Positions 1-64,000 of a stretch of DNA of 64,000 nucleotides are shown here, in pieces. Source of the DNA: Myxococcota bacterium (GTDB lineage Bacteria; Myxococcota_A; UBA9160; PR03); the NCBI GenBank assembly GCA_041611735.1, contig JBFIML010000012.1, positions 1 to 64,000 on the forward strand. Direction: 5' to 3'. Made by a program: the position numbers and the translations under genes. The stretch's first letter is position 1. The number at the start of each line of letters is the position of its first letter. The notes under the pieces are model-generated. The model was not told the DNA's origin. It saw only the letters and a program-made list of their open reading frames with translations, and ran no database searches.

Positions 1-2561
1 TCGCTCAGCGTGAACGTGAACCCGTCCGAGGGGGTCTCGCCGCCATCGTGCGTGTAGGTCAGGAGGCCGCCGTCCACGTCCGCCTGGGTGAAGCTGTCGC
101 TCACGCCGAGGGCCACGGCGTTGCGGTAGAGCGTCCCGTTCGTGGGGACGGCCGTCACCGTGTACGTGAGCTCCGCGGCGGGGTTGTCGACGTCGGTGGT
201 CTCGAGCAGCGCCGTCGTGATCGTCCCCGAGGCGCCCTCGTCGAGCGTGAGCCCGGCGTTCGTGGCCAGCACCGGGGCGTCGTTCACCGGGCTCACGTTC
301 ACGAAGCTCGAGGCCAGGTTGCTGTTGTTCGAGCCGTCGGAGGCGGCGAAGGTGATGACCCGGGTCGTCGGATCCGGATCCTGGGAGCTGTTGTCGTAGG
401 TGATCGTCCTCAGGACCTGCTGGTAGCGGGCGACCGTGTCGGACCCGGTCAGCGACAAGACGCCCGTACCGCTGTCGTAATTGGCGACGATGCTGGTCCC
501 GCTGGTGTTGGCGGCGAGCACCTCGGCGGCGCCGTCGATCCGGTTCGTGATGGTGACGGTGAGCGACTGGAGGTTCGCGCTGTCCGGGTCGGTCAGTGTG
601 GCATCCGCGTCGACGATGACGATCGGGCCGGCCCCCTCCGTGAAGGAGATCTCGAATTCCGCCCCGGTGCGGCCGCTACTGTCGTCCGCGTCCAGATCCA
701 GGACCGGGGCGACCGGGGCGGGCGGCGTGTAGACGATCTCCAGGACCGGCTTGATGGCGCCTTCCCGGCTGTCGTACGTGACGGTCCGGTTGCCTCCCCC
801 ATCCGGGCTGGCCACCATCACGCCGTTGTTCGGCTGGGTCCCCGCCAGCCAGGCCTGGGCGAGGGATGTGACGTCCCAGACGTGCTGCCCCGTCGCGGCG
901 GTCGAGATCGAGTCGAGTGCCGTGGGGTTGAAGACACCGCCCGCCGTGGACCAGTTCGTGCCCGTCGAGCGCTGGTTCCAGGTCGTCGAGCCTTCCGCCC
1001 ACGACTCCAGCACCTGGTGGACGTTGATGTTGAGCAATCCGCCGATCGCGGTGGCCTGGAGCTTCAGGGTCGCACTCTGGATGGTCGAGCCCGCGGGGAT
1101 CGAGCTCAGGTCGAACTGCACCAGGGCCCGCTGGAGATCGGTGGATTCCCGATCGACGACCATCGAGCCCAGGGTCCCCGCGTTCGTGTTCGGATTCTTG
1201 AGCTGCAGGTAGGCGTCCTGGACGGGAGAGAGCGAAGCGGCCTGGGCCGAGTGGGTGTCTGCCTGGATCGAGACGGCCGCCACCGACCACTTCTCGTTGT
1301 TGACCGTCCACGAGGTGGTGACGGAAGCGGCTCCCGCCTCGACCGTGCCACTGCCGTTCGCGTTGTCGACGGCGATGTCCCAGTACTCGGTCTGGCCCGC
1401 CCCCGGCGTGGCGGAGGCTCCCTTGTGAGAGGCCACGACACCGAATACGAGATCGTCCACCGCAGAGCCAAGGTCCGTGGAAGCCGTTGCCGAGGTGTCG
1501 GACGCGCTCGCGAAGGCCAACGTGGGCGTCGACTGGTTCACCCCCGTGAATGTCATCACGCCGACGGCCACGCCCTGGTGGCCGGTCCCGGTCAGGTTCA
1601 CGACCACGCTGTGGGTTCCCGTGGCGGGAGCCACCAGCGCCCAGATCTCCACCCGGGCCTTGCCGGCGGGGTTCTGCTCGAAGCCGACGCGGGTCAGGTT
1701 GGTGCCGTTGTAGGTGACGGAGGTGACGCTCGTTCCCTCGGGCTGCATGGAGACGCCGACGAGCATGAGGCGATTCGTCCCCGAGGTGGTGTGGGACACG
1801 GTGACGCTGGCCTGGTTCGCCGTGGAGCCGCTGGAGCTCGCATCGACGGCGACCGCCAGGACCGAGCGCCAGCTCCCCTGCACCTGCGCGCCGAAGGCCA
1901 GCTCCGATTCGAGGGCACCGGTCGAGTACTCGAGCTCCCAGTCGCCGCCGAGCAGGGTGCTGCCCGTCAGGTCGGTGCTGGCCGCCACGTCCGCGCCCGT
2001 GAGCTTGGCCAGGGACTCGACGAAGGCGGCCCCCTCGGCGCTGCCCGCCAGGTCGCAGCCGTAGAAGAGCAGGTCGGCCTCGGCGGTGAGGGCGTCCCCC
2101 CAGCTGGCCAGGGTGCTGGCGTAGCGGTCCAGCGTCTCGGCCGAGAGCCAGCTGCTCCCGAGGCGGACAGCGCCCTGGGTACCATGGGAGACGACGTGGA
2201 TCGCATCCAGGTTCTCGCGATCGGCGAGGATCTCGGTGATCTGCTGGAGGCCATCGCGCTCCGTGTCGAGCAGCACCACGTCGAGGGTGCGCTCGGCGCT
2301 GGAGCGCAGGTCGGTCACCAGCGCCTGCCAGTCGTCGACGCCGGTGTCCACGAAGACGATCTCGCGGCGCACCACCGCCGCGGCGTCGGTGGCTCGCGCG
2401 GCGGGCTCGACGAGCTGCTCTTGGGCTGCGGGCGTCTGGGACGGGCTGGCCAGGGAGGGGTCGAGCAGCGGCGCCAGGCCGTCTGCGGACAGCAGGAGGC
2501 GCGGCTCCAGCTCTTCGATGAGCGGGCGGTCGACCTCGCTCGCGAGGTGCTTCTTGCCCAT
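1..2561 (-). CDS. Giant secreted adhesin-like protein (partial, runs off left edge): LEPR-XLL motif, DUF4347, DNRLRE/CBM96-like domain, cadherin/CSPG-like repeats
   Basis: Not in the ORF track (no stop in window). Manual translation from ATG 2561 with GGAG upstream: MGKKHLASEVDRPLIEELEPRLLLSADG..., then REIVFVDTGV/IHVVSHG/LLFYGCDLA/DVAASTDLTG/GGDWELEY (DUF4347), QDAYLQ...RALVQFDLSSIP...DSREG..PVLEIVY, then VNDAPVL...TDVDN...LTYTV...FTQADVDGG. Confidence 0.88.
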   Translation of the reverse strand, partial: MGKKHLASEVDRPLIEELEPRLLLSADGLAPLLDPSLASPSQTPAAQEQLVEPAARATDAAAVVRREIVFVDTGVDDWQALVTDLRSSAERTLDVVLLDTERDGLQQITEILADRENLDAIHVVSHGTQGAVRLGSSWLSAETLDRYASTLASWGDALTAEADLLFYGCDLAGSAEGAAFVESLAKLTGADVAASTDLTGSTLLGGDWELEYSTGALESELAFGAQVQGSWRSVLAVAVDASSSGSTANQASVTVSHTTSGTNRLMLVGVSMQPEGTSVTSVTYNGTNLTRVGFEQNPAGKARVEIWALVAPATGTHSVVVNLTGTGHQGVAVGVMTFTGVNQSTPTLAFASASDTSATASTDLGSAVDDLVFGVVASHKGASATPGAGQTEYWDIAVDNANGSGTVEAGAASVTTSWTVNNEKWSVAAVSIQADTHSAQAASLSPVQDAYLQLKNPNTNAGTLGSMVVDRESTDLQRALVQFDLSSIPAGSTIQSATLKLQATAIGGLLNINVHQVLESWAEGSTTWNQRSTGTNWSTAGGVFNPTALDSISTAATGQHVWDVTSLAQAWLAGTQPNNGVMVASPDGGGNRTVTYDSREGAIKPVLEIVYTPPAPVAPVLDLDADDSSGRTGAEFEISFTEGAGPIVIVDADATLTDPDSANLQSLTVTITNRIDGAAEVLAANTSGTSIVANYDSGTGVLSLTGSDTVARYQQVLRTITYDNSSQDPDPTTRVITFAASDGSNNSNLASSFVNVSPVNDAPVLATNAGLTLDEGASGTITTALLETTDVDNPAAELTYTVTAVPTNGTLYRNAVALGVSDSFTQADVDGGLLTYTHDGGETPSDGFTFTLS

Positions 2562-2603
2562 GACTTTGGGGCTCCACCGAGACCGGTGTAATCCAGGAGA
2601 CTG

Positions 2604-2632
2604 GAATCGGACGGACGGCGGCCCGGATGTAG
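2604..2632 (-). promoter_or_regulatory. Putative sigma28-like promoter for the adhesin (TACA-N16-TCCGATTC)
   Basis: Same spacing and CCGAT core as the sites upstream of neighbouring genes; the -35 is weaker. Confidence 0.35.
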
Positions 2633-2640
2633 CGATTTAG

Positions 2641-2970
2641 CTACGCGAAAGCCTTCTCCCCCCGAGGGGGCTTCCCACTAGCCGGGGCCAGCGCCGGGGC
2701 CTTTTCCCCTGGGGAGAGGCCCGAAAGGCCACTAGCCGCCGGGATGGGGCCGAGGCGTGCCTCGTAGCGACTCACCGCGTCCGCCAGCACCTTCAGCATG
2801 GACTTCGCGTGGGCCGGGGTCGTGACCAGGGAGGCCACCAGGTGGGCGCCCCCCACGTCCTCCTGGGTGAGCTGGCCGAAGGTCAGGAAGAACTCGGAGC
2901 GCTGCGGTCCCACACGCAGGAAGTTCACGTAGAGGGCGGGCGGCAGGGTTCCGGGCGTCGGGGCGTCCAT
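2641..2970 (-). CDS. DUF3467-like small protein
   Basis: ATG 2970 with AGGAGGAG RBS; LYVNFLRV...EFFLTFGQ...LVTTPAHAKSMLKVLADAVSRYEARLGPI fits the DUF3467 pattern. Confidence 0.75.
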   Translation of the reverse strand: MDAPTPGTLPPALYVNFLRVGPQRSEFFLTFGQLTQEDVGGAHLVASLVTTPAHAKSMLKVLADAVSRYEARLGPIPAASGLSGLSPGEKAPALAPASGKPPRGEKAFA

Positions 2971-3007
2971 GGGCTCCTCCTGGCGGGCGGCCGGGCCGCC
3001 TGCCGCG

Positions 3008-3035
3008 TCATCGGTGGCGGCGGGTCGGGCCTTGA
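3008..3035 (-). promoter_or_regulatory. Putative sigma28-like promoter (TCAAG-N15-ACCGATGA)
   Basis: Lies 37 nt upstream of the DUF3467 ATG and overlaps the end of the DGC gene. Confidence 0.5.
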
Positions 3036-4555
3036 ACCCGTCCGGGGGCCGGACTCGCGCCCGGCGAGTGGCGTCCCAGCGCATCCCAGCGGGTCACCCG
3101 GTTGCGGCCCGCTTCCTTGGAGGCATACAGGGCTTCGTCCGCCTGGTTGATCAGCTCCAGGGCCTTGCTGGCGCCGAATGACATGGACGAGACTCCGAAG
3201 CTGGCCGTGACCGGGACCCGGGCGAAGCCCGGCGACGCGATCTTGCGGCGTATCCGCTCCGCCACGTTGACTGCCACCTCCACGGTCGCATCCGGAAGCA
3301 CGATGCAGAACTCCTCGCCGCCGTAGCGGCAGACTGCGTCCGTGGAGCGGACCTCCTGCGACAGCGCCTCCGACACGCCGCGGATCACCTCGTCTCCCAT
3401 CAGGTGCCCGTGGTCGTCGTTCACGCGCTTGAAATGGTCGATGTCCACCATCACCGCACACAGACGGCGGCCTTCCTGCTTGGCAGAGGTGAAATAGGTT
3501 TCGAAGCGCTCCAGGAAGGCCCGCCGGTTGGCCACTCCCGTCAGCGGGTCCGAACGGGCCAGGATCGTCAGCTCCTCGTTCTGGAGCCGGATCTCCTCCT
3601 GGGATTTCTCGAGCCGGCCATTCGCCTCTTCGAGTTCGGCGTGCTTGCGCTCGAGCTCGGTCACGTCGTCGAAGGTGGCAATGGCACCCTTGGCGCGCCC
3701 GAACCCGTCCAGGACGGGCGCTCCCTTGATCACGAAGGAGCGCAGCTCGCCGTCCGCGGTGCGCAGGTGCAGGCGACCCGCATGGGTCTGGGACTGGCGG
3801 ATGGCCTCGAGCCATGGGTAGCTGCGGGGCGCTTCGTCGGAGCGCGGCACGCGCCAGTCCAGACTCGAGGCCTTGCGCCCCATCAAGGCGGCCCGGGGCT
3901 GTCCGCTGCGCTCGGCGAAGGTCTCGTTGGCGAGCACCACCCGCCCCCGGTCGTCCAGGAGCAGCACGCCTTCCGCCATCACGTCCAGGGTCGTCTGCAC
4001 GCGGGAGGGGATCACCGAAGACGGGTCCAGATGTCGCAGCGAACGCCGCAAGTAGAGCCCGTACGACAAGAAGCCCGCCGCGGCCATCAACACCAGCAGC
4101 CGCACCATGGGGCGGCTCCACAGCGCCTCGATCAGGCTTCCTGGACCCAGCTGCTGGAAGCGGACCTCGAGCGTCGCCCAGGGTCCCCCGGAGCGGAACA
4201 GCGGAATGCGGGCGTGGGTGGACGTGCTGCCCGTCTCGGTCTCGGACTCCCACAGGGCCGCGTGGTCACCGGCCACCACCAGCAGGCGCCCGTCCGCGGC
4301 GCGCAGGGCAGCGGAAAGCACCTCCTCGTTGCGGCGCACGGCGACCTGGAGCGCCGCCCGCACCGAGGCGAAGTCGCTGCGCTCCGCCGCGATGGCGGCC
4401 TGGGCGGCGAGCTGCTCACAGAGGCGGATACGCGATTCGAGTCGTATGTCCGCGGGAGTGGGCATGAGACCCGCGAGATCCAGGACGATCAGCAGGGAGC
4501 AGGTGAGGATCACCAGGCCCCAGCTGAGGCGGATCACCGGGGAGAGCGTGTTCAC
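3008..4555 (-). CDS. Membrane-bound PAS-GGDEF diguanylate cyclase
   Basis: Two TM segments around a periplasmic domain, PAS, coiled coil, DPLTG..NRR, VMVDIDHFKRVND, RSTD I-site, RYGGEEF. Start set at GTG 4555. Confidence 0.9.
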   Translation of the reverse strand: MNTLSPVIRLSWGLVILTCSLLIVLDLAGLMPTPADIRLESRIRLCEQLAAQAAIAAERSDFASVRAALQVAVRRNEEVLSAALRAADGRLLVVAGDHAALWESETETGSTSTHARIPLFRSGGPWATLEVRFQQLGPGSLIEALWSRPMVRLLVLMAAAGFLSYGLYLRRSLRHLDPSSVIPSRVQTTLDVMAEGVLLLDDRGRVVLANETFAERSGQPRAALMGRKASSLDWRVPRSDEAPRSYPWLEAIRQSQTHAGRLHLRTADGELRSFVIKGAPVLDGFGRAKGAIATFDDVTELERKHAELEEANGRLEKSQEEIRLQNEELTILARSDPLTGVANRRAFLERFETYFTSAKQEGRRLCAVMVDIDHFKRVNDDHGHLMGDEVIRGVSEALSQEVRSTDAVCRYGGEEFCIVLPDATVEVAVNVAERIRRKIASPGFARVPVTASFGVSSMSFGASKALELINQADEALYASKEAGRNRVTRWDALGRHSPGASPAPGRVQGPTRRHR

Positions 4556-4565
4556 GGCCGCAGGG

Positions 4566-5579
4566 TCACTCTTCGAGGAAGCGAACCTGGCAGTGCAGGC
4601 CGCTTGGAATCGCGTGGTCCGGGTTGGGCAAGAGGAGCCGGACGCCAAAGGTTCCGCTGGCGGCGTCCACGACCCGATCCACGATGGCCACCTGGGCCAC
4701 GTGGACGCGGTCGCCGGGCTGCTCGGGGACCACCGCCGCCCGCATGCCCGTCCGGACCGAGCCGAAGCGGGCCGAGGGGAGGATCACCTCCACCCGCAGC
4801 GGATCGATCTCGGCCACGGTGAGGATGGTGTCCTGATCCACCATTTCGCCGACGGAGCGCCGGCGCTCCACGACCACCCCCGAGATGGGGCTGTGGATCC
4901 GGCGGCGCTCGAGGGTGGCGATGGCCCGCTCCAGCTCCAACTGCGCCAGGCGCTGCTTCTCGTGAGCCTGACGCAGCTCCAGGGCAGCCAACGCCGACTC
5001 GGTCTCGATCTCGTCACGGAGGTCGAGCGAGAGCGCCTCCCGCTCGAAGAGCAGCTCGGCACGTGCCTGCTTGCGCTCGCCCAGGGCGAGCCGCGCCTGC
5101 CGCGAGCGCACCTCCCCCTCCATCTTCGCCGCGGCGCGCGCCAGCTCCACCTGGGCCCGCTCCACGGCGGATTCGAGCTCCGCCACCGGCTGGCCGGCAT
5201 CGACCAGGTCGCCGCGCTCCACGTGGACCTGTTCGAGGACACCACGGACCGGGCTTCCGATCTCGACCAGCTCGTGGGGCTCGATCACGCAGTCCAGACT
5301 CTCGGAGCCGCTCTCCTGTGCCGCAGCGAGGTCGGGACCCTCCCCAGGCAGCGCATGCGCACGGGAGAGAGCCTGGGTCGCGGGGCGGGACGGTCCCGGA
5401 AGCGTCTCGGAGCGAGCAGGCACGGCGCCGCGGCCGCTCCCCTCCCCCTCTCGCACCGCCGTACAGCGCGGGCTCACGAGCAGGACGAGGGTGGCCACCA
5501 CGCCGGCGGCAGGCACGAGCCAGCGGCGCGCTCCACCCAGGCGCCCTCGGACCGACACGTTCCGGCTCCCACCTCCCAC
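4566..5579 (-). CDS. Efflux/T1SS-type periplasmic adaptor (membrane fusion protein)
   Basis: N-terminal TM; lipoyl halves IGSPVRGVLEQVHVERGDLV and IHSPISGVV; alpha hairpin; VDRVVDAASGTFGVRL. Start uncertain. Confidence 0.88.
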   Translation of the reverse strand: MGGGSRNVSVRGRLGGARRWLVPAAGVVATLVLLVSPRCTAVREGEGSGRGAVPARSETLPGPSRPATQALSRAHALPGEGPDLAAAQESGSESLDCVIEPHELVEIGSPVRGVLEQVHVERGDLVDAGQPVAELESAVERAQVELARAAAKMEGEVRSRQARLALGERKQARAELLFEREALSLDLRDEIETESALAALELRQAHEKQRLAQLELERAIATLERRRIHSPISGVVVERRRSVGEMVDQDTILTVAEIDPLRVEVILPSARFGSVRTGMRAAVVPEQPGDRVHVAQVAIVDRVVDAASGTFGVRLLLPNPDHAIPSGLHCQVRFLEE

Positions 5580-5589
5580 CGGCTCGTCC

Positions 5590-7539
5590 CTATTCTCCCG
5601 GGCCGGCGAAGGCGAGGACATCGCTCATGTATTCCTCGAGCTCCATGAGCGCACGGCGCATCCGCGAGTGTCGTTTCTCTTCGGCCCGTTGGGGCAGGAA
5701 CGTAAGGGCTCCGCCAAGGCCAGGACCCAGGGGATGGCCGAGCCGAGCCAGGAGGGGCCGCGCCCACGCGGCGTAGAACGCCTCCATCGGCTGGTCCTCC
5801 AGGGAAAAGATGGACTCGTAGCTCCCAGGATCCCCCTGGCGCCCGCAGCGTCCGAAGAGCTGCCGGTCGATGCGACGGGCCTCGCTGCGCTGGGTGGCAA
5901 TCACGTGCAAGCCCCCGCACGCGGCCACGCCCGCGGCCAGGCGGATGTCGGTGCCGCGCCCCGCCATGTGGGTGGCGACCGTGATGCGGCCTGGCTCGCC
6001 CGCTTCCGCCACGATGCGCGCCTCCTCCGCGTCCTGGCGCGCGTTCAGCACCTGGTGTGGAAGCCGCCGCTCGCTGAGTCGGCGGCTCAGCTGCTCGGAG
6101 GCCGCCACCGAGGCGGTGCCCACCAGCACCGGACGCGCGGCGCGATGGAGCTGGCCCACGCGCGCCACCACCGCTTCCCACTTTGCGGATTCCGTCGCGA
6201 AGACGCGCAGGCCGAGGTTGCGGCGCCGCAGCGGGAGCCGGGTCGGGATGCGGCGGGTGTTCAGGCGGTAGACGGACCAGAGCTCCCGGGCCACCTCCCG
6301 GGCGGTCCCCGTCATCCCCGCGAGGCGCAGGTAGCGCCGGAAGAGCTGCTGGTAGCTGATGCGCGCAATCGTCTCGCGCTGAGGGGTGGGCTCGCAGCCC
6401 TCCTTCACCTCGATGAGCTGGTGCAGGCCGCCCTCCCAGGCCCGGTCCGGGGCGAGCCGTCCCGTGGGTTGGTCGATGATCTGGACCTTGCCGTCGCGCA
6501 CCAGATAGTGCCGATCGCGCTGGAAGAGATGCAGGGCGGAGAGGGCCTGACGCGCCCACTCCTCGCGCCGGCGCGGGCCCGTCCAGGTCCCACCCAGGGG
6601 CTCCGCCAGCTCTGCGAGACGCTCCCGCCCGCGGGTCGTGAGCGCGGCGCCAGCCTCGTGGGGGTCGAGGCGGAAGTCGGCCCCCTCCTCCAGGGAGCGC
6701 GCCAGTCGCAACGCCTGCCGGTAGGTGCGGCGCTGCTCGGGGGAGCCGCCTGCCGCCGCCAGGATCAGGGGCGTGCGGGCTTCGTCGATCAGGACGCTGT
6801 CCGCCTCGTCCACGATGGCGAAGCACAGGCCGCGCAGGAGGAGGGGCTCGTCCCGAGTTTGGCCTCCCCCACGCCGCCCCCGGGCCAGACCGTCGCGCAG
6901 GTAGTCGAAGCCGAGCTGCTTGGCGGTCACGTAGGTGACGTCGCATGCGTAGGCGGCCCGGCGGGCGCCGGCGTCCCGCTGCCCCTCGGTCGCAGCCCCC
7001 ACCGAGAGGCCGAGCGCCGTGTAGAGCGGCCCCATGGCTTCCGCGTCCCGTTGCACCAGATAGTCGTTCACCGAGATGACGTGGACGGGAATTCCCGCCA
7101 GGGCGGCCGTGGCCGCCGGAAGCGTGGCCGTCAGCGTCTTTCCCTCGCCGGTCTCCATCTCGGCGAGCATCCCCCGGGCCAGGACCCAGCCGCCCATGAG
7201 CTGCACGTCGTAATGACCCATGCCGAGGGTTCGCTGGGCAATCTCCCGGATCAGGGCAAAGGCGCGAGCCAGCAGCGGCTCCTCGAGTCCCTGGAGCACG
7301 AGGTGGCGCTGGAGCCCGCGCACCTGACGTTCGAGACCCGCATCGGACTCCAGCCGGAGCGCGCCGGTCTGGGCGCGGACTGCGCGCACGAAGGCTTCGA
7401 GCCGCGCCGCTTCCGATCGTGCGCGCAGGAACGGCCCGCGCAGGGCGTGCACGGCGCGCTCGCCCCACTTCTCCCGGGCCGGGTCGCGCTCCGGGTAGGC
7501 GCCGCGCGCCACCCCCGGCCGCAGCGCCGCGCTAGACAC
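5590..7539 (-). CDS. Accessory, C-terminally truncated SecA-like ATPase (SecA_DEAD + PPXD + NBD2)
   Basis: [72 protein letters not shown]. 649 aa, no wing/two-helix-finger/SEC-C region. Confidence 0.93.
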   Translation of the reverse strand: MSSAALRPGVARGAYPERDPAREKWGERAVHALRGPFLRARSEAARLEAFVRAVRAQTGALRLESDAGLERQVRGLQRHLVLQGLEEPLLARAFALIREIAQRTLGMGHYDVQLMGGWVLARGMLAEMETGEGKTLTATLPAATAALAGIPVHVISVNDYLVQRDAEAMGPLYTALGLSVGAATEGQRDAGARRAAYACDVTYVTAKQLGFDYLRDGLARGRRGGGQTRDEPLLLRGLCFAIVDEADSVLIDEARTPLILAAAGGSPEQRRTYRQALRLARSLEEGADFRLDPHEAGAALTTRGRERLAELAEPLGGTWTGPRRREEWARQALSALHLFQRDRHYLVRDGKVQIIDQPTGRLAPDRAWEGGLHQLIEVKEGCEPTPQRETIARISYQQLFRRYLRLAGMTGTAREVARELWSVYRLNTRRIPTRLPLRRRNLGLRVFATESAKWEAVVARVGQLHRAARPVLVGTASVAASEQLSRRLSERRLPHQVLNARQDAEEARIVAEAGEPGRITVATHMAGRGTDIRLAAGVAACGGLHVIATQRSEARRIDRQLFGRCGRQGDPGSYESIFSLEDQPMEAFYAAWARPLLARLGHPLGPGLGGALTFLPQRAEEKRHSRMRRALMELEEYMSDVLAFAGPGE

Positions 7540-9679
7540 CGATCCGCCTCAGGAAGAGGCGTCGCACGCCGCGGGCCAGGCGATACGCCACCGGTTCCGC
7601 GCCGTGGTCGAAGCGGACGTGGGCCCGGGCGCCGATGCCGTGCGCGCCGGCCCCGGCCGCAAGCTCCACCTCCAGCTGGAAGACGGGCTCGAGCGTCCGG
7701 AGTCCGTCCGGGTCTTCCGGATCGACCGCGAAGGGTCCACCCCCGGCGTGACCGAGGGCGCGGCTCGGAAGCGCGTCGGTCGCGGCCGGCACCTGGCGGC
7801 CCAGCGCGGCCGGCAGCACCTGCTCGGGGCGCCTCGCCAGCCGGACCTCGACCCCCCGCACCCGATCCCGCACCACGGCCACATCCGCCTGGGACACGAC
7901 GACCCGCACGGTCGGAATCGGTTGGCCCACGACCCAGCCGATCCGCTCCCCCTGGCGCACGAAGCGGCCGGCCAGGTCCGCCGCGTCGGGCACCACGAAG
8001 ACACCGTCGGCGGGGCTTCGCACCACCCCCTCTCCCATCCTCTCGCGGCCCCGGGCGAGCTCCGCCTCCTTGGTGACGAGCTCCTCCAGCGTGATCTGGG
8101 CCTTCACCAGCTCCGTGTGCCGTTCCGCGTGATGGCGCGCGCGGAGCTCCCGCACCTCCGCGTCCAGGACCGCCACCTCCGCCTTCAGCGAGGGGGCCTC
8201 GGTCAGGACGAGGGCATCGCCCACCTGGACCGTGGAGCCGGGAGGAGCCAGGGTGCGCGCGACGAAGCCCTCGGCGCCGGCCCGCACCTCGCTGCCCGGG
8301 GACGGCCACACGACCCCCTGCGCCCGGGTGGAGAACGGCAGCGGAAGCCCGAACCCCAGACCCAGGACGCCCAGCACCGCGCCCATCGAGAGCGCCACAG
8401 CCCTCGAACGCTGGCTGCCGAGGCGCGGGCTCGTGAGCACGAACAAGGCGTGCCGGACCGCGGGGACACCCACCTGGGTGACCAGGGCGGCCACGGCCAC
8501 CAGGAGACCCAGGCCGAGGAAGCGCCCTGCCAGGAAGAAGGCGATCGCCAGCAGGATGGCGGTCCGGTACACGAAGGAGGCGGGTCCGTAGCCAAGGAAC
8601 CAGCGCTCCTCGCCGGCCGCCGCTACCGGATAGCGCACCTGCGAGAGCCCGAAGCCATGTCGCAGCACGAGCCAGCCCCAGTACTGGTTGGAGCGCGCCG
8701 CCAGGTTCGGGATCTCGATCCAGTCGGAGAGCACGTAGTAGCCGTCGTAGCGGAGCAAGGGGTTGCCGTTGAAGAGCAGCGAGGAGGCGGCGCCGATCCA
8801 CACCACGTCGTACGCCAGGACCCGCAGCGCCCCGGGCTCGACCATCAACCACACCAACAGGGCAAGCGCCGCGAGGAAGAGCTCCACCAGCACGCCCGCC
8901 GCCCCGACCAGGGCGCGCTGGCCCTTGTCCGGAAGGACCGACGCCGCCGAGGCGTCCACGTAGGGGACCGGCATCAGGACCAGGAGCAGGATCCCCATCT
9001 CGTGGACCTCGCCGCCGTGCACCTTCACGGCGAAGGCGTGGCCCAGCTCGTGGAGCCCCTTGAGGACCGGATAGGCCAGCCAGAGCAGCAGCAGGTTGCG
9101 CGGCTCGAGGAGCGCGTCGCGCGCGCCGTGCGTGAGATCGCCCCAGTGCACGACGGCCAGCACCGCCGCCATGGCCACGAAGGCGCCCCAGACCAGCGCG
9201 CCGGCGCGGGAGAAGAGCGGGCGGACCCAGGGCAGGGCCCGTTCCAGGAAGGCATCCGGATCGACCAGGGGGATGCGTACCGCCAGGGGATTCGCGAAAC
9301 GACGCCACCATTCCTGCTGCTCGCGGCGCTGGCAGCGGCGCAGCAGCTCCTCCGTATCCGGCGAGACGTCGCACTGGAGCACGTCCGCGGCGTGCAGCAG
9401 ACCGAGCAGGCGGATGGCCTCGTCCTGGCTCGGCCCCTCGTCCCCCAGCACCGCCTGGGCGGCCTCCCAGATTTCCTGGGTGGTGCGCTGACCGTCCATG
9501 AGCGCCACCACCTGATACGCGGCGGGAGCGAGGCGGTGGCAGCGGCCGGAGGCACGATCCTCCAGCACGTACCAGACCTCGCCCCGGTAGAGATGCCGGT
9601 GGAAGCGGGCGTGGGGTCGCAGCTGGGGCCGCAGCCGGGCCACCCGATACCAGGATGCGCTGAAGAGCTTGCCGGACAC
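7532..9679 (-). CDS. M50 site-2 intramembrane metalloprotease with N-terminal PqqD/RRE-like domain and C-terminal HlyD-like adaptor domain
   Basis: HELGH and NPLLRYDG motifs, several TM helices; C-terminal RAGAEGFV...VRSPADGVF lipoyl/hairpin. Confidence 0.88.
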   Translation of the reverse strand: MSGKLFSASWYRVARLRPQLRPHARFHRHLYRGEVWYVLEDRASGRCHRLAPAAYQVVALMDGQRTTQEIWEAAQAVLGDEGPSQDEAIRLLGLLHAADVLQCDVSPDTEELLRRCQRREQQEWWRRFANPLAVRIPLVDPDAFLERALPWVRPLFSRAGALVWGAFVAMAAVLAVVHWGDLTHGARDALLEPRNLLLLWLAYPVLKGLHELGHAFAVKVHGGEVHEMGILLLVLMPVPYVDASAASVLPDKGQRALVGAAGVLVELFLAALALLVWLMVEPGALRVLAYDVVWIGAASSLLFNGNPLLRYDGYYVLSDWIEIPNLAARSNQYWGWLVLRHGFGLSQVRYPVAAAGEERWFLGYGPASFVYRTAILLAIAFFLAGRFLGLGLLVAVAALVTQVGVPAVRHALFVLTSPRLGSQRSRAVALSMGAVLGVLGLGFGLPLPFSTRAQGVVWPSPGSEVRAGAEGFVARTLAPPGSTVQVGDALVLTEAPSLKAEVAVLDAEVRELRARHHAERHTELVKAQITLEELVTKEAELARGRERMGEGVVRSPADGVFVVPDAADLAGRFVRQGERIGWVVGQPIPTVRVVVSQADVAVVRDRVRGVEVRLARRPEQVLPAALGRQVPAATDALPSRALGHAGGGPFAVDPEDPDGLRTLEPVFQLEVELAAGAGAHGIGARAHVRFDHGAEPVAYRLARGVRRLFLRRIGV

Positions 9680-9691
9680 GCTGGCGCCGCC

Positions 9692-11146
9692 TCAGGGCAG
9701 CCAGGACCACGCCGCCAGGCGCAGCGCGTCCACCAGCCGGTGGCTTGCGATCCAGAGCAGCGAGCGCCGCCCCACCTCGATCTTCGCCATCCCCTCCATG
9801 CCCGGCCGCAGGGACTGGGAGGGCTCCTCCTCGAGGTGGGCCTCGACGCGAAAGGTGTTGCGGCCGTCCTCGGCCGTGGCGACCGGTGTGATCTGCTCGA
9901 CGGCCAGACCGAGGGATCTGCCGGGCAGCGCCGCGAGGGCCAGCCGACCGCGGGCCCCCTCTACCAGCTCGGCCATGTCCTGGTCGTCGACCTTGAGGAT
10001 GATCCGGTAGCCATCGAGGGGAGCGACCTCGAAGAGGACGGCGCCCTTGTCCACCGGAGCGCCCAGGGACTGACTCAGGTCCCCCCGCACCACCACGCCG
10101 TCGAAGGGCGCCACCAGCTGGGTCCGCACCAGGTTCTCCTCGAGCAGCTCGAGCTGGGCCTCCGCCTGGGCGATCTTCGCGCCGAGGATCGCCACCTCGG
10201 CGCGATCGTGACCGGCCAGGGCTTCGCGATGCTCCTTGCGGAGCTGCTCGCGACGGCCCAGCGTCTTGCGGCGCTCGAGGCGAAGGTCCCGCTCGTCGAG
10301 CCGCGCCAGCACCTGCCCTTCCTGGACGACGTCGCCAGCACGCGCGTGAGCCTCCGCCACGTAGCCATCCAGGCCGGCCACGATGGCCCGCTGCACGCGT
10401 CCTTCGAGGGTGGCCTCGGCGATGATGCGGTGGCGGACGGGGACCCACGCGAGCAGGGCGACGACCAGGACGACGAGGCCGGCGCTCGCCTTGGTCTGCG
10501 GATGCCCCGGCTCTCTCAGGCGCACGAACAGACCGCGCAGGGCCTCCCGCCCGCGCTCCAGGAGACGTGTCTCGGCGGCCTGCGCCAGCACCAGGACGGG
10601 CGCCAGCAGCTCGGCCGCTCCGGTGCAGAACGACAGCGCCTCTGCATCGAAGGCGGGCCCTCGCGACCGCTCCAGCGTGAGCGCTCCGATCACCGCCCCC
10701 CGGTGCGCCAGGGGCACTGTGCAGGCGGCCGTCCCGCCGTGACGGGTGGCGAGCTCCTCGTGTGCTCGAGTGATCCGCAGCGCCGCTCCGGGAACCACGG
10801 GATGCGTGAGCACCGCGTCCTGATCGGCCGCCTCCTCCATGGCTGCGGTCAGGTCCCGCGCCAGATTCGCCCGGGGGTCGAAGCGCGCGCTGTGCGAGAG
10901 CGCGACCACGCGCATCTGGCCGCGGCGCACGAGCCCCAGGCTCACGCGCTCGGCGCGCAGCCGGGTCGCGAGCTCGGTGGCGACGGCGGTGGCCGTGGCC
11001 CGCAGACCGCGCTGGGCCAGGGCCACGCTCAGCAGCTCGAGGCACGCCCCGGCGCGATCGGCAACGGCCCCCTGGCCTTGTGAGCGGGCTACGGATTGCA
11101 GGGCGACGAGCTCCCGGTGGAGGAAGTGCTCGGCGGACGGGCCCAA
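9692..11146 (-). CDS. GAF domain + HlyD-family membrane fusion protein
   Basis: GAF (ERVSLG...[18 protein letters not shown]), [10 protein letters not shown]...[19 protein letters not shown]. Start uncertain (TTG 11146, or CTG 11101 after GGGAG). Confidence 0.85.
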
Positions 11147-11165
11147 TGCCCGCCCCCGGATGGTG

Positions 11166-11263
11166 TATTCGTCGCTCCCGTGAGGCGGCTTGAAGCGCTC
11201 CGCGGAGGGGATTCCCCCCAGAAGCCTGGGCCGCTCAAGCAGGGCCCTCGGGCACTCCGATAT
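11166..11263. promoter_or_regulatory. Divergent pair of putative sigma28-like promoters: minus TCAAG-N15-GACGAATA (11166-11193), plus TCAAG-N16-TCCGATAT (11235-11263)
   Basis: Back-to-back motifs in the gap between the secretion operon and the kinase operon. Confidence 0.5.
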
Positions 11264-11341
11264 GTCTCCCGCCGAGGAGGCGGCGCGTCCCGTTGGGAGT
11301 CGGCCTCCAGGCCTCCCGCGGCAAGGCGCCAGGAAGGTCCG

Positions 11342-14213
<2,872 letters not shown>

Positions 14214-14221
<8 letters not shown>

Positions 14222-16364
14222 AGGCCCGCTTCGCCGCAACGCGCCCCGCGCCCTGGTAGTGGACGACGACCCGGTGATCCGACTCCTGGCGGCCCAGGCC
14301 CTGGCCACGCTGGGCTTCCAGGTGGAGGAGGCGGAGGACGGAGAGAGTGCCCTCGCCGCAGTGGATCGCGCCGCGCCGGACCTGGTGATGCTCGACGTGG
14401 AGATGCCGGGACTGGACGGCTTCGAGACCTGCGCCGCCCTTCGCCAGCGCCCGCACGGCCGGGAGATCCCCGTGCTGGTCGCTACGGGCCACACGGATGT
14501 CGAGACCATCGACGAGGCCTTCCGGGTCGGCGCCACGGACTTCATCAAGAAGCCCCTCGACTGGCAGATCCTCCAGCACCGGGTGCGCTTCGTGATGCGC
14601 GCGAGCCACGCCTTCTCGGAGCTGCGCAGCACGCTCTCCGACCTGCGGCAGAGCCAGGAGCGGCTCGCCAACGCGCAGCGCATCGCCCGGATCGGAAACT
14701 GGGAGTGGACCCCTGGCGAAACGGAGATGCTCTGGTCCGAGGAGCTCCACCGGATCTTCGGCGTGGAGCCCGGCCCGGGGGCCTCCAGCTACGCCGCCTT
14801 CCTGGCCGTGGTGCACCCGGACGATCGCGAACGCCTCGAGAAGGCCATGCAGGCCGCCCTGTGCGAGAGCAAGGCCTGGAGCCTGGAACATCGCATCGTC
14901 TCCTTCTCCTCCCAGCATCGACGCGTGGTGCAACACCAGGCGGAGGTGGCGCGAGGCCCGGACGGCACGCCGGAGCGCCTCTACGGCATCGTGCAGGATG
15001 TCACCGAGAGCCGCCAGGCCGCGGAGCGAATCCGACACCTGTCCTACTACGACAGCGTCACGGCCCTGCCCAACCGTCGCATGCTGAGCGACTATCTGAA
15101 GGGCCTGCTCGAACAGGCGGCCCGACAGCAGGAGCCCCTCGCCTTGCTGCACCTGAGCCTCGATCGGTTCAAGCGCATCAACGAGACACTGGGCCCCACC
15201 CTGGCCGATCGCCTGCTGCGCGCGGTGGCCACCCGCCTCAGCGGCCGCGTCCGCACCACCGACTCCGTCGGCCGGCTGCAGGACATGGAGCCCGCCAAGG
15301 TGTCGCGCCTCGGTGGTGACGAGTTCGCCATCGTGCTCCACGTCATCCGCTCCGCGAACGACGCGGCCCACGTGGCGGGGCGCGTGCTCGAGTCGCTGCG
15401 CGAACCCTTCCGCATCGAGGGGCACGATCTGGTGCTCACCGCGAGCCTGGGCATCGCGGTGTATCCGGGAGACGGCACGACTCCCGAGACCCTCATGCGC
15501 AGCGCCAATGCGGCCATGCACCACGCCAAGAGCGTTCGGAACGCCTACCGCTTCTTCAGTGAGGCCATGAATGAGAGTGCTTTGCGCAATCTCCGCCTCG
15601 AGAATGCGCTGCGGGGCGCCGCCATTCGGGGCGAGCTCCTGCTCCTCTACCAGCCCCAGCTCGAAACCCGCACGGATCGCCTGATCAGCGCCGAAGCGCT
15701 GGTCCGCTGGCGCTCGCCCGAGTTCGGCCTGGTCAGCCCGGGCGAGTTCATCCCGTTGGCGGAGCAGACGGGTCTCATCGAGCCGATCGGCGAGTGGGTG
15801 CTCGAGGCCGCCTGCGCCCAGCTGCGCGCCTGGCGCGCCGCGGGCCTCGCGCCGCTCCGGGTGGCCGCCAACGTCTCGAGTCATCAGGTGCGCAGGCCGC
15901 AGCTCGTGGACACGGTGGCACGGCTGCTGCAGCAGTACGCGGTGGATCCGAGCTGCCTCGAGCTCGAGATCACGGAAAGCGCCCTGCTCGCCGACGAGCC
16001 GGTGGTGATAAAGACGCTCCAGGGCCTCAAGGCGTTGGGCGTACGCCTCGCCCTGGACGACTTCGGCACCGGCTTCTCCTCGCTGAGCCACCTGGTGCGC
16101 TTCCCGATCGACGCGGTCAAGATCGACCGCTTGTTCGTGAGCGACATCGACTCGGGCGGCCAGGGGGTCGGCATCGTGGCCGCGGTCCTGGCCATGGCCC
16201 GGAGGCTCGAGCTCACGGTCACGGCGGAAGGGGTCGAGACCGCAGAGCAGGCCGCGTACCTGCGCCGCGAGGGCTGCGACTTCCTGCAGGGCTACCTGCT
16301 GGGCCGGCCCGAGGAGCCCGCCGCCCTGGCGGAGCGGCTGCGGAAGACGTCGTCCGGGACCTGA
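14214..16364 (+). CDS. REC-PAS-GGDEF-EAL c-di-GMP enzyme (likely phosphodiesterase)
   Basis: ATG overlaps the kinase stop; [51 protein letters not shown]. Confidence 0.93.
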
Positions 16365-16373
16365 CCCGCACCC

Positions 16374-16724
16374 CTACCAGCGGGAGCCGGACCGCAGCGG
16401 GTCGCGCCCGAAGAACTCGAGCGGCTCGTCCAAGGTGAGGTGGTCCGGGACGATCACGTAGTCGCCGCGCAGGGCGGGCTGGATCAGGGTGCGCCCGATC
16501 TCCCGATCGCCACCGGTCAGCGCCCAGGCGGCCACGCCCGTGGTCCCTCCGAGCAGCGCATACACCACCTTGACGGGTCCGTACACCAGGTTCAGCACGG
16601 CACACGTGGTTCCGAGAGCGAATTCGGTGACGGCCCAGCGCTCCTGGGCCTGGGCCGACGACGGCGTCGCCACGGCCAGCAAGACCGCCACGAGCGCAAT
16701 CCCGAGCGAGCGAGCGATTCGCAT
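16374..16724 (-). CDS. Small exported/membrane hypothetical protein
   Basis: Signal peptide (...SSAQA), hydrophobic glycine-rich hairpin; TAGAAT 6 nt before the ATG. Confidence 0.7.
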   Translation of the reverse strand: MRIARSLGIALVAVLLAVATPSSAQAQERWAVTEFALGTTCAVLNLVYGPVKVVYALLGGTTGVAAWALTGGDREIGRTLIQPALRGDYVIVPDHLTLDEPLEFFGRDPLRSGSRW

Positions 16725-16773
16725 GCCTAGATTCTAGCGCGGCGCCCAGGGCGGCGCGCGGACCGCGAGCAGC

Positions 16774-16850
16774 TGGTGACCCAGGCAGGATTCGAACCTG
16801 CGACCTCTTGCTCCGGAGGCAAGCGCTCTATCCAACTGAGCTACTGGGCC
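16774..16850 (-). tRNA. tRNA-Arg(CCG)
   Basis: GGCCCAG acceptor stem, CTTGC-CTCCGGA-GCAAG anticodon arm, GGTTCGAATC T-loop, 3' CCA. Confidence 0.96.
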
Positions 16851-16902
16851 CAGCGGGCCAGCGAGCCGTGCAGGCGCGCCCGAAGTACGCGCCGAGAAGC
16901 GA

Positions 16903-16978
16903 TGGTGGGACCTACTGGGCTCGAACCAGTGACCTCCGCGGTGTGAACACGGCGCTCTCCCAACTGAGCTAAGGTCCC
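16903..16978 (-). tRNA. tRNA-Val(CAC)
   Basis: GGGACCT acceptor stem, CCGTG-TTCACAC-CGCGG anticodon arm, GGTTCGAGC T-loop, 3' CCA. Confidence 0.96.
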
Positions 16979-17038
16979 AATCTCCCGATCATTCCTAGTC
17001 GAGCGGGCCCGGCTTGGCAAGCCCGGGTCACTGCCTCG

Positions 17039-18795
<1,757 letters not shown>

Positions 18796-18812
18796 ACCGC
18801 CTCCCGCGGCGC

Positions 18813-19850
18813 TCAGGGAACGAAGGGCGCCTCGAGCAGCCCCTCGGTCTCCGGCCAACCGCGCATCCGGTTCATGCACTGGACCGCCTGCCCCCCGGCT
18901 CCCTTCACCAGGTTGTCGAGGGCCGAGAGCAGGATCACGGTGCCGGTGCGCCCGTCCGCCCAGGCGCCCACGTCGCAGAAGTTGCTGCCCCGCACGCCGG
19001 CCAGGCTCGGCGTCTCGCCCACCGGCAGCACCCGTACGAAGGGCTCATCGGCATAGGCCCCCTCCAGCACGGCCCGCGCCCGCTCGCCGGAGAGGGGACG
19101 TCGCGGTCTGGCGTATACCGCACACACGATGCCTCGGATGGTCGGGATCAGGTGCGGCGTGAAGACCACTCGCACCGCCTCGCCGGCCACCGTCCCGGCC
19201 TGCTCCTCGATCTCCGGAACGTGGCGGTGGACGCCTCCCACCTTGTAGGCCCGGCAGTTCTCGTCGAGCTCGGCGAAGAGATAGTCCTCCTCGGTCCTTC
19301 GACCGGCGCCGGACACCCCGGACTTCGCGTCGATCACGATCGACCCGGGCTCGAGGCAGCCCTCGCGCAGGAAGGGCAGCAGCGGAAGCAGGGCCGCCGT
19401 CGGGTAGCAGCCCGGCGCCGCCACCAGCTCCGCGTGGGCCAGGGCTTCCCGGTGCCACTCGGGCAGCCCGTAGACGGCGCTCCCCAGCAGCTCCGGAGCC
19501 CCGTGCTCCCCGTACCAGGCGGCGTAGTTCTCGGCGCTCCGCAGCCGGAAGTCCGCCGAGAGGTCGATGACCACGAGCCCCGCCTTGCGCAGGTCGCGCA
19601 CCATGGGGGCGGACGCGGCATGGGGCAGGGCCGTGAACGCCAGCTCCGCCCGACCCGCCAGGGCCGCGGGATCGGCGGCTTCGAAGCAGAGGGGAAGCAG
19701 CCCACGCAGGGCCGGGAAGGCGTCGCCCACCGGGCGCCCGGCGCGCCGCTCCGAGGTCACCGCCACCAGCTCCGCCCGCGGGTGACGCAGCAGGATGCGG
19801 AGCAGCTCGAGACCCGTGTAGCCGCTGGCCCCGACCACGGCCACGCGCAT
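18813..19850 (-). CDS. argC: N-acetyl-gamma-glutamyl-phosphate reductase
   Basis: GASGYTG, DLSADFRL, APGCYPT, SGVSGAGR, DNLVKGAGGQAVQ. Confidence 0.96.
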   Translation of the reverse strand: MRVAVVGASGYTGLELLRILLRHPRAELVAVTSERRAGRPVGDAFPALRGLLPLCFEAADPAALAGRAELAFTALPHAASAPMVRDLRKAGLVVIDLSADFRLRSAENYAAWYGEHGAPELLGSAVYGLPEWHREALAHAELVAAPGCYPTAALLPLLPFLREGCLEPGSIVIDAKSGVSGAGRRTEEDYLFAELDENCRAYKVGGVHRHVPEIEEQAGTVAGEAVRVVFTPHLIPTIRGIVCAVYARPRRPLSGERARAVLEGAYADEPFVRVLPVGETPSLAGVRGSNFCDVGAWADGRTGTVILLSALDNLVKGAGGQAVQCMNRMRGWPETEGLLEAPFVP

Positions 19851-19916
19851 CACATCCCTCCTCGGCTCCTCAGCTCGCGGACCCTCGTTTCGCCCAAACC
19901 CGGCTTCCCGCCGCCG

Positions 19917-19953
19917 AAAACGGCGACGGGAGGCCGCCCGGCCTCCCGTCGTC
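19917..19953 (-). terminator. Putative intrinsic terminator after rplM-rpsI
   Basis: 14-bp stem GACGACGGGAGGCC/GGCCTCCCGTCGCC (one mismatch) followed by GTTTT on the minus strand. Confidence 0.55.
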
Positions 19954-19981
19954 CCGATCTGGACGGCCGAGCGCCGGCCTC

Positions 19982-20383
19982 CTAGCGCTTCGAGAACTGG
20001 AAGCGCGCCCGCGCGCCGCGCTGTCCGTACTTCTTGCGCTCCTTCTTGCGCGCATCCCGGGTCAGGAAGCCACCGCGCTTGAGCACCGGGCGCAGGCCCG
20101 GATCGAGCTTCTCGAGCGCCCGTGAGATGCCGTGCCGCAGGGCGCCCGCCTGGCCCGAGGGCCCTCCGCCGCGCACGCTCGCCGACACGTCGTAGCGGGT
20201 CACCGCATTGGCCTGGTCGAGCGGCTGCTTGACCAGGATGCGCAGCACCTCCCGCCCGAAGTACTCGTCCAGGGGCCGGCCGTTCACCAGCAGGTTCCCG
20301 GCCCCGAGCTGCATGCGGACCCGGGCGACGGAGGTCTTGCGCCGGCCGGTCGCGATGGCGGCAGTGGATACGCTCTCAGCCAA
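19982..20383 (-). CDS. rpsI: 30S ribosomal protein S9
   Basis: [28 protein letters not shown]...QFSKR. Confidence 0.97.
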
Positions 20384-20828
20384 CGTGCAATTCCTCCGGC
20401 TTCTGCGCCGCGTGCGGATGCTCCGGACCGGCGTAGACCTTGAGCTTGCGCTGGAGCTTGCGGCCCAGGCTGTTCTTGGGCAGCATGCCCTTCACCGCGC
20501 GCTCGATCACGCGCTCCGGACGCGCCCCCTCCAGCACCGCCTCCGCCGTCTCGGTGCGCAGCCCGCCCATGTAGCCCGAGTGATGGTAGTAGATCTTGCG
20601 CTCCCGCTTGCGTCCCGTGAGGCGCACCTTCTCGGCATTCACGACGATGACGAAGTCGCCGACATCGGCGTGGGGCGTGAAGGCCGCGCGATGCTTGCCG
20701 CGCAGCAGCGACGCCACGCGCGTGGCCAGGCGCCCGAGCACCTGGTCGGCCGCGTCCACCACGTGCCAGTGGGGCGACACGTCACCCGGGCGGGCGCTAC
20801 GAGTGACGCGGGGCGGACGGGCAGCCAT
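20376..20828 (-). CDS. rplM: 50S ribosomal protein L13
   Basis: [46 protein letters not shown]. Confidence 0.97.
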
Positions 20829-20878
20829 GGGGTCGCTCCCTGGGATCCGAGTACGGGTAGCCGAGGGGGGTCCCGGCG

Positions 20879-21658
20879 TCAAGAGCCCCGACGCCGCAAG
20901 TCCGCGCCCGGTGGGCGGAATCCGTACTCGACGCGCACCAGGGTGAGGCCCCGGGCGGGGGCGGTGGGCCCGGCTCGGCGCCGGTCCCGAGCCGCCAGCA
21001 GCTCCGCCATCGAGTCGGCAGCCCGGCGGCCGCGGCCCACCTCCAGCAGGGTCCCTGCCAGGGTGCGCACCATGTGGCGCAGGAAGCCGCTTCCCTCCAC
21101 CTCCAGCTGGAGCGCCCCGGCGCCACGACCGCGCAGCTCGAGCCGGGTGAGGGTGCGACGCGTGGTGAGCACGCTCGAACCCGAGGCCTGGAAGCTCGCG
21201 AAGTCGTGTTCGCCCACGAGCGCCGCGGCCGCCTCCCGCATGGCGTCGAGATCCAGAGCGGCCCGCACCCACACGGAGCGACGCGCCCGCAGCGGCGAGG
21301 GCGCCCGCCCGTTCCAGATCATGTATCGGTAGAGCTTGGAGCGCGCGTCCCGCCGGGCGTGGAAGCTGCCGGGAGCGCGGGCGAGGCGTACCACCGCCAC
21401 GTCCCGGGGCAGCACGGCATTCAGGGCCCGCGCCAGCGCCGCCGGGACCACGCGCGTCTCCAACTGCACGTTCGCCACCTGCCCTTCCGCGTGCACGCCC
21501 GCGTCGGTGCGGCCGGCTCCCATCACGGCGGCCCGGCGCCCCGTCACGCGGGTGATGGCGGCCTCGAGCGCTCCCTGCACCGTGCGCCGCCCGGCCTGGG
21601 CCTGCCAGCCCGCGAAGTCCGTGCCGTCGTACTCGAGGAGCAGCCGGTAGTTCGCCAT
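20879..21658 (-). CDS. truA: tRNA pseudouridine(38-40) synthase
   Basis: [40 protein letters not shown] 21658. Confidence 0.95.
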
Positions 21659-21665
21659 CCCGCCG

Positions 21666-22664
21666 CTAGCCGGCGCGGAGACGCGCCTCGGCCAGGCGCA
21701 CCGCATTTGCAGCGGCGAGGCGCAGGGTGTCGGCAGCGAGCCACAGCAGGATCCCGCCCGCGCAGCTCGGGTCGCGCCGCACGCGACCCACCTGCACCAC
21801 GTCGCGCCCCGTAGTGCCCCGCGTGGTGGGGCCGGAACCCTCCTCCCACAGGCGCACGCCCTCGGCGTCGCGCAGCACGGCCCGCGCGGCCTCGACCGCC
21901 GCCGGGCGCTCGATCTCCAGGGCCAGGGAGCCGCCGTCGCCGCAGAAGGTCGGCACCTGCACCGCCGTCGCCGCCACGGCGACCTTCCCGCCGAGCACGC
22001 GCCGCACCGCCGCCGCGAGCGCCGCCTCCGCGCGCGTGGCGCCGTCCGGCTCGGGCTCGCCGAGGCCCGACATGCAGTCGAAGGCCACCGGGTGGCCGAA
22101 CACCTGGGGCGCGGGGGGATCCTGCTGGTTGAAGAGGGCGATGCTCTCGCTCGAGAGCGCCTCGATCCCCCGGCGGCCGCTACCCGAGGCGGCCTCGAGG
22201 GCGGTCCCCACCACGCGCCGCAGCCCGAACTCCCGCTGCAGGGGCGCGAGGGCGAGGATCCAGGCCAGGGCGGGTCCGGCGGGAGTGGACACCAGGGGTT
22301 GCGCCAGCGCCTCCCGGGGCGCGTGCGCTCCGGCCACCAGCAGCGGGACCCCCGCCTGTCCGGCCAGCCCGCCGGAGAGGTCCACGGTCGCCCCCGCACC
22401 GCGCAGGGCGGCCGGGGCCAGATCCAGGCAGACCGCCGGGGGCGCGCACAGGAAGATCCAGTCCAGGCGGTCCGGATCCGGGAGCTCGCCCGCGACCGGG
22501 TACGGCTCGCCGCGGAAGTCGATGGCGTCGCCGGCCGAGCGCGGCCCGGCCACCAGCACCAGCTCGCGTACCGGAAAGCGCCGTTCCTCGAGCACCGAGA
22601 GCACCTCGCTCCCGAGCGCGCCCGTGGCCCCCACCACCGCCACCCGCCAGCCGGCGCCGCTCAC
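21666..22664 (-). CDS. Aspartate-semialdehyde dehydrogenase-like (Usg-like) protein lacking catalytic residues
   Basis: [11 protein letters not shown]ossmann motif, AASGSG, VGRVRRD. The usual NPNC is replaced by TPAG and RVP..GH by QVPTFCGD. Confidence 0.85.
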
Positions 22665-23746
22665 GGGGAGGCCCCGAGACGCGCCAGCACGAGATCCGCC
22701 ATGGCCCGACAGCCGACGCTGGGGCGCTCCTCGCCGGGCAGCAGCAGGTCCGCCGTGCGGTGGCCCTGGCTCAGCACGCCCTCCACGGCATCGCGCACCC
22801 CCCGCGCCGCCTCGGGGGCGTCCAGCGAGTGCTCCAGCAGCATGGCCGCGGAGAGGATCGCCGCCAGCGGATTGGCGCGGTCGCGCCCGGCGATGTCGGG
22901 CGCGGAGCCGTGCACGGGCTCGTAGAGGCCGAGGCCGCCCTCCCCGAGGCTCGCGGACGGGAGCATTCCCAGGGAGCCCGTGATCATGGCGGCCTCGTCG
23001 GAGAGGATGTCCCCGAACAGGTTCCCGGTCAGGAGCACGTCGAAACGCCGCGGCTCGCGCACCAGCAGCATCGCGCAGGAGTCCACCAGCTGGTGGGTCA
23101 GGGTCACGTCCGGGTGTTCCCGGGCCACCTCCTCCACCACCGTGACCCAGAGCTGAGAGACTTCGAGCACGTTGGCCTTGTGCACGTGGGTCACGTGCCG
23201 CCGGCGCCGTCGGGCCGCCTCGAAGGCCACCCGCGCGATGCGGGCGATCTCGAACTCGTCGTAGACCATGGTGTTGCGCGCCACGCGCCGGCCGTCCTCC
23301 CGGCCGATGCCGCGCGGCTCGCCGAAATAGATCCCGCCGGTGAGCTCGCGGACCACCAGCAGGTCGATGCCCGCTACCACCTCCGGGCGCAGGGTCGAGG
23401 CGCCCGCCAGGGGTGCAAAGACGGTGGCCGGCCGCAGGTTTGCGAACAATCCGAGCTCCTTGCGGATGCCCAGCAGCCCCTTCTCGGGGCGCTGCTCCAC
23501 GGGCAGCGCGTCCCAGCGTGGCCCCCCGACGGCACCCAACAGGACCGCTCGACTCTTGCGCGCCCGTTCCAGGACCGCGTCGGCCAGCGGCGTCCCATGG
23601 CGGTCGATGGAGGCGCCCCCGATCTCGGCCTCCTCGAAGTCGAGGGCGATCCCGTGGCGCTCCGCCACCGCCTCCAGGACGCGGCGCGCCTGACGGGTCA
23701 CCTCGGGGCCGATGCCGTCCCCGGGCAGCACCAGGATGCGGGCCAC
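22661..23746 (-). CDS. leuB: 3-isopropylmalate dehydrogenase
   Basis: [43 protein letters not shown]. Confidence 0.96.
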
Positions 23747-23748
23747 CC

Positions 23749-25301
<1,553 letters not shown>

Positions 25302-25305
<4 letters not shown>

Positions 25306-26129
25306 GGCGTGATTTCCTGGCTGGGCTCCTCGTACAGGGGCGGCTGGGGCTCCTCGAGCGGGCGGCCCACGACGCGTCGCCACCCCCACTCCACCGGCCC
25401 CGTGGCCAGGTAGGCCACCGCCAGCAGGAAGAGCGAGACGCTCGGCTCCTGCACGATCACCACCAGCGCCAGCACCACCAGCACGAGCGTGCGGAAGGAG
25501 TGGCGCAGATCGATCTCCTTGAAGCTGCGGTAGGGGATCGAGCTCACCATCAGGAGTCCGAGGGTAGCGATGCCGCCGGCCACCAGCGACTCGGGCACGG
25601 AGACCTCCAGGCCGTGTTCGCGCAGGAACGACACGAACCACTGGGTCGCCGCGACCGTGCCGGCCGCGGCCGGGCTGGGGAGCCCTTCGAAACGCCCGGG
25701 AAAGCGCGAAGCGGAGACGTTGAAGCGGGCCAGACGCAACGCCGTGGCCACGGCGTAGACGAAAGCCATCACCCAGCCCGTACGGCCCAACACCTCGAGG
25801 TTGCCGGCGTGAAAGGCGAGCATGGCCGGCGCCACGCCGAAAGAGATCACGTCCGCCAGCGAGTCGTACTCGGCCCCGAAGCGGCTCGTGCTGCGAGCCA
25901 GCCGGGCCACGCGCCCGTCCAGCACGTCGCAGATTCCGGCCAGCACGATCCCGAGTGCGGCGCGGTCGAAGTTGCCGGCCGCAGCCTGCACCAACGAGAA
26001 GAAGCCGAACAGGAGGTTACCGGTGGTGAACAGGTGCGGGAGCAGATAGAGGCCCCCGCGGCCTTCCTGGCGGCGCCGGCGGCGGCGCCGGCGGCGGCTC
26101 GCCTCCCCGTTGCTCTCGGAGGTCGTCAC
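25302..26129 (-). CDS. pssA: CDP-diacylglycerol--serine O-phosphatidyltransferase
   Basis: DVLDGRVAR...FGAEYDSLADVISFGVAP, ALRLARFN; GTGA overlap with psd. Confidence 0.93.
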
Positions 26130-26809
26130 GACGTTCCCTCGAGGCGACCCACCACGCTGCTGCCGCCCCGCACTCGCTGCCCGCGAACGGCGCTCACGGT
26201 GCCCCCGGGAGGGAGCACCACGTCCGTGCGCGAACCGAAGCGGATCAGGCCGTAGCGAGCCCCCCGCGCCACCCATTCCCCGACCTTCGGATGGCAGACG
26301 ATGCGACGCGCGACCAGCCCGACGGTCTGGACCACCCGCACGCGCTCCCCCCGCTCGGTTTCGAGCACGAGCGTGGTGCGCACGTTGTCCGCCTCGGCGC
26401 GCCGGTCGAAGGCTGGCCGATAACGCCGCCCCGCGTGCTCCACGGCCACGACCCGCCCCGCCACCGGCGCCCGGTTCACGTGCACGTCGAAGATGGAGAG
26501 GAAGATCCCGACGCGCGGGTGCTTGCGCCCCCGCTCGTCCTCCACCTCGCCCACCTCGATCACCCGTCCGTCGGCGGGCGCCACCACGCTGCGTTCGTCG
26601 CCGGGGATCGTCCGCTCCGGGTTGCGGAAGAAGCCGAGCACCGCCAAGGCGAGCCCGGCCAGGGTGATCGCGAGCGCCGGCGCGCCGAACCAGGCGAACC
26701 CGCCCGCCGCCAGGGCGGGCAGGGCCGCGAACCCGAAGGCGTCCGGCACGATCCGCGCCGTGGGGCGCTCCGCGAAGGACGGCTCTCGGACGCTGGGCCG
26801 GGTCGCCAT
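26126..26809 (-). CDS. psd: Phosphatidylserine decarboxylase proenzyme
   Basis: FFRNPER, APADG, FDVHVNRAP, IRFGSRTD. Confidence 0.93.
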   Translation of the reverse strand: MATRPSVREPSFAERPTARIVPDAFGFAALPALAAGGFAWFGAPALAITLAGLALAVLGFFRNPERTIPGDERSVVAPADGRVIEVGEVEDERGRKHPRVGIFLSIFDVHVNRAPVAGRVVAVEHAGRRYRPAFDRRAEADNVRTTLVLETERGERVRVVQTVGLVARRIVCHPKVGEWVARGARYGLIRFGSRTDVVLPPGGTVSAVRGQRVRGGSSVVGRLEGTS

Positions 26810-26810
26810 G

Positions 26811-27833
<1,023 letters not shown>

Positions 27834-27838
27834 GCCGC

Positions 27839-28315
27839 TCACAATCCTCGCATCACGGCCAGCGGGCCGGTGCGCACCAGGTCGCGCAGGCCCAACGGCT
27901 CGAGCATCCGGGTGATGGCGCCGATCTTCTCCTGACCACCCGTGACTTCGATCACGAAGGACTTCGGGCTCACGTCGACGATCTTGCCGCGGAAGATCTC
28001 CACGACCCGCAGCACCTCCGCGCGCTGCTCAGGCGTCGGAGCCACCTTGAGCATGGCCAGCTCGCGCGCCACGAAGGGCTTGTCCAGGAAGTCGGTCACG
28101 CGGATCACGTCGATCAGCTTGTGCAGCTGCTTGGTGATCTGCTCGATGGTTTCGTCGTCGCCGTGCGTGACCAGCGTCATGTGGGAGATGGTCGGATCGA
28201 TGGTGGGCGCCACGTTCAAGCTGTCGATGTTGTAGCCGCGCCCGCTGAACATGCCGGCCACCCGGGACAGGACCCCGAACTCGTTGCGCACCAGCACGGA
28301 GATCGTGTGACGCAC
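27839..28315 (-). CDS. ilvN: Acetolactate synthase small subunit
   Basis: [43 protein letters not shown]. Confidence 0.95.
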
Positions 28316-28331
28316 GTCCCGGCTCTCCGGC

Positions 28332-30035
28332 TCAGTCCGGATCCCGGAGCAGCATCTTTGCGGAAGGCGAGCCGGCGGCGACCATCGGGTAGCAGTTCTC
28401 CGTCTCCCGCACGACGCAGTCCACCAGCACCGGCCCCGGATGGGCGAGCGCCTTCTCGAGGGTCGGCTCCACTTCCTCCGGGCGGCTCGCGCGCAGCCCG
28501 AGGGCCCCGAAGGCATCGGCCAGCTTGACCCAGTCCGGCGCCACGTGCAGGTCGCTGGCGGAAACGCGGTTCTCGTAGAGCAGGTGCTGCCACTGGCGCA
28601 CCATGCCGAGGTAGCGGTTGTTGATGATCAGGACCTTGACCGGGAGACGCTCCTCCACCGCCACCGCGAGCTCCTGGATGGTCATGAGCAGGGAGCCGTC
28701 GCCAGCCACGCACAGCACCAACTCGTCCGGGCACGCCACCTGGGCGCCGATCGCCGAGGGCAGGCCGAATCCCATGGTTCCGAGCCCGCCGGAGCTCACC
28801 CAGTGGTTGGGACGCTGGCAGTGGTAGTACTGCGCCGCCCACATCTGGTGCTGCCCCACGTCGGTCGTGACGATGGCCTGGCCGTTCGTCATGCGGTAGG
28901 CCTTGTCGATCACGAACTGCGGCAACAAGGGCCCGTCCGCTGGCTGCGTGTAATCGATCGGATGCTCGCCGTCCCAGTCTGCGATCTGCTGCCACCAGGG
29001 CGCGATCTGCTCGTGGTAGGCGCCGTAGTCCTCTTCCTCGCCCAGCAGCTTGAGCAGCTTCTGGAGACAGTTGCGAACGTCGCCCACGATCGGGATGTCG
29101 ACGTGCACCGTCTTGCGGATCGTGGTGGGGTCGATGTCGATGTGGATCTTGCGCGAGTGCCGGCTGAACTCGTCGAGCTTCCCCGTGACCCGGTCGTCGA
29201 AACGGGCTCCGATCGCGATGAGCACGTCGGCCCGGTCCACGGCGAGGTTCGCCCGGTAGGTACCGTGCATGCCGAGCATGCCGAGCGAGGCCGGGTGGTT
29301 GCCGGGAATCCCGCCGATGCCCATCAACGTGTAGGTGGTGGGGATGCGGAGCACCTCCACGAGGCGCCGCAGCTCCTCCGCAGCATGGGAGAGGATCACG
29401 CCCCCGCCGAAGTACACCACCGGCCGCTCGGCCTGGAGGATCATGGCGAGGGCCTTCTTGATCTGCCCCCAGTGCCCCTCCACGCAGGGCTGGTAGTGCT
29501 CGAGGCGGATCTCCCGCGGATACTGGAACTCGCACTCCTGGGCACTCACGTCCTTCGGGATGTCCACGAGCACCGGGCCCGGCCGCCCGCTGGTGGCCAG
29601 GTAGAAGGCTTCCTTGATGGTGGGCGCGAGCCGCCGCACGTCCTTGACCAGGTAGTTGTGCTTCGTGACCGGCCGCGTGAGGCCCACGTTGTCGGCCTCC
29701 TGGAACGCGTCGCTGCCGATGGCCAAGGTGGGAACCTGGCCGGAGAAGACCACGACCGGGATCGAGTCCGAGTGGGCGGTGGCGATCCCGGTGATCGCGT
29801 TGGTGAGCGCCGGGCCGGAGGTGACCAGGGCGACGCCCGGGCGCCCGCTCGCTCGCGCGTAGCCGTCGGCCATGTGCACGGCGCCCTGCTCGTGGCGGGC
29901 GAGCACGTGCCGGAAGCCCAGGCGCTGGATGGCGTCGTAGATGTGCAGGACCGCGCCGCCCGGGTGTCCGAACATCACGTCCACACCCTCTTCGCGCAGG
30001 GCATGGAGCAGGATCTCCGCGCCTTTCAACCTCAC
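28332..30035 (-). CDS. ilvB: Acetolactate synthase large subunit (biosynthetic)
   Basis: [40 protein letters not shown] motif. Confidence 0.96.
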
Positions 30036-30073
30036 GCGTGGTCACTCCGTCCGGGGCCCGGCGCGCGACCGCG

Positions 30074-30292
30074 CTAGCGGTAGCGGCTCAGGATGGCCTG
30101 GATGCGATCCTTGCCCGCGAGCTTGGTCTTCTGGATCTCCTTGCGGCGAAGCTCCTCCTCGGGCGTGAGGAAGCGCTGGCGGAGCAGCGCCTCCAGTCGC
30201 CCCTCCAGCTCGCGATGTTCCTCCCACAGCAGCCGGAGCTCCTCGTCCTCCGGCAGCAGTCGCTCGATCAGCTCCCGGTCGCGCGGATCCAT
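30074..30292 (-). CDS. DUF465/YdcH-family small coiled-coil protein
   Basis: GGAGGAGGG RBS; EEHRELE...KTKLAGKDRI pattern. Confidence 0.82.
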   Translation of the reverse strand: MDPRDRELIERLLPEDEELRLLWEEHRELEGRLEALLRQRFLTPEEELRRKEIQKTKLAGKDRIQAILSRYR

Positions 30293-30389
30293 CGCGCGGT
30301 GGGTCGTCCCTCCTCCGCCGGGTCCTGGTCGGGACCCGTCCCCGGCTCGCGGGGCGCCATTCGATACGCGCCTGGCCGGTTAAGTCCTC

Positions 30390-30418
30390 AGATTACGGGC
30401 TCTTCCGGGGTGTGTCAA
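30390..30418 (-). promoter_or_regulatory. sigma70-like promoter of the DUF465-ilv-leu operon (TTGACA-N17-TAATCT)
   Basis: Consensus -35, 17-nt spacer, TAnnnT -10. Confidence 0.7.
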
Positions 30419-30429
30419 AACGACAGGGC

Positions 30430-31119
30430 TCATGCCGCACCCCCACGGCGCACCTCGGCCTCGGCGCGCCGCAGGTAGTGCGGCACCAGCTCCGCGGCGG
30501 GCCGAGCCTCGCCGCGTGCTAGACCGCGCAGACCGATCCGACCCACGGCCACGGCTCGCTCTGTCCCCCCGGGCGGATCCAGGACCCGCGCCTCCCCAAC
30601 GGCCGCCGCCACCCGCTCCGCGGCCTCGCCCACCAGGACGCACCCGGCAGGCAGGCGCCCGGCGAGGTCCTCGGGAGCGAACAGCCCCGGGGCCACCAGC
30701 GCCTCGCTCGCTCCCCCCCGCAGGCGGAAGACCGCCCCGTACACCTCACCCCGCTGGGCGTCCAGCACGGCCGCCACCACCGCTTCCGGGGGGGCCACCG
30801 CCCAGGCCAGGGCCTCCAGGGTCGGGACCGCCACCACCGGCAGCGGCGGTTCGAAGGCGAGGCCCTTTACCGTGGCGAGACCCACCCGCAGGCCGGTGAA
30901 CGAGCCCGGGCCGATGGAGACCGCCAGGGCGCCGAGCCCCTCCAGGGGGACGGCGGCGCGCGCCAACACCTCCAGGATGGCCGGAAGCAGGGTCTCGGAG
31001 ACCGGTCGCTCGGGAGCCAGCGCGGTCGCGGCCAGCAGCTCACCGCCCCGCAGCACCGCCACGCCGGCCACCCGGGTGGCGCTCTCCACCGCGAGCAGGG
31101 CGGCGGACGCCGCCGGCAC
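30430..31119 (-). CDS. tsaB: tRNA t6A37 complex subunit TsaB
   Basis: LAVESAT, GPGSFTGLRVG, LDAQRGEVY, LVPHYLR; start approximate. Confidence 0.92.
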   Translation of the reverse strand: MPAASAALLAVESATRVAGVAVLRGGELLAATALAPERPVSETLLPAILEVLARAAVPLEGLGALAVSIGPGSFTGLRVGLATVKGLAFEPPLPVVAVPTLEALAWAVAPPEAVVAAVLDAQRGEVYGAVFRLRGGASEALVAPGLFAPEDLAGRLPAGCVLVGEAAERVAAAVGEARVLDPPGGTERAVAVGRIGLRGLARGEARPAAELVPHYLRRAEAEVRRGGAA

Positions 31120-31124
31120 CCGAG

Positions 31125-32795
31125 CTAGAGCCCCGAGCTCTGGCGCACCCAATCCACGAGCCGCGTCCAGTGACGGGACAGATCGTTCCAGAAGGCGAGA
31201 CCCATCAGGAGGAGCAGCACGGTCAAACCCAGCTGCTGGGCGATCTCCCGGGTCCGGACCGAGACCGGCGAGCGCTTCACGCCCTCGATCACGAGCAGGA
31301 GCGCCTGGCCGCCGTCCAGCACGGGGATCGGGAGCAGGTTCAAGATGCCGAGATTGATGCTGATCAGGATCAGCGTGCTGAGGTACGCCTCCCAGCCCCG
31401 CTGCAGCGAGCGGTGGGCGATCTCGGCGATCCCGATCGGCCCGGCCAGCTGCTTGCGCGAGACCTCACCGGTCACGAGCTTGTGCAGCCCCACCATGAAC
31501 GTGCGCATCACGTCGCCGGTCATGGCGACGGCGCGGGGCAGTGCCACCAGGGGATTCGCGGCCCGATCGATCTGGCTCGCTCCCGGCAGGGCGGCGGTCT
31601 CCGCCGTGATCCCGATCAGGTAGCGCTCCTCGGGGATGCCGAGTCCGGTGTCCGCCTCCGCCAGCTCGGGGCGGATCGCCACGTCGTGGCGCTCGCCGGA
31701 ACGCGCGTAGACCAGGCGGAGCGACCGGCCGCGGCTCGAGCGCACCATCTCGGCGAAGGAGGCGAAGCTGCCCACGGGCGCGCCATCGACCGCCACGATC
31801 AGGTCGCCGGGCCGCAGCCCCGCGCGCTCCGCCGGCGAGCCCGGGGTGATGGCGGCGATGAGCACCGTGGCGGGCACGACCCCGAGGGCCTGGGTCGAGC
31901 CCCGGGCCGGCACGGAGAGCGCGTGGCGCTCGGGTTCCGGGGAGCCCCGCTCCACCTCGAGCTCGAGGCGTCCCGTGCGGGCCTCGGCGTAGCGGGTGGC
32001 GAAGGCGTTCCAGTCGGCGATCGGCTCCCCCTCGATGGCCGTCACCCGGTCTCCGGAGCGCAGCCCCGCCCGCGCGGCCTCCGTGTCCGCGTCGGGCACG
32101 CCGAGCACGGCCGGCGGACGGGCGTGGTCGAGACCGACCCAGCCCACCTCGCCCACGCCGCCGAAGGCGTCCAGGCCGCTGCGTGCCTGCACCGGGAGCG
32201 CCACCTGGAAGACCTGGCCGGCCCGGTCCACCCGAAGCGTCAGGGTGCCGCCCGGGCTCCGCCGCACCGCGTCCTCCAGACCCTCCCACCATTCCACGGC
32301 CGTGCCGTCCACGGCCAGCACGCGGTCCCCGGGCTGCAGGCTCGCCTCCGCGGCCGGCGAGGCCGGCTCGACGCCGCCGATCACCGGCGCCGGACGCGGC
32401 ATCCCGATCGAGAGAACCGCGGCGAAGACGACCACCGGGAGCAGCAGGTTCATGACGGGGCCGGCGAACACGATGGCCAGCCGCTGCCAGACCGGCTTGG
32501 CGTTGAAGGCGCGGTTCGCGTCCGTCTGCTGCGCGGCCTGGGCCTCCTCGTCGGGGTTCTCCCCGAGCATCTTCACGAAGCCCCCCAGCGGGAACCAGGC
32601 CACCACGTACTCGGTCTCGCCCCAGCGGCGCGCGAGCCGCCAGCGCCCGAATCCGATCGGCGGGCCGAAGCCCAGCGAGAACTTGAGCACGCGCACGCCG
32701 AACAGCTTCGCCACCAGGAAGTGGCCGAGCTCGTGCACGAAGATGAGCACGCCCAACATGGCGACCAGGGCGAACAGGAACGAGAGTGCGGTCAT
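31125..32795 (-). CDS. rseP: RIP metalloprotease RseP with three PDZ domains
   Basis: HELGH, PLGGFVKM, three SPA/AA..L..GD PDZ units, NLLPIPVLDGG. Confidence 0.95.
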   Translation of the reverse strand: MTALSFLFALVAMLGVLIFVHELGHFLVAKLFGVRVLKFSLGFGPPIGFGRWRLARRWGETEYVVAWFPLGGFVKMLGENPDEEAQAAQQTDANRAFNAKPVWQRLAIVFAGPVMNLLLPVVVFAAVLSIGMPRPAPVIGGVEPASPAAEASLQPGDRVLAVDGTAVEWWEGLEDAVRRSPGGTLTLRVDRAGQVFQVALPVQARSGLDAFGGVGEVGWVGLDHARPPAVLGVPDADTEAARAGLRSGDRVTAIEGEPIADWNAFATRYAEARTGRLELEVERGSPEPERHALSVPARGSTQALGVVPATVLIAAITPGSPAERAGLRPGDLIVAVDGAPVGSFASFAEMVRSSRGRSLRLVYARSGERHDVAIRPELAEADTGLGIPEERYLIGITAETAALPGASQIDRAANPLVALPRAVAMTGDVMRTFMVGLHKLVTGEVSRKQLAGPIGIAEIAHRSLQRGWEAYLSTLILISINLGILNLLPIPVLDGGQALLLVIEGVKRSPVSVRTREIAQQLGLTVLLLLMGLAFWNDLSRHWTRLVDWVRQSSGL

Positions 32796-33964
32796 GCGGA
32801 GCCTCCGGGGGCGAGCACGTCACGGGCATGCGCGCGGGCCCAGGCGTCCACGGCCCGCACGTCCTCGAGATCCCGCAGCGGCGCATGCGCCGAACGGGCC
32901 AGATGGGCCTCGAGCACGCGGCCGGCGGTGGCTGCGATGGCCGGAAACGGTACCGCGCGCTCCAGGAAGGCGGCCACCGCCACCTCGTTGGCGGCGTTCA
33001 ACACGCAAGGCGCCGCCTCGTCCCCCGCCAGCGCCGCGTAGGCCAGGTCCAGGGCGGGGAACCGCTTGCGGTCGGGCGCCTCGAAGTCGAGCCGCCCGAG
33101 CGCGGCCAGATCGAGACGCGGAAGCTCGAGGGGCAGGCGCTCGGGATGGGAGAGCGCCAGGGCGATGGGAATACGCATGTCCGGCAGGCCGAGCTGCGCC
33201 AGCACGGATCCATCCGCGAGCTCGACCAGGGAATGCACGATCGACTGGGGATGCACGACCACATCGACCCGCTCCGGAGGCACGTCGAACAGCCAGCGCG
33301 CCTCGATCACCTCGAGCCCCTTGTTCATGAGGCTGGCCGAGTCGATGGTGATCTTGGGCCCCATGTCCCAGTTCGGATGGGCGAGCGCCTCGTCCAGCGT
33401 CGCCCGGACGATGCGCTCTGCGGGCCAGGTGCGGAACGGTCCGCCCGAGGCGGTCAGGACCAGCCGCGCCACGTCTTCCTTGCGCTGGCCCACCAGCACC
33501 TGGAAGAGCGCACTGTGCTCGCTGTCCACCGGGAGCAGGCGCGCGCCCCGCTCCCGCGCCTCGCGCATCACCAGCGCGCCCGCCATGACCAGGACTTCCT
33601 TGTTGGCCAGGGCCAGATCGCGACCGGCGCGCAGGGCGGCCAGCGCCGGCGGGAGGCCCACCGCCCCCACCAGCGCCGCCACCACCAGGTCGGCCTCGTG
33701 GGTAGCCACCGCCTCGAGGCCCTCGGGGCCGTGAAGCACCGGGGGTGCCTCGGCGCCCAGGTGCGCCCGCAGCGCGGCGGCGGATTCCGCATCGGCCACC
33801 GAGACCAGGGCGGGGCGATGACGACGCACCTGGGTGGCCAGCTTCTCGACACTGCGTCCTGCCGCCAGGGCGGTGACGCGAAATCGCTCCGGGAAGGCTC
33901 CCGCCACCGCCAGGCACTGCTCGCCCACGCTGCCCGTGCTCCCGAGCACTGCCAGCCGTTTCAC
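32792..33964 (-). CDS. dxr: 1-deoxy-D-xylulose-5-phosphate reductoisomerase
   Basis: LGSTGSVG, LANKE, PVDSEHSA, TASGGPF, HPNWDMGPKITIDSA. Confidence 0.96.
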   Translation of the reverse strand: MKRLAVLGSTGSVGEQCLAVAGAFPERFRVTALAAGRSVEKLATQVRRHRPALVSVADAESAAALRAHLGAEAPPVLHGPEGLEAVATHEADLVVAALVGAVGLPPALAALRAGRDLALANKEVLVMAGALVMREARERGARLLPVDSEHSALFQVLVGQRKEDVARLVLTASGGPFRTWPAERIVRATLDEALAHPNWDMGPKITIDSASLMNKGLEVIEARWLFDVPPERVDVVVHPQSIVHSLVELADGSVLAQLGLPDMRIPIALALSHPERLPLELPRLDLAALGRLDFEAPDRKRFPALDLAYAALAGDEAAPCVLNAANEVAVAAFLERAVPFPAIAATAGRVLEAHLARSAHAPLRDLEDVRAVDAWARAHARDVLAPGGSA

Positions 33965-34719
33965 GGCGTCTCCGGCGGCCCGCGTCGTACCTGGGCGCTG
34001 GTCAGGCCATAGCGCCGCTCTCGATCCTGGTAGAGGAGCAGGGCCTCCACGAGATGCTTCTTGCGGAACTCGGGCCACATGACGGGCACCACATGCAGCT
34101 CGGTGTAGGCGATCTGCCAGAGCAGGAAGTTGGAGATCCGCTGCTCGGCTCCGGTCCGGATCAACAGGTCCGGGTCGGGCAGATCCGGTGCGTAGAGGTA
34201 CTGGGCGAAGGTCTTCTCGTCCAGGTGGTCGACGTCGACCTTGCCGAGCTCGTAGTCGCGCAGGAGCCGGCGTGCGGCATCGATGATCTCGGCACGTCCG
34301 CCGTAGGAGAGCCCGAAGACGAGCTGCATCTCCGTGTTGGCCCGGCTGCGCTCCACCGCGCGCTCCAGTCGGGAACGCACCGATTCGGGCAGCCGTTCCA
34401 GCCGGCCGATGGCCCGGACCCGCACGCCGTTGCGCATCACCTCCTCGAGCTCGCTCTCCAGGTAGTGGTCGAGCAGACCCATGAGCTCGTCCACCTCGAC
34501 CCGCGGCCGGTTCCAGTTCTCGGTGGAGAAGGCGTAGAGGGTCAGGATCGGGACGCCGAGCTCGTGGCCTGCGCGCACCACGGCGCGTACGGACTCGATG
34601 CCGGCCCGGTGGCCTTCCAGCCGCGAGAGCCCTCGTCGTTCCGCCCAGCGCCCGTTGCCGTCCATGATGATGGCCACGTGACGCGGTAGCGCGTCGGGTC
34701 GGATCCGCCGCTCGTGCAT
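33961..34719 (-). CDS. uppS: Undecaprenyl diphosphate synthase
   Basis: HVAIIMDGNGRWA, YAFSTENW, SYGGR, RISNFLLWQ. Confidence 0.96.
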   Translation of the reverse strand: MHERRIRPDALPRHVAIIMDGNGRWAERRGLSRLEGHRAGIESVRAVVRAGHELGVPILTLYAFSTENWNRPRVEVDELMGLLDHYLESELEEVMRNGVRVRAIGRLERLPESVRSRLERAVERSRANTEMQLVFGLSYGGRAEIIDAARRLLRDYELGKVDVDHLDEKTFAQYLYAPDLPDPDLLIRTGAEQRISNFLLWQIAYTELHVVPVMWPEFRKKHLVEALLLYQDRERRYGLTSAQVRRGPPETP

Positions 34720-34720
34720 C

Positions 34721-35290
34721 TCAGACCTGGAGCACTTCCTGTTCCTTCTGGTCGGCCAGACCATCGATCTTCTTCACGTATTCGTCGGTGAGCTCCTGGA
34801 CCTTCTTCTCGACCCGGTGGCGCTCGTCGCTGGGGACCGACCCCCCCCCTTCCAGCTTCTTGACCTCGGCCACGGCTTCGCGGCGCGCCTCCCGCACCCC
34901 GAGCTTGTGATCCTCGGCGACCTTGCGCACGTGCTTCACCAGTTCCTTGCGGCGCTCCTCGGTGAGGGGCGGAATCGGGATCCGCACGACCTTGCCGTCG
35001 TTGGAGGGGGTCAGGCCCAGGTCGGAGCTCTGCACCGCCTTCTCGATCGCCTGGAGCGCGCCCTTGTCGTAGGGGGAGATCACGATCAGCCGGGGGTCCG
35101 GCGTGGTCAGGTTGGCCAGCTGGTTGAGCGGCGTCGGCGTCCCGTAGTAGTCGATCTGGATGCCGTCGAGCAGCGCCGAGTTGGCCCGTCCGGTCCGCAC
35201 CTTGCGGAGGTCGTTGCGCAGGTGCTGGACCGACTTTTCCATCCCTGCCTGCGCCGCTTCCAGCACCTTGCGCACGTCCTGCTCGGCCAT
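34721..35290 (-). CDS. frr: Ribosome recycling factor
   Basis: VRTGRAN, YYGTPTPL, PPLTEERRKEL. Confidence 0.97.
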   Translation of the reverse strand: MAEQDVRKVLEAAQAGMEKSVQHLRNDLRKVRTGRANSALLDGIQIDYYGTPTPLNQLANLTTPDPRLIVISPYDKGALQAIEKAVQSSDLGLTPSNDGKVVRIPIPPLTEERRKELVKHVRKVAEDHKLGVREARREAVAEVKKLEGGGSVPSDERHRVEKKVQELTDEYVKKIDGLADQKEQEVLQV

Positions 35291-35300
35291 GGTTCCTCCG

Positions 35301-36014
35301 TCACTCCGCCACGAGCGTGCCGATCTTCTCGCCGCACACCACCTTGCGGATGTTGCCGGGGACCGTCATGTCGAACACGACGATCGGCAGGCGGTTCTCC
35401 CGGCACAGCGCGATCGCGGTCTGGTCCATGAAGCGCAGGTTGCGCTGAATGCTCTCGTCGTAGGTCAGGCGGTCGAAGCGGGTGGCGGCGGGATGGGTCT
35501 CGGGATCGGCGTCGTAGACCCCGTCCACCCGCGTCGCCTTCAGGATCGCGTCGGCGTGGATCTCGGCCGCGCGCAGGGCGGCCGCCGTGTCGGTGGTGAA
35601 GTAGGGATTGCCGGTTCCGGCGGCGAAGATCACGATGCGGCCCTTCTCCAGGTGCCGCTCCGCACGCCTGCGGATGTAGGGTTCGGCCACCTCCTTGATC
35701 TCAAGGGCCGAGAGCACCCGGGTCGGCAGACCCGCCTCCTCGAGGGCATCCTGGAGCGCGAGGGCGTTGATCACGCTCGCCATCATGCCCATGTAATCGG
35801 CGCTGGCCCGGTCCATGCCCTCGGCGGCGGCGGTCATGCCGCGGATCACGTTGCCGCCTCCGATCACGATGGCGACCTCGATGCCGAGCGCCTGCACGTC
35901 CCGGACCTCCTCGGCAACGCCCCGGATCACGCCCGGGTTGATGCCGAAGCCGCGGTCGCCGGCCAGGCGCTCGCCCGAGAGCTTGAGCACGACGCGCCGG
36001 TAGGCCGCCTTCAC
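35301..36014 (-). CDS. pyrH: UMP kinase
   Basis: [38 protein letters not shown]. Confidence 0.96.
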
Positions 36015-36886
36015 GTCGCACCGCCTTCGCCCAGGCGGAAGCGCACGTAGCCGGCGACGCTGAGCGGACTCCCGAGCCGCTTCGATTCTGCCTCGAGCAC
36101 CTCTCCGACCCGGCGGTCCGGGTCCTTGATGAAGGGCTGCTCGAGCACACAGACCTCCGAGAAGAACTTCTGGATGCGGCCCTCCACGATGCGGTCCAGC
36201 ACCTGGGCGGGCTTCCCGCTCTGCTCCGCCTGCTTGCGGAACACCTCCCGCTCCTGGGCGACCACGTCTTCCGGAACCCCGGCGCGATCCACGGCGATCG
36301 GTGACGGGTCGGCCGCCGCCACGTGCATGGCGAGGTCCTTGGCCACCGCGTCCACCGCCTCGCCGGTCGCCGGGGTGCTGAGCGCCACCAGCACGGCGAG
36401 CTTGCCGCCTGCGTGGACGTAGCCGCCCACTCGACCCGGCGGGTCCACCGCCAGGCGCGCCACGCGCTTCGCGACGATGTTCTCCCCGATGCGCCCGACG
36501 ACGGCCTGGATGCGCTCGCGAACCGTCTCCCCGTCCACGGAGGCGTCCTGCAGCGCCTCTGGCGTCTGGAGCGCCGGATCCGCCGCCACGAGCTTCGCCA
36601 GGGTGCTGGCCAGCTCCTGGAAGTCCGGCGTCTTGGCCACGAAATCGGTCTCGCAACCGAGCTCCACCAGGGCGCCGGCTTCCCCGGCCAGGGCCATCCC
36701 GATCGCCCCCTCGGTGGTCTCGCGTCCCTCCCGCTTGACCGCCCGGGCCAGGCCCCGCTCCCGCAGGAGCTGCACGGCGCGCTCCAGGTCGCCCTGGGCG
36801 TCGGCCAGGGCGCGCTTGCACTCCATCATGCCGACGCCGGTGCGCTCCCGCAGGGCCTTCACCGCGCGTGCCGAGATCTCGGCCAT
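36011..36886 (-). CDS. tsf: Elongation factor Ts
   Basis: [39 protein letters not shown]. Confidence 0.97.
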
Positions 36887-36902
36887 GCTCCCTCCCCCGG
36901 CG

Positions 36903-38015
36903 TCAGCTGCCGCCGCCCGGATCCCCGTCCGGCCGGACCTCGCCCGGGTCGGCCTTGGCCTCGCCCGGACCCGCCTTGACCTTGCCCGGACCGGCCTTGG
37001 CCTCGCCCGGGCCGGCCTTGACCTCGGCCGGAGCGGCCTTGGCCTTGGCCTCGGCCCCGGGCTCCTCACCGGAACGCGGCCCCCGGCGCCCGCCCGCCGA
37101 GCGCCCAGCGCCCCCGGCCCCGCGGCCGCGCCGCGGTGGCTGCTTGATCTCCACCACCACACGCCCGCTGGCAGGCGCTGCGGCGGCGGCCTCGCGCCCG
37201 GTCGCCTCCTGGGCGACCTGGGCCTGGATGCGCTCCTCGCAGAGCACGGCCCCCTCGAGGCAGGCGTCCGCCACCCGTGCGCTGTAGAGCTGGATGGCGC
37301 GGATCGCGTCGTCGTTGCCCGGAATCACGTAGTCGATGCCCAGCGGATCGCAGTTCGAGTCGACCACGGCGACGATCGGGATGACGAGGCGCCGGGCCTC
37401 CTGGATCGCGATGTGCTCGCGGCTCACGTCGATCACGAATAGGGCGTCCGGGAGCCTCGTCATCTCGCGGATGCCGTCGAATGCCTTGCTGTAACGGTCC
37501 ACCTCGCGGCTCAGGCGAGACCGCTCCTTCTTGGAGAGATCCTTGAGCTTCTCCTCGTCTTCGAGCACTTCCAGCAGGCTCTTGAAGCGCTCGATGGACT
37601 TCTTCACGGTGCGGAAGTTGGTCAGCATCCCGCCCAGCCAGCGGTTGTTCACGTAGAACTGCTCGGCCCGCTCCGCTTCGAGCTGCATCGACGGCGCGGC
37701 CTGCCGCTTGGTGCCAACGAAGAGCACCTTGCCGCCGGCCGCCACGGTCTCACGCACGAAGTCGAGGGCGGCGCGCAGACGCACCAGCGTCTGGTCCAGA
37801 TCCACGATGTGGATGCCATTACGCTCCCCGAACAGGAACGGCTTCATGCGCGGGTTCCAGCGTCGGGTCTGGTGCCCGAAGTGGACGCCCGCCTCCAACA
37901 GCTCGCGCACCGTGGGCGGGCCGACGGGCCGCTCGGCGGCGGCCTCGGCGCCCGCTGCGGGCGGCGGCGTGGGGGGGGTGGAGACGGACGGATCGGGAGG
38001 GGTCGTCTCGACCAT
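36903..38015 (-). CDS. rpsB: 30S ribosomal protein S2 with N- and C-terminal extensions
   Basis: LLEAGVHFGHQTRRWNPRM, RWLGGMLTN, IPGNDDAIRA; ATG 38015 after AAGGAG. Confidence 0.97.
   Translation of the reverse strand: MVETTPPDPSVSTPPTPPPAAGAEAAAERPVGPPTVRELLEAGVHFGHQTRRWNPRMKPFLFGERNGIHIVDLDQTLVRLRAALDFVRETVAAGGKVLFVGTKRQAAPSMQLEAERAEQFYVNNRWLGGMLTNFRTVKKSIERFKSLLEVLEDEEKLKDLSKKERSRLSREVDRYSKAFDGIREMTRLPDALFVIDVSREHIAIQEARRLVIPIVAVVDSNCDPLGIDYVIPGNDDAIRAIQLYSARVADACLEGAVLCEERIQAQVAQEATGREAAAAAPASGRVVVEIKQPPRRGRGAGGAGRSAGGRRGPRSGEEPGAEAKAKAAPAEVKAGPGEAKAGPGKVKAGPGEAKADPGEVRPDGDPGGGS
36937..37041. repeat. Five imperfect 21-bp tandem repeats in the rpsB tail
   Basis: Units like (a/g)cctcgcccggnccggccttg starting at 36937, 36958, 36979, 37000, 37021; they encode KAGPGE(A/V)-type heptads. 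Confidence 0.85.
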
Positions 38016-38030
38016 GCACTTCTCCTTCGC

Positions 38031-38114
38031 GGTTGACCTCCGCTCCGGCCGTGGCTCCCGGAAACCCGCCGCACCAGCCAGCGGGCACCGCCCCGGGCGG
38101 TCCGGAACGTGTGG
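38031..38114 (-). ncRNA. rpsB 5' leader (t44 / S2 autoregulatory RNA-like)
   Basis: CCACACGTTCCGG...GCGGTGCCCGC...GCGGG...CCGGAGCGGAGGTCAACC directly upstream of rpsB; resembles the conserved ends of the t44 leader. Confidence 0.65.
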
Positions 38115-38184
38115 AATGGCGAGGAGATAGCAGAGTCGCGAGGGAAACTCTAGGGATTCGGAGCACCCCGCGGGCCCGGCGGCC

Positions 38185-39381
38185 TCACGTGGTGTACTCG
38201 GCGTTGATGCGAACGTAGGCGGGGGAGAGGTCGCAGGTCCACAGGGTCGCCTGCCCCCGACCCACGCCCAGGTGGGCGTGCACCTCGACGGCTTCACGGC
38301 GCAGCTTCGCAGCGGCTCGCCGGCGCGCGGCGGGCCCGGCGGGGACGCCTGCCCGGTAGACGGACACCCCGCCGAGGCGCACCTCCGCCCGGCGCAGGTC
38401 CAGGACCAGCCTCCCGGCACCGATGGTCTGCAGGATGCGGCCCCAGTTGGGGTCGGCTCCGTGGACCGCCGTCTTCACCAGCAGCGAGTTGGCCACGCGG
38501 CGGGCCGCCTGCTCCGCCTCCCCCGCATCGCGCGCGCCCGTGACCCGAACCGTCACCAGCTTGGTAGCCCCCTCCCCGTCCCGGGCGATGGCCCGGGCGA
38601 GCCCGGCGCACAGGCGACCCAGGGCCCCGGCGAAGGCCCGGGCCTCCGGGCTCGTGGCGCCGCGCAGAGGCCGGTTGCCGGCCCGACCGCTCGCCAGCAG
38701 CAGCAGCGTGTCGCTGGTGGAAGTCTCCCCGTCCACCGTGACCCGGTTGAAGGTCGCCTCGCACGCCTCGCGCAGCAGGCGCCGCAGGGTCGGGGCCGCC
38801 ACTGCGGCGTCCGTGAGCACGAAGGCGAGCATCGTGGCCATGTCCGGCTCGATCATGCCCGCCCCCTTGGCGCAACCGGCCAGCGTCGCCACACGACGGC
38901 CGAGGCGCACGCGGGTCGACGCCCACTTGGGCTGGGTGTCCGTGGTCAGGATGGCCTCGGCCGCCCGGGGCAGACCGTCCGGGGCCAGCGCCGCCACGGC
39001 CCGGGGGATGCCGAGCCGCAGGCGCGGCATGGGAAGCGGCTGACCGATCACCCCCGTCGAAGCGACCAGCACTTCCCGTTCCGGGCAGCCCAGGGCGCGC
39101 GCCACCCAGGCGCTCATCTGCCGGGCGTCGCGCTGGCCGCGGGCGCCCGTGGCCACGTTCGAGACGCCGCTGTTCACCACCACCGCCCGGGCCCGGCCCG
39201 CGCGCACGCGCTCTCGCGACAGCGCCACGGGAGCCCCCACCACCGTGGAGCGCGTGAACACGCCGGCCGCGGCGGCGGGGGCGTCGCTCACGAGCAGGGC
39301 CAGATCGAGGCCCCGGCGCTTGATGCCGCAGCGTACCCCGCTCGCCCGGAAGCCCGGCACGACGGGCGGCCGTCGCGCCAT
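38185..39381 (-). CDS. argJ: Glutamate N-acetyltransferase / amino-acid acetyltransferase
   Basis: STGVIG, ILTTDT, KGAGMIEPDMATML, DGEGATK, DPNWGRI, INAEYTT. Confidence 0.96.
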   Translation of the reverse strand: MARRPPVVPGFRASGVRCGIKRRGLDLALLVSDAPAAAAGVFTRSTVVGAPVALSRERVRAGRARAVVVNSGVSNVATGARGQRDARQMSAWVARALGCPEREVLVASTGVIGQPLPMPRLRLGIPRAVAALAPDGLPRAAEAILTTDTQPKWASTRVRLGRRVATLAGCAKGAGMIEPDMATMLAFVLTDAAVAAPTLRRLLREACEATFNRVTVDGETSTSDTLLLLASGRAGNRPLRGATSPEARAFAGALGRLCAGLARAIARDGEGATKLVTVRVTGARDAGEAEQAARRVANSLLVKTAVHGADPNWGRILQTIGAGRLVLDLRRAEVRLGGVSVYRAGVPAGPAARRRAAAKLRREAVEVHAHLGVGRGQATLWTCDLSPAYVRINAEYTT

Positions 39382-39388
39382 GGAGCGC

Positions 39389-42190
<2,802 letters not shown>

Positions 42191-42232
42191 GGGGAAGCGC
42201 GGTTCTCCCGCTCGGGGGGCGAGCCTGCAAGG

Positions 42233-42261
42233 AAGGTAGGAGACGCCCCGACGGCGGGCAA
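42233..42261 (-). promoter_or_regulatory. sigma70-like promoter of secA (TTGCCC-N17-TACCTT)
   Basis: Spacing and TAnnnT -10 in the intergenic region. Confidence 0.4.
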
Positions 42262-42283
42262 ACGGCCCGGGGAGCCCGGACCC

Positions 42284-43315
42284 CTACTCGAACACGTAGT
42301 CCAGGGGATCCACGGCCTTGCTGCGAACCTCCACCGCATAGTGCAGGTGGGGCCCCGTGCTGCGCCCGCTGCTCCCGACGCTTCCGATGCGCTCCCCGCG
42401 CTCCACTTCCTGGCCCTTGCGAACCAGGATCTCGGCCAGGTGGCCGTAGGTGGTGCGGATGCCCCAGCCGTGGTCGATCTGCACGGAGCGGCCCAGGGCG
42501 CCCTTGCGCCCCACGAAGTGGACCTTGCCCCGGCCGGGCGCCACCACCGCAGTGCCGAACGGGCTCGCGATGTCCAGGCCCGCGTGGAACTGGGGCCGGC
42601 CCGTGAAGGGCGAGACGCGGCGCCCGAAGCGCGAGGTGAGCCAGCCCTCGGTGGGCCAGATGGAAGGGGTTGCCGCCAGCTGGCGGCTCTTGCCCTCGAC
42701 CTGCGCCAGCAGCGCCCTCATGGACTCCTCTCGCACCAGGGAGGCTTCCGCCAGGGTGCGCGCCCGCTGGCGCAGGTGAGCGAGCACCGTGGCCTCGGAG
42801 CTCGGGAACGCAACGAGGGAGGCGCCGGCCGGCGCGGGGTGGAGGACCGCGCCCGGGGCGGGCGGGAGGCGCGCGGGCGAGGTGCGCGCGGATGGCTCCT
42901 CGGCGGCCTCGTCCTCGCCCCCGCCTCCCAAGGCGGGGGCGTCCTCCTCGCCGTGGGTGTGCTCGGTGGCGTGGGGCAGGTTCGCGATCACGCGTACCTT
43001 GCGCTCGAACTCCTGGAGCGCCGCGAGACGCTGCTCCAGGGCGTTCACCTGGTCGGCGAAGCGAGCCACCTGCTCGCCCTGGGCCCGGGTCTCCAGGCGC
43101 AGCCGCTCCACGTCCACGGCATCGATCCGCAGTCGGGCCCAGTCCACCAGTCCCACCAGCAGCAGACACGCCAGGAGGGCGCCGAAGGCGGCCAGGTGCT
43201 GGAGGCTCGTCCGCCCCACGTGGAAGCGGCGGACCCGCGACACTCCGTCGGGAACGACGATGATGGTGTAGCGTTCGCGCTTGCGGTCGGTCCGTCCCGG
43301 GGCCCTCGGACTCAT
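42284..43315 (-). CDS. M23-family peptidoglycan endopeptidase (TM, coiled coil)
   Basis: TPSIWP, HAGLD, YGHL, STGPHLHY; ATGA overlap with the FHA gene. Confidence 0.92.
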   Translation of the reverse strand: MSPRAPGRTDRKRERYTIIVVPDGVSRVRRFHVGRTSLQHLAAFGALLACLLLVGLVDWARLRIDAVDVERLRLETRAQGEQVARFADQVNALEQRLAALQEFERKVRVIANLPHATEHTHGEEDAPALGGGGEDEAAEEPSARTSPARLPPAPGAVLHPAPAGASLVAFPSSEATVLAHLRQRARTLAEASLVREESMRALLAQVEGKSRQLAATPSIWPTEGWLTSRFGRRVSPFTGRPQFHAGLDIASPFGTAVVAPGRGKVHFVGRKGALGRSVQIDHGWGIRTTYGHLAEILVRKGQEVERGERIGSVGSSGRSTGPHLHYAVEVRSKAVDPLDYVFE

Positions 43316-43674
43316 GCTCCGACCCCGCCCCTTCCCGGCAGGCGCAGGCGCAGCCGCAGCGTGCCGATCTGCACCTCGTCGCCGTCGCCGAGCGCTGCGC
43401 GCTGGCAGGGACGCCCGTTGTGAAGCGTGCCGTTGGTGCTGCCCAGGTCCTGGACGAAGAAGCCCTGCTCGTCGAAGCCGATTGCCACGTGGGCGCGCGA
43501 GACGGTGGGATCCGCCAGCATCACGTCCGCCCCCCGACCCCGCCCGATCACGACCCACTCGCGATCGACGGGCACCTCCAGCCCCGCGTAGAAGCCACTC
43601 GCCACCACGATCGAGGCCCCCCCAGGAACGAGCTGGCTGGAGGTGCGGCGTTCGGCGAGCGCAGTTCCGGTCAT
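43312..43674 (-). CDS. Stand-alone FHA domain protein
   Basis: VIGR, VSRAH, DLGSTNGT, GDEVQIG. Confidence 0.9.
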   Translation of the reverse strand: MTGTALAERRTSSQLVPGGASIVVASGFYAGLEVPVDREWVVIGRGRGADVMLADPTVSRAHVAIGFDEQGFFVQDLGSTNGTLHNGRPCQRAALGDGDEVQIGTLRLRLRLPGRGGVGA

Positions 43675-43742
43675 GCTCGTCGTCCCTTCGGACGCCCGGG
43701 AGCGTGAGCGCCCTCACGGGCCCTGCCCGGGCCCCCCCTGGC

Positions 43743-43770
43743 TCATCGGAGCCGAAACCCGCCGGCTTGA
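43743..43770 (-). promoter_or_regulatory. Putative sigma28-like promoter (TCAAG-N15-TCCGATGA)
   Basis: Same motif as in the secretion locus; intergenic, upstream of FHA-M23. Confidence 0.5.
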
Positions 43771-43781
43771 TCGCGTCGGCC

Positions 43782-45515
43782 TCAGCGGGGCGGGGGCGGA
43801 GGCGGGCGGGCGCGGCGCGGGGTGCGCCGGCTGCGCAGCAGCTCCCGGGCGTGGCGGCGGGTGGCCTCGCTCACCGCCTCACCTCCGGCCATCCTGGCGA
43901 TCTCCTCCACCCGCCCACTCTCCCCGAGGGGAAGCACCGAGGTCCGGGTGCGCCCGGCTCCCATCTCCTTCTCCACCCGCAGGTGGGTGTCGGCGAAGGC
44001 GGCGATCTGCGGCAGGTGGGTGATGCAGAGGACCTGATGTTCCCGGGCCAGCTCCGCGAGCACCCGCCCCACCCGGTCCGCGGCACGACCGGCGATGCCA
44101 GCGTCCACCTCGTCGAACACGAGCACCATGCCCGTCTCGCTGCGGCGCAGGGCGTTCTTGAGGGCCAGGAAGAGGCGCGAGAGCTCCCCGCCCGACGCGA
44201 CCCGCTGGAGTGGGCGCGGCGGCTCCCCGGGGTTGGCGGCGAAGCGGAACTCGACGAGCTCTGCTCCGGATGCGGCGCACGGCATCTCGTCCAGCACGGG
44301 CGCCGGCTCGAGCGCCACCGAGAGACGCGCGCGGGGCATGGCGAGGCCCGCCAGGGCGTCCTCGAGACTGCCCTCGAGACGCCGCGCCGCCGCGGCTCGG
44401 CCCCGGGAGAGCCCCTGCGCGGCCTGCACCAGCTCCTCCCGGAGCGGGCCCTCGCGCTGCTCGAGCTCGCGCACCCGTTCGTCGTGACCCTGGAGCCCGA
44501 CCTGCTCGCGCGCCAGCTCGTCCCTTGCGCGCAGCACCGCGTCCTCGGTGCCCCCGTACTTGCGACGCAGGCGCTCGAGCTGCCGCAGCCGCTCCTCCAC
44601 CTGGGCCAGGCGCTCCGGGTCCGCCTCGATGCCGGAGGCGTAGCGCTCGAGCTCGGCCGCCACGTCCACCAGCTCCGCATGGGCCGCGCGCAGGCGGGCG
44701 GCCAGCTCCTGGCCGCCGGCGTCGAGGCGCGCGATTTCCTCCGCGCGCCGGGCCGCCTCGGCCACCAGGTCCGCAGCGGCCGCGGCGTCCTCCAGGGCCG
44801 GATCGCCCACCAGGCGCCCGGCCCCGGCCAGCGCCTCGCCACGCAGGCGCTCGGCGTGCACGCGGCGGGCGTGCTCGGCCTCGAGCGCCGCCCACTGGCC
44901 GGGCACGAGCTGCGCCTCGTCGATCTCGCGCAGCTGGAAGGTCAGGAAGTCTGCGCGCCGGGCTCGCTCCTCCGCCTCCGCCACCAGCCGCCGCCGCTCC
45001 TCCCGCACCGCCCGGAGCGTCGTCCACGCCTGCTCCACGGCGCGCCGCTCCGCCTCCAGACCGCCGAAGGCATCCAGCAGGCGCGCGTGGCTGCCGGCCC
45101 GGCGCAGGGCCTGGGACTCGTGCTGGCTGCTGATCTCGAGCCGCCCCGCGAACAGCTCCGTCAGGCTGGCGGCGGGCACCAGGCGCCCCCCCACCTGGGC
45201 GCGGCTGCGCCCGCCGCGGCCCACGCTGCGCGCCACCACCAGGCTGTGGTCCTCGGGAGCGAGACCCCGTTCGGCGAGCTCCGCCACCAGCTCCGGCAAC
45301 CGCTCGGTCCGGAAGACCGCCTCCACGCGCGCCTCCTCCGCCCCTTCGCGCACCACTTCGCTCGAGGCCCGCCCTCCGGCCAGCAGGGCCAGCGCACCGA
45401 GCACCAGGGACTTGCCCGCGCCGGTCTCGCCGGTCAGCACGTTGAGCCCGGGCCCGAACTCGATCTCCGCGCGCTCCACCACCGCCAGGTCGGCGATGCG
45501 CAGCGTCTCGATCAC
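43782..45515 (-). CDS. recN: DNA repair protein RecN
   Basis: LTGETGAGKS, VASGGELSR, FDEVDAGI, CITHLPQIAA. Confidence 0.96.
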   Translation of the reverse strand: MIETLRIADLAVVERAEIEFGPGLNVLTGETGAGKSLVLGALALLAGGRASSEVVREGAEEARVEAVFRTERLPELVAELAERGLAPEDHSLVVARSVGRGGRSRAQVGGRLVPAASLTELFAGRLEISSQHESQALRRAGSHARLLDAFGGLEAERRAVEQAWTTLRAVREERRRLVAEAEERARRADFLTFQLREIDEAQLVPGQWAALEAEHARRVHAERLRGEALAGAGRLVGDPALEDAAAAADLVAEAARRAEEIARLDAGGQELAARLRAAHAELVDVAAELERYASGIEADPERLAQVEERLRQLERLRRKYGGTEDAVLRARDELAREQVGLQGHDERVRELEQREGPLREELVQAAQGLSRGRAAAARRLEGSLEDALAGLAMPRARLSVALEPAPVLDEMPCAASGAELVEFRFAANPGEPPRPLQRVASGGELSRLFLALKNALRRSETGMVLVFDEVDAGIAGRAADRVGRVLAELAREHQVLCITHLPQIAAFADTHLRVEKEMGAGRTRTSVLPLGESGRVEEIARMAGGEAVSEATRRHARELLRSRRTPRRARPPPPPPR

Positions 45516-46369
45516 CGCTCCCCCCAGCGCAGCTTCGTCCGCAGCACCTGGAAGCGGTTGCGCTCGGGAGACACGACCAGGTGGACCGGGTGCTGGGCGC
45601 GTCGCACGCGCACCACGTCCCCGGGCTGGAGCAGGTCTCCCTCCTGCCCGTCCACCGTGAGCTGCACCTCGCCGCCCCGCGGCTGCACGCGGATCTCGAT
45701 CTCCACCGAAGCGGGCAGCACGAGCGGACGCTGGGTCAGGGTGTGGGGACAGATGGGCGTCAGCACCAGCGCCCCCACGCCGGGCACCAGGATCGGCCCG
45801 CCCGCCGAGAGCGAGTACGCCGTGGAGCCGGTCGGCGTTGCGACGATCAGCCCGTCGGCATGGTAGGTGGTGACCTCGACCCCGTCGGCCCGCGTCTCCA
45901 CGTCGATGATGCGCGCCAGGGCGCTCTTGGTGACGACCGCGTCGTTGAGCGCCAGGCGTACCCGGTGCTCCCGCCCGCCGCGCTCCAGGTGCACTGCCAG
46001 CCGCATGCGCTCCTCCACGTGCATGCGCCCGGCGAGGAAGCGCTCGAGGGCGCCTTGCGCCTCGTCGAGTCCCACCTCCGAGAGGAAGCCCAGGGTGCCG
46101 AGGTTCACGGCCAGGATCGGGACGGGATGGGTTCCGGTCTTGCGCGCAACGTCGAGCAGGGTGCCGTCACCCCCCAGCACCACCAGCAGGTCCACGGCGC
46201 TGGCCAGCCGCTCCCGGTCCTCACCCGGCCGCCGCAGGGGCTCCGCCGCCTCGTGGTCGAGCCGGACCTGGAGGCCGCGTTCCACGAGCCACTTCTCCAG
46301 CTCGCGCAGCACGCCGGCCGCCTGCGGCTGACCGGGCTTCAGACACACCCCCACGCTGCCAATCGTCAC
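45512..46369 (-). CDS. nadK: NAD kinase
   Basis: LGGDGT, GTLGFL, LND, ATPTGSTAYSLSAGGP, ICPH. Confidence 0.95.
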   Translation of the reverse strand: MTIGSVGVCLKPGQPQAAGVLRELEKWLVERGLQVRLDHEAAEPLRRPGEDRERLASAVDLLVVLGGDGTLLDVARKTGTHPVPILAVNLGTLGFLSEVGLDEAQGALERFLAGRMHVEERMRLAVHLERGGREHRVRLALNDAVVTKSALARIIDVETRADGVEVTTYHADGLIVATPTGSTAYSLSAGGPILVPGVGALVLTPICPHTLTQRPLVLPASVEIEIRVQPRGGEVQLTVDGQEGDLLQPGDVVRVRRAQHPVHLVVSPERNRFQVLRTKLRWGER

Positions 46370-46408
46370 GGGCGGCCTCGACGGTTCGCATCACGCTAGC
46401 ATCGGGCC

Positions 46409-47794
46409 GTGCCTGCCGACGAGCCCCTGGACCTGTTCGAACGCGAGCGACCACGCGCTCGCGCACTGCAGGCGCCGCTCGCCGACCGCATGCGGCCGCG
46501 TTCGCTCGAGGACGTGCTCGGCCAGGCACACCTGGTGGGTCCCGGCGCCCCCCTGCGCACCCTGGTGGAATCGGGGAGCCTGCCCTCGCTCGTCCTCTGG
46601 GGGCCTCCCGGCTCGGGCAAGACCACGCTCGCCCGCCTGCTGGCGGCCGGGCCCGGCCAGGGCTCCGGGCCGCCGCGCGTGCGCTTCGTGCCCCTCTCGG
46701 CGGTCCTGGCCGGCGTCAAGGACGTGCGCGCGGTGGTGGAGCGCGCCGCCCGGGAGCAGGCGGCCGGCGTTCGGACGGTGCTCTTCCTCGACGAGATCCA
46801 CCGCTTCCATCGCGGCCAGCAGGACGCCCTGCTGCCGCACGTGGAGCACGGCACCGTGACGCTGATCGGCGCCACCACGGAGAACCCCTGCTTCGAACTG
46901 GCGCCGCCCCTCCTCTCGCGCTGCCGCGTCTTCGTGCTGCGTCGGCTGGATGCCGAGACCCTGGCCGCCCTGGTGCGGCGGGCCGCCACCGACGCCGAGC
47001 GCGGGCTCGGGGCGAGCGGCGTGCGGCTCGACGAGGAGGCGGTCGCCGCCCTGGTGGACGCCGCGGACGGAGACGCGCGCCGCGCCCTGGGCCTGTTGGA
47101 GAGCGCCGTCTCCCTCTGGCAGCGTGGGCCGCGCGACGTCCCGCTGGCAGCCGCCCTGGTAGGCGAGGCGTCCGGCCAGCGCGTGCTGGTCCACGACCGG
47201 GACCGCGAGGAGCACTACAACGTGATCTCCGCCCTGATCAAAAGCCTGCGGGCCAGCGACCCGGACGCCGGGCTCTACTGGCTCGCCCGCCTGCTCGAGG
47301 CGGGCGAGGACCCCTGCTTCGTGGCGCGGCGCCTCGTGGTGTTCGCCGCCGAGGACGTGGGCAACGCCGAGCCCCAGGCCCTCTCCCTGGCCACCGCCGC
47401 CCACCTGGCCGCCGAGCGCATCGGCATGCCCGAGGCGCGCATCCCCCTGGCCCAGGCCGTGGCCTTCCTGGCGTGCGCCCCCAAGAGCAACGCCGCCTAC
47501 GCCGGACTCGAACGCGCCCGGCGCGACGTGCGGGATCGCGGCTCCTTGCCGGTCCCCCTGCACCTGCGCAACGCCCCCACCCCGCTCCTTCGTGAGCTCG
47601 GCTACGGCCGCGGCTATCGCGATCCCCACCACGAGCCGGGCGGGTTCGTGGCGGACCCGAACCTTCCGCCGGAGCTCGGCACGCCGCACTACTACGAGCC
47701 GGGAGAGGCCGGGGCCGAGCGTTCGATCCGCGAGCGGCTCTCCGCCTGGCGCGCCCGTCGAGCGGCGCCAGGGGAGGATCCGGAGCGCTCCTAG
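46409..47794 (+). CDS. rarA: Replication-associated recombination AAA+ ATPase RarA/MgsA
   Basis: PLADRMRP, WGPPGSGKTT, DEIHRF, ATTENP, LIKSLRASD, PKSN, VPLHLRNAP. Confidence 0.95.
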   Translation: MPADEPLDLFERERPRARALQAPLADRMRPRSLEDVLGQAHLVGPGAPLRTLVESGSLPSLVLWGPPGSGKTTLARLLAAGPGQGSGPPRVRFVPLSAVLAGVKDVRAVVERAAREQAAGVRTVLFLDEIHRFHRGQQDALLPHVEHGTVTLIGATTENPCFELAPPLLSRCRVFVLRRLDAETLAALVRRAATDAERGLGASGVRLDEEAVAALVDAADGDARRALGLLESAVSLWQRGPRDVPLAAALVGEASGQRVLVHDRDREEHYNVISALIKSLRASDPDAGLYWLARLLEAGEDPCFVARRLVVFAAEDVGNAEPQALSLATAAHLAAERIGMPEARIPLAQAVAFLACAPKSNAAYAGLERARRDVRDRGSLPVPLHLRNAPTPLLRELGYGRGYRDPHHEPGGFVADPNLPPELGTPHYYEPGEAGAERSIRERLSAWRARRAAPGEDPERS

Positions 47795-47953
47795 AGCGCC
47801 GTCCCGGGAACCCCGGCCGAGCCGGTGCGTGGCTTCGCCCCGAGATCGAGGCGCGAGATCGCAGCCATCGCCGTGGCTACCGCGAGCCGCAACGCACGGA
47901 TCGGGTCGAAGGCGCGGGCCCGGCGACCGGGGGGTTCGTGAGATGGCCTCTAG
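47791..47953. mobile_element. 155-bp MITE/REP-like element flanked by CTAG direct repeats
   Basis: CTAG at 47791-47794 and 47950-47953; imperfect terminal inverted repeats AGCGCCGTCCCGGGAACCCC / GGGGTTCGTGAGATGGCCT; internal self-complementarity. Confidence 0.55.
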
Positions 47954-48882
47954 TCGTCGCCGGTGCGGATGCGCGCGGCCGCCACGCGGTTGCGGCCATC
48001 CTGCTTGGCGCGATAGAGCGCCTCGTCGGCGGCCTCGAGCAGGGTCTCCGGCGAATCGATGCCGGGACCGAGGGACGCGACGCCGATGCTCACCGTGGCC
48101 TGCACGGTGTCGCCGCGCGGCGTCGGGAACTCGCTCTCCTCGGTCACCATGCGCACGCGCTCGGCGGCGGCCAGGGCTCCCTTGCGGTCCGTGTGCGGGA
48201 GGAGCACGAAGAACTCCTCGCCGCCCCAGCGCGCAGCCACGTCGGTGGCGCGCAGCGTGCGGCGCACGACCTCGCCGAAGCCACGCAGGATGGTGTCCCC
48301 TGCCCGGTGGCCGTGGCAGTCGTTCACGCGCTTGAACTGGTCGAGGTCTGCCATCCAGGCGGAGAGCGGCATGCGGTAGCGGCAGGAACGCACCAGCTCG
48401 AGGGGCATCACCTCGGTCAGATAGCGGCGCGTGCGCAGCCCCGTCAGGGGATCGGTCATGGAGAGCTGCTCCAGCTCGCTGTTGCGTTCGCGCAGCCGCT
48501 GCTGGAGCTGCTTGATCCGAAGGTGCAGATCCAGGCGGGCGAGCAGCTCCGGCGCGTGATAGGGCTTCGCGATCACGTCGCTCGCCCCATCACGGAGCAG
48601 GCGTGCGGTGCGCTCGGGATCCTCGTTGGCGGTCACGAACAGGAAGGGCACCTCCGGCCGCCCTTGGCGCCCGCCCTTGGCCCGCAACAGCTTCTCGCCG
48701 TCGATTCCCGGGAGGTGCAGGTCGCACAGCACCACGTCCACCGGCTCGGAGAGCAGGATGCGCAGGCCGCCCAGGCCGTCCTCCGCCTCGAGGACGCGCT
48801 CGAAGCGGCCGGACCCTTCCAGCGCCTCCTTCAGGGCACGGCGCTGGAGGGTCGAGTCCTCGATCACCAGGATGGTGGTCAT
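47950..48882 (-). CDS. REC-GGDEF diguanylate cyclase (WspR/PleD-like)
   Basis: ILVIEDS, LCDLHLP, DPLTG, ADLDQFKRVND, RATD I-site, RWGGEEF; ATG 48882. Confidence 0.92.
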   Translation of the reverse strand: MTTILVIEDSTLQRRALKEALEGSGRFERVLEAEDGLGGLRILLSEPVDVVLCDLHLPGIDGEKLLRAKGGRQGRPEVPFLFVTANEDPERTARLLRDGASDVIAKPYHAPELLARLDLHLRIKQLQQRLRERNSELEQLSMTDPLTGLRTRRYLTEVMPLELVRSCRYRMPLSAWMADLDQFKRVNDCHGHRAGDTILRGFGEVVRRTLRATDVAARWGGEEFFVLLPHTDRKGALAAAERVRMVTEESEFPTPRGDTVQATVSIGVASLGPGIDSPETLLEAADEALYRAKQDGRNRVAAARIRTGDD

Positions 48883-49166
48883 GCGCCCCTCCGGCCCGAC
48901 GGGATCTCGCCGGGTCATCGGCTGAACCCGGGAGAAACCTGTGGGGAACCGTGGAGAGGAGGGCGAGGGAGGCCTCCCCGGAGGGGCGCGGGTTCGGATG
49001 ACACGCAGCCCGGCGATGGGCCACTGCTCCAACAGAGGGGAGAGGAGCGGCCATGAAGCGGGCCATGGAGCGGGGTCGGCGGGCGCTGCGGTGCGGCTTC
49101 GGGCTCTACCGGGAGCTGGCCCGCTCGGCCCTGCGGCTGCTCCCGGGCCGGGCGTAGGGCTGCGCC

Positions 49167-49514
49167 TCAGCCCCGCGCCGCCAGGTCCGGCTGCGTCGCC
49201 TCGCTGGGAGCCAGGGGACCCGCGCGGGGCTCCTCCTGGTAGCGGGCGGCCCGGGCCGGCGTCCCGGCCTCCGCCTCCTCCTCGCGGGACGCCCCGAGCA
49301 GGCGCGCCTCGTTCAGCTTGACCCAGGTGCGGGCTGCGAGGGTGAGAGCGAAGAGCAGGCACACGGCGCCGCCCAGCAGGAAGTCCCGGGGCGTGAGGCT
49401 CAGGAGGGTCGGGCTGTAGACCGTGGACATCCAGATCGCCTTCTGGGCGACGCCCACCATGACGCTGGTCCAGCCCAGCAGGATGAGCAGGTCGATCAGC
49501 GGGAGGATCGGCAC
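49167..49514 (-). CDS. Small two-TM hypothetical membrane protein
   Basis: GGAGGGGAAGG RBS, TTGACC-N18-TAGGAT promoter at 49545-49574, two hydrophobic helices. Confidence 0.7.
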   Translation of the reverse strand: MPILPLIDLLILLGWTSVMVGVAQKAIWMSTVYSPTLLSLTPRDFLLGGAVCLLFALTLAARTWVKLNEARLLGASREEEAEAGTPARAARYQEEPRAGPLAPSEATQPDLAARG

Positions 49515-49579
49515 GTCACCTTCCCCTCCTGTCCAGGGATACCCATCCTAGGCTGCGGCGCGACCCCGGGTCAACGGCC

Positions 49580-51775
49580 CTAGCCCCGGCGGCTGATCAG
49601 GATGAGAGGCGTCTCGGTCTCCCGGGCCATGGTGAGGGGCAGCGTTCCAAAGGAGCGCCGACGCCGGCCGCGCCGCTGAACCCCCATCACCACGAGGTCG
49701 CTCGCCGCGGCGTGCCCCACCAGCACCGCCGCCGGGTCGTCGGCTTCCTCCACGACCACCTCGTAGGGACCGTTCGCCTCGTCCCGGGCCAAGGCGATCA
49801 CCTCGCGCTCCGCGCGACGCCGCTCCTCGGCGCTGGCCGCAGGCGACACGATGCGCAGGAAGGTCACCTTGGCCTCGCCGATGCGGGAGAGGCTGGCGAA
49901 CAGCCGCGCGCGCAGGTGGCTGTGATCGCGGCGTCCGCCGAGGGGCACGAGGATCTGCTGCACCTGGGCGATCCGCCAGCGCCGAGGCGCGCGCAGGATC
50001 ACCACGTCGGCCGTCACGCTCCCGATCAGCTCCTCCACCCGGCGCTCGACGCCCGGGGCCGTGAGGCGCGAGAGCCCGAGCAGCAGCGTCTCGCAGCGGT
50101 GGATCCGGGCCACGCGGGCGATCTCCGCCCAGGGATCCCGGGCCACCGTGAACAGGGTCTCGGGCGCCAGCTCGTCCACCAGGCTCGCGTGCAGGGACTC
50201 GCCCAGGATCGCCTGGGCGTCGCGCAAGGCCGGGTCGTCCTCGCCGGGGGCCTGCTCGGGCGTCTGCACCACCGAGAGCAGCAGGATGCGCCCGACCTCG
50301 GGCGTCCGCAGCGTGCCCGCCACGTCCACCAGGCTGGCGGCGCTGGCGGGATTGGCGATGGGAACCAGCACCAGGGGGCTGCGTCCGCGGAGTCGGGCCA
50401 GGTGGGGGTCGCGGGCCTCGGCGCTCGCGTCCGCCAGGCGCGCTCCAGGAGCGAGCAGCGTCAGGTACACGGCGGCGCCGACCCCGAGCCACACCGCCAC
50501 GAGCCCTCCTGCCGCGGCCACGGCGAAGCCCTGGAAGAGCGCCAGCCCCAGGCACAGGGCGGCCCCCAGCAGGGGCAGCACCGGAAGCCGCAGGTCCCCG
50601 GAGCGGCGTCGCGCCAGGATCGTGGCCCAGTGCGCCATGGCGAACGAGATCAGGAAGATCAGGCTCGACGCCGCGCCGGCAGCGGCCACGTCGCCCACCA
50701 CGAGGATCACGGCCGCTACGCCCGCGGCGGTCGCCGCCACCGCCAGCGCCGGCGTCCCGCTCGCGCCACGCATGCGGCCCAGCGCAAGCGGCAGCGTGCG
50801 GTCGCGCGCCATGGCGAAGGCCACCCGCGACGCTCCCAGGAGATTCGCCTGCAGGGCCGAGAGCATCGAGAGCAGGCCGGCCAGGATCACCAGCCAGTAG
50901 CCGCCGGAGCCCAGGAAGTGCTCGGCAGCCTCGGCCACCAGGCCCTCGGGGTTCGCGGCGGCCAGGCCCGCGATGCGTTCCTCGCCGGGAACGCCCACCG
51001 TCGCGATCACGAAGAGCAGCGGCAGGTAGATGGCGAGCGCGATGCCGAGGGAGAGGAACATGGAACGCGGCAGGTTGCGCAGGGGATCGCGAACCTCGCC
51101 ACCCACGGCAGCGATCAGGTCGAAGCCCTGCAGGGCAATGAAGGTGTATCCCATGGCCTGCACGATCCCAGCCAGGCCGGCGGTGGCGAAGGGGTCGAGG
51201 CGGGCCAGCGACTCCGTCGCCGGTTCGCGCGCCAGGGCGAAGGCCCCGCCGACGATCAGCACCGCGAACACGATGACCTTGCCCACCGTTGCCACGCGCC
51301 CGCCCCCGCTGGCCTTGCGCACCAGCGCCAGGGTGTAGAAGCCCGTGGCAGCGAGCGCCCCCAGCAGGCGCACGCTGCGCTCTCCCAGCCAGCCCGCCTC
51401 GGAGCCCATCCCGCGCAGCAGGCGCGCGAGCCCCTCCCCGGCGAACGCCGCGAACCCGAGGGCATAGAGCACCGCGGCCATGATCGAGGCGAACCAGACC
51501 ACCCAGCCCACCGTGAAGGCGACCTCCACCGAGAGCACCTTCTTGGCATAGGTGTAGGTGCCGCCGGACTCGGGGAAGCGCCGCGCCAGATCCGCGAAGC
51601 TCGCCGCCGTGATCGCTGCGATCATCCCGTTGGCCAGGAAGGCGACCATGGCAGCGGGCCCGGTGGTGGCAAAGGCGACGCCCGCCAGCGCGAGGATGCC
51701 GCCCCCCACGATGGCTCCGACGCCCACGGTGGTGGCGCCCACGAGCCCGAGGTGGCGTCCCGAAGCGGGGCTCAT
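49580..51775 (-). CDS. APC-family amino acid permease fused to two USP-like domains
   Basis: GAIVGGGI, FPESGGTYTY, GFDLIAAVGGE, ~12 TM; C-terminal VLVPIANP and ILVPLGG USP starts. Confidence 0.88.
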   Translation of the reverse strand: MSPASGRHLGLVGATTVGVGAIVGGGILALAGVAFATTGPAAMVAFLANGMIAAITAASFADLARRFPESGGTYTYAKKVLSVEVAFTVGWVVWFASIMAAVLYALGFAAFAGEGLARLLRGMGSEAGWLGERSVRLLGALAATGFYTLALVRKASGGGRVATVGKVIVFAVLIVGGAFALAREPATESLARLDPFATAGLAGIVQAMGYTFIALQGFDLIAAVGGEVRDPLRNLPRSMFLSLGIALAIYLPLLFVIATVGVPGEERIAGLAAANPEGLVAEAAEHFLGSGGYWLVILAGLLSMLSALQANLLGASRVAFAMARDRTLPLALGRMRGASGTPALAVAATAAGVAAVILVVGDVAAAGAASSLIFLISFAMAHWATILARRRSGDLRLPVLPLLGAALCLGLALFQGFAVAAAGGLVAVWLGVGAAVYLTLLAPGARLADASAEARDPHLARLRGRSPLVLVPIANPASAASLVDVAGTLRTPEVGRILLLSVVQTPEQAPGEDDPALRDAQAILGESLHASLVDELAPETLFTVARDPWAEIARVARIHRCETLLLGLSRLTAPGVERRVEELIGSVTADVVILRAPRRWRIAQVQQILVPLGGRRDHSHLRARLFASLSRIGEAKVTFLRIVSPAASAEERRRAEREVIALARDEANGPYEVVVEEADDPAAVLVGHAAASDLVVMGVQRRGRRRRSFGTLPLTMARETETPLILISRRG

Positions 51776-51902
51776 GGGTGCCGGTGCCTCCGCCGGCGCC
51801 GCCTGGTCGGGAGGGCGCCCCGCGTCGGGGGGCGAAGCTTAGCGCGAGCAGAAGCCACGCCAGCCGGGCCGCGGCGGCCCCGCATCCCGAGCCGTGGAAG
51901 GG

Positions 51903-53042
51903 TCACGGCCGGAAGGCCTGGATCGCCGCGATCACCTCCCCCTGCTCGCTCTCGCCGAGGTCGGCGTACAGGGGCAGCCGCAGGAGACATTCCCCCGCGC
52001 GTTCGCTCACCGGGCAATCGCCGGCGCGGCCGCCGAAGCGCCTTCCCATGGCCGACAGGTGGAGCGGCTGATAGTGGAACACGGCCAGGATGCCCCGGGC
52101 GCCCAGATGCTCGATGAGCCGCTGGCGCACCCCGACCGACGGCAGCATCAGATGGAACAGGTGGGCGGGATGCTCGCAGTGGGGCGGCACCACGGGGAGA
52201 CCGACCCCGTGCTCGCCGGCCCAGTCCGCGAGCTGCGTCCCATAGCGGTCCCAGGCCGCGGCGCGGGCGGCCTGGATCTCGTCGCGCCGCTCGAGCTGCG
52301 CATGCAGGAAGGCGGCCAGGATCTCCGCCGGCAGATAGCTCGAGCCCAGGTCCCTCCACGTGTACTTGTCCACCTTGCCCAGCAGGAAGCGGCTGCGATC
52401 CGTGCCCTTCTCGCGCACGATCTCCGCCCGCTCGATCCAGTCGGCCCGATTGATCAGGACGGCGCCCCCCTCGCCGCACGTGAAGTTCTTGGTCTCGTGG
52501 AAGCTCTGGGCCGCGAGACAACCCAGGCTCCCGAGCCAGCGCTCCTTGTAGCGCCCGAACAGACCGTGGGCATTGTCCTCCACCACCGGGACGCCGGCCT
52601 CCTGCGCGATCTCCAGGATGGCGTCCATCTCGCAGGCAACGCCCCCGTAGTGCAGGGCCACGATGCAACGCGTGCGCTCCGTGAGCTTCTCGCGCAACAG
52701 CCGCTCGTCGAGGTTCAGCGTGTCGGGTCGCACGTCCACGAAGACGGGCCGGGCCCCGCGCAGCGCGAAGGCGTTGGCCGTGGTCACGAACGCGTACGAG
52801 GGCACCACGAACTCGTCCCCGGGCTGGAGATCCACCAGCAGCGCGCACATCTCCAAAGCGTGGGTTCCCGACGTGGTGAGCAACACCCGCTCGACCCCGA
52901 GCAGCGACTCGAGCAGCTTCGAGCAGCGCCGTGTGAACTTCCCGTCTCCCGACAGGTGCCCGGACTCGATGGCCTCCGTCACCCGCGCGATCTCGTCGCC
53001 CATCAGCGCGGGCCGGCTGAACGGAATTCGATACTTCCTCAC
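51903..53042 (-). CDS. wecE: dTDP-4-amino-4,6-dideoxygalactose transaminase
   Basis: SGDGKFT, TSGTHALEM, SFHETKNFTCGEGG, EKGTDRSRF..GKVDKYTW, VFHYQPLH. Confidence 0.93.
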   Translation of the reverse strand: MRKYRIPFSRPALMGDEIARVTEAIESGHLSGDGKFTRRCSKLLESLLGVERVLLTTSGTHALEMCALLVDLQPGDEFVVPSYAFVTTANAFALRGARPVFVDVRPDTLNLDERLLREKLTERTRCIVALHYGGVACEMDAILEIAQEAGVPVVEDNAHGLFGRYKERWLGSLGCLAAQSFHETKNFTCGEGGAVLINRADWIERAEIVREKGTDRSRFLLGKVDKYTWRDLGSSYLPAEILAAFLHAQLERRDEIQAARAAAWDRYGTQLADWAGEHGVGLPVVPPHCEHPAHLFHLMLPSVGVRQRLIEHLGARGILAVFHYQPLHLSAMGRRFGGRAGDCPVSERAGECLLRLPLYADLGESEQGEVIAAIQAFRP

Positions 53043-53784
53043 GCTGCCTCGCCCGCATCCCCGGCCGACCAGCGGTGGTACCACAGCTCCACCGCCGTGG
53101 TCAGGAAGCCGCATCGCCCGTAGAGCCGGGCCGCCCTCACGTTGCGTCCCTGGGTCACCACCTGGGCCTCCCGGCAGCCCCGCCCTGCGAGCCAGGTCAA
53201 GGCACCGCGCAGGAGCTGCTCTCCCCAGCCTTCCCCGCGCCGGTCGGGCGCCACCGCGAAGAGCTCCACGGCCCCGATGCCGTCGTCCGCGACCTTGCAC
53301 GCCAAGTAGCCGGCGGCCTTCCCCGTGGACCGCGCCACCAGCACCGCGTCCGTGCTGCCAGCAAGGCTTCGCTCGATCCACGTCTCGTAGAGGGCCGCGC
53401 AACGCTCGTCGCCGAAGTTCCCGTCGTGGTAGAAGCGCGTGTCGACGTGACTCACCCGTGCGATCTCGCGCAGGGTCGGAAGATCCTCGGGGCGGCCCGG
53501 CTCGATGCCCGACGGAAGTTCTCCCGCAACGCCCGGGATCCCACAGACCCGGGTGATGCGCACGTCCACCAAACGGAACCCGCCCTGCTCGGCGACCCGC
53601 ACGCTCTCGGCGTCCTCCGCATCCGCCAGGTAGTAGACGCACTCGCCGCCCACGGCGCGGGCCCAGTCCTCGACCCCTCGAGGGTCCCCGCCGCGAGGCG
53701 CTTCGCGCACACCCGCGCGATCCGCTGTCCGAAGAACCGGGAATCCCACGGCAGCAGCCGACCGGGCGGGTCCGGCGTCGTCAC
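53039..53784 (-). pseudogene. wecD: WecD/RffC-like GNAT acetyltransferase split by a 1-nt frameshift (or a sequencing error)
   Basis: N-terminal LPWDSRFFGQRIAR and C-terminal DTRFYHD...LYETWI...VVTQGRN...LYGRCGF...WYHRW lie in different frames. They join at the C4 run at 53674-53677. Confidence 0.8.
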
Positions 53785-54737
53785 CGATCGGAGCCCCGCC
53801 CCGTTTGCGCGCGGGTTGCGTAGCTGGGACGCCCCATGCTGCGCAGGTGCATGCGGGCCAGATACTCGCCCAGGATCCCCAGGGAGAAGAGCTGGGCACC
53901 GGAGAAGATGGCGATGATCGAGGCCAGGAAGGAGAAGCCCGGCACGCTGGCCCCCTCGATGACGTAGCGGCCGACCACGTACCCCAGCATCACCACCCCG
54001 AGCAGCGTGGAACCGAAGCCCACCAGGCTGGCGAGCTGTAGCGGGAAGACGCTGAAACCGGTCATCATGTTCAGCGCGTGGACGATGAGCTTGGTGACCG
54101 TGTAGTTCGATTGCCCCGACGCGCGCGGATCGTGTCGCACCTGGACTGCGGCAAAGCGCATGCTTCCCCAGGTGAGCAGCACGTCGATGTTCACGTACGG
54201 ACTGGCATAGTCCGCGAAGGCCTCGCGAAGATCGCTGCGGAAGGCCCGGAACGCACTCACCTGGCTGGCCGTCTCGGCCCCCATGGCTCCCTGGAGCACG
54301 AGCTTCGTGATGCGCGAGGCGACGCCCCTCCACAGGCCGTGCCGCTGCCGGCCCGGGGTCCCATAGACCACGTCGAAGCCTTCCTCGAGCTTCGCGACCA
54401 GGCGGGGAATCTCCTCCGGCGGGTGCTGGAGATCGTCGTCCATGGTGACGATTACCGGATGGCTGGCGGCGCGGATGCCACACAGGAGGGCATTGTGCTG
54501 GCCGTAGTTGCGGAGCATGCGGATCCCGTGCAGCCACGCATGCCTCTCCGCCAGCGCCTCGATGACGTGCCAGGTCCCATCCCCCGGGCTGTCGTCGTCC
54601 ACCAGGATCACCTCGAACTCGGAGCTGGCGGATTGCAGCACCGGTTCCAGGCGTTCGATCAGCTTCGGCAGGATCGCGCTGCTTTGGTAGACGGGGATCA
54701 CGACACTGAGCGGACGACGCGCGGGTGTCGGGCTCAT
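53781..54737 (-). CDS. GT2 polyprenyl-phosphate glycosyltransferase (GtrB/ArnC-like)
   Basis: SVVIPVY, VDDDS, RNYGQHNA, TMDDDLQHPP, two C-terminal TMs, LGILGEYLARM. Confidence 0.92.
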   Translation of the reverse strand: MSPTPARRPLSVVIPVYQSSAILPKLIERLEPVLQSASSEFEVILVDDDSPGDGTWHVIEALAERHAWLHGIRMLRNYGQHNALLCGIRAASHPVIVTMDDDLQHPPEEIPRLVAKLEEGFDVVYGTPGRQRHGLWRGVASRITKLVLQGAMGAETASQVSAFRAFRSDLREAFADYASPYVNIDVLLTWGSMRFAAVQVRHDPRASGQSNYTVTKLIVHALNMMTGFSVFPLQLASLVGFGSTLLGVVMLGYVVGRYVIEGASVPGFSFLASIIAIFSGAQLFSLGILGEYLARMHLRSMGRPSYATRAQTGRGSDR

Positions 54738-54754
54738 CGCGGCGCTCGAGTATA

Positions 54755-55606
54755 TCACGGGCGGCACGGAGCTGAGCTTGCGACCCGCGCCACGGCCAGG
54801 CAACTCGATCCGAGCGGCAGGCGAAGACCGCGCGCAATCGCCCGGGTCTCGATTCCCAGCAACCGGTCGAGCAGGCCGGCGGCCGGGCCCGCTGGCCTGC
54901 GATGCTCGCGGGTCTCCCATTTCCGGGCATCGACGCCGCGCCGGCCCAGACGCGTCGGCACGGTCCGGAACAGGAGGATCGGAACGGGCAGCGGCACGAA
55001 GAAGTGGGTCTGGTACTCGATCTCGAAGCCGGCCGCCCGCAGCGCCCGGGACAAGCCCCGCCCCGAGTAGCGCCGGTAGTGGCCCGCGTAGTCGTCCTCG
55101 CTCGACCACAGCCAGAGGTAGGCCGGAGCCGTCAGGTACAGCCGCGCTCCAGGCGCCATGCGCGCCCCGGTGCTTCGCAGGAATGCGACGTCGTCCGCCA
55201 GATGCTCGACGACGTCGAACAGGCCGACCGCAGAAAGGGTGCGCGGCCGGACTCCCGCATCCTCCAAGGTGGAGCACACCACGTGGGAGAGCCCACGGGC
55301 TCGCGCGTTCGCGGCGCCCTGAGGACCGGGCTCCACCAGCACGGTCTCGAAGCCGGCCCGCTCCAGGGCGAGGGCCACCACCCCATTTCCGCCTCCCACG
55401 TCGAAGATCGGCCCGGACGGGGGGAAGCGACGCACCGCCGCGACGATGCAGGCGTTGCGGTGCGCGAACCAGAAGGAGTCCCCCTCCAGCGCCAGCTTGC
55501 CCACGTTGCCGTCCTCGGGATAGGACAGCGGCGAGCGCCGCGGGGAAACCCAGACGCCGTCCTCCCGGCGCTCGAGGGCCGGTCCGATGCGGTCGAGTTC
55601 CAGCAG
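54755..55606 (-). CDS. Class I SAM-dependent methyltransferase (start probably CTG)
   Basis: SFWFAHRN, DVGGGNG, FDVVEH, TAPAYLWLWS..D..AGHYRRY; no ATG/GTG/TTG between the RND stop and the N-terminal DGVW..SYP segment. Confidence 0.85.
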   Translation of the reverse strand: MLELDRIGPALERREDGVWVSPRRSPLSYPEDGNVGKLALEGDSFWFAHRNACIVAAVRRFPPSGPIFDVGGGNGVVALALERAGFETVLVEPGPQGAANARARGLSHVVCSTLEDAGVRPRTLSAVGLFDVVEHLADDVAFLRSTGARMAPGARLYLTAPAYLWLWSSEDDYAGHYRRYSGRGLSRALRAAGFEIEYQTHFFVPLPVPILLFRTVPTRLGRRGVDARKWETREHRRPAGPAAGLLDRLLGIETRAIARGLRLPLGSSCLAVARVASSAPCRP

Positions 55607-55638
55607 CTGGCTCCCCCTGCGTCGTGCCCCGGCCGGTC

Positions 55639-58600
55639 TCAGCGGCCGCCACGCGCGTGGACTTCCGCTTCCAGCCCCGGGCGTCCTCGCTCCCCGAACA
55701 GGCGGCGCAAGCGGCGTTTCGCCGCGTCGGCGGCATCGTCGAAGAGCAGGTAGAACACGGGCACCACCACCAGGGTCAGCAGCATCGAGGAGAACATGCC
55801 CGCCGCGGTCGCCACCGCCATGGGGGCCCGCGACTCGGCGCCGGGACCGAGCCCCACGGCCGCCGGCAGCACCCCGAAGATCATCGAGGTGGCGGTCATC
55901 AGGACCGGCCTCATGCGAACCGGCGCTGCCGTGCGCATCGCCTCCAGCTTGCCCATGCCTTGCGCTCGCAGTTGATTGGCGTAGTCGACCAGCAGGATCG
56001 AGTTCTTGGTCACCAGACCGAACAGGAGCAGGATCCCGATCAGGCTGAACAGGTTGATGGTCATGCCGGCGCGGAAGAAGCTCATCACCCACAGCCCGCC
56101 CAGCGCCCCCACCATGGCCAGCGGGAGCGCCAGCATCACCGTGAGTGGATGCACCAGGCTCTCGAACTGCGCCGCCAGCACCATGTAGATCACCAGGATG
56201 CCCAGGGCGAGGGCGAGCCCGAACTGGCGCACCCCCTCCTGCATCGCCTCCGCCTGCCCCGAGAGCTCGAGGGTCGCGCCCCGGGGCAGGACGTCCCGCG
56301 CCACCTCCTGGGCATCGGCCACCGCCTCGCCGAGGCTGCGGCCCGCGAGGTTGGCGGCGATCCCGACCGAACGCTGGCGGTTGGTGCGCGTGATCGCCGA
56401 GGGCGCCGCCCCGGTCTCGATGTGGATCAGATTGCGCAGCTCCACAACCTCGCCGTCGCGGCCACGCACGTAGAGCCGCCCGATCGACTCGGGTTCGGCG
56501 CGATCGGCGGCGTCCAGGCGCATGCGGATGTCGTAGCGCCGGCCGGCCTCCTTGAAGACGCCCACGTCCATGCCCCCGATCATGATCTGCACCGCCTCCG
56601 CCACGCTGCGGGCGTCCACGCCGAGGGCGGCGGCCTTGTCGCGATCGGGCACCACCCGCACCTCGGGGAGGCCCAGCTTGAGGCTCGAGTTCACGTCCAC
56701 GAAGCCACCCAGCGCCTCGAGCCGCCGGATCACCCGGGCCGCCAGGGCGTCCAGCTCGGCGAGCGGCAGGTGGCCCCGCAACTCCACCTCGAAGGCGCCC
56801 GAGCGCCCGCCCGTGGAGATCATCTCGCTCGGGTTGAAGATGCGGATCTCCCGCCCCGGAACCTGTTGGAGCTCCCTGCGCGCCTCGCGGATGATCTCCA
56901 TCACGCTTCGGCGCCGCTCCTCCCGCGGCATCAGATTCCCGAACAGCATGCCCTTGTTGGATGAGGCGGTCCGGGATGCCGAGTCCCCGCCGCCGCCGGA
57001 CCCCGCTGCGGAGAAGAGCCCCACGATCTCGGGCTGATCCAGCATCCAGCTTTCGTCCCGCTTCAGGTAGTCGAGGGTGGCCTCCAGGGAGGTGCCGGGC
57101 GCAGCCTCGATGCGGGCGAAGAAGATGCCTTCGTCAGCCGGCGGGAAGAACTCGGTGCGGAGCTGCGAGGCGAGCGCCACGGCGCCCAGCAGGGAAAGCA
57201 GCGCGATGGCGACCGTGGCCGCGCGATGCTCGAGCGTCCAGTGCAGGAGCGTGCGGTAGCGTTGCTCCAGCCAGCCAAAGGCCTGCTCGAGCCGGTGATA
57301 GATGCTGCCGTGGGCCCGCTCGGAGGGAGGTGGCATGCGGGCCGCCAGCATGGGCGTCAAGGTCAACGCCACGAACAGCGAGATCAGCACCGCCCCCGCC
57401 ACCGTAAGGCCGAAATCGCGCAGGAAGCTCCCCACCAGGCCCTGGACGAACACCACCGGCACGAAGACCGCGGCCACCGAGAGGGTGGCGGCCGTGGCGG
57501 CGAAGGCGATCTCGCGCGTGCCCTTGCTGGCGGCCTCCCGGGCGGTTTCGCCCAGCTCGCGGTGACGCTCGATGTTCTCCAGCACCACGATCGCGTCGTC
57601 GATCACCACGCCCACCGCCAGCGCCATGCCGAGCAGGGTCATCGTATTCAGCGTGAAGCCGGCCACGTACACCAGCCCGAAGGTGGTGACGAGCGACACC
57701 GGGATGGCCGCTCCCACGATCAGCGTCGGCCGTGTGCGCCGCAGGAAGACGAAGACCGTGAAGACCGCCAGCAACGCCCCGAAGGCCAGGGCGAACTCGG
57801 TCTCCGCCACGGCCTCCCGCACCCCGCGCGAGAAGTCGATGAAGCCGTCGGCGTCGTGGATGCGCAGGCCTGCGGGCAGCACGGCTTCGATCTGCGGCAA
57901 CCGGCGGCGCACCTCGTCCACGATGGCCACCGTGTTGCCACCGCTCTGCTTGGTGATCCCGATGCCCAGGGACGGCTCGCCCCGATAGCGGGCGTAGACC
58001 AGCGGGTCCTCGGCGCCGTCTTCCACCCGGGCCACGTCCCGCAGCCGGACCGGCGCCCCCTCCTGCCAGGCGACCACCAGACCCTCGAGCTCCGAGACGC
58101 TCCGGAACTCGGCGTCGGTCTTGACCGCGTACTCGACCCGGCCGCTCTCCACGCGCCCCCCGGGCACCTCCACGTGTTCGCGGCGCAGGGCCGCCAGCAC
58201 GTCGCTCGCGGCGAGACCCCGCGCGCGCATGGCGTCCCCGTCCAGCCAGATGCGGATGTTGCGGTCGCGGCGTCCGAACATGGCCACGCCCGCCACGCCC
58301 GGGATCGTCTCGATCAGGGGAGCCACCTGCCGGCGCACGTACTCGCTCGCCTTCACCAGCGGCAGCTCGAGCTGGAAGGGAATCCACAGCACCGGCGAGT
58401 CGTTCGGGTTGTAGCTGGAGACCACCGGCGGATCGAGCTGGACGGGGAGCTGGCGGCGCACCACGGCCACCTTGTCGCGCACCTCCTGGGCGACCACGTC
58501 CAGGTCGCTGCCCAGCTGGAACTCGACGACGACCTGGGAGACGCCCCGTGCCGAGGTGGAGCGGATCGAGCGGACGCCGGCGATGGTGTTGAGCTGTTCC

Positions 58601-58803
58601 TCGAGGACGTCGGTCACGTCCTCCTCGATGCCTTCCGGGGTGGCGCCCTCCAGCGTCGCCGTGACCGTCAGCACCGGAAACTCCATGTTCGGGAACTGGT
58701 CCACGCCGAGGCGCGTGTAGCCGAGCACGCCGAAGACCAGGAGTGCGAGCGTCATCATCCAGGTGAGGATGGGACGCCGGATGGAGACGTCCGAGAGGGT
58801 CAC
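55639..58803 (-). CDS. RND efflux permease (AcrB/MdtB-like)
   Basis: SIRRP, GVVIDDAIVVLENI, LVTKNSILLVD, RMRPVLMT proton-relay motifs. Confidence 0.95.
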   Translation of the reverse strand: MTLSDVSIRRPILTWMMTLALLVFGVLGYTRLGVDQFPNMEFPVLTVTATLEGATPEGIEEDVTDVLEEQLNTIAGVRSIRSTSARGVSQVVVEFQLGSDLDVVAQEVRDKVAVVRRQLPVQLDPPVVSSYNPNDSPVLWIPFQLELPLVKASEYVRRQVAPLIETIPGVAGVAMFGRRDRNIRIWLDGDAMRARGLAASDVLAALRREHVEVPGGRVESGRVEYAVKTDAEFRSVSELEGLVVAWQEGAPVRLRDVARVEDGAEDPLVYARYRGEPSLGIGITKQSGGNTVAIVDEVRRRLPQIEAVLPAGLRIHDADGFIDFSRGVREAVAETEFALAFGALLAVFTVFVFLRRTRPTLIVGAAIPVSLVTTFGLVYVAGFTLNTMTLLGMALAVGVVIDDAIVVLENIERHRELGETAREAASKGTREIAFAATAATLSVAAVFVPVVFVQGLVGSFLRDFGLTVAGAVLISLFVALTLTPMLAARMPPPSERAHGSIYHRLEQAFGWLEQRYRTLLHWTLEHRAATVAIALLSLLGAVALASQLRTEFFPPADEGIFFARIEAAPGTSLEATLDYLKRDESWMLDQPEIVGLFSAAGSGGGGDSASRTASSNKGMLFGNLMPREERRRSVMEIIREARRELQQVPGREIRIFNPSEMISTGGRSGAFEVELRGHLPLAELDALAARVIRRLEALGGFVDVNSSLKLGLPEVRVVPDRDKAAALGVDARSVAEAVQIMIGGMDVGVFKEAGRRYDIRMRLDAADRAEPESIGRLYVRGRDGEVVELRNLIHIETGAAPSAITRTNRQRSVGIAANLAGRSLGEAVADAQEVARDVLPRGATLELSGQAEAMQEGVRQFGLALALGILVIYMVLAAQFESLVHPLTVMLALPLAMVGALGGLWVMSFFRAGMTINLFSLIGILLLFGLVTKNSILLVDYANQLRAQGMGKLEAMRTAAPVRMRPVLMTATSMIFGVLPAAVGLGPGAESRAPMAVATAAGMFSSMLLTLVVVPVFYLLFDDAADAAKRRLRRLFGERGRPGLEAEVHARGGR

Positions 58804-59972
58804 GGGCTCGCCGGTCCTTCGGGGGCCCCGGCGCGGCTCACCGCCTCGCCGGCCGCGCCCGACGCGGGGGGCTGCTCGAGCAGGCGCCCCGCGGCGTCGC
58901 GCAGCGAGACCGGCGAGCCGTCCACGAGCTGGTCGTGGCCGCGCACCACCACCACGTCGCCCACCGCGAGGCCCTCGCTGACCTCGACCAGGCCCTCCCG
59001 GAAGACGCCGAGCCGCAACACGCGGCGCTCGGCGCGGGAATCGTCCGCCAGCCGAAAGGCCACCGACCCGTCGGCGCGTTGCAGCACCGCCTCCTCGGGG
59101 ACCATCGCCACGCCCTGGCGCAGCGAGATGCCGAGGTCGACCCGTGCGAAGAGGCCGGGCCGCAGGCGCCCGTCGGCATTGGGCAGCAGGGCCTTCACTC
59201 GCAGCGTGCGCGTGGCGGGATCGATGGTCGGAGAGACGACGGTGACCTCGGCGCGGAACACCTGATCCGGAAAGGGCGACACGCGCACGTCCACCGGGGC
59301 ACCTCGGGCGACCCGGCTCGAGTCCCGCTCGGCCAGGTGGAACTCCACCTCGATCGGATCGAGGGCGACCAGGTCGAAGAGCTTCGCGCCGAGCGTGACG
59401 AACTCGCCCTCGCTGACCCAGCGGCGGGAGACGAGACCGGCAAAGGGCGCCGCCACGCTGGAGTCGCGCAGCGAGCGCCCGGCGATCCCCAGCTGCGCCA
59501 CGGCCGCGTCGCGGCGTGAGCGCGCCAGGCGCAGCTGCGTCTCGGCCGCGTCCAGCCGGGCGTCCGAAGCCACCCCCTCCTGGTGGAGCTTGCGCATGCG
59601 GGCCAGCTCCCGCTCGCTCTCTCCGAAGCTGGCCCGCGCCTCCGCCAGCCGCGCCCGGGCGTCCGCCAGCTCGAGCTGCCGCTTCTCGGGGTCGATCTCC
59701 ATCACGACCTGACCCGCGGCGACGGCATCTCCTTCGCCGTGCACCACCCGCGTCACCTGCCCCGCCAGCTGGGCCGCGACCGTCGCCGCGTCCCGGGCGC
59801 GCAGCTCGCCGGTGGCCTCGATGCGCTCCTCGAGGCGGTGGGCCTCGACCCGCTGCACCAGCACCGGGGGCGCCACGAACGCCGAGGACCCGGTCTCGCC
59901 GCCACAGGCGACGAGGCCGCGCGCCGCCAGGGCGAGCACGGCGAGCCGGACGGCGCGCCTCCCCGCCCTCAT
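58800..59972 (-). CDS. RND periplasmic adaptor lipoprotein
   Basis: LVAC lipobox, VAAPFAG, IDPATRTL, LRPGLF; ATGA overlap with the TetR gene. Confidence 0.92.
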   Translation of the reverse strand: MRAGRRAVRLAVLALAARGLVACGGETGSSAFVAPPVLVQRVEAHRLEERIEATGELRARDAATVAAQLAGQVTRVVHGEGDAVAAGQVVMEIDPEKRQLELADARARLAEARASFGESERELARMRKLHQEGVASDARLDAAETQLRLARSRRDAAVAQLGIAGRSLRDSSVAAPFAGLVSRRWVSEGEFVTLGAKLFDLVALDPIEVEFHLAERDSSRVARGAPVDVRVSPFPDQVFRAEVTVVSPTIDPATRTLRVKALLPNADGRLRPGLFARVDLGISLRQGVAMVPEEAVLQRADGSVAFRLADDSRAERRVLRLGVFREGLVEVSEGLAVGDVVVVRGHDQLVDGSPVSLRDAAGRLLEQPPASGAAGEAVSRAGAPEGPASP

Positions 59973-60592
59973 CGGCGGACCCCCGACGTCTCTACGGCCT
60001 GGCGCACGAAGCTGCGCAGCAGCGCATCGACGCCTGCCTCGAGCAGCTCCGGGGCCCACTCGAGGTCGGTGCGGGTGGTGCGGAGCAGGATGAAGCCGTG
60101 GAGGAATGCCCAGAAGGCCTGACGGGCCACCGTGCGGTCCGCAGACAGACGGCCCTGGGCGGCGAGCCGGTCCCACGGATGCTCGAGCAGGGCGCGGGCC
60201 TTCTCCGCCGAAGGCGGTCGAGCGCACGACGGCGCACGGGGCGCCGCCAGGAGGGCGTAGTGCGTGGGATGGCGCAGCCCGAAGCGGGCGAAGACCCGGC
60301 ACATGGCCCGCACGTTCTCCACCGGGTCGTCGCCCAGCCGGATCCGTTGCAGACCCGCCACGAGGCCCCGGCAGCGCTCCTCCAGCAGGGCGTCCAGGAG
60401 ACGCTGCTTGTCCCCGAAGTAGTGGTACAGGGTCGGCGCCCTGACGCCGCAACGCTCCGCCAGGCGGCGCATGGAGAAGCGCTCGCCCCCGTCCTCCACG
60501 AGCAGCGCCTCGCTGGCGTCCAGGATGGTGCGCCGGGCCTCGGCGCGGCGCTTGGGTCGGCGTCGCCGGGCGGCGGGCAACAGGTTGGCCAT
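59969..60592 (-). CDS. TetR/AcrR-family regulator (WHG-type C-terminus)
   Basis: ILDAS...FSMRRLAERCGVRAPTLYHYFGDK, WAFLHG. Confidence 0.93.
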   Translation of the reverse strand: MANLLPAARRRRPKRRAEARRTILDASEALLVEDGGERFSMRRLAERCGVRAPTLYHYFGDKQRLLDALLEERCRGLVAGLQRIRLGDDPVENVRAMCRVFARFGLRHPTHYALLAAPRAPSCARPPSAEKARALLEHPWDRLAAQGRLSADRTVARQAFWAFLHGFILLRTTRTDLEWAPELLEAGVDALLRSFVRQAVETSGVRR

Positions 60593-60621
60593 GGGGAGTC
60601 TCGTCCGGAAGGATCTCGATG

Positions 60622-60674
60622 TATAACGCCGTTAGAGGTGGCGCAGCGTACGGGAAGCAAGCGGTCGCGGTCAA
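60622..60674 (-). promoter_or_regulatory. Promoter TTGACC-N18-TACGCT with palindromic operator TAACG-N-CGTTA (60624-60634)
   Basis: The palindrome sits just downstream of the -10, upstream of the TetR gene. Confidence 0.6.
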
Positions 60675-61078
60675 GCGGGGCGGGGAACGCCGCGCGGTGA
60701 GGAAAGAGTTTTCCCTTCGAGGAACGAGGCTTCCCCCTGGACCCCCGGGCCATCCTCCCCGCCTCCGCTCAACCCCCTGATTCTCTGAGAGTCGACGCCT
60801 GGCGCGGAGTTGGTATCCGAATTGCGTATCTTCGCGTGCGTCTCGAGGGGAAGGAGTGCCCGTGCGCCGAGCCCTGCTCGTCGCGGTCGCTGCTCGCGGT
60901 CTCTGCGTGGCCAGGTCCGCCCGGGCCGTCCAGGTCGATCCGAGCCGATTCCGAGCCAGCCGGGACCCCCTTCCACTGCACCGGCTCCAACCAGCTCCAG
61001 GGTGATTCCGATGCTGGCGAGGGCAGCGGCATCACGTCCAATGCCATTAGAACGCCGCCGCAATCAACTCCACGAGGA

Positions 61079-62449
61079 GTGCGTGCGCGGGGTGCCCCCA
61101 CGCCTACGCTTGGCGAAGCCCTGCGAACCTGGAGCCGCGTGGCCCTCCAGAGCTTCGGCGGGCCCGCCGGGCAGATCGCGGTCATGCACCGGATCCTCGT
61201 GGAGGAGAAGCGCTGGGTGAGCGAGGAGCGCTTCCTGCATGCGCTCTCCTACTGCATGCTGCTCCCGGGCCCGGAGGCGCAGCAGCTCGCCACCTACCTC
61301 GGATGGCTCCTCCATCGCACGCGCGGCGGGCTCGCGGCCGGAATCCTCTTCGTCCTGCCCGGCTTCGTGACGATCCTCGCCCTGAGCCTCCTCTATGCCG
61401 CCTACGGCGACCTTCCCCTGGTCGAGGGAATCTTCTTCGGGATCAAGCCCGCAGTGCTGGCCCTGGTGCTCGAGGCGCTGCTCCGCATCGGGCGGCGCGC
61501 TTTCGGACATGGGGCACAGGTGGGGATCGCCGCCGCCGCGTTCGTGGCCATCTTCTTCCTGGCGGTCCCCTTTCCGTGGATCGTCCTCGCGGCGGGGCTG
61601 GTGGGGCTGGTGGGCGCACACGCGCTGCCGGAGGCCTTCCGCGGCCCCCGGCCCCAGGCACCGGCGGTCGCGAACCCCGTGGTGGATGCCGTGCTCGATC
61701 GGCAGACACCGGATCACACGCGCCCGACGCTGCGCCGGACCCTCGGCGTCGCGTCGGTCTGCCTCGCGCTCTGGTGGGTGCCCGTCGCGACGCTCGCGAT
61801 CACCCGAGGCGCCGACGACGTCTTCACCCGCATCGGCGTCTTCTTCAGCAAGCTCGCCGTCGTGACCTTCGGCGGCGCCTACGCCGTCCTGGCCTACATG
61901 GCCCAGCAGGCCGTCGAGACCTACGGCTGGCTGGAGCCGGGGGAGATGCTGGACGGCCTCGGCATGGCGGAAACCACGCCCGGACCGCTCATCCAGGTGG
62001 TCCAGTTCGTGGGCTTCCTGGGCGCCTACCGCAGCCCCGGGGAGCTCGAGCCGTGGCTCGCGGGCACGCTGGCCGCCGTCCTCACCACCTGGGTGACCTT
62101 CGTGCCGTGCTTCCTCTGGATCTTCCTGGGGGCCCCCTACGTGGAGCGGCTGCGCGAGAGCCGTGCCCTGCGCGGCGCCCTCGCCGGGATCACGGCAGCC
62201 GTGGTGGGGGTCGTACTGAATCTCGCGGTCTGGTTCTCGCTGCACACGCTGTTCGGGAGCGTGGTCGAGCACCGCCTCGGCCCTCTCCTCCTCCAGGTGC
62301 CGGTGTGGGCCACCCTCGACGCCGCCGCGGCCGCAATCGCCCTGGGCGCCGCCGTCGCGACGCTCCGGCTCCACGTGGGGATGCTCCCCCTGATCGGCGG
62401 CTGTGGGGGCCTCGGCGTGCTCTGGCGCCTCTTCGGCCCGGGGTCGTGA
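61079..62449 (+). CDS. chrA: Chromate ion transporter (long-chain CHR family)
   Basis: SFGGPAGQIAVMH, LPGPEAQQLA, TFGGAYAVL, ETTPGPLI; start uncertain. Confidence 0.92.
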   Translation: MRARGAPTPTLGEALRTWSRVALQSFGGPAGQIAVMHRILVEEKRWVSEERFLHALSYCMLLPGPEAQQLATYLGWLLHRTRGGLAAGILFVLPGFVTILALSLLYAAYGDLPLVEGIFFGIKPAVLALVLEALLRIGRRAFGHGAQVGIAAAAFVAIFFLAVPFPWIVLAAGLVGLVGAHALPEAFRGPRPQAPAVANPVVDAVLDRQTPDHTRPTLRRTLGVASVCLALWWVPVATLAITRGADDVFTRIGVFFSKLAVVTFGGAYAVLAYMAQQAVETYGWLEPGEMLDGLGMAETTPGPLIQVVQFVGFLGAYRSPGELEPWLAGTLAAVLTTWVTFVPCFLWIFLGAPYVERLRESRALRGALAGITAAVVGVVLNLAVWFSLHTLFGSVVEHRLGPLLLQVPVWATLDAAAAAIALGAAVATLRLHVGMLPLIGGCGGLGVLWRLFGPGS

Positions 62450-62461
62450 CGGCCCGGCCTG

Positions 62462-62785
62462 CTAGCGTCGGAACAGGTCCGCGACCGCCCGCATGACTCC
62501 GCCGCTCTGCTCGCTCCCGGCCTTCAGGATCGTTTCCAGCTCGCCGGCATCCAGCCAGATGCCCTGGCAGTTGAAGCAGGTGTCGATCTCCACCTCACCC
62601 CGGTGGATCGTCTGCAGGTCCATCCCGCACTTCGGGCACTTCATCCAGTGCAGCCGCTTCAGCTCCTCGCGCTCGCGGGACTCGGTCTCCTGCTGCTGCT
62701 TGAGCGCAAGCTTCCGCTTCTTCTCCACCTCCTCCCGGGCGAAGTACTCGTCCTCGGGCTTCGACGGTCGGTCGGTGCGCGACAT
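62462..62785 (-). CDS. Coiled-coil + zf-TFIIB-like zinc ribbon protein
   Basis: AAGGGAGG RBS; MKCPKCG...IDTCFNCQGIWLDAGEL. Confidence 0.87.
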   Translation of the reverse strand: MSRTDRPSKPEDEYFAREEVEKKRKLALKQQQETESREREELKRLHWMKCPKCGMDLQTIHRGEVEIDTCFNCQGIWLDAGELETILKAGSEQSGGVMRAVADLFRR

Positions 62786-62824
62786 GCTTCCCTCCCTTCT
62801 CGGGCCTCGGCCTCCGCGCTTCCC

Positions 62825-63586
62825 TCATCCATCCCCTGGGGAAGGGTCGCGCGGTGCCTCGCTGGAGAGCGCTTCTACCACGCCGGCGAAGTCGGTCAAT
62901 GCCTGATCCGCGACGGGGTCGAGCGCATACACCCCGCGCTCCACGCGCTGGAACCAGCCATAGACGTCGCGCTGCAGGATGCGCGGAGCACGCTCCACCC
63001 CCGTCTCCCGCTTCACGGCGCCGGCACGGAGCGGGCCGCGGTCCCGGAGCAGCACCGCGCAGCGGAGCGCGTCCTGCCGGTACGCGGTCACGCGGGGCCG
63101 ACTTCCCGTGCCGCCCAGGTTGGGATCTCCCAGCCGCTTCGCGAACTCGCCTAGCAGGCGCTTGCGTCGCACGCGGTCCACGCGCGGCCGGTACGGCCCG
63201 GGGTCCAGGTGGACTTCGGCGTGCGCCGCCCGCCGACGGGGAAAGTGCACCGAGATGAGACCCAGGCCGAGCAGGCGGCAGAGGCGCAGGACCCCCCAGT
63301 AGCGGCGCGCCAGCAGCTCGGCGGCTGCCCGGGGCTCCGGGTGCCGCACGCCCAGGTAGACGCGCTCGGTCAGCCGCTTGCGGTCCACGGCCTGGAGCAG
63401 GAGCTCCAGCGAGAGTCGCCGCTTGAGCTCGACGACGACCGGCTCCTCGTCGCCGCGACGGGCGACCAGGTCGCAGTTCTCGAGCTCCGCCTTCACCTCG
63501 AAGCCGCGGGCCTCCAGCAGCGCCTTCACGGGCGCGTAGAGATCGGATTCCGGACCCGAGGCGCGCTTCGCCCTGCGCTCTGCCAC
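62825..63586 (-). CDS. DUF2161-family PD-(D/E)XK-fold protein
   Basis: ESDLYAPVK..LE..GFEVKAE..CD...VVVELK...LQAVDR; TAYRQDAL; YGWFQRVERGVYAL. Confidence 0.85.
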   Translation of the reverse strand: MAERRAKRASGPESDLYAPVKALLEARGFEVKAELENCDLVARRGDEEPVVVELKRRLSLELLLQAVDRKRLTERVYLGVRHPEPRAAAELLARRYWGVLRLCRLLGLGLISVHFPRRRAAHAEVHLDPGPYRPRVDRVRRKRLLGEFAKRLGDPNLGGTGSRPRVTAYRQDALRCAVLLRDRGPLRAGAVKRETGVERAPRILQRDVYGWFQRVERGVYALDPVADQALTDFAGVVEALSSEAPRDPSPGDG

Positions 63587-63679
63587 CACCCCCCCTGCGG
63601 CCGGCCGGAGCCTGACCGAGTCTACCGGAGGGGTCCCGCGCCGAAAGCTCTGCCCCACGGGCTTCGTTATGCTGGGCGC

Positions 63680-64000
63680 GTGGGGTTGCCCCGTCGCCTC
63701 GCGTGGTCGGTGCTCGTCCTGGCCCTGCTCGGGACGAACCTCTCCCCCTGTCCCGAGGCTCCCGTGCGAGCGCCCGCCCCAGGGTCCCACGCCCACGCGG
63801 GCCCGGCTTCCCCCGTCCACGGCGAGAGCCGGGAAGCGCTGCCCTCCCATCCACCCGGTTGCCAGGAAGCGCGAACGGTCGCCCTGGGCGCGCCCTGCCC
63901 GTGCGGCTGCGAGGACCGCGAGCCGGCTTCTCCCGCCGGGCCGCTCGGCGACGCCTTGCTGGCCTCCCTGCCGGGACTCGAGCTGCAGCCCCCGGCACGA
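63680..64000 (+). CDS. Partial small exported His/Cys/Pro-rich protein (DUF2946-like candidate), runs off right edge
   Basis: Not in the ORF track. MGLPRRLAWSVLVLALLGTNLSPCPEAP...SHAHA...HPPGC...CPCGC...; TATGCT 6 nt before the GTG. Confidence 0.55.
   Translation, partial: MGLPRRLAWSVLVLALLGTNLSPCPEAPVRAPAPGSHAHAGPASPVHGESREALPSHPPGCQEARTVALGAPCPCGCEDREPASPAGPLGDALLASLPGLELQPPAR

Follow-up and report, generated by a model that had tools for sequence, protein, structure and literature searches.

A short SecA, a protease-adaptor fusion and a giant LEPR-XLL protein encoded together: a candidate export module in a Myxococcota bacterium

An operon on the minus strand of a Myxococcota contig, running from position 11146 to 3 of the window (the whole 64-kb stretch of DNA that was analyzed), encodes in this order a GAF-adaptor protein (G1), an M50-protease-adaptor fusion (G2), a short SecA (G3), a third adaptor (G4), a PAS-GGDEF cyclase (G5), a DUF3467 protein (G6), and a giant LEPR-XLL/DUF4347 protein (G7). 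We propose, giving the idea an even chance of being right, that this is a module of the "secondary SecA_DEAD plus type-I-like" kind, a dedicated envelope-spanning machine for export and processing of the adjacent giant.

Results

Organization of the operon

The features are listed in Table 1. Domains were assigned by Pfam and NCBIfam profile searches, and for every gene third-position GC pointed to a single minus-strand frame as coding. Both confirmed the composition given by an earlier, sequence-only reading of this DNA (adaptors, short SecA, diguanylate cyclase, DUF3467, and giant). Gaps between neighbouring genes measure 12 to 79 nt; other genes overlap, as the start of G3 does with the end of G2 (8 nt). 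The same reading had seen no ABC exporter, RND pump, or SecY in the operon, and the Pfam/NCBIfam scan found none of the three there. The single RND gene of the window lies at 55639-58803, about 44 kb from the operon, and no TolC gene was found in the 64 kb. Because the gene order is kept in 80 loci of other genomes (cited below by L numbers), the operon is more than a chance arrangement.

Table 1. Features of the operon and its divergent neighbours
Feature	Position	Strand	Basis and remarks
G1: GAF (cytoplasmic), one membrane helix, periplasmic MFP/HlyD-type adaptor	9692..11146	-	484 aa; Pfam, NCBIfam, hydropathy
G2: PqqD/RRE-like N-terminal domain, M50-type intramembrane metalloprotease, periplasmic adaptor	7532..9679	-	715 aa
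G2 residues 20-100: RRE-like, predicted leader-binding domain, three strands then three helices	9380..9622	-	AF2 model, PqqD matches of homologues, predicted contacts
G2 HELGH zinc-binding motif (H210, E211, H214)	9038..9052	-	Invariant in 20/20 aligned homologues; translation checked
G2 NPLLRYDG, second site-2-protease motif (N306, P307, D312, G313)	8741..8764	-	Alignment; translation checked
G2 residues 446-715: adaptor part, alpha-hairpin helices 496-519 and 524-549	7535..8344	-	AF2 model, Foldseek
G3: second, short SecA (NBD1, preprotein-binding domain, NBD2, start of scaffold helix)	5590..7539	-	649 aa; Pfam, alignment
G3 Walker A GEGKT (K134)	7135..7149	-	Translation
G4: membrane-anchored MFP adaptor with long coiled-coil region	4566..5621	-	351 aa, start uncertain; Pfam, NCBIfam, hydropathy
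G5: membrane-bound PAS-GGDEF diguanylate cyclase	3008..4648	-	Start uncertain; TTG ORF overlaps G4 by 83 nt
G6: DUF3467 protein	2641..2970	-	109 aa from likely start ATG at 2970; ORF open back to 3084; Pfam 41.6 bits
G7: first 853 codons of giant (LEPR-XLL leader, DUF4347, DNRLRE, cadherin-like repeats)	3..2561	-	Open at window edge; Pfam/NCBIfam
G7 residues 1-31: basic N-terminus and LEPRLLLSAD (2481-2510), proposed export/cleavage leader	2469..2561	-	LEPR-8K match, alignment, predicted interface
Hybrid sensor kinase (HAMP-HisKA-HATPase-receiver-Hpt), divergent from operon	11342..14221	+	Pfam
Receiver-PAS-GGDEF-EAL protein, after kinase	14112..16364	+	Pfam

Conservation of the cassette across genomes

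When 8000 candidates were scored for membership of the G2 family, 4772 hits reached E ≤ 1e-10, and at least 587 of the 600 pattern matches listed, on contigs from one genome per species, were confirmed. The order G1-G2-G3-G4 was conserved. A G1 orthologue preceded G2 in 71 of the 71 loci with enough upstream sequence, a short SecA was found in 62 of 68 loci, with a divergent copy in one more, and G4 in 51 of 60. The cross-genome co-occurrence that the sequence-only reading had looked for was thus found for the short SecA and the M50-adaptor fusion, together with the other two adaptors in fixed order, across phyla. Five of the 68 loci (L016, L020, L060, L068, and L079) had no recognisable SecA gene in the cassette; one of them, L079, has a LEPR-type ORF downstream all the same. 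Two cassettes, those of L016 and L072, have radical SAM genes nearby.

OEP/TolC-like genes were embedded in or adjoined 7 of the 80 cassettes, in line with the proposed bridge to a TolC; in L024, L028, and L031 they lie between the G4-like adaptor and G1. An ABC exporter beside the adhesin had been named as evidence against a SecA-driven system. Among the 100 nearest neighbour proteins scanned, none was an exporter of the T1SS type, and one had an ABC_tran domain only.

The giant cargo and its N-terminal motif

The part of G7 within the window matched LEPR-8K (21.1 bits; NCBIfam cut-off 17), DUF4347 (199), DNRLRE (107), and Cadherin_3 (79.1). When the N-termini of 19 cargos were aligned, E19 and R21 proved invariant, and S25 and A26 nearly so. 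The giant had been described as lacking a Sec signal peptide, and this was upheld: the first ~80 residues have no hydrophobic stretch, with a maximum Kyte-Doolittle 19-residue mean of 0.92.

In 22 of the 80 loci, besides the window, the cassette has next to it an ORF whose N-terminus is basic and whose first 90 residues contain a LEPR-type motif; these counts come from crude ORF calls, and many loci had short flanks. In total, 25 motif ORFs (two of them stray) were observed against 1.04 ± 0.98 expected, with a maximum of 4 in 100 shuffles, so that LEPR giants accompany the cassette far above chance. Another 20 loci had a same-strand giant just upstream whose N-terminus lay beyond the flank. 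Homologues of this upstream-giant family carried the motif in their first 100 residues in 41 of 120 cases, and six of them are named LEPR-XLL at NCBI.

RTX repeats occurred in the last 900 residues of 15 of the 20 upstream giants, near the C-terminus in four, and a serralysin-like domain in five of the 20. The repeats give these giants the look of canonical T1SS substrates, and they could be exported C-terminus first by an ordinary ABC T1SS encoded elsewhere. The cassette would then hold, process, or release the N-terminus under c-di-GMP control, as LapD and LapG do for LapA-type adhesins. The serralysin-like domain, the c-di-GMP genes in and around the operon, and the predicted aim of the G2 protease at the N-terminus fit this account, which we nevertheless judge distinctly unlikely. 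Two complete LEPR/DUF4347 cargos scanned with Pfam (L010, 1935 aa; L050, 2654 aa) had no RTX repeat, and no ABC exporter stood next to any cargo in the flanks scanned. Three adaptors and an ATPase far exceed the needs of a release switch, and TolC is embedded in seven cassettes. No LapG/LapD-type protein was found among these genes; G5 matches LapD through its GGDEF domain only (48.8 bits against a cut-off of 1020).

The protease-adaptor fusion G2

The M50 part of the fusion was assigned by its invariant HExxH and NPxxxxDG motifs and by its homologues, not by its own score: Peptidase_M50 gave 19.6 bits, under the Pfam cut-off of 27.2, and neither Pfam PqqD nor Pfam M50 was above threshold in G2 itself. 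Among 20 homologues, PqqD matched 10, Peptidase_M50 19, and HlyD_3 19. The M50-MFP fusion of the sequence-only reading therefore stands by motifs and homologues, although the score of the window protein is sub-threshold. Residues N306, P307, and D312 were invariant in the homologue alignment and G313 nearly so, and the catalytic motifs of G2 are intact. Residues 18-403 matched the NCBIfam model daptide_HExxH (NF041824) with 148 bits, under its cut-off of 300, over 362 of 379 model positions.

In the AF2 model (pLDDT 82.8), the N-terminal domain has strands at residues 24-31, 34-41, and 46-50 and helices at 52-59, 67-81, and 85-97. The C-terminal part, a weak adaptor match in the profile search, resembles MexA, MacA, and AcrA by fold (Foldseek, best E 7.6e-11).

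A complex prediction of G2(1-450) with G7(1-45) supports binding of the cargo leader to G2. It scored 0.68, a value that is the model's own confidence, and the best of three controls 0.00. Of 157 solved complexes, 116 came up to the score mark, as did 2 of 215 mismatched pairs; the counts apply roughly here, because our own alignments were used. The runs agreed in at least 76% of contacts, and the partner had a pLDDT of at least 51. Cargo residues 11-31 were placed on the RRE-like domain and in the HExxH site, the interface on G2 including residues 46-51, H210, E211, H214, and D312, with residues 46-51 in predicted contact with cargo residues 15-18. At least 90% conservation was seen in 32 of 55 interface residues against 150 of 450 overall (hypergeometric p ~5e-5), but this enrichment is not independent evidence, because strand pairing between RRE and leader is common among solved structures and conserved residues cluster at any active site. 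The role of leader peptidase, also proposed by the sequence-only reading, gains support from the RRE-like domain, the homology to RiPP leader peptidases, and the controlled complex prediction; cleavage itself is what G2 would probably perform.

The likeness of G2 to RiPP leader peptidases, RRE-like domain included, would also suit a cassette that matures or exports a small RiPP-like peptide, with the giants as bystanders, and the radical SAM genes near two cassettes could be read in the same way. We find this very improbable, since the giants are adjacent far above chance and carry the LEPR motif, which is predicted to dock into G2. Moreover, no conserved small precursor gene was found beside the cassettes apart from DUF3467, which looks folded and has short, variable tails.

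The short SecA

G3 had been described as a truncated second SecA, and it does stop after NBD2. It aligned with 40% identity to residues 61-666 of the full-length housekeeping SecA of the same window (39389-42190, 933 aa) and ended there. Pfam gave SecA_DEAD 330.9, SecA_PP_bind 81.1, and P-loop_SecA 181.6 bits and found neither SecA_SW nor SEC-C, so wing or scaffold domain and zinc finger are missing. The GEGKT motif and the DEAD-type motif (DEAD at residue 244) are both intact. All four SecA2 cut-offs of NCBIfam lie far above the scores of G3.

Accessory SecA2 proteins of Gram-positive bacteria are cargo-dedicated motors that work through SecYEG. By this parallel, export could take two steps: the short SecA would feed the giant through the general SecYEG, G2 would trim the leader, and the adaptors with TolC would carry the protein from the periplasm to the outside. 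In favour of this, G3 is a genuine paralogue of SecA and includes a preprotein clamp, no channel is encoded in the cassette itself, and a full housekeeping Sec motor is encoded in the same window. We still consider this route unlikely. In SecA, the two-helix finger that inserts into SecY belongs to the scaffold domain, and G3, which ends where residue 666 of the 933 would lie, lacks most of that domain. In addition, the cargo N-terminus has no hydrophobic core, and no SecY2 or Asp-type gene was found among the conserved neighbours.

Adaptors, cyclase, and regulatory neighbours

G1 matched GAF (31.9 bits), HlyD_3 (65.6), and HlyD_D23 (53.1) in Pfam and RND_mfp in NCBIfam (100 bits; cut-off 94.9); hydropathy places its membrane helix at about residues 219-237. 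The GAF-adaptor fusion of the sequence-only reading was found, with one correction: G1 of the window has a single GAF, and of two orthologues checked, both with a longer N-terminus, one has two GAF matches. G4 scored 71.3 bits with HlyD_D23 and 116.3 with RND_mfp (cut-off 94.9), and its membrane helix spans about residues 31-56 by hydropathy.

G5 (GGDEF 147.8 bits, PAS_4 42.1 bits) has two hydrophobic helices by hydropathy. Strong matches to it (304-746 bits) lie inside the operons of L002, L006, L010, and L015, and a GGDEF-containing neighbour family was present in 10 loci. DUF3467-like genes adjoin the cassette in 19 of the 80 loci. The conserved part of DUF3467 looks like a folded domain; modelling of G6 gave a poor model, and no structural relative was found. 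We propose that G6 is a cargo chaperone or adaptor. The three closest cassettes (L002, L003, and L015) are likewise flanked by orthologues of the kinase (818-1014 bits) and of the GGDEF-EAL protein (650-843 bits). Both are candidate clade-specific regulators, the latter of c-di-GMP.

Site-2 proteases classically act in signalling. With a GAF domain and c-di-GMP genes at hand, the cassette could be a signalling device, in which intramembrane proteolysis by G2 frees a cytoplasmic fragment while SecA and the adaptors sense the state of the envelope. This seems to us scarcely probable: no anti-sigma or transcription-factor substrate was conserved in the loci, and the adaptor hairpins and embedded TolC genes indicate a conduit.

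Discussion

Proposed mechanism

In the export model that we favour, the cargo would be synthesised in the cytoplasm; it begins with a short basic stretch, the LEPR-XLL motif comes next, and a hydrophobic Sec-type signal is absent. The cytoplasmic RRE-like domain of G2 would take up the LEPR motif as an added beta-strand and present the residues after it to the M50 active site, so that G2 would be both receptor and leader peptidase. G3, with both NBDs and the preprotein clamp but no scaffold, wing, or zinc finger, would push the unfolded chain at the expense of ATP. G1, G2, and G4, all inner-membrane-anchored, would contribute one adaptor domain each to a periplasmic tunnel that docks onto a TolC-type outer-membrane channel encoded elsewhere, and the cargo would probably cross both membranes in one step. 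The M50 domain may be the inner-membrane gate; we know of no M50 protease that acts as a protein-conducting channel, and the cassette has no channel known to us. Export may be tied to c-di-GMP or a related signal, a putative ligand of the G1 GAF, through that domain, the G5 cyclase, and the kinase/GGDEF-EAL pair, with DUF3467 as a possible small cytoplasmic helper of the cargo. If true, this would be an uncharacterised route for the export of very large surface proteins in Gram-negative bacteria.

Comparison with known systems

Like canonical T1SS (HlyB-HlyD-TolC, or LapEBC for giant RTX adhesins), the cassette has inner-membrane adaptors with alpha-hairpins and a proposed TolC-type partner, and its cargos are very large and rich in repeats, often bind Ca, and have no Sec signal. 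It differs in having no ABC transporter, three different adaptors instead of one, and a SecA fragment as the putative ATPase. T1SS signals are C-terminal and uncleaved, whereas that of the cassette cargo is N-terminal and predicted to be cleaved.

PCAT-type bacteriocin exporters recognise an N-terminal leader and cut it with their own protease domain, a cysteine peptidase of the C39 type attached to an ABC transporter; their cargos are small peptides. The cassette would share this logic of leader recognition and cleavage, but in it an M50 metalloprotease is joined to an adaptor, and its cargos reach thousands of residues. RiPP leader peptidases of the HExxH type (NF041824, daptide; NF058609, YydH/LiaK) resemble G2 in this motif and in a PqqD-like recognition domain. 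G2 remains under the equivalog cut-off (148 vs. 300), has an added periplasmic adaptor domain, and is accompanied by SecA and MFPs, not by RiPP-modifying enzymes. Accessory Sec systems (SecA2/SecY2 for serine-rich adhesins; mycobacterial SecA2) likewise use a second SecA for a special, often giant, surface protein; here there is no SecY2/Asp gene, and the scaffold, wing, and C-terminal domains, all retained in SecA2 proteins, are missing from G3.

The four-gene core and the idea of SecA in place of an ABC transporter are not original to this work. The sections on the conserved "secondary SecA_DEAD / type-I-like" locus in Kamneva, Poudel, and Ward (PLoS One 2015; PMC4452313), an in silico study, describe GAF-HlyD, Peptidase_M50-HlyD, SecA_DEAD without C-terminal domains, and HlyD/biotin-lipoyl, with an occasional OEP. 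They suggest that SecA_DEAD takes the place of the ABC transporter as ATPase and that the M50 protein may form a membrane pore. The only expression data cited there, in section 17, are for M. extorquens, where all the genes except the one for the GAF protein were silent or very low in exponential growth (PMC4452313). The window has the same core and falls under the same hypothesis, and adds the cyclase, DUF3467, and the LEPR-XLL giant, all within one operon, to the locus described there. By a term search, the main text of that paper names no cargo, adhesin, RTX, DUF3467, or PqqD, and Myxococcota are absent from the phyla listed in its title and abstract (PMC4452313). Our literature search found no experimental follow-up of the cassette, and we found neither the LEPR-type cargo tag, nor DUF3467 beside the cassette, nor PqqD/RRE-like tag recognition by G2 in print.

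A SecA motor without wing and scaffold is also linked to giant proteins in Omnitrophota, where, in the passages concerned of West-Roberts et al. (bioRxiv 2023), SecA_DEAD lies inside the giants and is proposed to serve their own export. Theirs is part of the giant and has type II secretion neighbours, whereas G3 is a separate protein of 649 aa within an adaptor cassette.

Gene content of the operon

The operon consists of seven genes on the minus strand, running from position 11146 down to 3, with spacings of 12 to 79 nt or overlaps between them (see table). The G+C content of the window is about 72%, so that its six-frame ORF lists are crowded with shadows, and the real frame of each gene was picked by its third-position G+C. 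Shadow ORFs with high third-position G+C lay antisense to real genes, at 733-1212 (+), 7604-11083 (+) and elsewhere; these long antisense ORFs, typical of high-G+C DNA, were rejected as genes.

The sequence-only reading had described three adaptor-domain genes, a short SecA, a cyclase, a DUF3467-like protein and a giant protein that carries no Sec signal, and the Pfam and NCBIfam domains bore this description out in every item. The membrane fusion proteins (MFPs) of type I secretion are represented by three adaptors (G1, G2 and G4), with G1 and G4 exceeding the cut-off of TIGR01730. No ABC transporter (transmembrane part plus ATPase) was found in the operon or among the 38 other window ORFs scanned. 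A full-length SecA and the site-2 protease RseP are encoded in the same window, and thus the SecA and M50 genes of the operon are true second copies.

Genes of the operon (G1 to G7) and other genes of the window
Gene	Position	Strand	Product and domains
G1	9692-11146	-	484 aa; GAF, one hydrophobic helix, adaptor (MFP) domain
G2	7532-9679	-	715 aa; weak Peptidase_M50 match, C-terminal adaptor part
G3	5590-7539	-	649 aa; SecA_DEAD, preprotein cross-linking domain, second P-loop domain
G4	4566-5621	-	third adaptor
G5	3008-4648	-	membrane-bound PAS-GGDEF cyclase
G6	most likely start ATG at 2970	-	109 aa; DUF3467 protein
G7	2561 to window edge	-	853 codons visible; LEPR-XLL motif, then DUF4347, DNRLRE domain, cadherin-like repeats
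Housekeeping SecA	39389-42190		933 aa; with wing/scaffold and SEC-C
RseP	31125-32795		housekeeping site-2 protease; M50 with PDZ domains
AcrB	55639-58803		unrelated gene

Relation to a module described in silico

A secondary SecA_DEAD locus with type I-like genes was described by Kamneva, Poudel, and Ward (PLoS One, 2015; PMC4452313). Both of its marks were found in the window: GAF-HlyD, Peptidase_M50-HlyD and HlyD/biotin-lipoyl proteins are co-encoded, and an extra SecA_DEAD protein without the C-terminal domains is present beside the housekeeping SecA. It is nearly certain that the window locus belongs to this module, and by its closest relatives it is a further, Myxococcota-like member of a module already described in silico.

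In its main text, the 2015 paper proposes SecA_DEAD as the ATPase replacing the missing ABC transporter and the M50 protein as a possible pore, and calls the biological role of the module completely unknown. The replacement of the ABC ATPase by SecA, as put forward in the sequence-only reading, is the same hypothesis and hence not original. The only expression data cited in that text show the module genes mostly silent in M. extorquens (the paper names META1p2399-2402 of Methylorubrum extorquens AM1), and a term search of it gave zero occurrences of adhesin, RTX, cargo, DUF3467 and PqqD. Our literature search, with subscription journals largely outside it, returned this paper as the sole prior description and no experimental follow-up, though the protease-adaptor gene has at least 587 confirmed matches counting one genome per species.

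Conservation of the cassette

The G2 family comprised 4772 proteins at E ≤ 1e-10 among 8000 candidates scored, and its length is strikingly constant (711-736 aa in all of the best 120). Twenty of these 120 homologues, picked to cover 53-100% identity, were aligned (A1). The scan of one-genome-per-species contigs with A1 gave 600 listed pattern matches, of which at least 587 were confirmed as G2, and the best 80 of the confirmed matches are the loci studied here (L numbers). They belong to Myxococcota, Alpha-, Beta- and Gammaproteobacteria, Desulfobacterota, Nitrospira, a Flavobacteriales bin, and a Spirochaetaceae bin, and several are from cultured strains. Cultured carriers among the G2 matches listed include Methylobacterium, Bradyrhizobium, Mesorhizobium, Marinobacterium, and roseobacter-group strains; Marinobacterium mangrovicola DSM 27697 and Methylobacterium thuringiense DSM 23674 are two such carriers.

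When the ORFs of the 80 loci were searched with the window proteins, the order G1-G2-G3-G4 was nearly universal. Where the flank upstream of G2 measured 1.9 kb or more, G1 was always found (71 of 71 loci); G3 was found in 62 of the 68 loci with 2.1 kb or more downstream, and G4 in 51 of the 60 with 3.3 kb or more downstream. One locus counted without G3 (L046) encodes a divergent SecA_DEAD protein. No recognisable SecA gene was found in the cassettes of L016, L020, L060, L068, and L079 (5 of 68 loci), which keep G1 and G2 and usually G4; the SecA slot of L068 holds a 601-aa ORF without a Pfam match, and L079 nevertheless has a LEPR-type ORF downstream. In these cassettes, SecA may be encoded elsewhere or may be dispensable. 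Greedy longest-ORF gene calling in the loci was set aside: it gave antisense shadow families (families 5 and 6). Homology searches, together with the ORFs lying off the core span, were used instead.

The G1 proteins of the window (484 aa) and of its closest relative, L015 (467 aa), are about 100-140 N-terminal residues shorter than the two orthologues checked. The extra N-terminus has a second GAF match in L002 (8242-9993) and no Pfam match in L063 (8119-9981); the window G1 has one GAF match.

Candidate clients and their N-terminal motif

The window and 22 of the 80 loci have, adjoining the cassette, an ORF with a K/R-rich start followed by the pattern [LMVI]-E-x-R-x-[LMIV]-[LMIVFY]-[SDNTA]-[AG]. 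These ORFs lie either downstream on the same strand or upstream and divergent. Of the 6252 ORFs searched in total, 25 had the pattern within their first 90 residues, namely those of the 22 loci and of the window plus two strays, against a shuffled expectation of 1.04 ± 0.98 with a maximum of 4 (100 shuffles). A strict LEPRxLL pattern, present only in 11 loci and the window, had been replaced by this looser, shuffle-checked one. The alignment of 19 cargo N-termini (A3), from which L013, L021, L030, and L080 were excluded for uncertain starts, has two positions that never vary (E19 and R21) and two that hardly vary (S25 and A26). On G7, the LEPR-XLL model (NCBIfam NF012209), which describes an N-terminal motif of about 24 residues, matched residues 14-35 with 21.1 bits, above its cut-off of 17, and no hydrophobic segment was found in the first ~80 residues; the C-terminus of G7 lies outside the window. 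DUF4347 follows the motif in many of the motif ORFs.

In twenty further loci, the cassette is immediately preceded by a same-strand giant ORF that starts beyond the 10-kb flank. The last 900 residues of these giants contained RTX repeats in 15 cases and a serralysin-like domain in five, and five had no RTX match. The matrixin/serralysin-like zinc protease domain is located near the C-terminus, after the RTX repeats, in the giants of L019, L039, L043, L053, and L054. This architecture matches that reported in a Vibrio genome paper for a giant protein of some 8000 aa.

Longer proteins were searched with 1200 residues of the L063 giant, and the best 120 homologues (2101-5000 aa) were taken. The motif was present in the first 100 residues of at least 41 of these 120, a lower bound because many of the homologues are fragments, and six of the 120 are named 'LEPR-XLL domain-containing protein' by NCBI.

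The signal of type I secretion cargo is C-terminal and uncleaved, usually placed after RTX repeats. Two cargos that end inside their locus (L010, 1935 aa; L050, 2654 aa) have DUF4347 and adhesin-type domains and no RTX repeat; that of L006 (877 aa) has cadherin-like matches only. Since the complete cargos of L010 and L050 lack RTX repeats, it is the N-terminal motif, and not a C-terminal RTX signal, that is common to the cassette neighbors. Two papers, one of them on Azospirillum biofilms, treat LEPR-type giants as adhesin or toxin candidates and leave the cassette unmentioned in their available parts. We consider that the neighboring LEPR-type giant is probably a client of the cassette.

The protease-adaptor and predicted leader recognition

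G2 matched Pfam Peptidase_M50 weakly (19.6 bits, under the cut-off of 27.2), and its residues 18-403 matched the NCBIfam daptide leader peptidase with 148 bits, under the equivalog cut-off of 300. Among the 20 aligned homologues, HlyD_3 was found in 19, Peptidase_M50 in 19 (E ≤ 0.01), and PqqD, the fold of RiPP recognition elements (RREs), in 10; on the window's own G2, PqqD was under the reporting threshold. Site-2 proteases of the Peptidase M50 family carry two motifs in membrane helices (HExxH, NxxPxxxxDG). G2 has both, as HELGH (210-214) and NPLLRYDG (306-313), and the 20 homologues show little or no variation in them.

The AF2 model of G2 (pLDDT 82.8, pTM 0.57) begins with strands 24-31, 34-41, and 46-50 and helices 52-59, 67-81, and 85-97, followed by the membrane domain and then the adaptor. 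A PqqD-like RRE is a winged helix of three strands and three helices that takes up a leader peptide as an additional strand. Helices 496-519 and 524-549 form an alpha-hairpin, and a fold comparison of the C-terminal part gave 68 matches at E ≤ 0.001, with MexA, MacA, and AcrA among them (best E 7.6e-11). No relative of residues 1-140 was found among PDB sequences. Two rival explanations of the cassette bear on this protein. In the first the cassette would be a peptide exporter, as the daptide peptidase match could suggest. To our knowledge, all RRE domains described so far belong to pathways of peptide natural products; the motif-bearing neighbors are proteins of up to thousands of residues. 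In the second, G2 would be a signaling protease, to which its site-2 protease motifs and the GAF domain of G1 could belong; the adaptor hairpin and the OEP genes embedded in some cassettes point to a conduit.

The complex of G2 residues 1-450 (input A1) with G7 residues 1-45 (input A3) was predicted with a score of 0.68 in three runs, the best of 3 controls reaching 0.00. Among solved complexes, 116 of 157 attain the same mark, and among mismatched pairs, 2 of 215 do; these counts are only roughly valid here because our own alignments served as input. The runs share at least 76% of contacts, with a partner pLDDT of at least 51. The contacts with least error join cargo residues 15-18 (I-E-E-L) to G2 strand 46-51, and cargo residues 18-21 (L-E-P-R) to G2 residues 243-247, 315, and 324-328. 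The predicted interface includes H210, E211, H214, and D312. In A1, 32 of its 55 residues are at least 90% conserved, compared with 150 of 450 overall (p ~5e-5). Since any active site collects conserved residues, the enrichment does not count as independent support. Solved structures also offer many examples of strands added to an RRE, a motif that the predictor may simply repeat. With these cautions, the complex prediction supports binding of the leader and fits a role of G2 as receptor and leader peptidase, and we lean slightly toward the view that G2 binds and cuts the leader.

The short SecA

G3 aligned with the housekeeping SecA of the window over residues 61 to 666 of 933, with 40% identity, and then ends. 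The wing/scaffold domain is absent, Pfam gave no match to SecA_SW or the SEC-C zinc finger in G3, and both the Walker A sequence (GEGKT) and the DEAD motif are preserved. With the SecA2 equivalog models, whose cut-offs are 725-1100 bits, G3 scored 382-509 bits.

Among the 120 hits listed for SecA-like proteins of greater length were two, P0241 (1373 aa) and P0242 (1506 aa), that looked like Rosetta-stone fusions of G2-G3 and G2-G3-G4. Each is one sequence from one contig, and we dropped both as evidence. They are probably read-through or frameshift artefacts, because G2, G3, and G4 overlap or abut in the operon, and a fusion that joins a periplasmic C-terminus to a cytoplasmic ATPase makes no topological sense.

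A third rival is a two-step route in which the cargo would use SecYEG. In its favor, no known channel was found among the cassette proteins. Against it can be set the lack of a hydrophobic segment at the start of G7; moreover, no SecY-like gene was found in the operon, and no such family among the conserved neighbors of the related cassettes. That G3 is instead a SecYEG-independent motor, acting via a conduit built by the cassette itself, is a possibility that we hold a little less probable than its opposite. In Omnitrophota, giants with an internal SecA_DEAD without wing/scaffold were proposed in a preprint to serve their own export (bioRxiv 10.1101/2023.11.21.568195).

Outer-membrane partners and neighboring genes

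The neighbor scan started from 270 candidates, which gave 227 family representatives, and the 100 nearest were scanned with Pfam. Three OEP/TolC proteins were among these 100, along with one protein that has an ABC_tran ATPase domain only (L071). Searches with three OEP queries located OEP genes in or beside 7 of the 80 cassettes (L014, L021, L024, L028, L031, L038, and L042); in L024, L028, and L031, the gene sits between the G4-like adaptor and G1. No OEP gene was found within the 64-kb window. Together, the OEP genes in cassettes, the hairpin of G2, and its adaptor fold make an adaptor-to-TolC tunnel well supported.

In the Nitrospira variant (L038:8096-11077 and L042:6117-7945), SecA is followed by two adaptor genes and then directly by OEP/TolC. 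A SapC-family gene occurs in 12 loci, including L019 (Pfam SapC, 214 bits), L038, L039, L052, L056, L069, and L073. It lies between G2 and G3 in four alphaproteobacterial loci (L053:12218-13072, L054:12340-13188, L059:12294-13154, and L066:12229-13107). In Chlorochromatium, sapC and tolC flank giant genes, as stated in a preprint (bioRxiv 10.64898/2026.03.19.712371).

The last rival holds that the cassette is a Lap-like accessory to an ordinary type I secretion system (T1SS). RTX repeats are a hallmark of ordinary T1SS substrates, and their presence on many clients counts against the exporter reading. T1SS-exporter architecture was absent among the 100 nearest neighbors scanned. The sole LapD match came from the GGDEF domain of G5, at 48.8 bits where the cut-off is 1020, and no LapG-like family was found in the operon, the other window ORFs scanned, or the scanned neighbors.

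DUF3467 and c-di-GMP companions

The window and 19 of the 80 loci have a DUF3467-like gene (~100-125 aa) adjoining the cassette, in most cases immediately upstream of G1. The idea that DUF3467 is a SecB-like chaperone was dropped for want of fold support. An AF2 model built on 17 sequences was of low quality (pLDDT 60.6) and Foldseek gave no structural match at E ≤ 0.001; the profile matched nothing among PDB sequences better than E 0.53, and the protein atlas returned only other DUF3467 clusters.

In L016 (4030-5280), DUF3467 is fused to a C-terminal domain of ~300 aa, which recurs alone (L052:2265-3083) or fused to other partners (L057:3254-5626, L041:852-2471, and L072:2933-4471). From reading their sequences, these partners look like flavoenzymes of the tryptophan-halogenase type. 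Radical SAM genes are located near the L016 and L072 cassettes.

Strong matches to the G5 cyclase (304-746 bits) were found inside the operons of L002, L006, L010, and L015, and a GGDEF-containing neighbor family in 10 loci. Next to the three closest cassettes (L002, L003, and L015) lie orthologues of two window proteins, the divergently encoded hybrid kinase and the receiver-PAS-GGDEF-EAL protein.

A proposed export route

We propose that the cassette would work as a dedicated, ABC-less, tripartite exporter. On the cytoplasmic side, the RRE-like domain of G2 would capture the cargo leader and the M50 site would cut it, while the short SecA would push the unfolded chain. The adaptors G1, G2, and G4 would form a tunnel to a TolC encoded elsewhere, GAF and c-di-GMP would gate export, and DUF3467 may aid the cargo. 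Counting against this reading, besides the RTX repeats, are the missing known channel, the five loci without a recognisable SecA gene, and the mostly silent module genes of M. extorquens in the data cited by PMC4452313. Taken whole, we give it an even chance.

A broader reading makes the module a distinct and widespread protein secretion system of diderm bacteria. Giant adhesins and enzymes would carry a cleavable N-terminal LEPR-XLL leader read by the RRE domain; an intramembrane M50 protease, itself a piece of the periplasmic tunnel, would cut it. A SecA motor would drive the chain out without SecYEG and without an ABC transporter, DUF3467 would be a chaperone, and c-di-GMP would be the gate signal via the GAF domain. 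All parts jointly, this is tentative, and we think it rather improbable that every one of them holds.

If true, it would add a further secretion route for the largest bacterial surface proteins, with SecA at work away from SecYEG. RRE-type leader recognition would no longer be confined to small peptides but would cover proteins thousands of residues long, DUF3467 and DUF4347 would acquire a function, and the NCBI label 'LEPR-XLL domain-containing protein' a meaning. The new elements appear to be the following: the client with its N-terminal tag, a cargo link that we did not find in print; the RRE-like reader domain with its predicted docking in the protease site; and DUF3467 as a frequent companion, together with the counts across 80 genomes. 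The 2015 description is now extended by candidates for the cargo and for its signal (residues 1-31 of the giant), by a putative receptor site, and by putative catalytic residues.

Comparison with known secretion systems

The cassette resembles canonical type I secretion in its membrane fusion proteins and differs from it in having no ABC transporter in the operon. Accessory Sec systems pair SecA2 with SecY2/Asp partners, whereas G3 falls under the SecA2 cut-offs and is accompanied by no SecY-like gene in the operon. Lap-type retention places the c-di-GMP receptor LapD and the periplasmic cysteine protease LapG beside the adhesin; neither was found in the operon, the other window ORFs scanned, or the scanned neighbors. 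The system is far from every experimentally characterised secretion system.
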